A DNA stretch of 64,000 bases, taken from the NCBI RefSeq assembly GCF_964194025.1, contig NC_134479.1, positions 25,358,001 to 25,422,000 of the forward strand. Reading direction: 5' to 3'. A program made the position numbers and the translations under genes. Positions 1 through 64,000 of the stretch are shown in pieces. This DNA is from Convolutriloba macropyga. Its lineage: Eukaryota. A model generated the notes under the pieces. The model ran no database searches and was not told the origin of the DNA. It saw nothing but the letters and a program-made list of their open reading frames with translations. Within the stretch, counting starts at the first letter, position 1. Every line of letters starts with the position of its first letter.

Positions 1-3000
1 ATGATTAGTGCGCCAAAACTGGTGCCATTTTCCAATTTAAGTCTCAGTGGTATATATTAAACTCTAATGAGGTTATTTGAAGCCTCTAGTGATTTTCTTA
101 ATCCCATTCAGGCTCCTCAAACGACTGAAGCAGGCTGCTTTTGATTAGAGCTCCCACTTGTCGTCCGATATGAATTCTTCTGAAAATAGTGGGTTGTGTA
201 TGTTCAAAAGAGCATATATTTTTTCATTGCGTGTTGAATGCGCAAATCATTTTATTGGCCACCTCAATTTTCGACTTATTAGTTTTGTCAGAATAAAACA
301 CCAATATGGCAAAATATTCACATTATACCCATTATTGTAAAGCTGAAATTGCCCAGAACGATCATTTAGAATATTTAGCTGTGGCATTCGCGCATGCCTT
401 GCGGGCTATAGCTAAATTTCTTCGAGAAAACATATTGGAGCATGTAAGTAGGACGTCACCGATAGTCATCTGATTGAAAAACGGAGCAAATTTTCGTCAC
501 TGTCAAAAGACTTCTGTCATGATGTTCAGATGTCAGCTTCAGCCAATACCAGGAGAAAAACTTTCTCAACGGCAACTGCAAATTGAGACATAAAGTTTAA
601 CTGAAATTGGGAATTCAGGTTGAACAAAACATACTTTCATGTCAACTTTTGCAACCCACACGCAAGCAGAAGCAAAGCCTACAAATACTACTAATCTGAC
701 GAAAAGAACAAATTTAAACAAAGAATAAATGATGCTAATATTTCGCATGCGCTGGTGGAGCTGTTGCATATTTTCAGAAGCGCTGAAGCAACTGGCATCG
801 TTGTTCTTTGCATAAAGAGGACAGCTATGCTGACTTCATGTATCTAAGGTCAAAATTCAGCTTCGCTCTCCTAAGTAGCTTCTTCTTCGTTCGAGGTTCT
901 ATGGCACTTAGGCTGCGTGAAGATAATGATTCTTCAATAGGTTCTCCTGTTGAACAAGGGAGTCAGTTAGTTTCACTCATCTTTTTTCCCCATTCGTTGA
1001 TGGTATTCAAGAGTTTTCTCTCTTTCGTTTTATCAGATGATATTTGTGTAGCATTTTCTTTTTTTTGATAGATTTGAGAAATAAAAAATCTTAACGAAGA
1101 CGTAGTACTTATAGGGCCCAGGTCCAGCTAATATTCACCCAGTGTTAAGGAGGGGCCCTATTAAATTTGTTTTAGTTTTTGTATTACCTCACTGATGCAA
1201 TGTAATTCCGTTCTGGCCAATTGTTATCTTTTGTGGCGTTTGATATAATTGACAGTGATGTTACATTTTTTTGGTAAACTTAATCGAATTCATGAGCATT
1301 TTCTTGTATTAAAGCTCTTAGAAAAATTGATTGTAGAAACAAAGTTTTTGAGCAAAGGGAATAATTTGGTATTGATGAAATCTTATTGAATAACAATTTA
1401 TAACTGTTGTGATTAATTGCTCTCAAAGAGATGTAATTATTGTAAGCTTGTGCGCCTTCTGTTTATGCAAAACTTTTGCTAGACCGTTTTTTGTCTTTTC
1501 GAATGACTTTTACACCACTGAATTCTGCCTTTTGCTTTATCCAAAGCTCTCTCTCATTAACAATTTCAAGCAGCTGAACTCAATTGACGGCAATTTAATG
1601 GTATAAATTAACTGATAAGTGCGCCGAAACTGATGCCACTTTCCACTTTAAATCTCAGTGGTATATTTTAAACTCTAATGAGATTATTTGAAGCCCCTAG
1701 TGAATTTCTTAGTCCCATTCAGGCTCCTCCCACCACTGAAGCAGGCTGTTTTTGATTAGAGCTCCACCTGTCGTTCGATATGAATTCTTCCGACCTTAGT
1801 GGGTTGTGTTTGTTCAGAAGAGCATATGTTTTTTCATTGCGTGTTGAATGCGCATTAAATTTTATCGGTCACCGCAATTTTCAACTTATTAGTGTTGTCA
1901 GAACAAAATACTAATGTGGCAAAATATTCATAATATGCCCATTATTGTAAAGTGGAAATTACCCAGAACGATCATTTAGAATATTTAGCTATTGCAATCG
2001 CGCATGCCATGCGGTCCATAGCCAAATTTCTTCGAGAAAACATATTGGAGCATGCAAATAGGACGTCACCGATAGTCGTCTGACTGAAAAACAGAAAAAA
2101 ATTGCGTCACTGTACAAGACTTCTTTCATGATGTTGAGATGTAAGCTTCAGCCAATGCCAGGAGGAAAAATTGCTCGACGACAACGGATGCTGATGCAAG
2201 ATGAGTCATCAAGTTTAGCGGACTTTGGGAAGCAAGGCTGAAAAAAACAAACTTTTGCAAACCACACGAAAGCAGTATCAAAGCCTACAAATACCAACAA
2301 CCTGATGAAAAGAACGATTATAAACAAAGAAAAATTGATGCTGAAAAAATCAATTTCGTGTCCACTTGTCTTCGAATGCGCTGATGGAGCTGTTGCATAG
2401 TCTCTTTATGCGAAGCAACTGGCATCGTTGTTCTTCGCATAAAGAGGACAGCTATGCTGACTTCATGTATCTAAGGTCAAAATTCAGCTTCGCTCTCCTA
2501 AGGAGCTTCTTCTTCATTCGAGGTTCTATGGCACTTAGGCTGCGCAAAGATGTTGATTCTTTAATAGGTCCTCCTGTTGAACAAGGGAATCAGTTGGTTT
2601 GAAACATCAATCTTCACCATTAGTTGTTTGTATTCAAGAGTTTTCTCTCTTTCGTGTTATCAGCTGATTTTTGTGTAATATTTTTTTTATAGATTTGAGA
2701 AATACAAAATCATAACAAAGACGTAGTTTTTGTAGGGCCCTGGTCCAGCTAATATTCAGCCAATGTTGTGCAGGGGCCCTATTAAATTTGATTTAGTTTT
2801 TGTCTTTCCTCATTGATCCAGTGTAAGTCCGTTCTGGCAAATTGTTATCTTTTGTGGTGGTTGATATAATTAATAGTGATGTTACTTTTTTGGTAAACTT
2901 AATCGAAACAATGAGCATTTTCTTGTTTTAAATTTCTCAGACAAATTGCATGTAGAAATAGAGTTTTTGAGCGAAGGTCAAAATTTGGTATTGATGAAAA

Positions 3001-3256
3001 CTTTTTAAATAACATTGTGGTAATTGTTGTGATTGATTGCTCTCGAAGAGATGTAATTATTGTAAACTTGAGCGTCTTCTGTTTATGGAAAACTTTCAAT
3101 AGACTGTTTTTCAACTTTTCGAATGATATTGATTCCCTCGAACTCTGCCTTCTGCATAATATAAAATTCTCTTATTCACAATTTCAATCAGCTAAACACA
3201 ATTGACGGCAATTTAATACTAAAAAGTAACTGATAAGTGCGCCGAAACTTGATCCA
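1..3256. repeat. Diverged tandem repeat, about 1.6-kb unit (two units visible, start of a third)
   Basis: TGAT(T/A)AGTGCGCC(A/G)AAACT recurs at about 2, 1613 and 3231. Long internal blocks match between units, e.g. 808-960 with 2438-2590. No convincing protein is encoded. Confidence 0.85.
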
Positions 3257-4060
3257 TTCACTTTTTCTGTGGTTGCTGCTCAGTTGAAAATTCGACAATA
3301 ATATCAATGTTTCCGGAGTGAATATTGGATTTTGTAAATTTTAAAAATCCATCTATTGCTTAGCAGGGATGTTGGTAGCTGGCTAGTTAGTTTTTTCTCG
3401 TTTCCGAGGCTTCTTAGCGGTAAAGTGTCTCAAAATACAAACTTTACAGCATACAAACTTTGAGTTCCTCATTGTTTACATATCTGACAGTGTTATGTTT
3501 TAATCGTTTCAATGTCTGGGAGCGTTTCATTTCGTTTTTTGTAGGGTTTAGCTCTTCAATTGCTCTCAATCAAAGTTCTCAACAGTTATCTTAGTTTTGC
3601 GATATATATTCTTCTTTTTCATAATATTCATAATATTCATAATGAAATTATGAATATTATGAATTTCATAATATTCTTTGCTTGACCGATTTTAAATTTA
3701 AATTTTCCTCAAAAATGGTATAAAAAGGTAGCGGCCAGCGCGCATAAGGTTTCTTTAGAGGCCCTTAGCAGTGTTTAATAGTCCCTCAAGTGCTTGCTGG
3801 GGTGAATCTACTAGAAAGGCCGTAGTTTAGGGTTAAAAGGTCATTTTTAGGAATTTTTGAGCCGAAAATGTTGCAATTTGTTCGTTTTTTCCCCGTCATT
3901 TTCCGAATTTTTTTTGAATTAGTCTAAAATTGAGGCTGGTTAAAGTTGATAAATGTCTTAAGTACTTTGGATATAAGTACTTTGGATTGGAGTTTATTTA
4001 CTTGACGATTCGGAAGTTCATGTGCAAAGGAACATTATGGTTTGGCGCTGTTTATTCTTT

Positions 4061-6085
4061 TTTAGTTGCTCTCAAAGATTTGTAATTATATTTGTCCTGT
4101 GGTCTTTTTTATGCTATTTGTTTTCGATTTTTCTTCTGACCCTTTTCTTTTCGTCCTCTAAAACAGAATAAACAGGTAAAATCCGGAAGGCATAAAGTGG
4201 TTCAGCAGCTCTCTTGTATCCATACTAGTCTAGTTAGGCGATTCACCGGAACTGTTCCAACACTCCGCACCACCCCCTTCAGTCATCCCTCCAACAGCAC
4301 CATAAAAAACAGAACAATGTTTTTTTCCTCTGGTACACATAAGTATAAAAAGCAAATGGTAAAAGAGGCAATGTAAAGATAAGAATATAACATTATGTAA
4401 AATTATAAAATCATTAAGTTACTTAACTATAAATTTGAACTTACATTATTAAAAAATGACGTAAAATGCGAGTATAAAATATTCTCACTTTTTTATATGT
4501 AGATCATGAAGATTAAAAAATAAAATTAAAATCTAATGCTCTCAATGTCATCTTTTATATCAGTTACTTTTGGGTCCTTCAAAAATTCTTTCCAAAAATA
4601 TTTTTCAGTTCTTTTTTTAAGGAAGCCGTCGATGTTGTTTTCAGTCTAATATTAGAAGGCATACTATTATAAAATGGAATGGCTTGTGCAATAAAAGAAT
4701 CAGTTAAAAATTTATTGTTCTTTCTTACATCGAACGTTACTTTTCTTGACCTGTCATGTTTTATTCTCATGGTAGAGAGAGGTTCAATTTTACGTGCTGG
4801 AAGATCGTTGCTAAGTAAGCGAAAAAAAAATATTTTGAGCAATGGTATTTCAAGAGAAAAGAAACTGGTAGTATTTTGTTGCGAAGTTTGAGATCTGTAG
4901 ACCGATCGTATGTTCTCCTATTAAAAATGGATTTTATTCCCCAATACAGTTGTTTTTCTAAAATTGTCAGTAATGACTTTTGCAACCCTATCAGAATTAG
5001 AGCGTAAAAATGTAGACGACTTATTATTATTGCATTACGTAGTAACACTTTCGTTTTCTCTGGTAAATTTTTACTAAGTGTATTCAAAACTTTTATTCCA
5101 CAAGCCATTATCTGAAGAATCTTTCTCACTTCTCCATCAAATTTTAGTTTGCTATCAATAATTACGCAAAGATACTTCACACTATTTGATTCTGCTATTT
5201 TTTCATTGTCGACATTCAGAACAGTATTTGTTAACCTCTTCCTGGTGCTGAACACAATATATTCTGTTTTTTGTTTGTTCACTACTAACTGGGACTTTGC
5301 AAAAAAGTCAATAATTTTTGAGGTGTTATGTACAAGTTTTATTTTTGACGATATTTCATCAGTGTCCGATGTAAAAAGAAAAGTGTCGTCTGCGTACTGG
5401 ACGACCGTGCAATCCTTTTCTACAATCTTTGCTAAATCGTTTACGTAATTGTTAAATGAGAGAGGTCCTAAAATAGTACCTTGTGGAACTCCTCTTTTCA
5501 AATTTATCCAATCTGATTCAATTCCATTCAGAACAACTCTCTGCGTTCTTTCACTCAAATAATTCTCCATTAAATTAGTAGCATGTTCATCAAAACCCAT
5601 ATTTTCAAGTCTCCGTAACAGTATTTTGTGGTTTATGGAATCAAAAGCCTTTGAAAGATCTAAAAACGCCCCTATAACATATTTTTTCTTGTTGAGTTCT
5701 AATCTTATTTGTTCTGTCGATTTCAGGATAGCATCAATTGTTGAAATTTGTTTTCTATAACCAAATTGACTAGCAGACAATAATTGCTCCCTTTCTAGGA
5801 AACTTGTGATTTGTGAACTGAACGCCTTTTCAAAAATTTTTGACAAAGCAGAAGTGACAGAAATAGGTCTATAATTGAGTGGGTCTTCGGGATTCCCTTT
5901 TTTGAAGAGTGGAGTTACACAAGCTTTTTTAAGATCTGGTGGAAATTTTCCTTCTGTAATAAAAACCATCCAGCCTCCCCCACCTGGCTAATCTGACCCC
6001 CCTCACGTCCAGCCCCCCACCCCAAGGGCACACGCTCGCCGGTCGTTTGGGGTTCTAAATAGTGTATAGTGAGTTGGTTTGTCGT
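4061..6085 (+). mobile_element. Helentron-like non-autonomous element (family A), split by a LINE insertion
   Basis: The 5' part (GCTCTCAAAG..., about 4061-4310) and the 3' part (C-rich tract, CGCTCGCCGGTCGTTTG, about 5970-6085) match the intact copies at 7281 and 18663. Boundaries approximate. Confidence 0.55.
4311..5969 (-). mobile_element. 5'-truncated non-LTR retrotransposon (CR1/L2-like LINE), RT domain and 3' end
   Basis: ORF 4767-5969 has NYRPIS, SQFGYR, FLDLSKAFD, GVPQGTILGP, QYADD and VKYL. A frameshifted C-terminus is at 4579-4842. No endonuclease; the 3' boundary is approximate. Confidence 0.9.
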
Positions 6086-7280
6086 CTTTTAAAAATATCC
6101 GACATTACAAAAGGTTCACTATTCTGTTGATGGGGGCAATGTTTTGTACTTATCTGACGACAGAACTAGCATCAGACGAAGAATATATTTTGGTTCTTGG
6201 ATCCTGTTGAGTGTTTAGCAGAAAAATTTCTGAAAGTGATTGAGCAAGAAATTGTGAAAAATGAAAAGACCGAAATAAATGATTGGTATGAAGTTAGTTT
6301 TGACTGTAGACCAACTTACCCGTAAAAAGGCTAGCCTGAAACTGAAAGAAGGCAGAAAAGAGCAAAAATATGAGAAAACTGTACACAATGTGAGAAAGTT
6401 GTCCCCTTTTAACCATGAATTTTTACCTGATCAGCAGTTTTGGTGAACCGCACCCTTAGAAAAAACTCAAGCGAACTGCAAGGCAATTAATATTGTCGGC
6501 GAAGCACATCACCTCGCGCGTAACTATTTTATACTGTTTCTCTTAGACGATCAATCAAAATTTCCACGAAAGACAAACTGCAGCAAAATAATTGCTGCAA
6601 ATTGAGTGTAATTAATAAGGTTTTGATCTGTTTTTTAATAAGGTGCCAATTGCCTACAAGTTATTGGACAGTTAAAGGTCCGCCGATTTTTGTGGAATCA
6701 GGAAGAGCAACAATTAATATCATGTTTTAATAAATGCGAGGATCTGCGCCTCGCATGGAGAGTTTGTACGTTTTCAAATTTGATAGGAGTTTATTTATTT
6801 GACGAGTCAAAAGTTCAGGCTCTTTTCTGTTATTGCCCCCCCACGTCCGTTTGCTCCCCCCACTTATACATGTTATAGCATATTGGTTTCATTTCATACA
6901 CTAACATATACAATTATATACAAACGGCATTTTCAATTCAATTGTGCAGCCAAGTTTTGAAATTAAGACATATACGGTAATCAAATTTTGCTTATAATGT
7001 AAGCAGACAAAGAATAATCGTGTTTTTAATATTTTTTCGCCTTTCTTTTGCAGGAATTGCTCTATGGTACTAATTTTTTTGACAACCGGAAACAAAAATG
7101 CATCCATTCGTCTACCGGTACCGGCAATTTATTATGAATAAAATAAAGGATCTCTAAGGACCAAAAAGAACATATTTGGGGGGTGCAAATAGACTGGCTA
7201 TATAAGGCTGGGGGCAATAACAGAAAAGAGCCAAAGTTCATGTGCAAACGAACAGTACAATTTTTCCCTGTTTAGTCTTT

Positions 7281-7516
7281 TTAACTGCTCTCAAAAGCAA
7301 TTCGTGGCAGTTGTATTAGTCCTATCGGTCTTTTTTATGCGATTTTTCGCTTGACCGGATTTTGTCTGACCCATTTAACTTTTAGCCCTCAAAAATGAAA
7401 TAAACAGGCAGCGCCCAGCTGTCGTTAAGTGTTCTTAGAAACTGTTTTGCGAGACTTGTACTTATGATGTGAAGGGCGGTTCTAAGAGGTTAACCCCAAC
7501 CCCCATCCTACCCTCC

Positions 7517-7547
<31 letters not shown>

Positions 7548-7734
7548 ACCCTCCCCCTCTTACCCCAATGTTGCCCCAGCCCCCGGTGAACCCCCCCCCC
7601 CCTATCTGCGCTCACAGAACGCCCCTTTAATTAAATTGAAGCTAGCCTCACTAAACCGTGTCTAGCTACGGATGAAGCCAACGGCTCGCCGGTCGTTTGA
7701 GAGCTATTCGCCCGACGTTAGTGGGTTATGTTTT
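7281..7734 (+). mobile_element. Helentron-like (HINE/DINE-1-type) non-autonomous element, family A
   Basis: GCTCTCAAA near the 5' end and its inverse TTTGAGAGC about 30 bp from the 3' end. A short CCCGAC-GTTA-GTGGG hairpin remnant and a T-run follow. Internal poly-C/CA tract. Confidence 0.65.
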
Positions 7735-8252
7735 AATTTTCTCTCAAAAGAAGTTTGTAGCACTTATAATAGCCCTGTGGTCTTTTTCGCTATTTTTCAC
7801 CTGTTTTGGATTTTTCGTCTGGCCCTTTTAACCTGTGGTCCTCTGAAACGGGATAAACAGGTGAAGATGGAAGGCATTAAGTGGCAGAGCAGCTCTCTTA
7901 AGTTCTACTAGTCTCTAAGAATACGAGTCACCAAAACTGTTTTAGGAGACAATTGTGTGAAGGGCGGTTCTTAATCTTAGTTCGACCACTCTCGCTCACC
8001 CCTTCTCCCCACCATTCCCCTGTGCACCTTCTTCCACCTTGCGTGTGATTTGGTCCCCTCTCGTCCAGCCCTCCTTGTCCTACCCCCATGGCTTGAAACT
8101 CCCTCGCCCACCCTCACCCCGGCAACGCTTGAATTCCCCCACTACTCTCTCACCACCCTAATGCTAGCATCCCTCTGCCCTAGCTAACTTCGACTGAAGC
8201 CGACCGCTTGTCGGTCTTTTGAGAGCTATTCGCCCGACGTTAGTCACTTATC
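7735..8252 (+). mobile_element. Second, head-to-tail family A copy
   Basis: CTCTCAAAAGAAGTTTGTAGCA ... TTTGAGAGCTATTCGCCCGACGTTAGT, directly after the previous copy. Confidence 0.6.
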
Positions 8253-8985
8253 TTCCTAAAAATTTCAGCAGTGTTAGCGTCTTATGATTTATAGGTAATT
8301 GCAAGTTTGCTTGAACGCCTTTTATGCTTAACAATTTTTCTCTTTTCGCCTGATAGTTTTTAATTGTCAATGTCAGTACCAAATGATAGATAGCGCAGTT
8401 TCATATATACAAAATTTTTTGGTTTTGAAGTCAAGGTTTTTGAAAGCTGAAATAATACTCAGGCGTTTTCTCCCAAATGTTTCGATTCCTTGGGCAATCG
8501 AAAATAGCAATCTTTGCGGTTGACTTTGAAAAGTTTTTATAAGTGCACGAGTAAAATGCTTTAAGACGTATATTTGAACATGAAGTGTGCTGAAATGGAG
8601 CAAAGATAATAATTCTTTCTTGAATATTTTGGTACCTCATGAAGCATTGTACAGTTTATATTTTGAGGATTCGATAAATCGAGTTCAAATTGAAGCAGCT
8701 TGCATTTGAAAATAATCTGTATTAGTTAAAAAGCTTCATGAAAGCGTTTGTGAGGTCAGTTGCCAAGTTTTAACGATCCAAAAATTGTAAAACTGATAGA
8801 GAATTTAATCAGCATGATACTTTTGTTCATAGCAAGAACTTTTTTACTTATCAACAAAGCGTGAGATTGTAAACCATACTTCTATTTTGAGCTAATGTTA
8901 GTTTTCAATAATTTTTTATTTGCAAGCCAATGTGCCTTCATTCTTTTGCGTAATTAATCAAAACAAGAATGGTAAAAAAGTAGTT

Positions 8986-11162
8986 ATGAACGTTGATACA
9001 CGAACGTCTTATGGCGTTTTTAATTTTCGACCTGCTTTTCTTCAACCACTGAACAAGATCAGCCTTTTTGCTGTTTGTATCTCGTTATCAGGATTGCTCC
9101 AAGGGGCTTTAACAAATGGATTTTTGCCGTCATCCTTCACCGCGATTGAGACCCGGTTCGGAGTTAGCAGTTTTGAAGTATCTGTTATGCCGGCGCTTTT
9201 CGAGTTCTCGTCGCTTTTGCCTTTGTTACCCATTTCGTACATCGGTGGTCGATCATCGCAGCCTCGAATCTTGGCTCTAGGGTTATTTGTACAGGTTCTG
9301 GGGACTTCTGTTCTGTTGGTTCCACATTATATGACCAAAGATGAGCCGTCCGTTATGGGTCATTTGGTGGCACAAGCCGATGACTTGGAAGTTGGATATT
9401 GCGCGCCAGAATTTGAGGTGAGCTGTCTTAAACTGTTTCCATATTTTAATATTTTTCCAGTGTAATAATCGATTTGCAACAATAGTTTGTCTTCAATGGA
9501 TTGTTTCGTTAAACCATTTTATCAAAGTTTTTATAGTAGCCTAAAAATGATGTACATAGGCATCAAATCTAAACAATCGTTTTGAATAAAACCTTTAGTT
9601 GTTATTTTAGGTCAAAGCATTTGTTTTTTTGCTTTAAGGTCGTGAATTTAATTGTTTAGATCGAGTCTGCAAAAGATCTCCATGACTGGATTTATGTGTT
9701 TTACATTGGCTGCGTAATCATGGGATTCGGAAATGCAGCTTTATGGGCCAACTCGTTCGACTACCTCGATAAAAACTTATCAGATGAGGATTTCATTATT
9801 TACAACGCCATATTTTCCATGACCGCTGTGTGGGGACCTGGTCTCGGTTACGTCATAGGGTGGCTTGTTCTCAGGCTACCCTTTGATGACGTTCAGAAAA
9901 GTTCAGATAGGTACAACTCTCTGACTGAAGAACAACTGGAAAACTTGCAAAGTAGTCCATTATATATTGGAGCTTACTGGTTGGGCATTCTGATCATTGC
10001 TATTATACAGTTTGTTGTAATAATACCGCTAATCGGCTTTCCTCGAGAATTCCCAAACTCTGCTGAAATTCGCAAAGGAAAGGAGGTTCCAGCTGGCTAC
10101 GGGTCCATAGAGAGCAAATCGATTGTTACTGCCCCGGAAGAAATGACTTTTAACGATGTTCGATCGGGATTTGGCCATTTGTTCACGAACCCGTTATATG
10201 TATCACTAATCATCGCTTCAACTTCTTCCGCGTTTTTCGTTGTATCTCTCGCAATGTTTGGACCTCAGTTATCCCAAGTTTTGTTCTCGGTTTCCTCAAA
10301 AGAAGCAGCTCTCTTATGTGCGTGTATCGTATTTCCTACGTCTATAATGGCGGTTATTGTTGGAGGATTGATTCCGAAAATATTCAAATTTTCAATAAAG
10401 GACCTCTTTCTATCCTGCCTGGTCGGATCATTCATCACATTTGTCCTCGGATTTGCTTTGTTGTTTCCTTGCGACAAGAAAAATGATATCAATGTTTCAC
10501 GTGTTTACGACTACAGAGGAACAACATGCAACGTTACAGATTGTAATTGTGATCCTTACGTATTCAAGCCTTATTGTGTTGATCATCAAGTTTCTTTGTA
10601 CAATCCTTGCTTCTACGGATGTATAGACGATGATATCACCCACTGCAGCTGTTATGACGAAACCATAAACACGGTTTTGGAACCCGGCGATTGTTCAGAC
10701 GAGAGCAATTGCGGTAAAGTATTGTTTGTTGTGTTTGGTACTGTGCTGTCCCTAATGTGCTTTATCGCATTTTTCGTCTTCCCATCAACAACGACCGCAA
10801 TCGATCGAGTTGTACTGCCCCAGTACCGTTCGTTTGGTTTTGGAGTTGCTTTGTTCATACTTCGCCTTTTTGGCACAACTCCAGCGCCGCTCCTGACTGG
10901 TGTAATTTTTGACCAATCATGTGACTTCAAACCTGAAACTGATGACGCAATCAGATCGTCATGTGTTTCATATTCGTCTCTCAATCAATCGTTTGCTATT
11001 GTGGCTATTTGTTGTTGCGGGTTCTCGGCATTGGTATTGTCTTTCGGTTACTTGAATCTTCGGATCCGAGGCTCAGAGAACGACGACCAAGAACGACAGT
11101 TCTTAGTCGGTGAAAAAGTCAGCGATGTGGGAAAATTGTTGGAGGAAATTTTACAAGGATGA
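8986..11162 (+). CDS. Organic anion transporting polypeptide (OATP/SLCO family), 2 exons: 8986-9417 and 9660-11162, about 644 aa
   Basis: Motifs IETRFG, ISYIGG..PRILALG, YLDKN, GPGLGYVIG, YIGAYWLG and FPREFP. Kazal-like loop CNC..FKPYC..YNPCFYGC, then RLFGTTPAP..G..FDQSC. The GAG|gtgagc ... tttag|ATC intron is phase 0. The start ATG is uncertain because the frame is open further upstream. Confidence 0.9.
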
Positions 11163-11689
11163 TCATTAGTTTGTCAATTAATTGTTCGTGTACAGTTTAT
11201 CGTTTGTAAATCTGTGAATGTCTTAAAAAATCTGTGTCCTGTGCAAATTGGATTGATTATTTGCAGCAAAAATTTCTGTTTTTTAAGGTAGAAGGTAAAA
11301 GCTGATAAATTAGATGTGAGAAACTTAATGTCATAGAAATGTTTTCATTCTCTAGAAAGTTTTTTTAAAAATGGTCAATTTTTCTGAGAATTTCAGCAAA
11401 AGTGCCTTGCCTTGATTTCAGCCTCAATGTTGGGAGAAGTATCAGCGTATTTTTAGATTGTTAAAAAAAGAAAACATTGCATTTCCAATTGAGTATAAAT
11501 AGGTCAGGGAACCTAAAAATAACACAAATGGCAGCGTAAAGATATAACATAAATTATAAGTAATTTTTAGGTAACAGATAAAAGATTTTCGTAGAAGAGA
11601 CAAATTCTAAGCTCAAATGTGAGTATACAAACTCACAAATGAAGCGTTAGTTAATCGTAAAAGCTTTCCAAGAAAAATTGTCAACAATT

Positions 11690-12420
11690 TGTACCATTGG
11701 GTCCTTCTGAAATTGTTGGAAAAAACCCGCCTGTTTGATTCATTCCCTTTTAAGTTTTTTTCAAGACAATTATTAAATGATAAGCCTCTTCCGATGAAAC
11801 TTTTGTCCAGCCATGATGTTTTTGACCTCTCCGAGAAAAATGGTTTTCGTTCTTGAATGTCTTTAAAACTTATAAGTTGGCAAGCTAAGTCCTGTTATTC
11901 TCTTGAAGGCAGGTTTCTTATATGTCAAGATTTGATTGACATACAGTGCTGTTCTGTGACATACAGTGCTGTTCTGTATTCAAGCAATTGTTTTATTGGC
12001 AGTATATAATTATCCAGTTTGATACCAAGTGAAGAATTGTTAAATGGATGAAAGTAACAGGCTTTTACTGCGCAATTGAGTTGCTTTTCTAAGGTTGTAA
12101 GAAAATTTTTGAAATGGAAGAGCAAAACAGCTGAGCACTGGAGATGACTAATTACAAGAGAATTCAGTAGGATTTTGCGCAAATGGTATGGTACTACGCT
12201 TCTGAGGACATAAAGTGTTTTTTATTCCTTACGCCATCTTGCTGAGTATTTGTTTAACTTGTTGTTGGTACAACAACTTTTTGTCCCATATTACTCCGAG
12301 ATATTTTACATTCTTAACTTTTATTATATGGTTGGCAATCTTAATAGACTCTGCTGCGGATGAAGTGCCAAAGACAATGAACTGTTTCTAATTCAGTTTT
12401 AGAGAACGGTATGAAAAATA
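11690..12420 (-). mobile_element. Decayed LINE 3' fragment related to the 4311-5969 element
   Basis: KILLNSLVISHLQ...LTTLEKQLNCAVK aligns with VLLRNAIIISRLH...LTILEKQLYWGIK of the first LINE. Boundaries approximate. Confidence 0.7.
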
Positions 12421-14129
12421 GTCAACAAGAGAGGAAATTGATTTTTCTAAGTAGCAATCAGTAATTTTAGCAGGTTGGGAATAGTTAGCAGGTTGGGAAG
12501 TTGAAAGCTGTTATTTATATTCTTTGCTTTTGGCTTCGCAAGAAACGTATTATGTAAAGGAAACTGTGAGATTTTGTTCAATTTGTCGTGCACGAAACGA
12601 TTTAAAGTATTCAAAAAAGAGCATTTAAAGGTCAACTGTTTAAATGAACTGTAAATGAGCGTCTGTTTATAGCCTGATAAAGTGGTCATTCTATTGCTTT
12701 ACATCTTAGCTGTAACTTAGCTGTGAGACCCCTTCGCAATAATGTAGTACAATACAATATTTAATACAATTTCGAAGGGGCGGAGTGCAAATTTTCTGTA
12801 ATGAAATTATGACCTTACCTAGATCAAAATTTTTGTAGCATTTAATTAAAAAAAACTACCAGTAATGTTTTTCCAGAAAAACAATGAAGACTGGCTTTCA
12901 AAACGTAGCTTCGAGTTTCTGTTTAGTCAAAATTGATAAAACTTTCATGTTAAAGGAAATTGCCATATCCTTTTCGCTTCTTGCAATGACGGGTTTAAAG
13001 TTTCTTTGTCAAAAAGATGAGAATCTCAAAAGAATTTTAAAAATATAATTGTTTGAAAAATTGCGTTTTTCTTCAAACTCGGAAATTTTTTGCTCGGAAA
13101 TATTGATAACTATTATTTGAACAGTGACCATTATAGATAACATAGTTACGTAGACATACGCGGGAAAATGTTTTATTTTCTTTATGAAAATAATATCATT
13201 GTGAAGAGTATATGTTTTAAAGTGAGATCCTTACGCACTGAGTTGTAATATTTAAAGATATCAGCTATTACGGGGAAAAATTTTCAAAAACTTCAATTTT
13301 TGCTTGCTTGTATCTCATAAACCGATGCGGCGATCACAAATTATTTCGTCACAGCTGTATTTTTGTATTATTTTTGAAATATGAAATTGTCCCCCGATCA
13401 ATTTGTTTTGAGATATTGGAGGAAACTGGAACTGTAAGTGACACGGCGGAGTTCATGCGCTTGTCGAGAAAGTACAGAGAAGTGTTAAAGTCGGAGTTTG
13501 TTGATTTCAGTACCCTATTATTTGGCTGCAAAAAAATTGCAAGAATTTGTTTTCGTCTTCGGTAAAGTGAATATAACTTTATCGTGGTCCATTTTTGGTT
13601 TTTCTGTATTATTATGTTGTCCCTGTATTTCGATTGATCCAGGTATGTTTCTCCAAAACATCAGTACCATCGGGAAAAAGTGGTCACTTAACCGTTTGGG
13701 TTAGAAATATTTGTAGAAACGCCTTGTAAGCAATTTGGCGCAGAATTGCTCAAATGCTTCAAACGTTGGGAGTCTCGTTCACTTCACAATTTTTTAATTT
13801 TGGCCACTAGCTTAAGAAGTGATTGAACTCGGAATCACATTTCATGATAAAAACGACAACAGGTCTCCGATAAAGTCTTCCCTTAACTTCATTTCGCAGC
13901 CTTTTAGAAATTCTCTTCTAATGTTGACAAGCATAATGTTCTCGGATTTTGCAGTGACTCTTTGACTTCAATTCTGCGGCTTATGTAATGGATCGCTGGA
14001 TTGTTATAATTTTTTTTTTACTTCAGATCACATTTCGATCAGGCTGCATTAGAATTTTACAAGCGTTTTGCTAGTACGGAATGATCAAATTATTGCTACA
14101 CTTTTTGCGCAAAAATTTGTCGTTTAGTT

Positions 14130-16127
14130 CCAAGTAGATCAAAGAGGCTCGATATTTACACAGGCTACCAAAGAGAATAGAACAGAATTTAAAAATCCAC
14201 ATACTGTTCAAAAAGAGGCTTCTTTAGAGGAACGTTGAGACCTGCCATTAATGAGACTACGAAAAAAATAAAACAAATAACATTAACTACGGTCAAATCT
14301 CTTTAAAAAAACAATTAGTGAAAACTCAAAATAGTATCAGACCAAACCTATATTTTGACCTGTGATTGACCAAAGAAACAGACGGAACCTGTCTTTGATG
14401 AGCACAGGCAAAAAGACAGAAAAATTTGAATATCGATTGTATTTTTTAAAGACCAAATAACATCAAAAGTCATGAAATCATCAGCTTTGAACATAAAAAA
14501 ACTAGATAATTCACATGTAACTGTCTAGGAAGCCATTATTACCTTTTTTTAGAGTAACTAAGTCATAAGAATACACAATAAACACAAATACAAGCAACGT
14601 TAAAAAAAACACAAAAAAATTTTTACAAACAACGTTGAAGCCATTACAATCTTAACCTATTAACTATTTAACGAAGAAATATACATATGTCAAAGTTGGC
14701 CTCATTTGAACATCAAACCAAGTAAGATCAAAGTCATTAAAATCATCGACTGAAGGAGTTAAAAGTTCACTTATACCTTTGTAGAAGGCCATTGAGGACT
14801 GTCATTCTTCATACGACTACAAAAAGAACATGAATTACATTCAAATATCGAAAAAAAAACGAAATTCGCAAGAAATGTGTTCAGGCCGGTAAAGTTTATG
14901 CTATTCGCTGAAATTGTTATACATATTCAACCGGGCCTCCTTTCAACAACGACAGAACTTGTCGTTCGCGTGATATTATAAAGAGACGAAAAAGGGAGCA
15001 CAAATAAAAACATTAATTACGGTCAAGACTTTTAGAAAACTTACACAATCAAAATCATGGAATCATAAGTTAAAACATAAAACCGCCGATAATGAGACTG
15101 CGCTAAAATTTGACAGAGTTAAGGTTTTAAAAGGTTACAATAATAAAAATTCAATCATAATCTTTCAGCGAAAAATGAAATAATCGATTTGCTTAAATTT
15201 TGCGGAATTTGTTGTCGGATCCAATTTAACCATTAGCTTTTGAAATTATGATATTTCGTCGTTGAGCTTTTTGGACGTAAATGGGATATTTCATTAGAAT
15301 CTGTAAATGAAAAAAACTTGTCGGTAATTGGGATGGAAAATATGTCAAAGATAATTTAAAAATTACAATACACCATTACAATTCCGAGCCTTTTTCATGA
15401 ACGAGACCAAAACTCCTCTTGCTACCATTGCGCAGTTGTTAGAAGAACGTAATCGCTCTTGTAATTATTTGCGTAATTATTTGCGAAAGAGATATTTAGG
15501 CAGAAGAAGCTCTAAATATGATGAGACTAATTGATGCTTTTTTAAAAATAAATATTGATTTAAATAGGCGAAAGGTGGGAAAATTGTTAGTGCCAGAAAA
15601 CTTTCATAGGAATAGGAGTCAAAATTAGCCTTCTTATGAGTGATCGAAGATTGTCAGCAGTTTTTTATCTTTACTATTTATTATCGGTGAATGGTGACAA
15701 TGTGGCTAAAGAAGCATATTTGTTGCCATTTTTCATAAAAATAAAAAATGCAGAATTTGAAAATTTTGCCTAGTGTTTAACCCGAAGAGTCGGTTCCAAC
15801 TTTTCAGCAACTTTCATCTTTGAACGTAGAACGAATAACACATTTGATAGAATTTTCAATCGTTTTTAGGCAATATTGATCGAATTTTCTGCAAAATATA
15901 GAGAAACCTGAGCAAGATAACGAAAATGAGCTAATGTTAAAAATTGTTTAAACCTCGATAACACCTTGGGAAATGGTAATTGAAAATTATCTCAATATCT
16001 TATTCTATGTTTTATAAGTTACTCACAACTCTGTACTATGAATGTTTTGATCGGCGAAAACTGGCTGAACAAAAAACCTCAGTATATAGTTAATTTCCCC
16101 CCCACTGAAGTGGGGTTGGAACAACAA
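14130..16127. repeat. Dispersed ~2-kb non-coding repeat (family C, possibly a non-autonomous DNA element)
   Basis: AAGAGGCTCGATA is shared with about 27086 and GGCTACCAAA with about 20303 and 27143. The end motif CCCCACT.AAGTGGG..GGAACAA is shared with about 22556-22580 and, in degenerate form, 44640-44660. Confidence 0.5.
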
Positions 16128-17007
16128 GTAAGGCCTACTTTAATCCGCGATCTTTGTACAGATTGCCAAAAATTGCATGTTATGACAACGCTTTTGGTAT
16201 TTCTGAAGCTTTGTATAAATTTTTTTGGCACTGATATTTTTTATCAAAGACTAGCTAATGAGATGCCAATTATCGGAATTAGTGGAATAACTTACTTTTT
16301 AATTGATATATAGCAGTGAAAGCTGCTTTGTTAATGAAGTATTATGAGTTATGTGATAGGAAAATATTGAAACCTCCCTTTTCGCGTACAATTTAAGAAG
16401 CGTTAAGCAAATTGTATGATAGGAGTCTGAGTCCTTTGAAAAATTAGAGAACTGATTTTTGATTTCAGATGTGCCATTGTCTTTTTTTTACATTTTGCAA
16501 TTGTAATATTAAACTGTTTTTTTTGTAAAGTTGGCGATGCGACTTTTTTCGAAGAAACTGCAGAAAGCGTGCATGAATGCGTGGCCTTATTTTAGATGAT
16601 TTTTCTGTGATTTTTTTTTCTGTTAACTCCTAAAATAGTTCGACTGTTGATGCATGTTAACTATGTTGCGACTTAGCGAGCTCTGGCTGAATTCAAATTC
16701 TTGCCTTTCTTGTTTCATTTAATATTTGTATTGACTGATTTTAAGCTTTGCGTCTTTCCTTGACAGTCATTGGGACTTCACAATTAAATAATGGGTAAAA
16801 TTCGAAAACCTGGACAAATTGATATTCTCGATCTTGGCCGACCTTCTGATGTCCTTGTGGTTTTCATTTTATAATTCAACTTTGTCATCCTCTGCTCGTA
16901 TTGGGTGAGACCTTAAGCAACCATTTTTGTCTATATGAAATTAGGAACGGTTTTCAGATTGTTTTATTCCTTTGTGATTTTGCAGGTTTTGTTTTTTTAG
17001 ATTGTTA

Positions 17008-20000
17008 ATGGATCAGTTTTCTGAAGATGCAAACGTCGGAAGCCAGTTGGGCGGTGAAACAGCTACCATGTTTGACTCGGCGGTACGTCGAAGACCGTTC
17101 GCGTCTATTTGGTTTTATATTTGTATCGTGCCTTTCTCTAATGGCAACTGTGGTCTAAGTAGATAAGCACGCTCAAAAGAGAAATGTTGAGCTTTAAAGC
17201 GTGACTTAGTTTTCCGTACTCGGTAGCTGGACCAGTCTATATTTTACGATGGAAACATCTATCTTGGAAACATCGATGAACTCATATCAAACAAAACTTG
17301 CAGAAAGAAATTATTTCTAAATTTCTGGCTTAAAATGTTTCGTAAAATATAGACTTCGAAACATAAAATGTTTCAAAGCTGTTTTCTTTATTTAACGATA
17401 AATGGCATCCATTTTTTGGAACATTTTATGCCAGAATATTATATTTCTACAATATTTCTTTTCAAAACATTTGGACATGGTTCGCGGTTTTGGAATTCAA
17501 TTCAATGACTCTGTCTTAATTATATCTTTTGCAGAATGACACTTCCACACCGGGCGGCCTTGATGACGTCACGATGAAGCGCAAGTCTGAGATGAGTACG
17601 GAAGATGACCACGAGAGAGCCACAAAGATGGTGAAAACTGAAGAAGACGTGGCGCCACCCGGTGAATCGAACGGAGACCATCCGCAGGATGGCGCAAATG
17701 GGGCAGCTGAGGGATCACAGGAGGGTTAGTCGAAATTGAAAAAATGAGTTTGAGTTTGGACAGACTTTATTAAACTAAAGGTAAAAGGTTTTCAGCTAAA
17801 AAAGTTTGCGAACTATTTTTTGGCATTAGCTTTGGGTTCGGGGTGGGATTATTTCTGAGGTTTTGCTGTCAGAATTCATTGTAGGAGGGGTTCTTGTTTG
17901 AAAACTAGGTGCCTTGCTGTTTTCAAAATAGCTGAACAAGCGTTTCCTTTAAAATATGTTTGTGACTTACAGATAAAAAGGACTTTCAAGTAAAGACGTT
18001 TGATATCTGCTCATTTTGTTCCAGCGGTAATAATTTTTTAGGTGGTACAGAAGCAGCCGTGAAAGAAGAAACTGAACCAGAAGAGGAAGTTGAACTCATG
18101 ATTGAAGATCTGTTCACAGTATACGTCTCAGCTAGGAGAAGAAATTTCAAAATACCTGAAGAGGTTCGTATAAACACAATTTAGCCGAAAATGGCGTTCT
18201 GAGGAGTCTGGTTTGAATTTTTTTTGTCTCGAAGAGTTTTGCTATAGATAGAAGCTGCTAAATACTGACTCATGATCATAAATATTATTGCTTTAAATCT
18301 TTTTAATGACTCAAAAATAAGTTCTGTAGATTTCAAATTTATGCTCACTTCCTATCATTTTCAACATCAGAATGTTTGAAACATTTGTTCAAAAACAACC
18401 TAGTTTACCTTACTTGGTCAGTTTGTAAACTTTCATGACGAATCAAGTAAGGGTCTCTCTTGAGTAGCAGAAAAATTTCGAAGCTGTTTTCTTTATTTAA
18501 CAATAAATGGCATCCATTTTTTCGGAACACTTTATGCCAAAATTAATTTTTCAGCTCCCAAAGAGTGAAAATGTCCGTTGATCTTCAGCAGAACATTTTT
18601 AGTACCGCATTTTGCTCTTACAGGTATCACATTAAGCTTGACTTTAATAAATTGACCAAATTATTAATCGCTCTCAAACGAAGTTTGTAGCAATTATATT
18701 AGTTCCTGTCGGTCTTTGCGATTTTCTTATGACCCAATGCGATTTTCTTATGACCCATTTCACTTTGCGTCCTCAAAAACAGGATAAACAGGTAGCGCCC
18801 AATGGGCATTAAGTGCTGTTAGAGCCTTTCAGCTCAGTAGTCTCCAAGTATGCGATTCAGAGAAACTGTTTTGGACACTTTTACTTATGGTGTGAGGGGC
18901 GGTTCTTTTAGAGGTTGACTAATTCCCCCACCACAACCACCCCACCCACATCACCGCCCCCCCCCATCCCGACCCCTGCGCGTCTTTCAGGTCGTAGGGG
19001 CCTCCTGCAGCCAAAGACGTCCTCCCACTGTCCCCCCCCCCCCCCCAATTGTTGCCCCCATCAGCCCCACCCCCCCCCCCCCCTGTGCACCCCACGCTGT
19101 GCTCAAAACGCGTCCCTTCACTAGCTACTGACGAAGCCGCTAGCTACTGACGAAGCCGACTGCTTGCCGCTCTTTGAGAGCAATTCATCCGACGTCAGTC
19201 GGTTATGCTTTACGCTTTTTAATCCTTCACTGCTATTTCCAGTCAATATGGTTGATTGGATATTTTTCACCAAGAGAAATGCAGACTACGATAGTTTTTT
19301 TACGGTCAGAGAATGTAAGTGTTTGAAATAAACCTGGACCAGAACTATTTGATCTAATTTAGCGTTTGCGCTGTGAGCTATTTTTCGCTTTCGAAATCGG
19401 AACTTCAATATTCAGAACTAATATTTTTGCGTGATGTTTCGTTTGACGAGTTTGACTTCCTTTGGCCATGTTTAATGTATGATTTTATTTTATTTGTATG
19501 TTTTCTGAAGTACTTATACTCACATTGCAATGGCAGCTTAGAACAAAAACTTTCAACTTTTAATGAGGCTAGATTCGAATGTTTTTTGGAGAACAGTTTT
19601 TCTGACTGGATGATGGCTGCCCTAAGATTTTGCCTGGAATGTCCTCTTTATTTATGGTGGAATATAATCAGAAATTGTTTTTTGATCTTTTGTAGTTTTG
19701 GTATGGTTATTTGGATTATTTTAAATTGAATTTTTTCCATTCAAAATAAAAAGATTCCGAGTACAGAAAAAATCTGCGACAGTGGAGCTCTACTATTTGT
19801 GTATATTCGTGTTCTTTTTTGTTTTTTGGTCATAACGTCATGACATTCTATTGGTGCGCCTAAAAATTTCAAAGCAAATTCTTAATAATTTAGTCATGCG
19901 TTTTTTTAAAAAATAATTTGAAGTTATGTTGAAGTCATGTTGGAACGAAAGTTTTTATTTGGCTTGGTTATTTTGTAGGTTACTTAAATGACTTGCAGGT

Positions 20001-23000
20001 CGCGGAGTTTGGCCGGTTTTGCGTTTATTTTGTTAAAATGTAAGCAATTAGAGAGTCAAATCTTGAATTTGAAATTTAAAACGCAACCTCTTATTGTAAT
20101 AAATTATGAAACTTTTGAAAACTGTCTTGCTGGAAATTTTTTTTTTGGCAATTGGGCGTCATCGGGTGCATAATGTTCTAATATTTGAATAACTCTAAGT
20201 AATAAAAACTAAATAGAATTGAGTATTCAGTCAACAAGGAGGTTCGGTAACGCGCGTTTGCACATAATGTTCCGAAACAGCTCGTCTATTTCTGGACTTA
20301 ATTGGCTACCAAATGAGAAAGAGATGGCAAACTTTCAAAAACATACATATCGCTCAACTAAGCACTAATAGAGTAAATTAATGCCACTGCAGAGGGCCGA
20401 TGATAATAGTTTTTAATAGCATTACTAGAAAGGACCATCAAAAAATAAATGTACCTTGTAAAAAAACAAAGCCAAGAAACAAATGTTTGAAACAAAAATT
20501 GTTATAATGATTAAATTATAACTTAATGGAAACGGGTTGTGACCTCTCTTTACAGACACTCATTTACAAATTGACCAAAAAATGAGGCTCAAAAATCCAA
20601 ATGTTTTGAAGACAAAAAGTTTTAAAACCATAACACAGGTTTTCACTAAGGGTTGGATTGCACCACTTCAGGATTGCAACTACAAAACAACAAATACAGG
20701 CAGAAGCCAATACTTCACAAAAATTTTTCAGACACCATATGATATCGGCAAGATTTGTAAATCACTTGCTTCTTATCTGAACATCAGTTCTTCCTTAGTT
20801 CTTCTTTATAAGAGCAGTACGTAGAAATGACAACAAAAAGAAATCAAAAATTGAACAGCATCGAATTTTTTTAATGAAATTAAATGATCGAAGCCATCAG
20901 TCAAAACATATAACGAACAGAAATTAATGTTAGAATCAACCAAAGGAGACGAGACTTCTTATTAATGAGTTTTGAGTCACTTGATGACGAAAATGAGAGA
21001 AGAAAGGAGGCAGACAAATCAATTTTTTTATTTCTTTTTAAAGAAATTCAATTGATAGTCATTTAAATAATTTGCTATCAACTGTAGTTGTCAGATACGT
21101 TCAATTATACGTCTTGGGGAAGCAATTGACAACTATCATTATCAGATAGGAAACACAAACACAAGCAATAATAAAATCTTCGAGAACTATGTCTCAACCC
21201 ATAAAAGCATAAACTATTCGACAACAAAATGAACATTCAGTTTCGCCGTCTTTCATCGCGTTGCCTTCTTCCAGCTCTTCATTTCTTTAATTGGAGCTGT
21301 CAATAATGTAATACTTTGACAAAGAAACAAAATGAATCTATAAAATTGGTAATTATTGTCCAAAATGAAAATTAATTGTGAACTCGTATCAAAACCAAGA
21401 AACCATCAGTTAAATATAATACGTTACAAACTTTAACTTAAATCTCACAGTAAATGGGTTTTGGCCTATCTTTACTGAGACTACGCAAGAATTTGAGTCA
21501 GCGACATTTAAATCAAATATTTTCAAGGCGTAAGAAACATTAGATAACAACTGAAGGTATTCTCTAGGTTTCTGTTTAGCTCCTAAAGAAGGCAGTCGAA
21601 TCTCTGATTGGCGAGACTAAGTCCTTGAACTACGAAAAGTATAACAAATGAAAGCATAGCCATAATTTTCTTACGAAAGTTTTTGCTCGAAGCAATAAAA
21701 ACCATGAGCTTAACTCTTCAACCGTAATATTTTTTTCGTTGGATCTCATTTTTTGTAAATATCATCTGTCAATTTTTAAGACCTGATATGAGTTTCTTGT
21801 CAGCGATTAACATAAAAAAAAAATTACAAATGCGGAAATTTTTTTGAAAAAGGACCCCGCCCAAATAAAGTTTTATCGTAAGGATCCATGGTGGGATCAA
21901 AATTAGCTCTGATTTTTCTGCGCGTCTAAGAAAACACTTGATTGTTCAAATGGTTGCGAAATATGTCAATTTTTAAACTTAATTGTTTAGTATATCAAAA
22001 ATGAATAATTCATTTTGTATAATTATTGAGTATTATACTTACAAAAAATGGTGAAATTGTGATTTCAGTGTCTTTTGGGGCCAGCGGGAGTACAACTAGC
22101 TCTTTTGTGAGCTCACGAGGAATATGTGCGCAGTTTTTAGGTGTCTGTGTCCAGCAAATGTGAAGAAAGTTGCCTAAAATGCATATTTAGTCCCATTTTT
22201 GACAAATTCTGATTTGAAAAATTGAGCTTAATTTCTAGCCAAAAAACTTGCATCGAACCCTCCTCTATCTTCAAGGATTACACCAATAACTGTACGGTTA
22301 ACACTTTTAACATGTTTTGGCAAAATTGACGAAAAATGGATTACGAAAAGCTTGAACGAAAGCATCTTAAATCGGGCGAATGTTCACAAAACTTATAACT
22401 CCCAGTAAAAATTTGAAATTAAAACAATCTATTTAATTCCATGCTCCACGGTGGACGGGCTTTCTAATGATACCACTCACAACTCTCTGCGATATTATAT
22501 CGATCGGCCAAAATTGACTGAACAAATAAAAACCCATTTGAGTATATATTTCCTCCCCCACTAAAGTGGGTCGGAACAATAAATTTACGCTAATAAAGAT
22601 AGGGTCAAAAAGCTAGATAAACGGGATAAACGTTAGAGGCTGGCAGAACGAGTGCAGTAAATTATCATGGTCCCTAGAGTATACTGCTAACTGTTATTTG
22701 TGTTAGCTCGTTGTCCTTCAATTTGTTGGCGGAATTCGCCGTGTTTCACAAATCTAATGGAACTGCGGACCATATTAAAACCCTAAAGCAAAAAGTGACA
22801 GCCTTAGTTTTTTTTTCATTTTCGACCTGATTTAATCCGAACGTTGATCAACGTTGGCTATTTTCTGGCAATCTACCTGTTATTTTTATTAATTGAGTAG
22901 CTCTTAAAGATTAAACCATGTTACTTCTTTTTTCTCGCTTTTGTACGAGCTGTGTTCAATCTTTTTATTCTGCGTTCATGTGGTTGACAATTTGGACTTA

Positions 23001-26000
23001 TTGTCTCGGACCCACCATCTTTGTGGGCATAAAAATTTTACGCAACAGGTGCACTTACTACTTTTTATATGGTAACGTGTTATAAAACAACCCATAATTT
23101 GTAACTGGGGGTCATAAACAGCATGGGGGAAGGGGGGGGGGTTCGAAACAGAATATATTCGACAGTTTTCCGTTGTGTAAATAGTAGACTTTCAAGTAGT
23201 GTTACATGATTCTGGTGAAGTTACTGAGAAAATGTCTTTCGTCTTGGTCCAGTAGCGACGCGAGATCTCTCACAGAGTTGCTTCAAGTGCTAATCAGGCA
23301 CTATATAGGATGTGGCCTTGCAGATATCCGGCGTTTTAAAACTGGCGCTTGAGTGCTTCAAATATATGTTTAATTACAGGTTGTGCAGCAGATCAAGCAA
23401 GAGTTTGTCTCATCTAGCATTAATGTGATGGATGTGTTCTCCACAAATCGCATCGCTCCAGAGTTTTGAGTCACTTGATGACGAAAATGAGAGCAGAAAG
23501 GAGGCAGACAAATCAAATTTTTTATTTCTTTTTAAAGAAATTCAATTGATAGTCATTTAAATAATTTGCTATCAACTGTAGTTGTCAGATACGTTCAATT
23601 ATACGTCTTGGGGAAGCAATTGACAACTATCATTATCAGATAGGAAACACAAACACAAGCAATAATAAAATCTTCGAGATCTATGTCTCAACCCATAAAA
23701 GCATAAACTATTCGACAACAAAATGAACATTCAGTTTCGCCGTTTTTCATCGCGTTGCCTTCTTCCAGCTCTTCATTTCTTTAATTGGAGCTGTCAATAA
23801 TGTAATACTTTGACAAAGAAACAAAATGAATCTATAAAATTGGTAATTATTGTCCAAAATGAAAATTAATTGTGAACTCGTATCAAAACCAAGAAACCAT
23901 CAGTTAAATATAATACGTTACAAACTTTCACTTAAATCTCACAGTAAATGGGTTTTGGCCTATCTTTACTGAGACTACCCAAGAATTTGAGTCAGCGACA
24001 TTTAAATCAAATATTTTCAAGGCGTAAGAAACATTAGATAACAACTGAAGGTATTCTCTAGGTTTCTGTTTAGCTCCTAAAGAAGGCAGTCGAATCTCTG
24101 ATTGGCGAGACTAAGTCCTTGAACTACGAAAAGTATAACAAATGAAAGCATAGCCATAATTTTCTTACGAAAGTTTTTGCTCGAAGCAATAAAAACCATG
24201 AGCTTAACTCTTCAACCGTAATATTTTTTTCGTTGGACCTCATTTTTTGTAAATATCATCTGTCAATATTTAAGCCCTGATATGAGTTTCTTGTCAGCGA
24301 TTAACATAAAAAAAAATTACAAATGCGGAAATTTTTTTGAAAAAGGACCCCGCCCAAATAAAGTTTTATCGTAAGGATCCATGGTGGGATCAAAATTAGC
24401 TCTGATTTTTCTGCGCGTCTAAGGAAACACTTGATTGTTCAAATGGTTGCGAAATATGTCAATTTTTAAACATAATTGTTTAGTATATCAAAAATGAATA
24501 ATTCATTTTGTATAATTATCGAGTATTATACTTACAAAAAAATGGTGAAATTGTGATTTCAGTGTCTTTTGGGGCCAGCGGGAGTACAACTAGCTCTTTT
24601 GTGAGCTCACGAGGAATATGTGCGCAGTTTTTAGGTGTCTGTGTCCAGCAAATGTGAAGAAAGTTGCCTAAAATGCATATTTAGTCCCATTTTTGACAAA
24701 TTCTGATTTGAAAAATTGAGCTTAATTTCTAGCCAAAAAACTTGCATCGAACCCTCCTCTATCTTCAAGGATTACACCAATAACTGTACGGTTAACACTT
24801 TTAACATGTTTTGGCAAAATTGACGAAAAATGGATTACGAAAAGCTTGAACGAAAGCATCTTAAATCGGGCGAATGTTCACAAAACTTATAACTCCCTGT
24901 AAAAATTTGAAATTAAAACAATCTATTTAGTTCCATGCTCCACGGTGGACGGGCTTTCTAATGATACCACTCACAACTCTCTGCGATATTATATCGATCG
25001 GCCAAAATTGACTGAACAAATAAAAACCCATTTGAGTATATATTTCCTCCCCCACTAAAGTGGGTCGGAACAATAAATTTACGCTAATAAAGATAGGGTC
25101 AAAAAGCTAGATAAACGGGATAAACGTTAAAGGCTGGCAGAACGAGTGCAGTAAATTATCATGGTCCCTAGAGTATACTGCTAACTGTTATTTGTGTTAG
25201 CTCGTTGTCCTTCAATTTGTTGGCGGAATTCGCCGTGTTTCACAAATCTAATGGAACTGCGGACCATATTAGAACCCTAAAGCAATAAGTGGCAGCCTTA
25301 GTTTTTTTTTCATTTTCGACCTGATTCAATCCGAACGTTGATCAACGTTGGCTATTTTCTGGCAATCTACCTGTTATTTTTATTAATTGAGTAGCTCTTA
25401 AAGATTAAACCATGTTACTTCTTTTTTCTCGCTTTTGTACGAGCTGTGTTCAATCTTTTTATTCTGCGTTCATGTGGTTGACAATTTGGACTTATTGTCT
25501 CGGACCCACCATCTTTGTGGGCATGAAAATTTTACGCAACAGGTGCACTTACTACTTTTTATATGGTAACGTGTTATAAAACAACCCATAATTTGTAACT
25601 GGGGGTCATAAACAGCATGGGGGAGGGGGGGGGGGGGGGGGGGGGGTTCGAAACAGAATATATTCGACAGTTTTCCGTTGTGTAAATAGTAGACTTTCAA
25701 GTAGTGTTACATGATTCTGGTGAAGTTACTGAGAAAATGTCTTTCGTCTTGGTCCAGTAGCGACGCGAGATCTCTCACAGAGTTGCTTCAAGTGCTAATC
25801 AGGTACTATATAGGATGTGGCCTTGCAGATATCCGGCGTTTTAAAACTGTCGCTTGAGTGCTTCAAATATATGTTCAATTACAGGTTGTGCAGCAGATCA
25901 AGCAAGAGTTTGTCTCATCTAGCATTAATGTGATGGATGTGTTCTCCACAAATCCATTCAATTTCACAGTCAGGTTGTCCACAGCCGAAGAAGTACAGAT

Positions 26001-29000
26001 GGTCATCGACAGTTTCCACAAAAAAGTAGTCGCAGGTAAGAAAGGAATTGATTAACATCTTTATTGCATGGTGCATTTATGTAAAGAAAGCTTAGTAGAA
26101 ACATGGTAGAGCGAGGAAAACTAAACAGAATCTGTTGTTCGAAAATATTATCAAAATTGAATCAAAACTGCTTCTTATTGTAAGTTGTTGCTCAGGGGAT
26201 GCTGCACTGTTAGATATCATTGCATTAGTTTCTCGTGAACTTGGTCTTTTAAACAAACGTATTACGTATAATCTACACACGACGTGTTCACTAAATGCTA
26301 ACGACTTACGAGCAAAACTAAATTTGGATTTTCAATCGCAAATTATTTGCTTTAATATAATCCCTAGTGGAATATGGCTGAGAGAAGGAAACGAGACAGA
26401 TTCTTTTTTTCCTCAACTGTCCACATCGTGTGTATTTTAGGCTTAGAAATATATGTTAAAACGAAGACGCCCAAATCTGGACAGTTCCAAGTGAAGGTAA
26501 AGCCTGCGAACCCCAACGTAATGTTCGACTACGAGTTCTCAGAGGAGATATCCGAGGTGCTGAAGAAGATGGATATAGACGTGCACAACTGCAGAGGGGT
26601 CAGAGGTCAACTGGTCGAGATCAATCTGTACAATCAAGAGGACATTCCCAAGGTAAAAAACATTTCATATATTTATCATACATTTCAGTCAAGTTAAGCT
26701 TGCGTATATTGTAAGCAATTGTAACGGTAAAAAGGTTAAAAAGAACAACAATATAGTTTGCGCGCACGATACGCTTGATACTGTGAATGATAGGAAGTTC
26801 TGCTTGTTCTCAGTATACTTCGCTAAAAAGATCAAATTTTGACGAACGAGATAAGCTGTTAAAAGAGTTACCCCAGTGTCGACACCTTAATACTGCTTGA
26901 TGTAATGTTTAACACACTAAGCGTGCAAGTACGAAATGCTGGTTCGAAACCAGCAATATTTCATTTTCACATTATTTGAGTTTGTATAGAATCCCAAAAT
27001 GAACTTCACGAATAATTGAGTTCCTTAATTTAGTAACTATTGAATGCGGAGCAATAATGGGGATTTTAATTATCAATATATGCAAAGAGGCTCGATAATA
27101 TGCGTTTTCACCGACCCCGTTTATCCACATTTTTGGCTAATTGGCTACCAAATGAGGCAGAGATAGAAAACGTTCAAAAACATACATATCGTTTAACAAA
27201 ATCACTAATGGATTAAAAATAATGACACGTTTGATGGCCGATGAAACTTGCTGTTAATAGAACTACTAGAACAGACAATCATAAACATCAAATGACAAAT
27301 ATTAATTACGACCAAAACTCGACGTCTATATTTTAAAAAATAACAAAATTAAACTTCCATCAGATAAAACCTGAACAAAACAGATTGACCTATACTTCAT
27401 TAGAAAAGATATGGGACCTGTCTTCAGTGCGACTGGGTAGCAGGTCGACAATAACAGCAAAAAGTTGCGAAATTAAAAAAGTTCCTGTTTTTGAAAACAA
27501 TTAATTTCAAAGTGATTAAAATCGGTAGATATTAACTGAAATCACTAAAATGTTTATTTATATCTTCATAAGAAACAATTGAGACCATCAATTGTCATTA
27601 TCCAGTGTACGTCAGAAGACTACAATAAGAAGGACAAATACCGTTTAAATTAAAAAGTTTTTTAAACTTTGCGCTAAAATCGCAGTGACGCTGTTAAAAC
27701 CATAAGTTTGTCCTTAAGAACATTAAAATTGTTCAATTGTGGAATTTTTTAAAGCCAATGGGAGCGATCATTAATGTTATAATTTAAAAAGAAAAGGAAA
27801 ATCCTATAAATTTTACAAATATATAAGAATCATAAACAATTTATGAATCTTGTAACAAATTCGAGAAACAAATGGTTGCAACTGAAGCCGTTGAAGATTA
27901 AATTACTGCTAACTGGCAAAGTTCTTATTCCAGAAGACTGTTAATGCCAGCTGGAGTACAACTAGCTCTCTTTCTGAGCATACGAAGAGTATATCCGCAG
28001 TCTTTAGGTGTGTACTTTCAGTAAATTTGAAGAAAATGGGTTTAAAATGCATATTTGGTCCCTTTTTTGACAATGTCTGCATTTTGGAAAGTTTAGCATA
28101 TATTCTAGTAAAAAAACTCGGATCGAACAATTCAGCAACCCTCCTTTATCTTAAAAGATAAAGCCAATAACACTACAGTTAATAATAAATTTTTAGAAAA
28201 AGACGAAAATTGGGACAAATTAAGGAAAACTTGGAACGAAAGCAACGTATTTCGGAGCACAAAACTTAAAATCTTGATGTCTCCCTGTAAAATACAAAAT
28301 TCAAAAAAATGTTTTTCATATTCTGCGCTGGACGAACTTTCTAAGTTCAAATTCTGCGCTGGACCAACTTTCTAAGTAGTGATACCACTCACTACTCTCT
28401 ACTATGATTATATTGATCGGCCAAAATTGACTGAACAAAAAATCCCATTATGACGATGCTAAATTTTGATTGGTTGAAAAAGACTTTTGTAAATTCATAC
28501 AGCACGCATTTATTATCTTGAAATTCATATAGACGATTCTGCTCAGTACAGTTCAGTTGCTTACTAAATTACTTGAATTGAAAACTTGTAGCAGAAAAAG
28601 AGCGTTTTTACCGAACCCGCGCTCCGAATAGCACTTAGCAAAAACTTGCAATTAAAAGCCTTTATTAGAAAGGATATTGCAACGGTAACTCGTCTTCATA
28701 CAATATAGCACTTGGCACTAGCACCTACACAGCCGCCTCTAAAAAGATAGAAAAGGTAGAAGCAAATTAAGAAGAGAGTTAACTCATGGAATTAGCCATT
28801 AACGGAAAAACTTACAATCTTCGAATCATTAGAAAAACAAACACCGGAATTAGCCTTTATTTTATCGCACAAGAAGACAATCAAACCGATATCAAACGGA
28901 TCCGTATTACAAAAAACTCAGAACTTTACAATTTCTCTCAAAACTACCGAATTCGAGAAATTAACCAAACAACAAGCACAAACCAACTTTACCCATTCAA

Positions 29001-32000
29001 AATTATTTGAGCATCAACCTCTTTGTTTTGCTAGCAAAGAGAAAATACAACGCAAGCCACAACAGTACTTCTATGACACTATTGGAAGGCTATCATACTA
29101 GAAACCCGTTCGTATTCTTCAACGACAAAACAATCGACAGAAAAGTAAGTCAAAAACTTGCAGCGAAGAACAAAAAAGACCAACCAAATAGCCTAAACTG
29201 CAAACTCTGTGACACAGCTAAATTGGAGAAACGCACAAATTGCTCTTTCCACAAAAACACTTCAACAACAAACTGACTAAAGGAACATGGCAGATCCAAG
29301 TCCGCCTCACGTACATCTGAAAAGGTTCTCAGGACTACCAAACGAAAACTGGCCTGAATTTGAAGGACTACTGAGAGCAAACTTTGCTGTATCTAGAATT
29401 CCTGAAGCGAACCACCAACGTGCAAGATATCTTCACCTACACTTAGCCGGTAATGCACTCAACTATTACCTTCGACTCGCCGAAAACACAAGAAACGATC
29501 TAGACGATTCGCTTGAACAACTACGCAACCGATATGCAGGAGCAGACCAAAGAAGAAACTTTGAGCTCGATCTGCAATCGAGACAGTTCGATCCAGTGAA
29601 AGAACAACCCGATGACTTCCTCACAGATCTGCAACGCCTCGCCAACCTCGCAATTGTGGACGATCCTGCAGCTCACATAGACCGCACTGACGAAAGAACA
29701 AGACGAATAAGAGAACAATTCATTCAAGGCATGCCCTTCAAGTACAAGAAAGTGTTGCTGAGAGAGAATGACAACATCACTGTAAACGAACTATGCGCTA
29801 TCATCAAACGACGAGTCAGAATTGATCAGATAAACCCCGAACCACAATACACCACGGCATTCAATGCACTAAACGCATCAGGAAATCCTGCTGTGGCCCA
29901 AGCCATAGAAAGCATAATGGCCGCCGGCATAGCATCAATGCAAGTAGCACAGCCACCGCATCAGCGCGTGGAGAGTACTCAGTACCCTAGCTACAGAAGA
30001 GGAAATAACTACAGAGGCTACAACCACAACAGACAAACATACCAGTATAATGGAAACCAAAATGGCCGAGGATACAGTAACAACTACAACAGCAGAGGAC
30101 GTAACCGTGGAAGCTTTCAGAGAGCCCGAGGAAATTATCCGAGAGGAAGGTCAAACTTCCAACGAAACGACCGAAGTAATGGACGTACCGAAAGATCTCC
30201 TACACCAATGAGAACATTTTGCAGAACATGTGCTAGCAATGAGCACACTGCCCGAGATTGTCCAGAACGTCAACCAGCATACCGCGATGGAAACATGCCA
30301 TTCATTCAGCAATCAAAAAACTAAATAACCTGCATGTTTTTCTACAACATATACCAGATAGCATGACAAACTATAGCGAAAATGTATTCATAATACCTCT
30401 GCAGTTCGAAACATTAATAATGAAAGCAGTAGCAGACACTGGAGCATTCAGCAGCGCCATGTCAAAGAAACATTTTGATAAAATAAGCAGAAACCTCTAC
30501 CAAAAACCAGAAAAAACAAATCCTCCTGAAATAAACGTTTCTACAGCTTTCCTACACCAATCACCCATTTTATTTACAGTCCAACTGACATTCAAAATTG
30601 GCCATTTACAATTTGAGGAACAGTTCATGGTGTTTGAAACACTTTCCGCTATCCTTCTTGGCTTTCCCTTCTTTGATAAAAATGAGATTATTATTGATGC
30701 CCACAACAGACTACTCCAAACACCAGAATTTACTTTTCAGCTAAATCTAATGCACATAAAAGGCAACAACAAACAAAAACGTCTCAACAGCCGAAAAAAA
30801 ATCATGCTCAAAACCAAAACAACCTATACGCTATCACCTGGGGAACAAAAATTTCTGGAACTAATCCCATTGGAGGAAACTGATGCACAAGAACAAATTG
30901 GACTCGTAGAGCCTACTGTCAAATTTGAAAAACTGGGCCTTGGTCTAACAAGCACGCTTGACAAACTTACAAAAAACAAAACTACCACCCTACTTGCAAT
31001 CAATACAACAGAAGTTCCACTGCACATTAGACAAGACTCTCCAGTAGCAACATTCGAAATCATCACACCAGAGCAAGCACGCTACCTGATACCACTTGAG
31101 CCAAAACTTCTCCCATCAAGCGACTCAAAGAAAACAATAAAGCAAATAGAAAAATCTATAGAGAGAACAGCAAAAGGCGAAATAAATCATATAACAATAA
31201 CACACGAAAACGGATTCTGGTTTCCGACCCCAGAAACCAATCCCGACACATCGAAGATGAGTGAAGTTGAAAAACGCATATATGACGAACTTGTTAAATT
31301 TAAAAATCTTGAAGCAATTCAACCACTCTCGAAAAACGAAGACAGGAAAACTTTTCTTAACGCATTCAAATGGAGCGACAGCGTACTGTCTGACAAAGAT
31401 AAAGAAAGAACAGAACAGCTTCTAGTCGAATTCAATGACATATTCACAAGGCACCGCCTTGAAATTGGCTACACTCACAAATTCTCAGTCAAATTGACAC
31501 CAGACACAAACAGACCTGTATACTCAAAAACTCAAAGAATTTCAATCCATCTCAAAGACGATTTGCTTATTGAACTAGCCCTTCTCCAGTACTACGGAGT
31601 CATAACAACGCTCCCCTTCAGCCGCTACTCATCTCCAATATTTGCAAAACGGAAGCCAAACGGGAAGCTCAGAATATTAGTAGATCTAAGAAAAATGAAC
31701 CATCTCGTTAGAAACGACTACAACAATAACAACTTCCCGATAGCTACACTAGCAGATGCGGGCACCCACTTAGCCGGCAAGAAACTCTTTTGCAAGATGG
31801 ATGGCAGCCACGGCTACTTCTCTGTACCAATGGCAGATGAACAATCAGTACAGTCACTGGCCTTCAACTTCGCATCGAGAACATATGCTTTTCAAAGACT
31901 AGCCCAAGGACTAAGCAGAAGAGTCAGCGCCTTTAGCTCATTCATGCGTCAAAACCTGGACCCCGTGATAACAGCGGATAAATGCTTTCAGTACGTCGAC

Positions 32001-35000
32001 GACATTGGCATCGGAGCACATGACACAAACGACATGTTGGAAAAACTTCGAGCAGTCTTTACATGCATCCGAGAATCAGGAATGAAACTCGCAACAGACA
32101 AATGCGCATTTGGACTCAGATAAATACAATTCCTTGGTAATACGATAACCTCTGAGGGTCTCACACCAATTACACAGAAGATTACAACCTTTCTGAAAAC
32201 ATTCAGAATGCCGCGAAACCCAAAACAAGTCAAACGAATGATCGGATTTTTTCAATTTTACAAAGCCTTTATCCCTGAACTTGCTGAAAAACTTTTACCG
32301 TTCTATCGTCTACTTAAGAAAGGCACCAATTTCGTGATAGAAGAAGAACACCAAGTTATGCTTGAAAAGCTCACAAATGATCTAAGAACAGCCTGTGACC
32401 TTTCACTCAGATTACCCAAAAAGTTGACCAGCAATATGTAATAATGGCTGATGCATCCTTTTACGCAGCCGGATACGTACTAATTATGGAAGACTACACA
32501 ACAAATGATGATAATCAGGAACTGAAAATTTATGCACCCGTCAGTTTTGGATCTAGAATTTTCCACCCAAACCAACTCAAACTTTCGATATATGCGAAAG
32601 AATTCCTCGCAGTTCACTTTGCCCTAGATACCTTTGCAAATATTATATGGGGATGTAAAAAACCAATTCTCATTTTGACAGACAACAGATCAGTAACCAG
32701 GTTCTTTCAAACAAAAATCATACCGCCAACACTTTGGAATGCTCTCGATCATGTACTCAGCTTCGACATCATACTGGGACACATACCCGGAAAAGCCAAT
32801 TTAGCAGCGGACTATCTGTCGAGAATACACATAAACCCGAAAGAGAAGCTCGATCTACGCATCAACTCACGCATACCGATGCACGAAATCGAAATCAACA
32901 CAGCAGCAGATACACCTGACAATTCAATCAGTTATCTGAGCAGCTCAGAAAATGACGATACCCCCAAAATTATGAAAACATACTTACTTGAGAGAAAACA
33001 AACCAGCGGAGAAGATCCTATGAATGTTCGAGCTGACGTTCAACTGCAAATTCTTTCACCTGCAACGCAACAAATAAACGCCATGCATGAACAAAACCCA
33101 TTGGATGAATTCATCACTCATGGGCACGGACCTTTAGATCTGCGTGCCGAACAACAACAAGACAAAGATATCAAACGGGTACTGCTCTGGTTTGAGAGAG
33201 GTTCACCGACTACAGGACAATATCTATCCAGTGACCTAAAAAAGTATCTCAAGCAGTTCCCAAGACTATCGATAACAGAAGGCGTCCTTCATCGCAAGTT
33301 CTATAACCACACTGGAAACCAATTTATTAAACAATATTGCGTCCCGTCGCACTTACAGAAGGAAGTACTCTACAGAATTCATAACAGTGTTTGGAGTGGG
33401 CACAAAGGAGTCTCACTGACAATAGCAGAATTTAGAAAACGATTTTACTTCCCGAACTTCACTGAACGCCTAACAGAATATATCAGAAACTGTCTCACAT
33501 GCTTGCAAACAAAACCAGCACCAATATCTGCATTGAAACCCCATTACAACCACTTTCGTCTCTGCAGAACTTCCCAGCAGACCTTTTACTAATAGATCTG
33601 GTGGTAAAGATGCACCCTTCTCCCTACACGTACATTCTCTCAGGTATTGACGTGTTCTCGAAGTACCTTTTCGTCACACCTCTTATGTAAGGCGACGCAG
33701 ACATCGTAGCACGAGCCCTTGTCTCAACTTTTCTGAGACACTCCTACATTCCCTCAAGAATCATATGTGACCTTGGAACTGCGTTTACTTCCGAATTAAT
33801 GAGCGAACTAGCAAACCTATTTGAGGTAGAGCTCAAACATTGCACACTGAAACATGCGCAAACCATTGGCTTACTTGAAAGAAACCACGCACCGCTCAAA
33901 CAAATCTTGAGAATTAACGAAAACCAAACTTCCTCGGACTGGCATAGATACGTTGACATTGCAGTATTTATACACAACACAACATTTGCACAAGCTCTTG
34001 GGTGCACGCCATCTGACGTCTTTCATGGCAGAACACCGATAAATCCTTTGGACCTCAGATTTCAGAATACAAAATTATGGGAGTCTCACCCAAAATACGA
34101 CTGCATTAAAGAGCTACAAGACAAAACTACGGAGCTTTTCTCCAGCGTAAAAGACAACCTTATCTCGTCTTATCTGAAATATAAAAAGTACTATGACAGA
34201 AAAGCCAACGCCACACCACTAAAACCCAAATCATACTGCCTGATCCTTGACCCAAAAAGCACAACACAAGTAGCAGTGATCAATAAACAGCAAAGCAGGT
34301 GGATACCATTATACAGAGTAGAAAAATTGCTCATGAATGCAAACTACATTGTACGCAAAACCAACACAAATTACACGCAATGTATCCATCGAATGAGACT
34401 TCGACCTGTGAAACCTCAATATCAAATAGAAGACCTCGAACATGTAGACCCAGAAAACTTTGAAGCAGATCCCACCATACCAGAAGAAGAGAGAGAACCA
34501 CAGCTGTTCGACAACCAAGTCAGGCACCACATTAACGAAGACAACATGCAGCTACCCAGTATCTGCATTGAAACCCCCATTACAACCACTTTCGTCTCTG
34601 CAAAACTTCCCAGCAGACCTTTTACTAATAGATCTGGTGGAAAAGATGCACCCTTCTCCCTACACGTACATTCTCTCAGGTATTGACGTGTTCTCGAAGT
34701 ACCTTTTCGCCACACCTCTTATGAAAGGCGACGCAGACATCGTAGCACGAGCCCTTGTCTCAATTTTTCTGAGACACTCCTACATTCCCTCAAGAATCAT
34801 ATGTGACCTTGGAACTGCGTTTACATCCGAATTAATGAGCGAACTAGCAAACCTATTGGAGGTAGAGCTCAAACATTGCACACTGAAACATGCGCAAACC
34901 ATTGGCTTACTTGAAAGAAACCACGCACCGCTCAAACAAATCTTGAGAATTAACGAAAACCAAACTTCCTCGGACTGGCATAGATACGTTGACATTGCAG

Positions 35001-38000
35001 TATTTATACACAACACAACATTTGCACAAGCTCTTGGGTGCACGCCATCTGACGTCTTTCATGGCAGAACACCGATAAATCCTTTGGACCTCAGATTTCA
35101 GAATACAAAATTATGGGAGTCTCACCCAAAATACGACTGCATTAAAGAGCTACAAGAGAACCACAGCTGTTCGACAACCAAGTCAGGCACCACATTAACG
35201 AAGACAACATGCAGCTACCCATAACAACACCAGATGTCCAGTCAGTTTCTTTCAACTCAAACATCCAAACAGCAAATTTTTCTTCTGAAGACCCGCCAAT
35301 ACAATTTCATGATATGACACACGAACCGACGTTTGACCAAGATGCATTCTTCTTGGAAGGCTCAGTTCCAAGCGCAAACACGCAAGAAACACCAGAATCA
35401 ATTGATACAGGAGACTACGTCTTCTCAAACAACTCAAACTTCTTACCGTCCGACAGTCGTTTTGGCTCAAATCGACGATACAACCTTCGCAGAAATGATC
35501 ATCTGGCATTGGCCCGAGAACTCGCTATATAACCTCTTGCAACCATCAGAAAAAGCAAAGGAAGAACAGGTCAAAGTAATAACTTACTTCCCACTTGACC
35601 ACATCCCAGACCCAAACCTGACAATTGATACAACAGAAACTGATCACGATGAGAGCATTGCAGACTCACAAGCAACAAGCTCACAGTCGCGAAACCAGAG
35701 TCTCAATGACTTCACGTTCGATTCACCTGAAAATCTTGGCGATCTATTTGATGACGTTAATAGCCCCGTCTACACGCCCCCAATATTAGACACTACAGGC
35801 GAAACCTTTTACCGGACCAACTCGATCAACGATATTTACAACAATACAACCTCAAGCAATGATGTCCAACAACCGAGATCCGACGAGAACAATGAGCACT
35901 CCCTTATAGGAGGCACCATTTCACAAATTGAAAATAACGAAAGCAATAGTGCTATTGCTCAACACGACAACCCAAGAACATCTTCACCACTTCCTCAAAG
36001 AGTATCCAACAGAGAACTAGCGGACCTTGGCCCAACGCTTCAAAACAGACGGAGAATTGTTCCGCTAACACTTCACCGTCGGGAGATCAACGGAAACCTT
36101 CACCAAACTTTTGGCTTCGAAGATGACAGCCAATAGGAATTGAGCACCAATTCTCTATTATACATACACATTAGATACGTCACCAACCAATGAAAACACT
36201 CCAAAAAAAAATCCTAATTTAAAAGGAAAAAAGACACAGCTCAAATCATTTTCCAAAATTTTGTACCTCAAAATCGGTCGCACAAAGACTCTGATTCAAT
36301 TTCACAAACAAGCCTAGTTAGCAAAATGCTCAATATCGTACTATTTTTACTACAACTTTTACCATTGATGAAAACGAACCAACCATCGGTGGCAACAAAA
36401 GATGGAGTATTGTTCAACCTTCACCAGAAAATTCTATTGACAGAAAAATTTGTCAAAACTGAAATCCTGGTCCCCTACCCAATATATAACAAAACAGTGG
36501 AAGACAAACTGATCAACCTGACAAAAGAGATAGACAAAATGTGGACTTCAGAAAATCATGGATGCCCATTGAACTTCACAAATATGACTGACTCGACAGC
36601 AGGCCTCCACTGGATAGCGCAACAAACAATGATAGAAAACCAACAGGCCCAACACGACATTGTAAACCTCAAATTGGAAATGAGCACACTACTAAGAGCA
36701 AACAGTCAAACTTCTACAACACTGCAAAGACAACCCCGCGGTGCGACTGCCGCAGCAGCAGCAGCCGCAGTGCTGGGAATTGGAATAGGAACAGGCGACA
36801 AAATACTATGCTTCATCAAATCAGTGTTTGGAGGATGCGACGAAAGAGTGGCTAGAAACCAGAAAAACATCAGACAAGCAATGGCTTATCTTCAATACCT
36901 AACCGATCATGTCAAACAAATAACAATCCAAAATAATGAAAAATTCTATGTTGTATCAGGTGAACTGAAAGCCATCAAAGAAGCCCAGAACGAAATAATA
37001 GAGACACAAAACAGGAACTGGGAACTTGCTGAAGGACAATTCAAGGCGTTACGACAAAACGTGCACCACATGAGAAACTGCATCCAATACTTATACGTAA
37101 GAGAACAAATCAATCAACATAGTCTTGTACTTAGCAATATTTTTCAAGCAATACTTGCTAACATCAAAACATACCGATCGGCCCTTTATACGTTTCGAAT
37201 CAACATACTGAATGCCTTGACGCCTCTCATGAATCAACTATTACCAATGTCATGAGTCCCAAGGGAGCAGTTGCATGAAATTCTTACGATTGTTCATTTG
37301 CAACAAAATGGACAACAGGATCGATTTGCTCTAGCCGTACCAATTCAAGAGATTCTCTCGTACTATGAAACGAAATTAGTCACACAAGTCGAGGCAATTG
37401 ACGCAGGTCTTATACTTACACTTGCAATTCCAATGGCTTCAAAAAGTACAGTTGTGAACGTATTGCATGCCATTCCGATCCCAATGCCGGACGGGGATAC
37501 GGGTAAGGCTTTAGTTTGGTGACTTGAAGCCAAATACATGGCCCTCTCAGACGACGGAGAAGAACTAGCGTTTATCGATGAAGACGAGCTCGAAAATTGT
37601 ATCGGATCCCAAAAATACGCAATATGCACCAAAGCCATTCCAACAGAACAGACTTATCGGTCCTGTATGGCTACTTTACTTTACCACGATGACGAGCTAC
37701 TTGCATTGCAACGCTGTCAACTGGATGTAGTAGAATTGCCGTTGACTGAAAAAGCACGCAATCTCGGCTTCGGTCGTTGGTTAATAACATCGTCCAAAGA
37801 CGATTATACACTCATCGAAAGCGCTGGTAATGGCAGCAATCCATTGGCAAGAATTGAGCATCCTGGGTGCAGAGTGTGTATCATCACACTGGGATGTGGA
37901 AAACAGCTTAGAGGACCAAATGTTCATCTTCGCTCAGACCTCACTGCTTGTGACACAGTACCGGCAATACGGTTAGATTTTCAATTACCAGATCCAATAA

Positions 38001-41000
38001 GTACACTCTTCAAACTACTGCCCCCATTGGATGAACTACCAAACTTCTCATCAAGATCTGAGGCACAAATTCATATTCTTCAGCAAATTCAACCAGAGTT
38101 TAAACAAATGGAAACACGACGAACAAATAGCAAATCAATAGAACGAATGGCCGAACCACTTTTAGAAAGAATAAGAGCATTCAAGCCCGAACTCGAACAC
38201 CGATTCGAACAGTACATACCATGGAAAATGTCTCTTCTTTTCGGATTTTTATCCTTCTTGATTAGCGTATTACTACATCTAACTTATTTGCATCTTTTAC
38301 ACAAATGGGCAAAACTTCACCGACGTTTCCCTTTCCGAATAACACACGAAGGACGGCGAATAAAAACAAAACCAGTACAAGTTGTCGCATTAAATGACTA
38401 TGATTACCTACAAGAACATCCAGAACATCCCCTGCACAAATGCTCACTAGTACTACCACTCGAAATTAAAACTGAGTTCGAAAACCAAAACGAAGAAAAC
38501 ATAAATAAACCTCGCACTCCTTACACATTCCTAAGAGACTACATCAGGAGACTAAAACGTAACGAAGAACCAACTATCAAAATTGATCATGTCAACAGGC
38601 CTGCCGCACCGAGTCAGCCCATCTATACACATATACCGGAACAACCACCGGTATCCCATTACGGAGCGTACCCTCTCAGAACAATCAATACAGGAAACGT
38701 TTAAAAAAAACCTGACCGGGACTCGAACCCTCAACTTCAGCATGAGAGTGCAGCGCGCTACCAACTGCGCTAAGTGGGACGGCCGCGTGGTCCGTAAAAA
38801 CAGCTTATAAATAAAAAAAAAAGAAAAAAAAGTTAAATTTTTTTACCCTTCCCCTCTTCTCTTCCCCCTTACCCTAGCTTACCCTTACACCCCTTTGCCC
38901 TTTCCCAGATTTTCCCACATTATGGAAGCACCAGGAACCCGCCGGGATTCGAACCCGGAACCCCAGCTCAACGGCCAGAGATACTAACCACTGAACTAAG
39001 TCACTTGTTAAAAGTTATCAATTACATTCACTTCTACTCTGCCGCAAATTAGAAATTTTGTGTTAGCAGTGAGCAAGGAAAACAAAACTTAAAAATAAAA
39101 ATTAAAAAAAAATTTATTAATTAACAACATTTATAATAGCCCTAAATAAACCAGAGAGACCTATCCTCCATCTGGAAAGTACCTACCATTATATTTGCGA
39201 AAACTTAATTCAAAATTTTGATATTACTCGTGTATTAAACCGAAATTTTCATTACTTGCAATTATTCTTTGAGAAAAATCAACAAGGAAAAATTACAGAG
39301 CAATTCCCCTTAAACCTCCGTTGTTAAAGGCGGGGATTTGCTCCCTACCTTTTTATCCAGCGACGAATTTATTTTTAAAAAAGAATTTATACTGACGCAC
39401 TAAACAACGGAGTAATAAGATGCGACTCCTAAAGGAAACTTATCAATTATCTGTCAAAGCGAGAAAAAGAAGGAAATCCATTAACCCGGAAGGCGAACTG
39501 TCTATCAATCACAATGACAGCCTATAATGGAACACTAATCAATCCAACCAGGGATAATTCCCCACAATCCCAATTAATCAAAATGTCAAATTTCCCCCAC
39601 TTCCCCCGCAACACTATCAATCATTCAAACTACTTTCTGCCTGCTAACTACCAGCAACACTCTTCATTGCTAACTGTTCATTCTCTCAACCTATTACAAT
39701 TTCTTCGCGGATAGAAACTTGGAAATTATTTCAAACAACTTAAACAATTTTCCTACAACTAAAACTTTACCTTTTGCACTATTTCAAACATTTTATAATG
39801 AATCCAGTATATCACTTCAGAATTAAAGTTGAGCCGCGCATTAACACTACATTCAACGGCCAGCCAGCTTATATTACTGAATACAGCATTGCCTTTTTTA
39901 CAGATCGTGAAGCAATAATTAGTATTAACATGCAACAGGACAATATTGTCAACAATATTTATTCAATTTCTTTTATCCCCCTTACAGTGAATGAGACATC
40001 AGCCGTATGGCAAACAATTCTACAATGCATACAATCGGGAAATAATTATAATAATGGGAATTTCTATCTTAACTCAGAAGGAGAACCAGCTGCAGTAGAA
40101 CCATCGCAACCAACCATTTCTGAAAGTCCCGACAGCCCTGACCCTACATCAGACCACAATTCAACTGAATTAAATAATATTCCAATTTCTCCCCATCACC
40201 CATTCCATTCTCAGATGACTCTATGTAAATTTCCTCAAATATTTGCATTTCTTTTCCATTAAAAATCTTATCTCATGTCTTATCCACCAACCCCAACTTT
40301 CACCACAATTGACCAATCAGAAGACACCATTCCTTACATCTCTCCAATTCCAACCCAATTTCCACTTTATGCTTACTTTCTCACTGATTTTGATATAAAA
40401 CTTGCAGTCTTTTCTGAATACTGCATAAATAATCAAGACAAAAAAATCACTTTGGAACCAGATCATCCAAATTTTCTTACCTTTTTGAATTTCTTACAAA
40501 ACACCAAAGAATTTTTAGAAGGCGAATTTGACCTGTAATTTCTTTTTTTTAAACCATATTTACTTTTTCTTTCCCTGATATTTCCAAATCTCAAAACCTA
40601 GCAATTCTGAATTTTCTTAAAAATCATGACAAGCAACTAGGACCAAATCCGAAATTACGTCGGCCCAGAAGACATCGCCCCAAAATTACACACGAACCAC
40701 AACATCAACGTTTGCGTGAAAGTAGGAATCCAATACAGGGAATGTTTTTGCAATGAATATGTCATATTACAAAATAGAACCATCGTGATCTGGGCACACT
40801 CCCATACAGGCCTTCTCACGAAAAAATGTTTTTTCTACACAACCTGGGAATACTACACCTACATTTACCACTTCATTACTTCATCCCAAGGTACCCAACT
40901 CACCCACCAATTCTGGGATTTTATTCAAATGGACAATGACGACCCCATTGAGTTTGACCCTGTTGGCATCCGTGTATTCACTTAGACTTGCATAAACTTC

Positions 41001-44000
41001 TTTAATTTTTTTTATTATTCGAAATATTTTTTTTAAATCTTTTCTCTCATGAGTCGCAATTAATTTAATGTAGTACTTATTTTATAAACACCGCAAATTA
41101 TTCAAATGTAACGCCTCCTCTTCTTATTTTTAATTTCTTACCAATTTATTTTTTTTACTTCTGACCAAAAAAAAAATTACTCGTGAGTCATAACTCGTGA
41201 GCACTATTATTGACCAATCTATTCCCAACCTTTATCAACAAAAATTAACATCCCACCTTGTTATCACTTCGAAGGGCACGCGATTGAAAGTCAAAATGTT
41301 AATTGCTTACACTACATACGACTGTGCAAAGTAACGACCCAAAAAACTCACGAAACATCATTTTTTTTCCAGAACAACACCAAACTAACACAGACAGGAC
41401 CCTTACCGATTGCCCAGTATCAGCAAAATAATCCTTTCAAAATACGTTGAAAGGGCACGGGCTTGAAATAATAAAACCTCAAAAAAAGAAAAAAACCTGG
41501 CAGTATAGTTCCAACCCTAAAAAAAATGTAAATTAAAGTCGAACAACTCACTTATTCCATTGAAGGATCCTTTGGAGGAAGAAACGAATACACAATATTC
41601 TCGTTCGATTGCGTTTTCGTTTCCCGTTTCCCACCCCATTTTCTTCGATTACCTCGTTTGTTATTTGTTTTCAAAATTAGACCACTATTAGCGAAACTTT
41701 GCACATGCTCAGTCACATCACTAGCACCACCAGTTGATACTTCTCTTTCTTTCGCCCAGTCTAACACTGCCTTTTTTTTATTTGATATTACAATTCTTTT
41801 TACCGCACCTTTACGCACACCATAAGCAAACGATCCCAAAGTCCGATCAACAACAACTTGATTCGATTGATCAGGCGCCTCCCAGCCCGTCACTAACGAC
41901 AAACCTTTTGTAAAAGTTAAAACAGCATGCGCACACAACGAAGGCTGGCACAACACATTATCTTTCGTCGGAATGAAAAACCAAACATCCTTTCCCAAAC
42001 CACTTGCAGAAGGACCCCTCTTAATTAAATCCATAAAATATTGCGGAGTACCCATAACATTATTAAAATCCCTTGATGTCTGATAACTTCCACAAATCAG
42101 AAACAATTTCTCACCACACGGCGTTTTCGAAACACTATCATTACCCCCAATCTCAACATGTGCCGCCGTCCACCACTCATTCCATTGTACCATGGCATCT
42201 CTCCTTACACCAGTAAAACCATCAGGCAAAACACCACTCATCAAACCATCCACACAAAACGTCAAACCTATTGAATTACACAAACCAGAATACGACCCAA
42301 CTTCTTGATACAACCTGCTATCACCAATCTCCAACTTTAATTTACTAACATAATTATACACATCGCCCTGATCTCTACAGCCCCGGAACCCTTCTGCTAA
42401 ACTTTCTTGTAATCCCACAATTTCTTCATTATTTATTGCCAATGGTACCTTTGGCCAACCATTCTCTCCAACCAGTCCCCCTCTAATTTCTTACCAATTT
42501 ATTTTTTTTACTTCTGACCAAAAAAAATTACTCGTGAGTCATAACTCGTGAGCACTATTATTGACCAATCTATTCCCAACCTTTATCAACAAAAATTAAC
42601 ATCCCACCTTGTTATCACTTCGAAGGGCACGCGATTGAAAGTCAAAATGTTAATTGCCTTTCAATCGCGTGCCCTTCAATTGCCTTTCAATTGCCTTTCA
42701 ATCGACTGTTTCCACTTCTTTCCATCCGAGACTTACTAATTTTTTCCGATCGTAGTACTGATGTTTGAACTCCTTCATTTCGATTAGCAAATCTTGTCTG
42801 CCTCGTGTCGTTCTAAACACGATAATTCTGTAACGATAAACACGATAAACACAAAAAAAATTTAATGCTAGCCTATGAAATCCTAAATTGTTATAAGTAA
42901 TTAACGAACCTTTTAGTGTCCATACTTTGATAAAATACAATATCCCGTCTCTTCGTTATTACAATCGTTTTTGCAAAGCTTCGATAAAAGATCCAACAGT
43001 CGATGAATAACGCCGCTATTAAAGTTTGACCTCTTCGCAGTAAACGTATTCTGAATAACTTTATCACTAGAGCAGTCAATCACACTGTTCTCAATTTACT
43101 TTCCTCCAAAACTTCCATTAGTGACTGTCAATTACTGCCATACCGAGGGAATTACTTCCGAAAACTCCATTAGTGACTGTCAATTACTGCCATGTCGAGG
43201 GATTTACTTCATTACTTTACTCCCCTCACAACGTGGAGCAAATGGAACTGCCACACTTGACAGATCACTACTACATTAATCTTCCTGGGAAAAATGCAAA
43301 TAAACCCGAAGAGATTATCAAACAACTGTCTCACTGATACAAAATCTAATGAACGGCCTCCCACTCTAACCTTACTCAGAAGAAAAAGAAACTATTCATC
43401 ACTTTATCTATTCAGTTCCACTTTTATTTTTAACAGCGAAGAAAACGGCAGCGAAGTAAACAAAACAAATGAACTATCAGCCTGACCCCCCACAACTCTT
43501 CTCCTTCGACGGGCGGCTCGCCCTGCTAATAAAAATGGGCATACTAGAGACGCCCATTTACCGCACTTACGTGCAAATTACATACGTTTGGCAGGGCGAG
43601 CCCACGAACCTGGACGTACTGAGAAAAACAGCCCTCATACCAAGACGAAGCAGACTTATGCCTCACTTAAGGAGAGTTGTGGGCGGTCAGGAGGCCCTAA
43701 ATCTACAAATCGAGCCTCACCACTACGTAATCAGACATTTTTAATCTATTTTTGTACAAAACTGCACGCCTTTATTTTTCTAATGCATGCTTACTACGCC
43801 TGCCACGACCAACACGAACATCATTGAAAGACTTGGCAAGAATCGAGGACACAAACCACCAATCCCTCCATCACCAACTGGACAAATATGGCTCCGATAT
43901 GGCACGAAACTCACATCCACTTGGCCAACGCGGAATGTAGTATTCTTTTCACAACATACAGCAGTCGCGTTCCCCAGCTCAATTTCTTCGCATACATGAG

Positions 44001-47000
44001 ATGAGAAAACAAAAGGCCACAAAAGAGCAAACAGAAAGTAAACTTTCAGCATTTTGATCTGGAATACTCAATAAAAACTTAGAACAAACCACTATTGATG
44101 TTGCTTTCCATTTATACTTAATTAACCCAGTAAATCCCTTGACTTTGGCAATACCACTAATCAAGACCCACTTGGCACAGCACACTAGGCAACCCTGTTT
44201 ATAATCATAAGATTAAAGGTTCGAAACCCATCGCCTCCGCTTTTTCTGAAGAGCCGTAATGTGACGATGCTAAATTTTGATTGGTTGAAAAAGACTTTTG
44301 TAAATTCATACAGCACGCATTTATTATCTTGAAATTCATATAGACGATTCTGCTCAGTACAGTTCAGTTGCTTACTAAATTACTTGAATTGAAAACTTGT
44401 AGCAGAAAAAGAGCGTTTTTACTGAACCCGCGCTCCGAATAGCACTTAGCAAAAACTTGCTCTTAAAAGCCTTTATTAGAAAGGATATTGCAACGGTAAC
44501 TCGTCTTCATACAATATAGCACTTGGCACTAGCACCTACACAGCCGCCTCTAAAAAGATAGAAAAGGTAGAAGCAAATTAAGAAGAGAGTTATCATACCC
44601 ATTTTAGCATATAGCCCCCCCCCCCCCCCCCACCGCCCCTCCAAAGTTGGTCCGAACAATTAATGGACGTCCGTCCAAGATGTGGACAGTTTTCTGAGAT
44701 ATTAAATGGAGTGTTACTTGGAGAGGCAGATTTGACCTGTTTGACGGCGGACTTTCAGACGGTATTTCATTTAATAATTTCTGTATATTGCCATGGAGTC
44801 ATGCGCGCCTACGTATAAAAATGGTGAATTTTCAAATATTTTATAAGAATTTGGGCATATTATAAGATTCTATTATATCATTTGTATCTTAATGATTCTT
44901 CAGATCGAAAAACTCAATTATGTATTTTTATCTGACAACTTTTTCAAACCTAAAACGAACTTTTTCTGGACTGTTTAGGTCCTGGAAAAATTCAACAACA
45001 CGAACTTCGGATTCATCGATATTGTTGCCGAATCACACGTTGAGTCGGAGGCAGACGACAAGACGGCTTCGTCATCTTCGGCAACTTCAGAATCGACTGA
45101 GAGTCAAAATGGAGAGATAAAAACTGAGACAGAAGATTCCACTGAGACGTCAGGTATTGGCACTTTTTAATACTCATCTTGCAGTATCAAATTTAGTTTT
45201 AGTTGTTAAATATAACCTCCTGTCTTATATCTGAGCGCAATCATGATTACACGCGAAAGATTTCAAAGAAAAAAAGTTGAAGAAAGATTCCAAAAAAGCG
45301 GGCCGCATTGGAGCCTATAGCTGCGCAGTTGGAAACGTAGACCACATAGAAGAATTTTTGACCAACTATTCTATGCCCAACTTTCTATCCGTGTCTGTGC
45401 CAACTAACCTCGAGACAATGCATGCCATTTAATAAGTTAATTATTATGAACGTGTGTTTTGAAATTTGTTTTGAATAGTTATTGTGTTCAGGTGATGCCT
45501 CCAGCACAACTGGCAGTGATAAAAGCAGTCAGGAATCTGAGAATCTCAGTTGCGAGCCGTTCGTGTTTGCGGCAATGAAGACCAGCTCAGATTCATTCAC
45601 TCCAAAAAATATGAAAATTTTATGCAAGGTAATAAAAAGACTCAATGTTCTACCGCACTAGTAAAGTCCAATAAGTATTAATCTAACTATTCAACCTTCG
45701 GTGAATAATCGGTAGAATTTGTTGCTGAATTTTAATTTTGGGTCCTAGTGAACAAGGATAATTGGTTCTAATTATTTGGTTATATTATTTGTCTGATAAG
45801 GCTGCAATTAAGAGTAGCACGTTTTATATTGAAGAAAGATCAAATTTTGAATGTTGTGAAGGTTTATTATTATGTGATGATGATTTTTTGGTCATGAAAT
45901 CAGCAGCTCAATAGAACGCCATTTCGTTACAGGCTTTCGAGCAGGAATCTATAGAAGTTTCTAGAAGCAACACAGCATCTGCTGGGAAATTCGCATACTT
46001 TTTTGTCAAATCCTGGGATGACGTGGAGAAATTCCTGAACAAATATGGAAGCAAGTTAATTAACAACATGATGATCAATTTTGAAAAGGGGTCAAGGAAG
46101 AGCCCATTTATGCAGCAGAATTCGGCAGAACAGCAAAACAGGTAAGACTAAATTTGTTTCGCCAGTCGAGAAAAATAGGACTATATTGAAATTCGGCGAT
46201 CGATTTGACTACTTGAGAGCCGTTCAAGGCGGCTCAAAACGCGCGGTTCTCAGAAGGAAACGAGCAAAAATTAATTGATGACACAAACTTTAATCACATG
46301 GCTGACTCTAGTACTTTGCAAACCTAATTATTGCTGAATGGTAATCAAAATTGGTTTAGTAGTCCGAGAACTGTTTTGTAAACGTAATTTTGCGAATTGA
46401 TAAGCTCACAGTTAAAAAATAAAAAGTTCTCAATTGGCAGAAAAAGCCAACAGTTTTTGTGTTTAAAAGCAGCAAAGCGATAACTGGGGTTATTATTGGC
46501 CTTACAATTAGGGTGGTTTTTCTTACAATTAGGTTGCTGCCTTCTTCCGACTCGAAGATGAGTGTCGGTTTTCTTGAGATTTTTTTAAACCGGAAGTAAT
46601 ATTTGCTCACACGGCGTTTTGAACTAAAAGCGAAAATAAGTAAAATTGCAGTGTCGACCAATTTTTTCTAAGCCGGAATTTTTTCTTAATCATGTCTGGC
46701 GTTCAGTGAATGACCTATTGACTTTGAAAAGTGTTTTTCAGAGAATTGCGCATATAGATAACCGTTTTAGCCGTTTTTTTGTCCTTTTTTGCTAACTTTT
46801 TTGCTTTGTTTGGTGTTTTGTAGATGCTGATAGTTAATTTTCGATTGATGCTGCATTCAAATGTAACCATCTGAAATTAATATCACAGTATTTTTAAGAA
46901 TCTAATAAAGCGTTTCAACTGCAAAATGGCACATATTTCTCAATTACATTTAAATTTTGTTTTTGTTTATTTTTTTGGACATTTGAGAGGTCTGTTTTTA

Positions 47001-50000
47001 AAAAATCAGTGTATATGGCAGTTTCCTTAAAAAACTTTCTTAAAAAACAGTTTAATGCATTGATCGCTTCTTTTTAACGTGATGTATTTTCTGTTTTATG
47101 AAATTATTCACATACTACCCAATTTTGTATATATAGTATTTCACATACTAATCATTCAATTCCAAATGAATTCTGTGCGTGACGTCATTTTTCACTCTTA
47201 GTGGAGCGAGTTTTTGTCACATGTGACTTAAACTCTCAAAATTCACTTCCTCTCTCAGAAATTGACTTTTCTTTACTTTAATCCAAAGCGATAAGGTCAA
47301 GTAAGTGTGTGTCACTATAATTGAAGGTTTTTGGAGAGCAGCTAATTGAAGCAGCAATAAGTTAAACAGATTCTTAATAAAAATATAACACTCAGCCGCT
47401 CAGCATTTAATAAAAGGAATCTTTTACTGTGTTTCTTTTATGTTTCTTTTACTGCAGATCTACGAAGCTTTTGCGGCTATGTGCAAAAATTTATGTTGTA
47501 AATTTTTGCGGTTTTTGCAATAAATGCTTTTTTACTGATTGGAGCGGACTTCCTCTATGTGATCAGTGAATGTGGAAATTTTAATAACTCATTCGTGGGT
47601 CTCCATTTTTTGACATGACGTTTTTTTCTGTTTACAAAACTGTGTATTTACGAAATCGATTTGGCAGCTTTTGTTCATTTGTTCTAAATTTTGTCCTGTT
47701 TAGATGTGGTAAGCTTTTTTGTGCACGTCAAGGTAGGTGCATTTTGTTCTCTTGATAATTGATTTTATGGGATTAGGTTCTTGAAATTGAACAGACTGGT
47801 TTCTAAATTGTAATTTTGAAGCAATTTTTTCATATTTTTAACAGATTGCAAGTGTGGTGAAGTTGATTTTAATTTTTAATTTCATAATTTTGATGAAGTT
47901 GTCGTTTTGCTATCGTTTATTTTGGTAAGGGTGTTATTTCCTGTTGATTCGATTTTAATTCTTTTTTAATTTAAACTACTTATTTTTTCAGTAATGTTGA
48001 TTTTGTAATATGGTTGCATTCACAGTGTTCAATGAACTCCCTATCAACAAATGAGTGGTATTTACTTCAAAGCAAAAATTTCAGAGCGATTAATTGAGAG
48101 CAGTCTTTGTTATCAAAATAATTTTTGATTTGAATCGTTGCCCTTAGTTCTTTTTTGTAATTTGAATGTTGTAAGAGAATGATTTTGCAAGATTCTGCTA
48201 ATCTTTTCCCCAAAGGATTTTACTAGCGATTTATCGCTGAAATTTTAGAGATGCCGTGAAGTCAAAAGCGATATTTTCTGTTCTAATTTTTCATTAATAT
48301 CGGTTTTTGTTCCTAAAACTTTGATTTCTTTTTCCATTTTTTCCTGTGATTCCTTTCATTTTATAAGATCTTTTCCCCTCTGCTTTCCAATTGTGTCATC
48401 CTGCTCAAATTTTCAGTTCCGCTGATCTGAGTTTGAAGACTGGTTGTCTGAAGAATGTTTAGCCCGGTTTACTTTTTCAAGTTCGGCAGTTTTTGAGCGT
48501 CTAAGAATCTGTCTGTTTTCCAGCTTTACCGAAAGTAGTATCTTTTTCCATGTTTTTCTTCGTAAAAGTTTAGTGCTGTAAATCATTTTAGTAGATTTTC
48601 TGACGATGCAATGTTTTTTTGAAGTTTCACTTGCTTTGATGATGTCATTGCTAAAAATTGCTCTCCCTACAAAATGTTAATTTTAAATGTATCTCAGTTA
48701 ACAGTAGCGTGGCAGAGGTTGTTTCTTGGCAGTCAAAAATGGATTTGATTTCAATGGTATTTACTTTTGGTTCTCAAAATTGGGTTTTTGTTTGATGAGT
48801 CTCGTTCAACAATCTCAATCTTATGAATAATAATGAGCTGGAATCTTAATGAGCTGGAGCTCAATTATCTTTTCATTGGCTTTTTCGTGAGTGTGCGGTG
48901 TTTCTGTAGATTCTTCAAAATGGTCCTGTGCTTTGTGTTACTTTCGGAGGTCTTCCGGCTGTTTTTTGACTTGATGAATTTTTGGACTCCCAATTGGAGA
49001 AGTGATTTTGGTCGCGCCAAAAACGCGATTGGTTTTTTGCTACTTTTAAGCTCCGAAATTTTTCTACGGCCCCAAATTTTTCTACGGCCCCAAATTTTTC
49101 ACTTGAATTTTAAGGTAGTGAGAAAATGGCGTTTGAGCAAAAATTTACTTCGTCCAGCTGTTTTTTGGGGTAGTTTTTCTGTTTTTTACTGTTTTTTGAG
49201 TTTGATCGTGCTGAGACCTCAAGGTCTAGTGTTTTCTATGGTCAATGAACATTCTTTGAATTGTCGTTCATGAGTTGTCCTGTTATTTTCTATTTTTTCT
49301 AAGATTTTTGTTATGACCATATGACGTCAATCCCTTCAAATCTGTTTTTTGTTCATTCATTAATGCAATCTCGACTGAATTCCGTCACTATTCAATCTTA
49401 GTGAAGTAATTTTTTGTTCCCTCGCGTGATCACACTTGGCTTACCTCACTCTCAATAATGATTTCCTCACTTTCAAAATGACTTTTCCTTGCTTGAATTC
49501 TAAGAGGTAGGGTCATTTGAGCGTGTTTCAATCTTATTGATTGTTATTTGAGAGCAGCTATTAGAATATAACATCTCAGCAATTAATGAAAGGATGAGAA
49601 ATTTCTTTTTCGGTCTGTTTTTTACTATTTTTTTGAGACTGCAGATCTACGAAGCTATCGCTGCTCTGTTCTGGCAATCTGTCAACTATGTTTGCAATTC
49701 TGCTGATTTTTTTTAGAACTCTTCAACGAAATTTGACGCTGTCATTGTAGTTTTATGTCTTTTTATGCGAAGTTTTCGATCGGTTGTCTTTTCGAGTGGC
49801 TTTTCCGTCACTGAGTGCTTGCATTTTCATCATCCGAACTTCTCTTTCGTCCACAATTTTATGCAGCAGAACTCAATTGGCGACAACTTTTTTAAAGTGA
49901 GTGAAAATTGCGCCTAAATTGGTTTAGTTTAGACCTTAATAATAGTGATCTATGATAATCTCAAATAACGAAATTTGAAGAGCATCGGTAATTTCAACGT

Positions 50001-50394
50001 CTCAGTAACGTCTAGAGCCTCAGCAACGTATAGATCTTCATTTTTGTTCAATTCAAAGAGCACGCAAATTAAAATTGAAATTTAAAATTAAATTTAAGTT
50101 TGTGCACCTATAATTGTCATTTTTTTTTAAAATTTCAGATACAATAACAGAGGTGGCGGCAATTACAACCGAGGTGGAGGCGGAGGAGGATATGGTGGTC
50201 GCGGAGGCGGAGGAGGATACGGGAACCGAGGTGGCGGTGGTGGATACGGCGGTAATAGAGGTGGGGGCGGTTACTACGGTGGAAACCAAGGTGGATGGGG
50301 TGGAAACAGGAATTACGGGGGTGGATACCAGGGATATGGTGGTGGAAATCGTGGTGGCGGTGGATACCGTGGTGGTTACAGAGGCGGATGGTAA
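17008..50394 (+). CDS. Putative RNA-binding protein, 508 aa: acidic N-terminus, three divergent RRM-like domains, RGG/YGG-rich tail. Exons 17008-17082, 17535-17724, 18042-18163, 25885-26035, 26441-26652, 44979-45153, 45492-45628, 45933-46141, 50139-50394
   Basis: All eight introns are GT-AG with matching phases (0,1,0,1,0,1,0,2), and the summed CDS of 1527 nt is one open frame. An RNP1-like GKFAYFFV is in exon 8. The last exon reads YNNRGGGNYNRGGGGGGYGGRGGGG...YRGGW*. The RRM assignment is from alternating beta/alpha pattern only. Confidence 0.8.
18663..19211 (+). mobile_element. Helentron-like non-autonomous element, family A (intronic)
   Basis: GCTCTCAAA (18670) and TTTGAGAGC (19173) form asymmetric subterminal inverted repeats. 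Hairpin CCGAC-GTCA-GTCGG at 19189-19202; poly-C interior. Confidence 0.7.
20266..22580. repeat. Family C repeat copy with possible short terminal inverted repeats (TGTTCCGA / TCGGAACA)
   Basis: TGTTCCGAAAC near 20268 and GTCGGAACAAT near 22570. Internal homology to 27080-28448. Confidence 0.5.
20967..25954 (+). repeat. Near-identical 2.5-kb tandem duplication (20967-23449 and 23461-25954) including the 5' part of exon 4
   Basis: GAGTTTTGAGTCACTTGATGACG starts both copies and both run to CCACAAATC. An 11-nt filler GCATCGCTCCA sits at the junction. Confidence 0.92.
27080..28448. repeat. Family C repeat copy interrupted by the LTR element; it resumes at 44598-44660
   Basis: CCAAAATTGACTGAACAAA...CCCAT before the LTR and CCCATTTTAGCATATAGCCCC...CCGAACAAT after it reconstruct the motif seen uninterrupted at 22508-22580. 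Confidence 0.7.
28449..28786 (+). repeat. 5' LTR (TATGA...ACTCA)
   Basis: Direct repeat of 44260-44597 with 7 differences by my count, 4 of them in the terminal 5 bp. Followed by TGG. Confidence 0.95.
28786..29276 (+). pseudogene. Upstream ORF(s) before gag (ORF0): 28786-29010 and 29007-29276, possibly one frameshifted ORF
   Basis: Two overlapping frames fill the whole leader. The second has a C-terminal CKLC-x11-CSFH motif. Confidence 0.45.
29287..30324 (+). CDS. gag: Gag, 345 aa, intact
   Basis: Capsid-like helical region (RFSG..W..F..LHLAGNAL.Y), R/G/N/Y-rich linker and CCHC knuckle CRTCASNEHTARDC. Confidence 0.93.
   Translation: MADPSPPHVHLKRFSGLPNENWPEFEGLLRANFAVSRIPEANHQRARYLHLHLAGNALNYYLRLAENTRNDLDDSLEQLRNRYAGADQRRNFELDLQSRQFDPVKEQPDDFLTDLQRLANLAIVDDPAAHIDRTDERTRRIREQFIQGMPFKYKKVLLRENDNITVNELCAIIKRRVRIDQINPEPQYTTAFNALNASGNPAVAQAIESIMAAGIASMQVAQPPHQRVESTQYPSYRRGNNYRGYNHNRQTYQYNGNQNGRGYSNNYNSRGRNRGSFQRARGNYPRGRSNFQRNDRSNGRTERSPTPMRTFCRTCASNEHTARDCPERQPAYRDGNMPFIQQSKN
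30315..30321 (+). promoter_or_regulatory. -1 ribosomal frameshift slippery site A AAA AAC
   Basis: The heptamer lies immediately before the gag TAA, and pol is in the -1 frame relative to gag. Confidence 0.85.
34556..35157 (+). repeat. Internal duplication of the integrase core (copy of about 33521-34121)
   Basis: Near-identical ~600 bp, flanked by a ~66-bp repeat (about 34492-34557 and 35155-35220). Confidence 0.93.
36326..38704 (+). pseudogene. env: Env-like class I fusion glycoprotein, about 792 codons, with two in-frame TGA stops (37253, 37520)
   Basis: Three ORF pieces in one frame. Signal peptide, N-glycosylation sequons, furin site RQPR followed by hydrophobic GATAAAAAAAVLGIGIG, heptad region, Cys-rich region, TM segment SLLFGFLSFLISVLLHLTYL and a long tail. 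Confidence 0.88.
38703..38780 (-). ncRNA. tRNA-like Pol III unit 1 (not a canonical tRNA)
   Basis: A-box TAGCGCAGTTGG (38772-38761), D-stem GCGC/GCGC, B-box GGTTCGAGTCC (38729-38719) and T8 terminator (38710-38703). No acceptor stem; 6-nt anticodon-like loop. Confidence 0.7.
38824..39005 (-). ncRNA. tRNA-like Pol III unit 2 with a G-rich 3' trailer
   Basis: A-box TAGTTCAGTGG (38998-38988) and perfect T-arm CCGGG-TTCGAAT-CCCGG (38958-38942). The first T-run downstream is at 38831-38824. Confidence 0.7.
39798..40262 (+). CDS. Orphan accessory ORF in the retroelement (MNPVYHFRIK..., 154 aa)
   Basis: ATG-initiated ORF in AT-rich context. No recognisable motif. Confidence 0.45.
   Translation: MNPVYHFRIKVEPRINTTFNGQPAYITEYSIAFFTDREAIISINMQQDNIVNNIYSISFIPLTVNETSAVWQTILQCIQSGNNYNNGNFYLNSEGEPAAVEPSQPTISESPDSPDPTSDHNSTELNNIPISPHHPFHSQMTLCKFPQIFAFLFH
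40275..40538 (+). CDS. Orphan accessory ORF, 87 aa
   Basis: ATG start 12 nt after the previous stop, followed by a T-rich spacer. Confidence 0.4.
   Translation: MSYPPTPTFTTIDQSEDTIPYISPIPTQFPLYAYFLTDFDIKLAVFSEYCINNQDKKITLEPDHPNFLTFLNFLQNTKEFLEGEFDL
40626..40985 (+). pseudogene. Orphan accessory ORF, about 119 codons, with one in-frame TAG (40638)
   Basis: The ATG at 40626 is in frame with ORF 40716-40985. The single TAG is plausibly from TGG. T-rich spacers on both sides. Confidence 0.45.
41552..42778 (-). CDS. Antisense JmjC-domain 2-oxoglutarate/Fe(II) dioxygenase (KDM2/KDM7-like motifs). Main frame 41552-42484; probable N-terminus 42701-42778, separated by a 216-bp insertion
   Basis: WTAAHVEIGG-x9-GEKLFLI and LCQPSLCAHAVLT match the KDM2/PHF8 patterns YTDFH(V/I)DFGG-x9-GEKIF and LFIP.GWIHAVLT. 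T92, H95, E97, K112 and H172 are present (numbering of the 296-aa track ORF). Basic C-terminal tail. Confidence 0.82.
42485..42700. repeat. 216-bp templated insertion: copy of 41132-41306, a 20-bp fold-back and short iterated repeats
   Basis: Direct repeat of about 175 bp. Perfect inverted repeat GAAGGGCACGCGATTGAAAG (42622-42641) / CTTTCAATCGCGTGCCCTTC (42658-42677). AATTGCCTTTC is repeated. Confidence 0.85.
43108..43210. repeat. Two tandem ~51-bp repeats
   Basis: TCCATTAGTGACTGTCAATTACTGCCAT..CGAGGGA.TTACTTC occurs twice. Confidence 0.85.
43469..43744 (+). CDS. Orphan accessory ORF, 91 aa
   Basis: ATG in AAACAAATG context with locally raised GC. No motif recognised. Confidence 0.4.
   Translation: MNYQPDPPQLFSFDGRLALLIKMGILETPIYRTYVQITYVWQGEPTNLDVLRKTALIPRRSRLMPHLRRVVGGQEALNLQIEPHHYVIRHF
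44165..44245 (+). ncRNA. Possible third tRNA-like Pol III unit just upstream of the 3' LTR
   Basis: GACCCACTTGGCACAGC resembles the 5' end of unit 1 (GTCCCACTTAGCGCAG). B-box GGTTCGAAACC at 44218-44228 and T5 at 44241-44245. The A-box is incomplete. Confidence 0.45.
44260..44597 (+). repeat. 3' LTR (TGTGA...TCATA)
   Basis: Direct repeat of 28449-28786, followed by TSD CCCAT. Confidence 0.95.
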
Positions 50395-50836
50395 CTGCCT
50401 TAAATGGAATTTTTCCAATTAAGGTTATCAGAAAAATGGACAGAACTGACAAATTTTTCTTTTCGTTAAATATTTTACATGAAATGTTGATTTGCAAAGA
50501 AATGTGGAGCATGTTTTAACAAGGGTCGTGATAAATTGCGTCTTTTGCTGTCTATGTACAGGTTCTGTTGTTGTGATAATTGAAAATATGTTGGTTTCAA
50601 GCTATTAATTTGAATGTCGTTTATTGGCCGTTTTGTTATGATTTGTTCATCTATCAGTAAATTTTACGATGTGACTTTGCTGAAAAATTATTTGTTTTCT
50701 TATGACGGCCTATTTAACAAATGGGTACCAAGTTCTGCGAGTGAACGAGTTAAATAAAGCAATAAATAAGGTTTGAATTTTTTCAGATGTTAATTGAAGT
50801 TAGTTTGGGTGAAACCATTATGATGTGAAGCGAAAA

Positions 50837-53800
50837 ATGAACCGACGTGTCCTGTCAGAAGCTAAGTTTATGCTGGGATGCGTCACTTCGAAAAGTGTAG
50901 GAAGAAATTTACATTTGGCACCGCCATTTCTTGTATACGATTACATCACAAAAGCAAACTTGCAACTTCCAGAAGTTCTGCTGCAGAAGTTAGACATGGG
51001 GAATCGAGAGTTGCGTTCTTGTCGTGCCTGTCCCAGGAACTGCGACGTGAACAGATTAGAGGACAAACGAGGAGTTTGCAATACTGGACGTAATCCAATT
51101 GTAAGGTTGAAATCGTCTATTTTTAAAATCATTTTTAATTTTTTTGTGCATTAAGTTTAATTTTTTGCTAGTTATGATTACAGACGCAGTTTTTAAATTA
51201 GGGCATTACTTCCGCTAAAGTTTAGCCGTCTGTCGAGGCTAAAATATTTTGCTATAGATCTAAGTTGCTAGGCTGCTTTATTGTGGTTTGACTAATGAAC
51301 TATATTAGAGAGTAGAGAGAGAGTGATTAATTGCTCTCAAATTAAGTTTGAAGCAGTTTTTGCAACGATTTCTTTTTTAATACAATACGTTGCGTGACCG
51401 TTTTGTTCTGGAATATTCTCTCGCTCGCTTTTGTGGTCTATGCGATTCGAATTTTTGAGTGATTTGACTGCTTGTTTTTTGAGTGATCTAAGTTGCTCTT
51501 TCAGAATTATGCCGGTAACTTAATTCACGGTAGGTTTCAGGTTTTCCTAAATCTATGTACTGATTCAAAGCATGCTCTATTTACATCTTTGCAAGTTAAT
51601 TAACCCGCGCTCACTTCCTTACACCCATGCTCACGCCACGCCCTTAATTAAGCTAGCCTCCCTAAGTCGCAGCTAGCTACAGATGAAGCCAAGCGCTCCC
51701 CAGTGCTAGTCGTTTGAGGGCAATTCACCCAAATGTAGTCGTTTATGTTTGTTTAATTGTAGCCGCGCAGCTATACCTAAGGCCGTTATCGATTTCGTGA
51801 TTGTCTAGTTTTTTGTCTCTATCAATTTGATCACACTGTAAAAAGGACATTGTTCAATGATTTTATCGCTCAACTATTGAAATGCATTCATGACAGTTGC
51901 CGAAACAAACTTTTCAGTTTATTAATGTAATTTTTTGTTATACATGACTTAACGAAAAATAGACAAATTAAATGTTATTGAAAAATACCTAATGCGGGAC
52001 TGAGTGCATTGTGAGCAAGACTATTGTCTACGCGAGGCTCTATTCCTTATGAGGACTTTTAGAGGATATCCAGTTTCATATATCCTTACTTTTACTTTTT
52101 GAAAAATGATCAGCTTTTTTTTCTCTTCTTTAATCTCAATGAAGGTGAAGATTAATCGCGGTCTGAAGACGGTTAATCGCTGTTATTTTTCAGGAAATCT
52201 CCCTGAATTTTTTTAATTGGAGGTTATCAGCTCTTGCTAAGCGGTATTTGCCCGATATTTTTCTGATTAGTGCCCGCCGTCAGCCTCGCAACTACTTATT
52301 CAGGAGCTCTCCTTTTCATTTCAAATAATGTTAATTGTAATGGGGGCTCTAGACTTTTTTAAGAGCTGTTCACACATTTTCATTTTTGAATTCAAATCGA
52401 AGTGATGATTTTGGTCACGCCGAAACAGGAAGTGGAGCGAAAAACGAGTGGTTTTGTGGCGTAAAATTTTTCCGCTCTAATTTTAAAGTGCAGTGAGAAA
52501 AAGGTGTTTTGAACAAAGCAATTGCTTTCTCACTATTGGTTTTTGTGCTTATGCGGCATCTTGACATTGGTTTCACTAATTTTTATCTGATTAATCTCTA
52601 AATTGTTTTCCCAATCCATTCATAGTCCATTCTGGGTGAGGTTCTTTTAGTCAATGTCCTGCTAATTTTTTTAATTGGCTTTACTTGGCTCAATTTTTAA
52701 TGTTTCTACTACTTCAGGTTGCTTACCCGCTTAGGTAAAGTGGAAGATCAATTTTTTAGGCCTATCCTACTAGTTTGATTTTGTTCAATGCACAATGTCT
52801 CAAGGCTGACAGAATGCAACTGTTGGTACGAATCACTCGTTTTCCTCATGAGGATTTTTAAGTTTCCTTTGTTTCGTCTATAATGATTTCAAACCGATAG
52901 TTTAATTTCTTGATTGTGTTATTAAATCATTTCTATTATGAGCTGGTATGGATATTTGTTACGTACTGGCAGTAAAGAAACTTTCGTTGAGGTCTACCGC
53001 AGGCTCTACTGGTCCTTTTAATTTTTTGTTGAGCTGCATTTGGTTTACCCGTTCTTTGCGTGTTGTTTGATTGCATTTAAATCTATTTGAGTGCATTAGC
53101 AGCTGCTATATCAATATAATTATTCCACCAAGTACTTTACTTCTCTTACAATATTCGCATGATGCAAGCTTAGTTTTCAGAATAGTTTAAAAAAGTCAAT
53201 GTTTGGAATCTTTGGTACATGCTACGTGTATAACAGTTATCTTCTCATAAACAAATGAGAAGGGCTCTAGATGGAAATAATAACCAGGTTTGGACTGAAA
53301 ATAATTAATTGAGAACTTATTTGAAGCAACTTTTTAAGGAAATATGATGTTTTGGTGAAGGCTATATGACGCGAGAATAAGGGGGAGGGGATGAGACAGT
53401 ATTCTTCCGTTTTTGCTTGGTACAAATATTCGCTTCACTGTAGCGGTTTCTGGTTTTTGTCTGGACGTCTAACGCTCATATTTGGTGTCTAAATGTCTTT
53501 CAGCACAAAAGTCAAGGGTAAGGTCCCGTTTGAACATTTCTTGATGGAGTAAGTCAGGCTATTTAACTTTTTAAATGCTTTTATACACCCAAATTGTATC
53601 GAAAACTTTCGTTTCTTAATACTCTGCTACTAAGACCAAGCAGGTGTATTTCATGGCTTTTTTCGGCATGCTGTAGACTTAAATTTCATTTTATATCTTT
53701 GACTTAGAGATGATTTTCTGCAACTAATTTTTTGCAAGATTTTTTACCATTTTTTAGTCTTTCTCTGTGGATTTTTTGATACTACATTCAAATCAATTCT

Positions 53801-56800
53801 GCTAATTACAAACAAATGCGTTTGTTTTTAGCACCGCTTTTCCTCACTTTGGTGAAGAAACAGTTTTGCAAGGCTGGAAAGGTTCTGGAACAATATTCTT
53901 CGGAATGTGTAACCTGCGGTGCGTTTTCTGCCAGAACTGGGACATCAGCCAACAAAAACACGGCAAAGAAGTGACACCTGAACACATAGCGGAGATAATG
54001 ATATTGCTGCAGGATGAATACAAGTGTCACAATATTAATTTCGTAACACCTGAGCATGTGGGGCCTCAAGTTGCAGAATGTATTATAAAGGCATTAGACA
54101 TGGGATTGAAAGTTCCAATTGGCAAGGAGCAATTTTTTTCTAATGTAAATCAACAATTAAAATGGACTGCATCATTTCCAAATGTTTCCGGATGACAGCT
54201 AAAGCTTGTTGAAGTTTATGCTCTAGTTTTATTTCTACTATTTAATAGCTGCGTCAGCAATTCCAGGCGGCTATTACTGCACTCCTAATATTGTTACAAT
54301 TCAAAGAATTTGAATTGTATTGGGACGCTGTCTTTTTTACGACTCGAAGAGGAGTATTGGAGAAGTCTTTTTTTTAAATCATTTTTATTGGAGTGAATTT
54401 TGAAGCAGGAAATGAAACACGTGAAAAAATTTGGAGTGATTTTGTTGCTGAACAAAATGAAGAGTGGAGCGAAAAGAGAGTTGTTTTTTGTTCATATCGC
54501 TCTTTTCTAGAGAGCGAGAAATTGAGGTGTGAAAAAAATCTGCAAGCGAGAGAAATTTTTTGTTCACGTGCGGCATTTTAAAGCAGTTTTTTTTTCGGTG
54601 TTTTGGTTGAAAGGGTTGGGTGATTGTTTTGTTAATAGCCGCCCTCATCTTCTCAGCCGGCTATTATTGCGCTCGTATTTTTTTTTTACTTCGTCAAACT
54701 TTTTTTCGCTTTACCATTTTGCCGCTTTTTCGACGTTTTGCGTGAAATCTTTTTGACTTCTCTAGGCTAGTTTCTCTCTTCTCTCATTCTGCTAAAAGTG
54801 AATTTGAACATCAGTTGCTAAGCAAAGCAATTCAAAATGAACAGAGTCGGTATAAAAAATTGAAGTCAGAAATAGAAACGGGATAAACCCATAAAGCCCA
54901 ATTTTAGATGCCCGCTATTTGAACGTCGTTCCTATAAGTCTTAGTTACCACCTCTAATGCTTATTGGTGTTGATAGTAGCCCCTGTAGCCTCTCTCTCTA
55001 AGAAACAGAAGTTTGTTCAACTACGAAATGCCATCAAAATAAATCGGACTTAAAAAATGTTTTTGTACAAAAATCTTTTTTTTTCAATATTTTCTATTCG
55101 TTCAATCCCAATCATGCTTATTGGAATCAACGGCGGCTATTTTCCGGCAATCTGCCGGGTATGTTTTTAATTTTAGGCTGGTTTTGGTAGTGGTTTGAAG
55201 GTTTCTGGAAATTTATATTAATTTTATGCTAATTCGGAAGTTTTTCAGGTATTTTGCAGATTTTTGGGCTATTTTTTGCAATTTTTTTGACGATTGTTTT
55301 GTTTTACTGCCTCAAATCGTATTGAAAAGACCTCTATTGATCGAACATTTTTTTAGATAAGAAGTGGTCACAATTTTGTTGACATAAAGCATTTCTTTGT
55401 TGAGAAATATGACAAAAAGTGGCGAAAGTTGGAACTATTTTTTATAGCTGCAAAACTGTAAGCTGAGCGAAGCTATATTGCGGTGCTCTTGGTTTTTTTT
55501 GTTTCGTCGTCTGACGCTCTTTTTTCGTTTTACATTTGTTCACTCAGCAAAGCTGAAGAACTCAAATTTTCTGAATGACTTCTTCCTCCACTAACGGCAT
55601 TTGCGCGCGTGACGTCATTTCTCACTCGCTTTAATAAAAGTTTTGCGTGATTAGATTTTGATCATCCGTGACTTACCTCTCTCAATAAAATGACTTTGCA
55701 CTTTAAAACTTAAGTTTAGTTTATATTTTGTTTAAGGTCATAGGAACACATTTGTGCAGTAAAGGTCCCTAATAAGAGGCTTCTGCGGAATGAATTTTAA
55801 CAAACTTTATTTATCGCTGAATGTTTTTTTACCTAGTTTTTTGAGCGGCGTCGATTTTTTTTTCAAGTGGAGTGAAGTTGTTTCACTCTAAATTAAAAGT
55901 AGAGTGAAAAAATGGTGTTTGAACCGAAAATTGCTTTCTCGCCTGTGGTTTTTTTGTTCACATGCGGCAATTTAACTTTGATTTTTACTGCTTTTCGATT
56001 TTTTAGATCACATTTTTTGCTAAATGGTTTTCCCAATCCGTTTATAGTTCATTCTAGGCCTAGTTTTTTGTTTGAACCAAATTTCCATTTCTTGCTAGTG
56101 GTTTTTTGTTCACTTGCGGCATTTTGACATCTTCTGTCTTTTTAATAGCCGCCCTCATCTTTTCAGCCGGCTATTATAGCGCTTCTATTTTTTTACTTCG
56201 TCGACCTTTTTTTCGCTTTTCCCATTTTGCCGCTTTTTCGACATTTTGCGTGAAATCTTTTTGACTTCTCTAGGCTAGTTTCACTCCTTTTTCATTCTGC
56301 TCAAAGTCCTTTTTAACAGCAGCTGCTCAGCAAAGCAATTCAAAATGAGACAGTCAGTATTAAAAATCAAAGTCAGAAATAGAAACGGGATAAACCCATA
56401 AAGCCGCATTTTAGATGACCGCTATTTGAACGTCGTTCCTATAAGTCTTAGTTACCATCTCTAATGCTTATTGGTATTGATAGTAGCGCCTATAGCCTCT
56501 CTAAGAAACAGAAGTATGTTCAACTACGAAATGCCATCAAAATAAATCTGACTGAAAAAATGTTTTTGTACAAAAATCTTTTTTCAATTTCTTCTATTCT
56601 TTCAGTCTCAATCATGCTTATTGGAATCAATGGCGGCTATTTTCTGGCAATCTGTTGGGTGTTTTTAAATTTTTTGATCTCATTTTTAGTTGTTTGTATT
56701 GCCAATGAGAATTCTTTGAATTGTACCTCAGGACTTGTCCTGCTATGTTTTTTTTACTTCGTCTAACAGATTTTTGTTTCGTCTGACCTTGACTTTATCA

Positions 56801-58397
56801 ATGACTTCTGTGACTTCTACTACTATGCAGTTAAAATTTGTCCGCGTGACATCATTTCTGCTTTTAGGTCGATATCGTGACTTACCTCACTCAAAAAATG
56901 ACTTCTGAACTCACTTATGGAACTTCATTTTATGAACATTTACTAGTTAAAGATCAATAGTGTGCATCTAAGTAGTGCCACACGTATATGCCCGAATTCT
57001 TGAATATTAGTATTGAGTTTTTGATTTCGAAATTCAATTTTGAAAAAGCTCTTTTAGGGTTATGTGTATTATAGAACGTATGTGTATCATAAAAATGACA
57101 GTACATATCTAACCCAAAAAAATCTAGTGGTCTACTAAAGGACTTTTGGTCAATCTGCCTATCTTGTTTCTTTAGTTGTTGCAATTCATGGAAGGCCACA
57201 AGCGTCTATCGCGGCTATTTTCCGGCAACCTGCCGGCTATGTTTTGATTAAGAAACCGAGTGTTCGCATTTAGCTGTCAAAAAATGCATCAAAAGTTAAG
57301 CACTGAGTAATTAAAGGATTTTTAAAATTCCGGTTTGATTTTTTGAAAAATATTGGTTTGGTTTTTGAAAAATATCGATGCAAAAAGAAAAATCTGTAAA
57401 ACTGCCGAGTATATTTGAGCTCAAAGTGTTTTTCCTATTTCTCAAAGGTTGTAAAAAATTGTTCCGTTAAAAGTGTACAATACCAGCTCATACGATGGCC
57501 TCTCGTCGCTTGAAATTATGGACGGTTTAGTCGACATTTACCTTGCAGATTTTAAATTCTGGACCAATGAAACATCATTTAAACTAGCCAAGTGCAAAAA
57601 CTATCCCGAGGTTGCGAGAAATGCAATTAAAGAAATGTTTCGACAAGTTGGCGATTTAGTCTTTGATGAAAGTGGCCTGGCGAAACAGGGATTAATTTTA
57701 AGGCATTTGGTCATGCCTGGACTAGAGGATGAGGCCAAGCTGATTCTCGATTGGGTAGTCAGTGAGATATCGAAAGATACGTATATGAATTTAATGGAAC
57801 AGTATCATCCTGATTTCAAAGGTAGTAAGAATGGTTTTTATAATTTCATTTCACATTGGTATTTGTTAATTTGTTATTTCTCAGTGATAATGGAGTTCTT
57901 ACTTCCAAATGAAGCATTGCGAGGTCACGGAAATAAATTTTTTGAAATCCCGAATAAAATTGATATCGCATCCGGTTTCGGTGCACCTTAAAATCTTTCA
58001 GTTATTATTTCACCGTTTTAAATTAAATCTGCTAGATCTGTCACATCGGTTGAAAGAAAACAAGGACTCTGAATTGCCTATGGAAAGATGCGCTGAGTTT
58101 CCAAATCTTTGATAAACAAATCTACAAATGTCAAATTAAACAAATTTAAATTTAGCATCTGTTCGAGAACGGTCGAACTTCAAGTGTAACAGTAAAAGGT
58201 GGCGATAAAAAAGGGGTTATTATAACGTGGAGATTGTTTTAGTGGGAAAGCGGGAGTTGCGTAGTCGAATCGGCTACACCAACTACGAGGAAATTAACAG
58301 ACCAGTGACGGAGTCAGAAGTAGACTCACTGAGACAGTATGCTAGGAGTATTGGATTGTGGAGATTCGAACATGACAATTTGCCCGCTTATTTATAA
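50837..58397 (+). CDS. PflX-type radical SAM Fe-S protein (PFL-activating-enzyme-like family), 353 aa. Exons 50837-51105, 53832-54121, 57474-57821, 58243-58397
   Basis: CRACPRNCDVNR...C, AFPHFGEE, GSGTIFFGMCNLRCVFCQNWDIS (CxxxCxxC), HNINFVTPEH, PIVYNTSSYD, VDIYLADFK, LRHLVMPG, NLMEQYHP, EINRPV and GLWRF. Exon phases agree and the CDS totals 1062 nt. Confidence 0.9.
51327..51750 (+). mobile_element. Diverged family A Helentron-like copy in intron 1 of the radical SAM gene
   Basis: TTAATTGCTCTCAAA ... AGCTAGCTACAGATGAAGCC ... GTCGTTTGAGGGCAATTCACCC. Confidence 0.55.
54632..55168 (+). mobile_element. Helentron-like non-autonomous element, family B
   Basis: AATAGCCGC (54634) and GCGGCTATT (55133) form subterminal inverted repeats. 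Hairpin CCGGCA-ATC-TGCCGG and a T-run follow. Confidence 0.65.
56142..56668 (+). mobile_element. Second family B copy
   Basis: Full-length match to 54632-55168. The same 3' end motif also occurs at about 57211 and 59857. Confidence 0.65.
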
Positions 58398-59715
58398 TTG
58401 AAGATCTTGTCTTCGTACCACTTAAGTGATTTGAAATTGGAATCTTTAGTGCAAACTGTAGTGTAAATATGTAGCGATAGTAAAATTTTTAACAAATCCT
58501 TTCCATCGAAGTCAATTGTCAAGATCAAATAGGAAAGCATTACTGAGAAGATTTGTTTAGTTAACAAGATTTACTCATACTTTGTTTATTAAGATCTTTT
58601 TAGAGCCGCGAAACGATAGCGGTTATTATTGGAAACATCTTGGTTTTTTACATTTCAAAGAATGTGAATTGTATTGGGGCGCTGTCTATTGATTTTTAAT
58701 GTTTTCCGATTTTTTGGATCGGATTTTTTTCTTAATCGCTTTCCCATTCCATTCATAGTTTATTCTAGGCCTAGTTTTGTTTGTTTGAACCAAATTTCCA
58801 TTTCTCGCTAGTGGTTTTTTGTTCACATGCGGCTATAATTTTCCCAAACTCATGTTTTTCCTAATTCACTCAGTCCGTTCTAGGTCTAGTCTTTTGTTTC
58901 AATTGTACGTCAGGACTTGTACTGCTATGTTTCTTACAATTCAGAGAATTTGAATTTTATTGGGGCGCTGTTTTTTTTAAAGATCTGTTCACCTATTTTC
59001 ATGAATTTTGAAGTCAAATTGGAGTAGTGATTTTGGTCACGCCGAAACAGGAAGTGGAGCGAAAAAGCGAGTGGTTTTGTGGCGTGAAATTTTTTCGTTC
59101 TAATTTCGAAGTAGAGTTAAAAAAGTTTTTGAGCAAAATTCGCTTGCTCGCTAGTGATTTTTTGCTCACATGCGGCGATTTCACTTTGATTTATACCGTT
59201 TTTTCGATTTTTTTGGATCGGATTTTCCCAATCTATTCATAGTTCATTCTAGGCCTAGTTTTTTGTTTGAACCAAATTTTCATTTCTCGCTAGTGGTTTT
59301 TTGTTCACATGCGGCATTTTGACATTGATTTCAATTTTTTTATCTTTTTTTAATGGTTTTCCCAATTCACTTATAAGCCGTTCTAGGTCTAGTTTTTTGC
59401 TTAGTCAATGAAAATATTTTAAATTTTACGTCAGGACTTGTCCTGCTATATTTTTTCAAATCGTCGTTTCCGTCGACGATTCTTGCGACCTGACTTCTTG
59501 GAATTGACTTTCTTCAATTTCAGTGATTTCTACTGCTTTGCGGTTAAAATTTGTCTGCGTGACGTCCTTTGTTCTGCTTCTAGGTCAGTTGCGTGACTTA
59601 CCTCACTAAAAAATACTTCTGAACTCGCTTAATGAACTTTGAATTTTATGAACATTTACTAGGTAAAGGTCAATAGTGTGCATCTAAGTAGTGCCAAACG
59701 TAGATGTCCTAATTC

Positions 59716-62712
59716 TTGAGTATTGAAGTCTTCAATTTTTGATTTCGAATTTTAATTTTGTCTAACCAAAAAGTCTTGTGGTCTATTAAAGGACTGGTGG
59801 TCAATCTGTCTATTTTATATTTTAAGTTGTTTCATGGAAGGCCACTAGCGTCTATCGCGGCTATTTTCCGGCAATCTGCCGGCTATGTTTTAAATTAAGA
59901 TAGTCAATATTTGTGATTTTAAAAACCTTTAATTTTAAAAACTTTAATTTCAACCGGATATTTTTGCACCGTTTAAAAATGACGAGCAAGATTTGTCGCT
60001 GAGTGTACCAATTGATTTTAGATATATATGATAGATTTAATAATGAGATCACCGGCTACGCTTCCGACATTGTCGAAGAAACAAGCAAAATACAGCAGAG
60101 GAAGATTGCAGGCTCTTGCAATCAGTGGGTGCTTGGGGGTGTTAGCTTTTCCTATTTGCATTAATACGTTACAACGACTAGTTTGGAAGCCGTTGAGATT
60201 GACTAGTAATTTGAAAGCGGCCCCTTTGTTTGGTAATTTAATGTTTTCTCATACTTGAAAAACACTGCGAACTTTTTCAAGAAATCGAGTGATTTTCTGT
60301 TGGTCTGTAAGATGTTGCTTTTCGATGAAGCGTTTCGTAATTGCTCAAACCATAACTTTTGCAGTCGTGTCTTTGTTTTGACGAAATTATTTTTGACTGA
60401 CCATTTTGACTTTCCGGGCGACTCTTACGATCTTGACTTTTTGAATTTTGTGTGATCTAAATTGTTGAGTATTGAAGTCTTCAATTTTTGATTTCGAATA
60501 TTAATTTTGTCTAACCAAAAAGTCTTGTGGTCTATTAAAGGACTGGTGGTCAATCTGTCTATTTTATTTTTTAAGTTGTTTCATGGAAGGCCACTAGCGT
60601 CTATCGCGGCTATTTTCCGGCAATCTGCCGGCTATGTTTTAAATTAAGATAGTCAATATTTGTTATTTTAAAAACCTTTAATTTTAAAAACTTTAATTTC
60701 AACCGGATATTTTTGCACCGTTTAAAAATGACGAGCAAGATTTGTCGCTGAGTGTACCAATTGATTTTAGATATATATGATAGATTTAATATGGAGATCA
60801 CCGGCTACGCTTCCGACATTGTCGAAGAAACAAGCAAAATACAGCAGAGGAAGATTGCAGGCTCTTGCAATCAGTGGGTGCTTGGGGGTGTTAGCTTTTC
60901 CTATTTGCATTAATACGTTACAACGACTAGTTTGGAAGCCGTTGAGATTGACTAGTAATTTGAAAGCGGCCCCTTTGTTTGGTAAGTTAATGTTTTCTCA
61001 TACTTGAAAAACACTGCGAACTTTTTCAAGAAATCGAGTGATTTTCTGTTGGTCTGTAAGATGTTGCTTTTCGATGAAGCGTTTCGTAATTGCTCAAACC
61101 ATAACTTTTGCAGTCGTGTCTTTGTTTTGACGAAATTATTTTTGACTGACCATTTTGACTTTTCGGGCGACTCTTACGATCTTGACTTTTTGAATTTTGT
61201 GTGATCTAAATTGTTGAGTATTGAAGTCTTCAATTTTTGATTTCGATTATTAATTTTGTCTAACCAAAAAGTCTTGTGGTCTATTAAAGGACTGGTGGTC
61301 AATCTGTCTATTTTATTTTTTAAGTTGTTTCATGGAAGGCCACTAGCGTCTATCGCGGCTATTTTCCGGCAATCTGCCGGCTATGTTTTAAATTAAGATA
61401 GTCAATATTTGTGATTTTAAAAACCTTTAATTTTAAAAACTTTAATTTCAACCGGATATTTTTGCACCGTTTAAAAATGACGAGCAAGATTTGTCGCTGA
61501 GTGTACCAATTGATTTTAGATATATATGATAGATTTAATATGGAGATCACCGGCTACGCTTCCGACATTGTCGAAGAAACAAGCAAAATACAGCAGAGGA
61601 AGATTGCAGGCTCTTGCAATCAGTGGGTGCTTGGGGGTGTTAGCTTTTCCTATTTGCATTAATACGTTACAACGACTAGTTTGGAAGCCGTTGAGATTGA
61701 CTAGTAATTTGAAAGCGGCCCCTTTGTTTGGTAAGTTAATGTTTTCTCATACTTGAAAAACACTGCGAACTTTTTCAAGAAATCGAGTGATTTTCTGTTG
61801 GTCTGTAAGATGTTGCTTTTCGATGAAGCGTTTCGTAATTGCTCAAACCATAACTTTTGCAGTCGTGTCTTTGTTTTGACGAAATTATTTTCGACTGACC
61901 ATTTTGACTTTTCGGGCGACTCTTACGATCTTGACTTTTTGAATTTTGTGTGATCTAAATTGTTGAGTATTGAAGTCTTCAATTTTTGATTTCGAATATT
62001 AATTTTGTCTTACCAAAAAGTCTTGTGGTCTATTAAAGGACTGGTGGTCAATCTGTCTATTTTATTTTTAAGTTGTTTCATGGAAGGCCACTAGCGTCTA
62101 TCGCGGCTATTTTCCGGCAATCTGCCGGCTATGTTTTAAATTAAGATAGTCAATATTTGTGATTTTAAAAACCTTTAATTTTAAAAACTTTAATTTCAAC
62201 CGGATATTTTTGCACCGTTTAAAAATGACGAGCAAGATTTGTCGCTGAGTGTACCAATTGATTTTAGATATATATGATAGATTTAATATGGAGATCACCG
62301 GCTACGCTTCCGACATTGTCGAAGAAACAAGCAAAATACAGCAGAGGAAGATTGCAGGCTCTTGCAATCAGTGGGTGCTTGGGGGTGTTAGCTTTTCCTA
62401 TTTGCATTAATACGTTACAACGACTAGTTTGGAAGCCGTTGAGATTGACTAGTAATTTGAAAGCGGCCCCTTTGTTTGGTAAGTTAATGTTTTCTCATAC
62501 TTGAAAAACACTGCGAACTTTTTCAAGAAATCGAGTGATTTTCTGTTGGTCTGTAAGATGTTGCTTTTCGATGAAGCGTTTCGTAATTGCTCAAACCATA
62601 ACTTTTGCAGTCGTGTCTTTGTTTTGACGAAATTATTTTTGACTGACCATTTTGACTTTTCGGGCGACTCTTACGATCTTGACTTTTTGAATTTTGTGTG
62701 ATCTAAATTGTT
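59716..62712 (+). repeat. Young tandem array, four near-identical ~749-bp units
   Basis: TTGAGTATTGAAGTC at 59716, 60465, 61214 and 61963. Each unit contains the family B 3' end motif GCGGCTATTTTCCGGCAATCTGCCGG. Confidence 0.95.
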
Positions 62713-64000
62713 CTTTCACATTTTTGAACAGCTCAAAATTTGTTGGCCACAATTTACTACTAAAAGAAAAAATATAAGCTCTAGTAGCATTGTTTAAGGC
62801 ATTTAGTGAAACTATTGCCCCGCTATCGCTTTTACTACCGCGCCTTCTCCGGTTGAAGCAGGCACCAGTGAAATGGAGTCCTTATCGTTCGTTCGTGATC
62901 AAGTTTTCCGATATTAGTAGGTTATGATAATTATTTTGACGACTGTTTTGTAATGTATTTGTTCTTTTTGATCGTACTTTTTCTGGTTAGTTGGTTTCTA
63001 AGGCTAAATTATTTTTCAATTGCGGTAGAAGATTGTTCAATTGCGGCGTCAAGTACATGTACATTCAGATTGGCTTCAAGTGCATATACACTCCGTTGTT
63101 TAATCTCAACGAAATTTGATAATCAGTTAAAGGACGAGTTTTTCTCTCATTTTTTAGTCTATAACATTTAAATAAAAAATAGCTACTTAGTTAGTTTTAC
63201 TTGAAATTTCAAAATCAAACAATTTTATTCTTAACTTGGATCAACCTAAGGATTGGTTTTCTTCAATTAATCTTATTAAAATGTATGAACCCTGCTATTA
63301 GAACTGTCTATTTTCTGTCCATTAGAACTCTTTCGTGGCGTCAAGTCTTTGCTGATATTGTTTTTGTTCGAATTTGCTCTTCGACTTTCATGATCTAATT
63401 GAAACTGAATGTTTATTCCACTTGCGATTAAAAGTTTGTATAGTTGAACCGCTGATCTTGATTTACGATTTGATGCTAAAAGGAAGGTATGGGCACGCTG
63501 GTCAAAATTGATTGGCTTATTATCGATTTATATTGAAGCTTTTTTAGAGTGGTCTTTTGTGTGCTGTACAAAATTGAGAATTCTATTCAATGAGACATTG
63601 GCTATCTGTCTTAAAGATTTTTTTCCAATAAGATTTAGTAGTAGTAGTGCAGGATTTAGAGTACGACTCTTGAGTTTCCACCCAATTTACAGTTCAGATC
63701 AGTTTTCTTCTTTAGTATATTGCAGTTTCGACATCTTCAAATTACTCTCCATGTGCATTTGTTCTCTTCCACATAATGATTTGTGAAGAAATTCCAGTAT
63801 ATTTTCTGTAAAGTAATTTTGTTTAGGGTCTTTCCATAATCTCATGCGCAACTCTAGAAAACTTGTTGAAGAGCAATTTCGTTCTTCTAAAAAGCTATCG
63901 TTAGTTTTGTTAATTCTCGCTTTTGTGGTTCGATGTTCACCTCGTTCGGTCTGACGTGTTGTTTCTACTACTTCTTCAATATCGCTAATAACTACATCAT

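Follow-up and report, generated by a model that had tools for sequence, protein, structure and literature searches.

The presence of a putative chromatin-modifying gene on the antisense strand of an envelope-bearing retrotransposon raises the question of whether such an element could act on the silencing machinery of its host. In the usual view, silencing based on piRNAs and H3K9me acts on animal retrotransposons as passive targets. The locus lies in a 64,000-nt stretch of the Convolutriloba macropyga genome (NC_134479.1, positions 25,358,001 to 25,422,000; hereafter the window, numbered from its first nucleotide). Here, an original prediction had placed a complex, potentially infectious Gypsy element with ORF0, gag, pol and env at 28449..44597, and had proposed that its tRNA-like units and JmjC gene form a barrier-plus-eraser module against heterochromatin.

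A broken copy of a young, envelope-bearing family

The predicted coordinates proved exact, and all four genes were found. The 16.1-kb element is a broken copy, and the Ty3/Gypsy family it belongs to is young, multi-copy and equipped with an F-type envelope. The copy has the LTRs and target-site duplication of such an element: a 5-bp CCCAT duplication (5′ copy 28444..28448, +; 3′ copy 44598-44602), a 5′ LTR (28449..28781, +) that lacks its last bases here, and a 338-nt 3′ LTR (44260..44597, +). Identity between the two LTRs is 99.1% over 331 nt, and sister copies are likewise flanked by visible 5-bp duplications. About 60 nt is gone with the 5′ LTR end, including the primer-binding site, which is present in sister copies.

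The plus strand encodes gag (29287..30324, 345 aa), with a C-terminal zinc knuckle (E 0.004), followed by pol (30363..36136), with the domain order PR-RT-RH-IN, a weak protease match (E 0.012) and a long tail. A stop and frameshifts interrupt pol in the window copy, and its frames are open up to 1744 aa in sister copies. An integrase duplication (34556..35221, +), derived from 33521-34124 and 34492-34558, is specific to this copy. The env gene (36326..38704, +; 792 codons, two in-frame stops here) follows pol and is predicted to encode an F-type (class I) fusogen, judging from its signal peptide, RxxR site, hydrophobic fusion peptide and TM, and from an ESM Atlas match of 0.92 between sister-copy env and the Fusion_gly/Baculo_F clusters (198/256 features). 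Sequence and profile searches of Pfam and the PDB with env gave no informative match, and none of 18 env homologues is named. The intact gag, pol and env of an F-type errantivirus are not found together in the window copy, although their frames are open in sister copies. With pol, env, JmjC and the primer-binding site all broken, this copy cannot be infectious, contrary to what had been suggested.

An old antisense cassette

Between the env stop and the 3′ LTR lies an accessory region of 5.56 kb (38704 to 44260), close to the ~5.5 kb predicted. On its antisense strand is the gene for a predicted JmjC-fold Fe(II)/2-oxoglutarate oxygenase of ~360-390 aa in sister copies. Here the frame consists of a main part (41552..42490, -) and a split-off 5′ part (42701..42830, -), separated by a copy-specific insertion (42484..42700) made of a copy of 41131-41306 and an inverted piece. 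A miRNA-like hairpin at 42620-42679 was set aside as a product of this insertion.

Directly upstream of JmjC sits its constant partner, an antisense 90-aa protein that we call SEC (43780..44052, -). With a signal peptide, the pattern C-x(9-15)-CC...C and a C-terminal hydrophobic helix, SEC is predicted to be a small cysteine-rich membrane protein; it gave Atlas matches of at most 0.84, and its model (pLDDT 70.6) reached a best Z of 6.4, over helices only, with no fold assigned. The antisense JmjC gene had been anticipated correctly, whereas SEC was missing from the predicted parts list: a plus-strand gene had been expected near the 3′ LTR, where the conserved gene (43780-44052) is on the minus strand.

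The SEC-JmjC cassette is an old family trait, as shown by its presence, order, antisense orientation, vertical descent with RT and purifying selection. Of 103 RT matches at ≥85% identity, 92 have a JmjC match 2-20 kb downstream and 11 have none listed, and all 94 linked JmjC matches are antisense. A genome search that scored only its best JmjC candidates produced an artefactual count of 0/38 for RT matches at ≤72% identity, among which direct checks show carriers. When elements were selected by RT alone (60-86% identity), 7/10 carried JmjC. The order env, small ORFs, antisense JmjC is identical in 20/20 elements selected by JmjC, which shows the accessory region to be characteristic of the family and no set of nested insertions, a case that the prediction had named as refuting it. 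In diverged loci, pol(+), JmjC(-), SEC(-) and env(+) were found in 20/20 cases. JmjC persists in sister lineages whose pol is only ~42% identical, with a position that varies: it follows env in lineages A, B and C, and lies between pol and env in the others.

Trees of RT and JmjC agree in how they group lineages (Mantel rho 0.74, n 29, p 0.001, with kin being non-independent). The RT tree holds elements of this genome only, without named reference clades (of the best 120 homologues, the one with a name is a 'hypothetical protein'), and the JmjC tree comes from a quick search that leaves out L095 and L100; L099 has no RT row, and elements D and F have no JmjC. Between subfamilies A and B, pN for JmjC is 0.32 against a saturated pS of 0.77-0.79. 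Elements D and F carry no cassette at all. The cassette can be dispensed with in cis, since element D (L065/L066), whose RT is near-identical to that of lineage E, lacks it yet has LTRs with 100% identity over 302 nt. Beyond this genome, two metagenome contigs encode a JmjC protein ~26% identical to ours, one alongside env and an SEC-like ORF (L104) and the other alongside an SEC-like ORF (L106); in IMG/VR, none of 56 pattern matches was confirmed.

Splice-acceptor-like sites precede 7/8 SEC starts and a start in 7/12 JmjC frames, compared with 1/24 sense ORFs and 124/1888 background ATGs, under a rule written after the sequences had been seen. The location of these sites just before both start codons suggests that the cassette may be read from its own antisense mRNA, either spliced or trans-spliced.

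The JmjC protein and what it may do

A single JmjC sequence finds no match in Pfam or the PDB, and the assignment comes from profile and fold. The AlphaFold model of a natural relative (P0001, pLDDT 89.5) is a predicted double-stranded beta-helix whose top Foldseek matches are ceKDM7A (E 5e-9) and hJHDM1A, and a VIA fold search through 48,161 chains ranked KDM7A, PHF2 and KDM2A chains in the first four places (Z 14.0-15.5). The KDM7A alignment covers 268 residues across the model range 1-339, including the helical C-terminal part, though with no more than 11-14% identity to KDM7/KDM2 and with TM-scores of 0.38-0.44. Likewise, a profile of 73 sequences searched against the PDB returned nine matches, all PHF8/PHF2/KDM7 (best E 0.004). 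KDM2/KDM7 proteins are thus closest by both fold and profile, with the helical C-terminal region included.

The predicted active site is well preserved. The HxD/E...H triad and the 2OG-binding Thr and Lys of JmjC oxygenases are all present: T-x-x-H-x-E occurs in 35/37 JmjC rows, as does the distal His, and H167, E169 and K184 are ≥90% invariant. Across the 73 sequences (18-56% identity), no positions are better conserved than the iron triad, Thr and Lys. The protein therefore shares with KDM2/KDM7 (JHDM1, PHF8, PHF2, KIAA1718) the fold, the T-x-x-H-x-(D/E) motif, the Lys and the distal His. It differs from them in having Glu for Asp, in the replacement, by profile alignment, of two KDM7 active-site aromatics (the Phe after HxD and the Tyr of VWY), and in falling below the Pfam JmjC cut-off, with only 4/73 members matching weakly (best E 0.0098); the family is one that Pfam has overlooked. 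No PHD, CxxC, F-box or other reader domain was found in the stand-alone 369-aa protein, of which the JmjC match covers model range 1-339. The C-terminal tails are basic (17-26% K+R).

The host genome has its own ordinary KDM2/7-type gene, and no likeness between the element protein and host JmjC genes was detected at seven loci. Recent capture from a host gene was accordingly rejected, with the profile reaching at best E 0.019 (6 frames) against 6 JmjC loci and 1 JHD locus.

KDM7 enzymes act on H3K9me2 and H3K27me2. We put at roughly one in two the probability that this F-type env Ty3/Gypsy clade carries, in its old antisense cassette of SEC and then JmjC, an element-encoded histone demethylase that opposes silencing, a reading based on sequence and structural models. 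In such a scheme, the JmjC enzyme would reach the nucleus by means of its basic tail and remove the repressive methyl marks H3K9me2/H3K27me2, which would help proviruses remain expressible, in trans, while SEC would act at the cell surface or on particles. Somewhat more tentatively, the elements may represent an ancient animal retrovirus-like clade with an antisense spliced mini-genome, supplying an active histone demethylase in trans together with a surface protein, in which the cassette has been swapped, moved and extended by lineages as accessory genes are in complex retroviruses. Points against a demethylase are the 11-14% identity and the TM-scores, the two replaced KDM7 aromatics, the close scores of other oxygenases in the model-based search, the lack of a reader domain that would target the enzyme to its own provirus, the dispensability of the cassette in cis and the 11/103 close RT matches with no listed JmjC.

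Some of these features raise the possibility, which we consider the less probable one, that the cassette serves host manipulation or immune evasion, as in complex viruses, with an active JmjC enzyme that acts on a non-histone substrate (as a protein hydroxylase, or on RNA or a defence factor) and is co-expressed with the surface protein. JMJD5, TYW5, JMJD6 and FIH score Z 12.8-13.6, within 2-3 units of KDM2/7 (~2 for JMJD5), and several of these four are hydroxylases, not demethylases. The constant partner of JmjC is, moreover, a predicted membrane protein and no chromatin factor, JmjC itself has no reader domain, and its active-site aromatics are unlike those of KDM7. However, KDM2/7 proteins rank first by sequence profile and in both fold searches, the helical C-terminal region aligns with KDM7/KDM2 and not with JMJD5 or TYW5, and the basic tails suit nuclear import or nucleic-acid binding.

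It is improbable that the JmjC protein is a non-catalytic, chromatin-binding anti-silencing factor, as has been proposed for Epe1. Non-enzymatic anti-silencing by Epe1 is on record (PMC7192584), the HxE motif is lost in lineage I, and lineage E has a second, degenerate JmjC-like ORF (a weak match), but the iron triad, Thr and Lys hold the top conservation in the family as a whole.

We regard as slightly less credible still the original prediction that TFIIIC-bound B-boxes act as barriers flanking the accessory region, in combination with the JmjC eraser. Its tRNA-like A/B-box units do exist at both ends of the region: unit 1 (38705..38775, -), unit 2 (38830..39005, -), which has a purine-rich body, and the A/B-box-like unit 3 (44173..44245, +), with B-boxes at 38729 (-), 38955 (-) and 44218 (+) and T runs after the units, compared with 0.0 in the shuffled region. 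They are not tRNA genes (ARAGORN 0; best Rfam tRNA score 24.2 bits, below the gathering score of 29; no full cloverleaf). Nor is unit 1 a dispersed tRNA-derived SINE: of its 45 exact 32-mer matches genome-wide, 43 lie ≤9 kb from a JmjC match and the remaining 2 lie ~6 kb or less from RT matches, so that all are at element loci. Unit 2 likewise showed no dispersal among its 40 best matches.

In favor of a barrier, the units bracket the accessory region in subfamily A, are element-specific and have perfect B-boxes, and Pol III recruitment in BLV accompanies active marks at a silent provirus (PMC4992882). However, while the units are found in 3/3 subfamily-A elements, they are absent from all 11 elements of B, C, E, G and H and from all 20 further 10-kb loci that keep JmjC, and the B-box of unit 3 aligns to a site in subfamily B without the B-box consensus. 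Within A, extra conservation is not significant for the units relative to spacers (7/135 versus 139/1543 variable sites, p 0.15) or for the boxes alone (p 0.27). Judging from this distribution, subfamily A gained the units late. With the units confined there, the barrier-plus-eraser module fails the prediction's own proposed test, that B-boxes and JmjC be conserved together; a barrier role within subfamily A is possible.

Finally, we give very little credence to the accessory region being neutral captured or nested hitchhiking sequence, given that, although D and F lack the cassette and the window copy is broken, the cassette is retained across lineages with saturated synonymous sites and pN far below pS, has invariant catalytic residues and shows no resemblance that could be detected to the seven host JmjC loci.

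Relation to known elements and gene content

The closest comparison is with the F-type errantiviruses, env-carrying Ty3/gypsy elements described by Chary and Hayashi (PMC13524379), which share the LTRs, the primer-binding site (in sister copies), the gag-pol-env order, the multi-copy state and an F-like env with a furin-type site and fusion peptide. The family described here adds antisense SEC and JmjC, ORF0 and an array of small ORFs; neither 'JmjC' nor 'antisense' occurs in the main text of PMC13524379. LTR spacings >14 kb were excluded in that work, which places our 16-kb A elements outside its set; its tables may include the shorter G-type elements, unannotated.

Erasers on record in transposons and viruses include those of fungal DNA transposons (PMC12730594) and a giant virus (10.1101/2024.01.08.574619). 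The KDM4-like JmjC proteins of giant viruses endogenised in Amoebidium likewise stand alone, without reader domains, in an integrating parasite, but they belong to a DNA virus, keep introns and occur in 39% of insertions (10.1101/2024.01.08.574619), whereas ours is KDM2/7-like, intronless and antisense in a retroelement. The fungal TET/JBP proteins are also transposon-borne Fe/2OG enzymes of eraser type with a proposed anti-silencing role, but act on DNA bases, unlike the histone-type JmjC fold seen here; that study reports none in retrotransposons (PMC12730594).

Other elements resemble the family in architecture. Retand, a plant Gypsy element, likewise has a long pol-to-3′LTR region, conserved antisense ORFs and tandem amplifications, but its antisense cargo, TRP28, has a function-less annotation and is not an enzyme fold (PMC11963269). 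The Pol III miRNA cluster and antisense promoter of BLV, a vertebrate deltaretrovirus, combine type-2 A/B-box units with antisense transcription (PMC4992882), a likeness limited to subfamily A, where the heads are tRNA-like and the antisense strand encodes an enzyme. A precedent for captured accessory ORFs in invertebrate Gypsy elements comes from bdelloid LTR retrotransposons, whose named ORF3 types are env, DEDDy, GDSL, CC and TM; a word search of that paper found no occurrence of 'JmjC', 'dioxygenase' or 'demethylase' (PMC5408684).

A literature search that covered few subscription journals, with Repbase outside it, turned up no description of JmjC in retrotransposons that carry env or belong to Gypsy. 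If the demethylase reading is true, the enzyme would be an animal example of a histone eraser encoded by a retroelement, for which we found no published report. A KDM7-like enzyme with intact catalytic residues across an envelope-bearing clade is a candidate for counter-defence, and one that assays on a single protein could address.

The gene content further suggests that invertebrate errantiviruses can match complex retroviruses in gene richness. ORF0 (28786..29010, +; 74 aa) has no assigned family, and lineages B, E, G and H and most G-type loci have one or two ORFs of 80-100 aa ahead of gag, to which ORF0 of subfamily A is similar only at control level. The small sense ORFs of the accessory region are present as predicted: s1 (39798..40262, +; ~145 aa), retained in A and B under purifying selection (dN/dS 0.2-0.4 where measurable); s2 (40275..40538, +; 102 aa in sister copies, 87 here; dN/dS 0.20-0.38); s3 (40626..40985, +; 119 aa in sister copies, with an early stop here); and a91 (43469..43744, +). 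Three further frames, one of 93 codons at 39433 and two on the plus strand at 43787 and 43828, are doubtful, with no homologue outside A. Neither ORF0 nor the small ORFs match Pfam or the PDB, and the idea that they form a single paralogue family was rejected (hhalign <5% for ORF0a against s2/s3). The s2/s3 pair alone holds as paralogues, with hhalign probabilities for s2 of 96% against B s3 and 84% against A s3, and all reversed controls <1%. Inside subfamily A, a91 exists in two versions that are ~35% identical.

An antisense JmjC gene in a broken Gypsy copy

The element, an env-bearing Ty3/Gypsy copy of subfamily A, spans exactly 28449-44597 of the window, with a CCCAT duplication at either side and LTRs that are 99.1% identical across 331 nt. 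ORF0 (the ORF before gag), gag, pol and env are all present as originally predicted, and the accessory sequence following env, anticipated at about 5.5 kb, measures 5.56 kb. This copy is broken: the 5′ LTR end and primer-binding site are absent, pol is disrupted by one stop and by frameshifts and contains an integrase block in duplicate, env has two stops, and the antisense ORF (main part 41552-42490, minus strand) is interrupted at its 5′ end by an insertion of 217 nt.

Used as a single sequence, this antisense ORF gave no match in family and structure database searches. Against 1.84 billion representatives it retrieved 213 relatives with E values of 0.001 or lower, and a 73-sequence alignment matched only PHF8, PHF2 and KDM7 in the PDB (9/9). 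The predicted model of a natural relative, P0001 (pLDDT 89.5), is closest to ceKDM7A (Foldseek E 5e-9; Z 15.5, rmsd 4.8, 268 residues), followed by PHF2 and KDM2A; JMJD5, TYW5, JMJD6 and FIH come next, no more than 2-3 Z units behind. The T-x-x-H-x-E motif and the distal histidine are each found in 35/37 JmjC rows; two of the KDM7 aromatic active-site positions differ in the alignment, and the protein has no reader domain. Profile and predicted fold identify the antisense ORF as a JmjC oxygenase, in line with the JmjC gene of the original prediction.

More remote JmjC relatives (P0094, P0120, P0124, P0149 and P0158; ~20% identity) keep the motif and lie on short ENA/Logan contigs. In lineage E, a second antisense ORF of 234 aa between JmjC and its upstream neighbor SEC (L068:1784-2485, minus strand) matches the JmjC profile weakly and lacks the HxE motif, and is possibly a dead JmjC paralogue.

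Age and spread of the JmjC gene

In the 1.18-Gb genome the antisense ORF has 128 or more matches, the count being a lower bound. An antisense-ORF match lies 2-20 kb downstream of 92 of the 103 RT matches at ≥85% identity, and the RT-linked JmjC matches are antisense in 94/94 cases. Env, small ORFs and antisense ORF follow an identical order in all 10 subfamily A and 10 subfamily B elements, which were chosen by presence of the antisense ORF; among 10 elements chosen by RT alone, seven carry JmjC. In lineage C the gene follows env; in E, G and H it lies between pol and env, and in I it follows pol, with no env seen. All 20 further loci read pol(+), JmjC(-), SEC(-), env(+). JmjC is absent from D and F, and one B-type copy is deleted in that region.

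Several observations bear on the age of this association. The RT tree and a quick JmjC tree recover the same lineage groups, and the two proteins' divergences are correlated (Mantel rho 0.74, 29 elements). Between A and B, synonymous sites of the antisense ORF are saturated, with pN ~0.32. Nine metagenome contigs encode JmjC relatives at 26-35% identity: one (L104) repeats the layout with env, a SEC-like ORF and JmjC, another (L106) carries a SEC-like ORF and JmjC, and the remaining seven are short, with JmjC alone. JmjC is ancient in the element clade. The gene is not a recent capture from the host: no similarity to it could be detected among the JmjC genes of the host, one of which is of KDM2/7 type.

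The families themselves are young, since their LTR pairs are mostly 98.5-100% identical. ESM Atlas assigns env to the F type (0.92; Fusion_gly and Baculo_F clusters), which fits the operational errantivirus definition of PMC13524379. Between A and B, identity is ~73% in the PR-RT part of pol, 81% in env and 50-56% in the antisense ORF; in one such comparison (L049 and L033), env at 83% exceeds both gag (70%) and the PR-RT region (73%). The LTRs in A, B and C start with TAT and end with ATA, not TG...CA (window 28449 and 44260-44597; L021-L064); a purine-rich tract precedes the 3′ LTR in C, with no clear one in A and B. Subfamily B is a mosaic: with 99% env identity between L021 and L033, the copies L021, L023 and L033 hold mixed combinations of two small-ORF arrays and two versions of JmjC (64% identity), a pattern pointing to module swapping. 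Several copies show tandem amplification of the small-ORF array or JmjC block to three to four units (L041, L045, L046, L077, L078 and G000:C6:30432401-30445473).

SEC, small ORFs and A/B-box units

The original prediction paired JmjC with tRNA-like A/B-box units in a portable barrier-plus-eraser module. Three such units with T runs are present in the window element (38705-38775 and 38830-39005, minus strand; 44173-44245, plus strand), and shuffles give 0.0. The units resemble the head of a tRNA and are not tRNA genes. They occur in 3/3 A elements, 0/11 B, C, E, G and H elements and 0/20 further 10-kb loci. The portable module fails because the B-box units are not found alongside JmjC outside A: the co-occurrence proposed as its test is confined to that subfamily. 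The first unit is element-specific, with 43 of its 45 exact matches near a JmjC match and two near RT matches; its extra conservation within A is not significant. The third corresponds to a subfamily B site without B-box consensus. The units may have a role limited to subfamily A, perhaps comparable to that of the Pol III cluster of BLV (PMC4992882).

The true partner of JmjC is SEC, a gene for a small protein of 70-100 aa directly upstream on the same strand (43780-44052, minus strand), with a signal peptide, invariant C and CC, and a C-terminal hydrophobic helix. Fold and family searches gave it no assignment. Alongside JmjC, SEC is present in A, B, C, E, G and H and in 20/20 further loci. 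Splice-acceptor-like sites lie 2-10 nt before SEC starts in 7/8 cases and precede a start in 7/12 JmjC frames, compared with 1/24 for the sense ORFs and 6.6% for background ATGs, by a rule drawn up after the sequences were inspected; the window copy's SEC site narrowly fails it. These sites suggest that the antisense mRNAs of SEC and JmjC may be spliced or trans-spliced. In G-type elements env separates the cassette from the 3′ LTR, which would imply either an internal promoter or a long first intron. Upstream of SEC in G-type lineages (L073, L075, L088 and L092), a donor-like GTAAG/GTAAA and the acceptor-like site that follows it are only ~15 nt apart, less than a usual intron would need.

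The predicted array of sense ORFs holds in part. The small ORFs s1 and s2 are kept between A and B (dN/dS 0.2-0.4 where measurable), s2 and s3 are paralogues, and a91 has two versions ~35% identical within A; real genes make up part of the array. Most lineages examined have one or two small ORFs before gag, and comparison showed no homology between these and ORF0 of A.

Possible function of the cassette

The SEC-JmjC cassette is old, selected and antisense, with an intact catalytic core. Its best explanation, to which we give a probability of about one half, is that it would be read from an antisense spliced mRNA and that JmjC would enter the nucleus through its basic tail and remove repressive histone methylation in trans. 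The main rival, less likely in our estimate, has JmjC serving immune evasion by acting on a substrate other than histones. A strict need for the cassette in cis is disfavored, as D, an E-family element without it, has identical LTRs.

Separate descriptions exist of Gypsy elements that bear env, of plant Gypsy elements with antisense ORFs (PMC11963269), of endogenised giant viruses that carry JmjC (10.1101/2024.01.08.574619) and of DNA transposons with TET enzymes (PMC12730594). Our literature search, with Repbase and paper supplements outside its scope, found no report of JmjC in env-bearing or Gypsy retroelements.

Elsewhere, the window contains a near-identical duplication at 20967-25929 (spacing ~2.5 kb) and, at 59711-62365, four tandemly arrayed 749-bp units (~99% identity) that have shorter relatives at 52-59 kb. 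By eye, three open frames outside the element resemble a non-LTR RT (4770-5987, minus strand), an organic-anion-transporter exon (9660-11159, plus strand) and a radical-SAM-like exon (57455-57988, plus strand).

Follow-up and report, generated by a model that had tools for sequence, protein, structure and literature searches.

Two tandem tRNA-like units lie on the minus strand directly behind the env gene of an LTR element, which raises the question of whether they are tRNA genes, reverse-transcription primers, SINE copies, passively copied debris or small-RNA genes that the element has retained. RNA polymerase III (Pol III) small-RNA genes are found in a few vertebrate retroviruses and DNA viruses, foamy viruses have Pol III miRNAs, and tRNA-like promoters occur in short non-autonomous LTR elements. 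Salmon swim bladder sarcoma virus reportedly carries a single Leu-tRNA sequence within its genome, a similar case of a tRNA-like sequence inside a retrovirus genome. A literature search of titles and abstract openings, with most subscription journals and supplements outside its scope, found no antisense tRNA-like Pol III units behind a Ty3/gypsy env. Here, we analyze the pair, hereafter the cassette, in a 64-kb window (the whole stretch of DNA under analysis) from a host genome of 1.18 Gb. The cassette is real and family-specific, it is neither a primer nor a SINE copy, and a likely donor is identified.

The carrier element and its antisense units

Both units sit inside one LTR element at 28449-44597 of the window, a 16-kb env-bearing Ty3/gypsy element with the layout gag-pol-env. 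The 5' LTR (28449..28781, + strand) and the 3' LTR (44260..44597, + strand) show 4 differences in 333 nt and are bordered by the target-site duplication CCCAT at 28444-28448 and 44598-44602. LTRs of this family start with TATGA and end with TCATA rather than TG...CA, and the target duplication is 5 bp. Gag (with a CCHC knuckle) and pol (in the order PR, RT, RNase H, integrase) occupy 29281..35532 on the + strand and are broken in this copy, which also has a 1036-nt tandem duplication within the gag-pol region, two in-frame stops in env and a short deletion at the 5' LTR, where the LTR end and the primer-binding site (PBS) are missing. The env-like gene (36218..38704, + strand) has a furin-type site and a fusion-peptide-like stretch and is F-type by Atlas features; as no more than a lead, the Atlas clusters nearest to it are those of F-type fusogens, with Baculo_F on 12-23% of members and recognition below threshold. 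From the LTRs, PBS, gag, PR-RT-RH-IN order and F-like env features alone, the carrier would be classed as an F-type env Ty3/gypsy element, errantivirus-like. It shares gag-pol-env, an F-like env and a tRNA-Ser PBS with the ‘errantiviruses’ (F-type env Ty3/gypsy, PMC13524379), although it is longer than the 14-kb LTR-distance limit of that survey, whose main text does not contain the term ‘Pol III’.

An A+B box scan of the window returns two matches, precisely units 1 and 2, where 100 block shuffles of the window give 0.04 on average. Unit 1 (38703..38780, minus strand) has its A box at 38772-38761 and its B box at 38729-38719, a 3-bp T stem and no acceptor stem. Its T8 terminator (38710-38703) runs into the env stop codon TAA (38702-38704), of which it covers the final two bases, an overlap already seen in the preliminary description, and a putatively functional TATA-like TATAA lies 25-29 nt upstream (38805..38809, minus strand). 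The body of unit 2 (38931..39005, minus strand) has its A box at 38998-38987 and its B box at 38955-38945, with an intact T arm and again no acceptor stem. Its first T4 starts at 38831, 114 nt beyond the B box, in a T8 run (38824..38831, minus strand) that is its first Pol III terminator, and the intervening 3' extension (38832..38930, minus strand) consists of a small hairpin and a G-rich tail, with the sole G-quadruplex motif of the 16-kb element at 38916-38890. The predicted minus-strand transcripts are ~75 nt for unit 1 and ~177 nt for unit 2. A search of sequencing runs listed none of RNA that contains these sequences; two runs of unspecified type cover the stretch but are uninformative about expression. 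Both units have the layout of a type 2 Pol III gene, with internal A and B boxes at tRNA spacing and a downstream T4+. The box scan confirms the earlier claim of two minus-strand units with A and B boxes and T-run terminators, except that the terminator of unit 2 does not adjoin the tRNA-like body.

Both units fail as functional tRNA genes, a candidate that we reject on the 7-bp acceptor stem, the 7-nt loop and the covariance cut-off. In each unit, just 2 of 7 base pairs can form between positions 1-7 and the 3' side, which bears out the earlier remark that neither makes an acceptor stem. ARAGORN calls neither as a tRNA, and with Rfam RF00005 unit 1 reaches 24.2 bits, below the 29-bit cut-off, and unit 2 gives T-arm fragments only; such low or pseudogene-like scores had been predicted. 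The 6-nt anticodon-like loops (CTCTCA and CGTTGA) of the preliminary description are indeed in the sequence, but in unit 2 a predicted 17-bp hairpin consumes the supposed anticodon arm. Its view that the promoter is kept and decoding lost matches the anatomy and the copy data, with promoter activity itself at the level of prediction.

Supply of a reverse-transcription primer, another role that had been proposed, is refuted at sequence level, and we assign it a negligible probability. All six intact 5' junctions among the 16 LTR-end junctions listed have the same PBS, which is complementary over 14 nt, CCA included, to the 3' end of a host tRNA-Ser(GCT) (an ARAGORN call; 53 genomic matches to that 3' end). 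The 3' end of neither unit matches this PBS, and nothing was found in favor of a primer role.

Distribution of the units and a donor for unit 2

Genome-wide, the exact A-arm patterns have 55 matches for unit 1 and 59 for unit 2, and by coordinate pairing and direct checks 54 and 59 of these, or 113 of 114 together, are in the carrier family. The possibility raised earlier that the units belong to a dispersed SINE family found mostly outside the element is rejected on these counts: the units themselves are not dispersed outside the carrier family, and the single outsider, a match of the unit 1 pattern, is a HINE-like host repeat with at least 2497 candidates. When copies were chosen by the env 3' end alone, both A-arms were present within 2 mismatches in all of the best 40 of 110 candidates, and exactly in 37 and 38 of them; being the best-scoring of the 110, these are young copies. 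The cassette is also found in a 76-80% identical copy and, in degenerate form, in a ~70% identical one.

In the nearest sister families, with env 81% and 56% identical, the cassette is missing. Rfam gives no tRNA match on five sister-family stretches, and an A+B match is absent from all 43 stretches (23 clusters) taken downstream of env in other families, some of which may come from truncated copies. Weak tRNA-profile matches are present in 9 of these 43 stretches, all at least 1.8 kb from env and not common to cluster mates. The genome has many more env-bearing families. Gain of the cassette in the carrier family is the simplest reading. Viral and metagenome contigs contain no relatives of the cassette, and three near matches to the middle of unit 1 outside the known copies have no element or tRNA context.

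The host repeat is ~400 nt long and shows the anatomy that defines HINEs, namely subterminal inverted repeats, a 3' palindrome and T-rich ends. Among 30 copies, 29 have the 3' subterminal inverted repeat and hairpin and 28 the 5' subterminal inverted repeat as well. Between these repeats lie an internal TATA, an acceptor-less tRNA-like unit with A and B boxes, and a T run. The first set of features is shared with the HINE / DINE-1 non-autonomous Helentrons of PMC4067079 and the second distinguishes the host repeat from them; the words ‘tRNA’ and ‘polymerase III’ are absent from the text of that paper, in which no Helentron-type element that carries its own Pol III unit was seen. The heads of the HINE-like repeat differ widely among subfamilies (copies L341-L370, for example G000:C7:66241178), and fragments of it lie in the window at 7674-7733, 1761-1808 and 19165-19207.

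A profile built from the 30 copies has its best window match in unit 2 (22.0 bits, E 2.4e-6, 39013-38919), and this match extends before and after the tRNA-like part; a host tRNA profile gives unit 2 just 14.5 bits. With the boxes masked, unit 2 scores higher against the repeat than 60 of 60 shuffles, and against host tRNAs it is at chance level. When the hairpin loop and 3' arm are masked as well, 7 of 200 shuffles score as high against the repeat. Unit 2 likely derives from the tRNA-like unit of the host Helentron-type (HINE-like) repeat, and not from a SINE. Given this homology to a dispersed HINE-type repeat, its origin would be capture from another transposon, and its longer predicted read-through is due to the T run of the donor being missing there. 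For unit 1, neither candidate parent does better than chance with the boxes masked, as 6 of 60 shuffles score as high against host tRNAs and 7 of 60 against the repeat. The host tRNA comparison covered 10 amino-acid types, and a closer parent of either unit may be among the missing types.

A donor of this kind also suits the explanation that the cassette is a passive relic, in which pieces of a host tRNA-like repeat landed once behind env and have been copied along since, and in which the good state of the boxes would reflect their presence in the donor and the youth of the active lineage. Donor repeats of this class are abundant and weak tRNA-profile matches occur in sister-family stretches, so such insertions are common. 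However, the TIRs and body of the donor are not in the element while both promoters and terminators are still there, and we consider a relic possible but rather unlikely.

Predicted fold and variation among copies

For the 86-nt body of unit 2, the predicted fold is a 17-bp hairpin (38962..39000, minus strand; 10 Watson-Crick and 7 G.U pairs, 5-nt loop) plus the T arm, not a cloverleaf, with a z score of -3.05, and the fold of unit 1 is unremarkable (z +0.81). A 17-bp helix appears in 0 of 2000 shuffles of unit 2, and helices do not exceed 9 bp in the 19 host tRNA types compared or 10 bp in the heads of 30 donor repeats. The hairpin is strand-specific, at -19.3 kcal/mol on the minus strand versus -2.4 on the plus strand, and in the folding models nothing hints more strongly that a minus-strand RNA matters; the absence of the hairpin from the donor heads and the host tRNAs tested also counts against a relic. 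The stem is shorter than the usual Dicer substrate. The full 180-nt transcript of unit 2 is not unusually stable (z -0.52), and its 3' extension forms short stems only.

The same calculations bear on whether the cassette is instead constrained as part of the sense (genomic or env) RNA, for example as an export or packaging element, with the Pol III signals incidental. The cassette is within the 3' part of all sense transcripts, and retroviral export elements are located 3' of env. In both units, however, the plus strand is no more stably folded than its shuffled versions (z +1.11 and +0.74), which makes a sense-RNA role highly improbable.

Among the copies, the oldest well-aligned one has 4 differences at stem sites and keeps pairing at 4 of 4 (post hoc p 0.015; z -3.50), and the single lineage-level stem variant, present in 13 copies, changes U.G to U-A. 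Over all stem departures, pairing is kept in 9 of 25, with 35% expected (p 0.52), which is neutral-like, and pairing and covariation scores in 24 mostly diverged copies are not significant, with 30-54 of 500 shuffles as high; the lack of significant covariation in both analyses favors a relic. An unrelated MITE of ~130 nt contains a 17-mer that agrees with the 3' arm of the hairpin at 14 of 17 positions and would pair likewise; it was picked up with a degenerate pattern chosen post hoc, so some of the wobble pairs may be inherited rather than selected. The match of the MITE profile to this arm is not significant (E 3.7). The MITE (L428-L447) has G/C-run inverted ends, and its 17-mer resembles an inverted tRNA A box.

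For a comparison of substitution patterns, 189 loci were reduced to 72 rows and, after removal of one tandem duplicate, to 71, in which one place is counted twice (L184, L414). A site was counted if a variant is present in at least 5 of the 71 rows, and the T-rich stretch 38810-38839 was excluded from the cassette. Variant sites make up 9 of 265 in the cassette versus 105 of 700 in the adjacent non-coding sequence (p 8e-8), a flank whose higher rate may stem from homopolymer misalignment or recombination. Lineage-shared changes are approximately four times rarer in the cassette than in this flank, which speaks against a relic. At env four-fold sites 12 of 157 are variant, and the cassette is not significantly lower (p 0.064), a result on the side of the relic; at env codon positions 1-2 the count is 6 of 734. 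None of 46 box positions has such a variant in 66 rows. This low variation is not box-specific, given that the remaining cassette is almost as quiet. Old dead copies decay evenly and their boxes are lost at the background rate, as a relic would predict, and many older copies were recruited via the unit motifs, which biases toward conservation. Constraint on the cassette is likely from these alignments, but it is not significant against the best neutral yardstick, the env four-fold sites.

The quiet sequence outside the boxes and the minus-strand-only hairpin are both left unexplained if the promoters act only in cis, that is, if TFIIIC and Pol III on the two promoters form a chromatin barrier or a point of transcription interference and the RNAs are by-products. 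This is an explanation that we regard as unlikely, although there are two tandem promoters, one of them without RNA structure, at the border of env and a 5-kb block of extra ORFs, and a barrier would here separate gag-pol-env from the downstream accessory genes. tRNA genes can act as barriers, which counts for a cis role. The collision of Pol III with Pol II reported for the BLV cluster (PMC4992882) also counts for it. A working promoter of either kind, for small RNA or in cis, is probable.

Possible role and known counterparts

We tentatively favor a retained Pol III small-RNA cassette, in a place like that of the BLV miRNA cluster but antisense, and regard this as plausible, if somewhat short of probable. 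The loss of the acceptor stems alongside intact canonical boxes and terminators is in its favor, but sister families replicate without the cassette. In such a scenario, a DNA-level insertion would have captured the donor unit, and the remainder of the donor would then have been lost. TFIIIC and Pol III would bind and transcribe both units, and transcription would stop at the env stop codon, leaving the env frame free of antisense RNA. Unit 2 would give a ~177-nt RNA headed by the predicted 17-bp hairpin, through which it may act as a substrate or decoy for host small-RNA or dsRNA-sensing proteins, like viral Pol III RNAs; unit 1, without a stable fold, may be mainly a second promoter. A bolder version, which we consider doubtful, is that the element built its own Pol III small-RNA gene from the tRNA-like unit of a rolling-circle transposon and refolded a dead cloverleaf to give the 17-bp hairpin, which the host RNA-silencing machinery would process or bind, as an independent Ty3/gypsy counterpart of the BLV miRNAs and adenovirus VA RNA.

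The closest counterpart in position is the BLV Pol III miRNA cluster, which lies between env and R3 (PMC10236774). In both cases, type 2 Pol III units that end in T-run terminators follow one another in a retroelement, directly 3' of env, and are described as convergent with a Pol II transcript. The BLV units (PMC10236774, PMC4992882), however, are sense, form pre-miRNA hairpins, have the B box past the terminator and are established by ChIP and sequencing, whereas the two present units are antisense and tRNA-shaped, contain the B box within the unit, are predictions from sequence and, in the case of unit 1, are unstructured. Helenus/TRIMp3, with Cassandra and Ajax (PMC10886601), likewise combines an LTR element with tRNA-like A and B boxes that are kept without decoding or priming, and an origin via insertion of another element has been proposed for Helenus as well (PMC10886601). 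It differs in that the element is short and non-autonomous and each of its LTRs bears the unit, as the presumed driver of its own transcript; the units here are internal, antisense and self-terminating within a 16-kb gag-pol-env element. The MHV68 TMERs (PMC4337559) are similar in that their Pol III RNAs are clustered, tRNA-like without decoding, and extended at the 3' end. They keep a tRNA-like module that RNase Z cuts and that is followed by miRNA stem-loops, whereas the present units lack an acceptor stem and the long hairpin is within the tRNA-like part. Given the lack of an acceptor stem, a TMER-like miRNA route is unlikely.

If the cassette is retained, Ty3/gypsy elements would be able to gain non-coding accessory genes, in this case in an autonomous, invertebrate, errantivirus-like family, and one such gene would be traced to its donor transposon. 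The predictions are exact, namely minus-strand RNAs of ~75 nt and ~177 nt. If it is a relic, it would still be a clear case of the Pol III unit of one transposon being spread by another.

The 5-kb block of extra ORFs that borders env includes one antisense ORF (41552-42490, minus strand; 312 aa) with JmjC-like features, namely Atlas matches of 0.93-0.97, many of them JmjC, and with H-x-E and a distal H recognized by eye. It has no Pfam match, a PDB sequence search gave no match, and a single-sequence structure model is uninformative (pLDDT 32). Part of it is common to a sister family at 68% nucleotide identity, and a ~170-nt direct repeat at 41135-41310 and 42480-42660 brackets it, as though the ORF were an inserted cassette. 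Further short ORFs of 172, 91, 114 and 95 aa lie between env and the 3' LTR at 39744-40985 and 43780-44067; a Pfam scan of those of 172, 114 and 95 aa gave no match. Upstream of the element are an RT-bearing ORF (4767-5987, minus strand) and a 500-aa open frame of the OATP family (9660-11162, + strand), and the host flanks contain a 2494-nt tandem duplication at 20967-25929 and a 749-nt tandem array of 4 copies at 59711-62365.

Follow-up and report, generated by a model that had tools for sequence, protein, structure and literature searches.

Hosts silence retroelements largely by histone and DNA methylation, and to our knowledge very few counter-measures are encoded by transposons themselves, the known cases being VANC, from DNA transposons of plants, and the AlkB RNA demethylase of an orchid Gypsy lineage. 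VANC of the VANDAL (Mutator) transposons of Arabidopsis is reported to undo the epigenetic silencing of its own family (PMC5735166, PMC10398659). Ty3/Gypsy elements of Phalaenopsis orchids carry an ORF for an AlkB-type m6A RNA demethylase, which is proposed to counter host surveillance (PMC9289625). Antisense genes have been described in other lineages: in the plant elements Retand, Grande and RIRE2, additional ORFs lie in antisense orientation downstream of pol, before the 3′ LTR, and deltaretroviruses also contain antisense genes (PMC11963269). Lastly, env-carrying Ty3/gypsy elements (“errantiviruses” in a wide sense) have recently been described as widespread in metazoans (Chary and Hayashi, PMC13524379); neither a JmjC or demethylase gene nor an antisense gene is mentioned in their survey. 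The locus analysed here resembles the latter elements in its LTRs, gag and PR-RT-RH-IN pol and in an env that models as a paramyxovirus-F-type glycoprotein, and it contains an antisense gene that is very probably a JmjC-fold accessory gene of the element.

The 64-kb stretch of DNA that we analysed (the window) includes a defective envelope-bearing Ty3/gypsy copy at 28451-44592 (Table 1). Its LTRs, gag, pol order and env-like gene fit a Ty3/gypsy retroelement with env, whereas its length (16.1 kb, of which 5.5 kb separate env from the 3′ LTR) sets it apart from the described errantiviruses (PMC13524379). The gag-like ORF shows a weak zinc knuckle near its C-terminus (zf-CCHC, E 0.0039, under the Pfam cut-off), and the Pfam matches of pol (RVT_1, RT_RNaseH, Integrase_H2C2 and rve) follow the Ty3/gypsy order along 30258-35224. 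L001, a sister copy of the window element, has its pol as one long uninterrupted ORF; by comparison, the window pol is broken into six matched pieces with five frame changes and two in-frame stops, and a stretch of about 1 kb within it is duplicated in tandem. The two small sense-strand ORFs, the first of which matched no family in the Pfam scan, correspond to ORFs of 151 and 102 aa in L001 (96% and 84% identity). A clean target-site duplication is not readable in the bases flanking the window LTRs. Elsewhere in the window, at 8920-11162, lies an OATP gene, which is a host gene and identifies the host as an animal.

Table 1. Parts of the retroelement copy in the window, in window coordinates.
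Feature	Position	Strand	Evidence or remark
5′ LTR	28451-28781	+	331 bp; blastn against 3′ LTR: 331 bp, 99.1% identity
gag-like ORF, 345 aa	29287-30324	+	open ORF
pol (protease, reverse transcriptase, RNase H, integrase), broken	30258-36136	+	Pfam
env-like gene (probable F-type fusion glycoprotein), broken	36326-38704	+	match to L010 env
two small sense-strand ORFs	39774-40262 and 40275-40538	+	matched in L001
antisense JmjC-like gene, first ATG to stop, broken here	41552-42778	-	tblastn with P0001
non-coding stretch, antisense gene start to 3′ LTR	42779-44261	.	without ORF matching the family
3′ LTR, 331 bp	44262-44592	+	96.4% identity to L001 LTR

The env-like gene aligns in one frame with the intact env ORF of another sister copy, L010 (96% identity over 789 codons), and is interrupted by two in-frame stops. 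The env-like protein has one transmembrane-like segment and no Pfam match. In a structural model of a related env protein (P0204; pLDDT 65.8 overall, about 80–88 in the core), paramyxovirus and pneumovirus F proteins account for all of the 50 top PDB matches (best E 5e-6), and with moderate confidence the env-like gene can be predicted to encode a paramyxovirus-F-type fusion glycoprotein.

The first-pass annotation had placed the antisense gene between env and the 3′ LTR, antisense to gag-pol, and this position was confirmed. It had also read the gene as one intronless minus-strand ORF, of which the frame stands: a tblastn search with P0001, an intact relative of 369 codons, covers the gene in a single frame, and the start at 42778 is the family's first ATG for the gene, but in the window there is not one open ORF. 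Relative to P0001, the window copy is interrupted by a single insertion, in frame and about 160 nt long, which carries five stop codons; no more than three quarters of the gene, at its 3′ end and with the whole catalytic core, are left as one open stretch. An interpretation of the insertion as an intron was rejected, as six sister genes, all of them intact and intronless, lack the inserted stretch, part of which also duplicates a stretch past the gene's 3′ end. The window's own copy of the gene is a pseudogene; as it cannot make the protein, the window element could benefit only from protein supplied in trans by intact copies. In public assemblies, sister copies have intact intronless ORFs of 369–371 codons, and across the family the gene is intronless and about 355–370 codons long, with an ATG within the first 15 codons in each of the 12 genes examined. 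Relatives of the gene form 177 clusters at E ≤ 0.001. In L001, the arrangement is as in the window and the gene start lies about 1.4 kb from the LTR. The same general layout, in which a long region from pol to the 3′ LTR contains a conserved antisense ORF and is prone to tandem repeats, is found in Retand, Grande and RIRE2 (PMC11963269), and in the elements analysed here duplications occur in the window, L008 and L011; the antisense genes of these elements and of deltaretroviruses, however, encode TRP28 or other non-enzymatic domains, reside in plant or vertebrate hosts and include no JmjC enzyme.

The catalytic-type residues are intact even in the broken window copy. The motif Thr-x2-His-x-Glu-x-Gly-Gly is present, followed by a Lys 17 residues past its His and by His-Ala-Val-Leu-Thr 77 residues past it; the two His codons lie exactly at 42160-42158 and 41929-41927, and the protein ends in a basic tail, all of which agrees with the first reading. 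As a single sequence, the window protein matches nothing in Pfam or the PDB, and a profile of nine sequences likewise had no match in the PDB. A profile of 90 sequences, in contrast to these null results, matched nine PDB entries, all nine of them KDM7-clade JmjC domains (PHF8, ceKDM7A, PHF2 and KDM7A; best E 0.016). In this profile, the five catalytic-type residues (Thr, His, Glu, Lys and the second His) fall on their PHF8 counterparts and the His-to-Lys spacing is identical, which bears out the KDM2/KDM7-type layout (T, HxD/E…H and K) proposed from the window copy. The Pfam side of the JmjC assignment fared differently: among the window protein, P0001 and 90 members, none reaches the gathering score for JmjC (PF02373) or JmjC_2 (PF08007), and Pfam found nothing in ten distant full-length members. 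Among the weak matches below the threshold, JmjC_2 (five of the 90 members, best E 0.021) and JmjC (four, best E 0.0098) recur most often. As a JmjC enzyme, the protein would found a new and highly divergent family, one that is missed by current domain libraries.

The predicted structure points to the same fold. The AlphaFold2 model is confident (pLDDT 89.4, pTM 0.86), and eight consecutive β-strands at residues 148–263 surround the motif residues, giving the double-stranded β-helix expected of a JmjC/cupin protein. Searched against the PDB with Foldseek, it yielded 407 matches at E ≤ 0.001, the best 50 of which are all JmjC-fold enzymes. The best 22 comprise ceKDM7A (9e-10), PHF2, KDM7A, KDM2A, JMJD6 and PHF8, all with probability 1.00, and the best 13 are KDM7, PHF2, KDM7A or KDM2A; the TM-scores are modest (0.35–0.45). 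Against BFVD, cupin/JmjC proteins of giant viruses rank first. The KDM2 (JHDM1) and KDM7 (PHF8-type) demethylases, which are the best matches of the family in both profile and fold and share with it the β-helix core with flanking helices, therefore appear to be its nearest known relatives, an assignment that rests on a profile E of 0.016 and on only 10–13% identity to solved JmjC proteins. The family differs from them in its metal motif, which is His-x-Glu whereas PHF8 has Asp, in remaining below the Pfam JmjC threshold, in its size of about 360 residues and in being encoded by a retroelement and not by a host gene. It also differs in architecture: neither the window protein nor P0001 nor the distant members contain, by Pfam, a PHD, CXXC or F-box/LRR module or any other domain, in line with the earlier description of a JmjC protein without reader domains.

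The substrate is where the strongest alternative arises. The protein could be an active JmjC-fold oxygenase that acts not on histone lysine methylation but, by hydroxylation or demethylation, on a protein of the host or the element (JMJD6-like) or on a nucleic acid (TYW5-like); this includes a functional parallel to the orchid AlkB m6A demethylase, in which the enzyme would help the element other than by chromatin de-repression. In the fold search, the hydroxylases JMJD6 (2.7e-7) and TYW5 (8.8e-7) score not far below KDM7, with a gap of at most about three orders of magnitude; Pfam detects no reader domain by which the enzyme could be directed to methylated histone tails or to copies of the element; and the orchid cargo documents a 2OG oxygenase with RNA demethylase activity in a Gypsy element (PMC9289625). 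We nevertheless consider a non-histone substrate unlikely, since the profile matches in the PDB are without exception KDM7-clade demethylases or the PHF2 relative, with zero hydroxylases among them, and since the best fold matches are KDM7, PHF2, KDM7A and KDM2A, AlkB-type folds scoring far lower.

Residue conservation bears on whether the protein is an enzyme at all. Across 90 relatives, with pairwise identities in the family of only 20–30%, Thr164 is conserved in 89%, His167 in 92%, Glu169 in 88% (with Asp in a further 3.5%), Lys184 in 92% and His244 in 93%, and all five catalytic-type residues are among the top 12 conserved columns. From these residues, it is probable that the protein is a catalytically active Fe(II)/2-oxoglutarate oxygenase. 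A JmjC fold can serve otherwise: Epe1 of Schizosaccharomyces pombe, a putative JmjC demethylase that opposes heterochromatin, is reported to act non-enzymatically (PMC7192584), and the family's protein might similarly counter silencing as a binding scaffold only. Epe1 is a host gene, however, and is absent from the matches of all searches made here. We regard the non-catalytic reading as improbable: a protein acting purely as a scaffold should have no need to keep the residues that bind metal and 2OG, yet these rank with the best-conserved positions of this highly divergent family.

The gene had been proposed to be a long-resident cargo of the element, and its genomic context, its codon changes and its composition agree with this. 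In L001–L006, the gene lies antisense to a pol of Ty3/gypsy order (RT/RNase H/integrase) that is 44–72% identical to that of L001, and the sister copies L009 and L010 show the same orientation. As pol identity to L001 declines from 72% to 44%, identity of the JmjC-like protein declines with it, from 51% to 25%. Two other loci differ from these eight: L007 contains a distant homologue without a pol match between two 5-kb direct repeats, and L008 contains two tandem gene copies without pol among its called genes. With the orchid elements, the family shares a predicted Fe(II)/2OG oxygenase fixed as an additional ORF in a lineage of large Gypsy elements; in the orchid case, by contrast, the host is a plant, the fold is AlkB and not JmjC, the RNA substrate was shown in vitro and the acquisition is described as recent (PMC9289625), whereas the JmjC-like gene spans lineages with the pol divergence given above.

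Because synonymous sites are saturated between lineages, dN/dS is unusable at that distance, and copies within the family were used instead; between these lineages the ORFs are still open. For the more diverged within-family copies (dS about 0.09–0.12), dN/dS is 0.18–0.38, below 1 as anticipated for a functional cargo. Variants common to at least two copies comprise 20 synonymous and 15 non-synonymous changes, and singleton variants 12 and 27, respectively, compared with a neutral site ratio of 3.7 non-synonymous per synonymous. The window copy, with two synonymous and 10 non-synonymous differences from L001, looks neutral. Judged by these substitution patterns, the family keeps the gene under purifying selection. 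The gene also shares the A/C-rich strand bias of the element, as had been noted in the first-pass annotation: read on the element's sense strand, its third positions (A 0.42, C 0.29, G 0.04, T 0.25) are close to those of pol (0.41/0.27/0.12/0.20) and env (0.42/0.23/0.12/0.23) and unlike those of the host OATP gene. By this measure, gene composition has equilibrated with the element.

These observations leave little room for a passenger without a role, that is, for a host gene recently transduced or for elements inserted around a host gene. The absence of pol beside the distant homologue in L007, with its direct repeats, and beside the tandem copies in L008 would suit such an origin. The constant antisense placement in L001–L006, L009 and L010, the parallel divergence of gene and pol, the purifying selection and synonymous sites with the strand bias of the element and not of the host all speak against it, as does the lack of any named cellular homologue among the 177 clusters, and we hold it to be highly improbable. 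A chance origin of the ORF and of its motifs on the antisense strand of a retroelement, as the single sequence without Pfam or PDB match might have suggested, is refuted by the 177 homologous clusters, the confident fold, the conserved residues and a dN/dS below 1.

On balance, we favour as the best explanation overall a selected JmjC-fold cargo that counters silencing as a histone demethylase. According to this model, the family would carry a minimal JmjC-fold Fe(II)/2-oxoglutarate oxygenase gene, antisense between env and the 3′ LTR. The gene would have its own antisense transcription from the region adjoining the 3′ LTR, the non-coding stretch upstream of its start being the candidate promoter site; with transcription separate in this way, the signals of the gene would leave the genomic RNA undisturbed. 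The protein would then enter the nucleus and strip repressive lysine methylation of the H3K9 or H3K27 type from chromatin, and the demethylation would counter heterochromatic silencing of the element's copies. The parts of this model differ in strength: the designation as a putative histone demethylase used for anti-silencing is tentative, and the fuller proposition, namely that a clade of env-bearing animal retroelements has long carried its own antisense-expressed JmjC eraser of H3K9/H3K27-type methylation and thereby counters piRNA- or heterochromatin-based silencing, is one that we put forward as possible, with still greater caution. The functional class thus inferred, a transposon-encoded anti-silencing factor, is that of VANC; VANC, however, belongs to a DNA transposon, binds DNA sequence-specifically and is not a JmjC-fold enzyme, and its role is demonstrated (PMC5735166, PMC10398659), whereas that of the JmjC-like gene is inferred.

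In line with the initial impression that this cargo had not been described, our search of the literature, the full-text coverage of which is partial, yielded no description of a retroelement with a JmjC gene. If the model is true, this would be the first transposon-encoded histone demethylase, and a chromatin-modifying enzyme would sit on the parasite's side of the silencing conflict. With this gene, whether a retroelement can remove the silencing marks from its own copies becomes a question that descriptive work on transcripts, chromatin maps and structures can address, and an unreported gene is added to the env-carrying Ty3/gypsy elements of metazoans.

As a single sequence, the protein of the antisense gene matched nothing in Pfam or the PDB. 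A word-based search returned 15 relatives, every one of them in an unannotated ENA assembly, and an exhaustive profile search gave 177 clusters at E ≤ 0.001; the ten that we looked up carried neither a name nor an accession. The first-pass annotation had proposed a JmjC domain from motif spacing, and the relatives bear this out: an alignment of 90 sequences (A2) compared with the PDB yielded nine matches, all KDM7-clade JmjC proteins (PHF8, ceKDM7A, PHF2 and KDM7A; best E 0.016). This alignment crosses the catalytic core, where Thr, His, Asp/Glu, Lys and His match, and is gapless from the first His to the Lys. The five catalytic-type residues are 88–93% conserved and belong to the best-conserved columns. 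The AlphaFold2 model built on A2 (pLDDT 89.4, pTM 0.86) found JmjC enzymes as its best Foldseek matches, ranked in the PDB as ceKDM7A (9e-10), PHF2, KDM7A, KDM2A, JMJD6, PHF8, TYW5 and KDM5B, and in BFVD giant-virus cupin and JmjC proteins rank first. Pfam matches across the 90 members were all sub-threshold, JmjC_2 and JmjC being the commonest, and Pfam detected no further domain. Because of these profile and fold matches, the weak Pfam matches, the residue conservation and the lack of another domain, we read the protein as a putative JmjC oxygenase, minimal and very divergent, that is closest to the KDM2/7 clade.

Features of the window and of related loci in public assemblies (L001, sister copy of the window element)
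Feature	Position	Strand	Details
Window: ORF with RVT_1 match	4767-5969	-	400 aa; E 2.6e-39; outside the LTR element
Window: OATP (SLCO) gene	8920-11162	+	two long ORFs
Window: LTR retroelement	28451-44592		16.1 kb; 331-bp LTRs, 99.1% identical
Window: pol			matched pieces separated by 5 frame changes; 2 in-frame stops; one internal duplication (~1 kb)
Window: env-like gene			2 in-frame stops
Window: small ORF	39774-40262	+	96% identity to L001
Window: small ORF	40275-40538	+	84% identity to L001
Window: JmjC-like gene	41552-42778	-	1 insertion with 5 in-frame stops
Window: first His codon	42160-42158	-	JmjC-like gene
Window: distal His codon	41929-41927	-	JmjC-like gene
L005: Macro-domain ORF	12436-13203	-	25.8 bits (Pfam cut-off 22)
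L007: JmjC-like homologue	10001-11077
L007: direct repeats	2264-7328 and 11807-16861		5,065 bp, 99% identical

In the window itself, the minus-strand frame has an open stretch whose stop lies at 41552. It holds Thr-x2-His-x-Glu-x-Gly-Gly, a Lys 17 residues and His-Ala-Val-Leu-Thr 77 residues past the first His, both His codons exactly where the first-pass annotation had placed them, and the basic C-terminal tail. The proposed gene interval stands as to its start, 42778 being the first ATG, but not as a single open ORF. Compared with P0001, an intact relative of 369 codons, it carries one in-frame insertion of ~160 nt that brings five stop codons, and the window's gene is therefore a pseudogene, with the catalytic core untouched. 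The insert includes a perfect copy of 138 nt found past the 3′ end of the gene, a stretch that is single-copy in L001. Local tandem duplications are common in the family (the window pol, L008 and L011, the last with repeated 102-aa and 76-aa ORFs ~4 kb apart). In six of six sister genes the called ORF has its first ATG at codon 15; public gene calls (L001, L008–L011) begin at GTG, 14 codons further out, because a prokaryotic gene caller was run on metagenome assemblies, and the N-termini of these database proteins probably carry 14 surplus residues.

The window element is likewise defective in pol and the env-like gene (see table). It encodes a gag with a weak zinc knuckle and a pol whose protease, RT, RNase H and integrase domains are arranged as in Ty3/gypsy elements (Pfam); the env-like gene, two small sense ORFs, the antisense gene and 1.5 kb of non-coding DNA come after these. 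The first of the small ORFs has no Pfam family. The env-like protein had no match in a Pfam scan; a model built from its 16 relatives has a reasonably confident core, and the 50 PDB structures that it matches best are without exception F glycoproteins of paramyxoviruses or pneumoviruses (best E 5e-6), consistent with the F-type env that has been described in Ty3/gypsy elements throughout the Metazoa (PMC13524379).

The first-pass annotation asked whether homologues always lie inside this LTR family; at eight loci (L001–L006, L009 and L010) the gene is antisense to pol. In L001–L006 it opposes the RT/RNase H/integrase genes: after env, as in the window, in L001 and L002; directly after integrase and ahead of an env-sized ORF in L003 and L004; after an ORF with a Macro domain in L005; and opposite the integrase gene in L006. 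The sister copies L009 and L010 share this arrangement, and for the neighbouring genes of L011 no Pfam family is recorded. Identities to L001 fall together for pol (72, 48, 44 and 47%) and the JmjC-like gene (51, 28, 28 and 25%, in matched order), which fits a single old acquisition after which the two genes diverged together, the accessory one at the higher rate. Two loci are exceptions. In L008, 3,362 bp separate two intact JmjC-like genes, and gene calling placed no pol next to them; L007 holds a distant homologue without pol nearby, flanked by direct repeats with PIF1-helicase fragments, and may represent a different type of mobile or repeated unit that carries a JmjC gene. L005 is a diverged element belonging to this clade, and its Macro-domain ORF, between integrase and the antisense gene, may be a second, candidate accessory enzyme.

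Several of these components are already known: metazoans harbour env-bearing Ty3/gypsy elements, LTR elements may carry additional ORFs in antisense, transposons can encode anti-silencing factors, and a plant Gypsy element has a 2-oxoglutarate oxygenase as cargo. A full-text literature search of partial coverage turned up no retroelement described as carrying a JmjC gene, and the protein family has no name in the sources searched. We see in the antisense gene a new type of cargo among the accessory genes of retroelements.

Between lineages, the ORFs are open at pN 0.33–0.54 and pS 0.72–0.81, at which synonymous sites are saturated. Within the family we compared seven gene copies, namely six intact genes from five loci, the two L008 copies not being independent, and the open part of the window copy. 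Here dN/dS was 0.18–0.38 for pairs at dS 0.08–0.12 and 0.8–1.4 in the least diverged pairs (dS ≤ 0.02). Variants common to at least two copies were 20 synonymous and 15 non-synonymous, singletons 12 and 27, against a neutral expectation of 3.7 non-synonymous sites per synonymous site. This is the usual transposon pattern, in which the lineage is constrained as long as it replicates and a copy decays once it has inserted. The first-pass annotation had also noted a shared A/C-rich bias, and on the element's sense strand the third codon positions of the antisense gene are rich in A and C and poor in G. In this they resemble pol and env and differ from the host OATP gene, which supports long residence in the element; L003 and L004 show a less close match.

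The selected JmjC-fold protein with its basic tail is encoded antisense in a retroelement clade and is probably catalytic. We propose that the gene would be transcribed on its own from the region adjoining the 3′ LTR and its product imported into the nucleus, where it would remove repressive lysine methylation and so relieve silencing, acting in trans on other copies, the broken one in the window among them. Lying in antisense, the gene would have signals of its own that do not disturb the genomic RNA; non-interference has been discussed likewise for antisense accessory genes in deltaretroviruses and in the plant elements Retand and Grande (PMC11963269). The protein could instead act on a non-histone substrate, a reading for which the presence of JMJD6 and TYW5 among the fold matches and the AlkB precedent in an orchid Gypsy element (PMC9289625) leave room, and a serious alternative that we nevertheless judge rather unlikely. 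A non-catalytic, Epe1-like role is improbable, a mere passenger gene slightly more so, and a chance feature may be dismissed.

Plus-strand G amounts to 11–18% across the whole element, the asymmetry being strongest at 41552–42442; at the antisense gene's third codon positions, in the sense-strand reading, it is down to 4%. A mutation bias tied to replication or editing is a possible cause. Outside the element, the host organic-anion transporter gene marks the window as animal DNA; its closest relatives in a large protein collection are all without names, and the ORF with the strong RVT_1 match presumably belongs to another retroelement.
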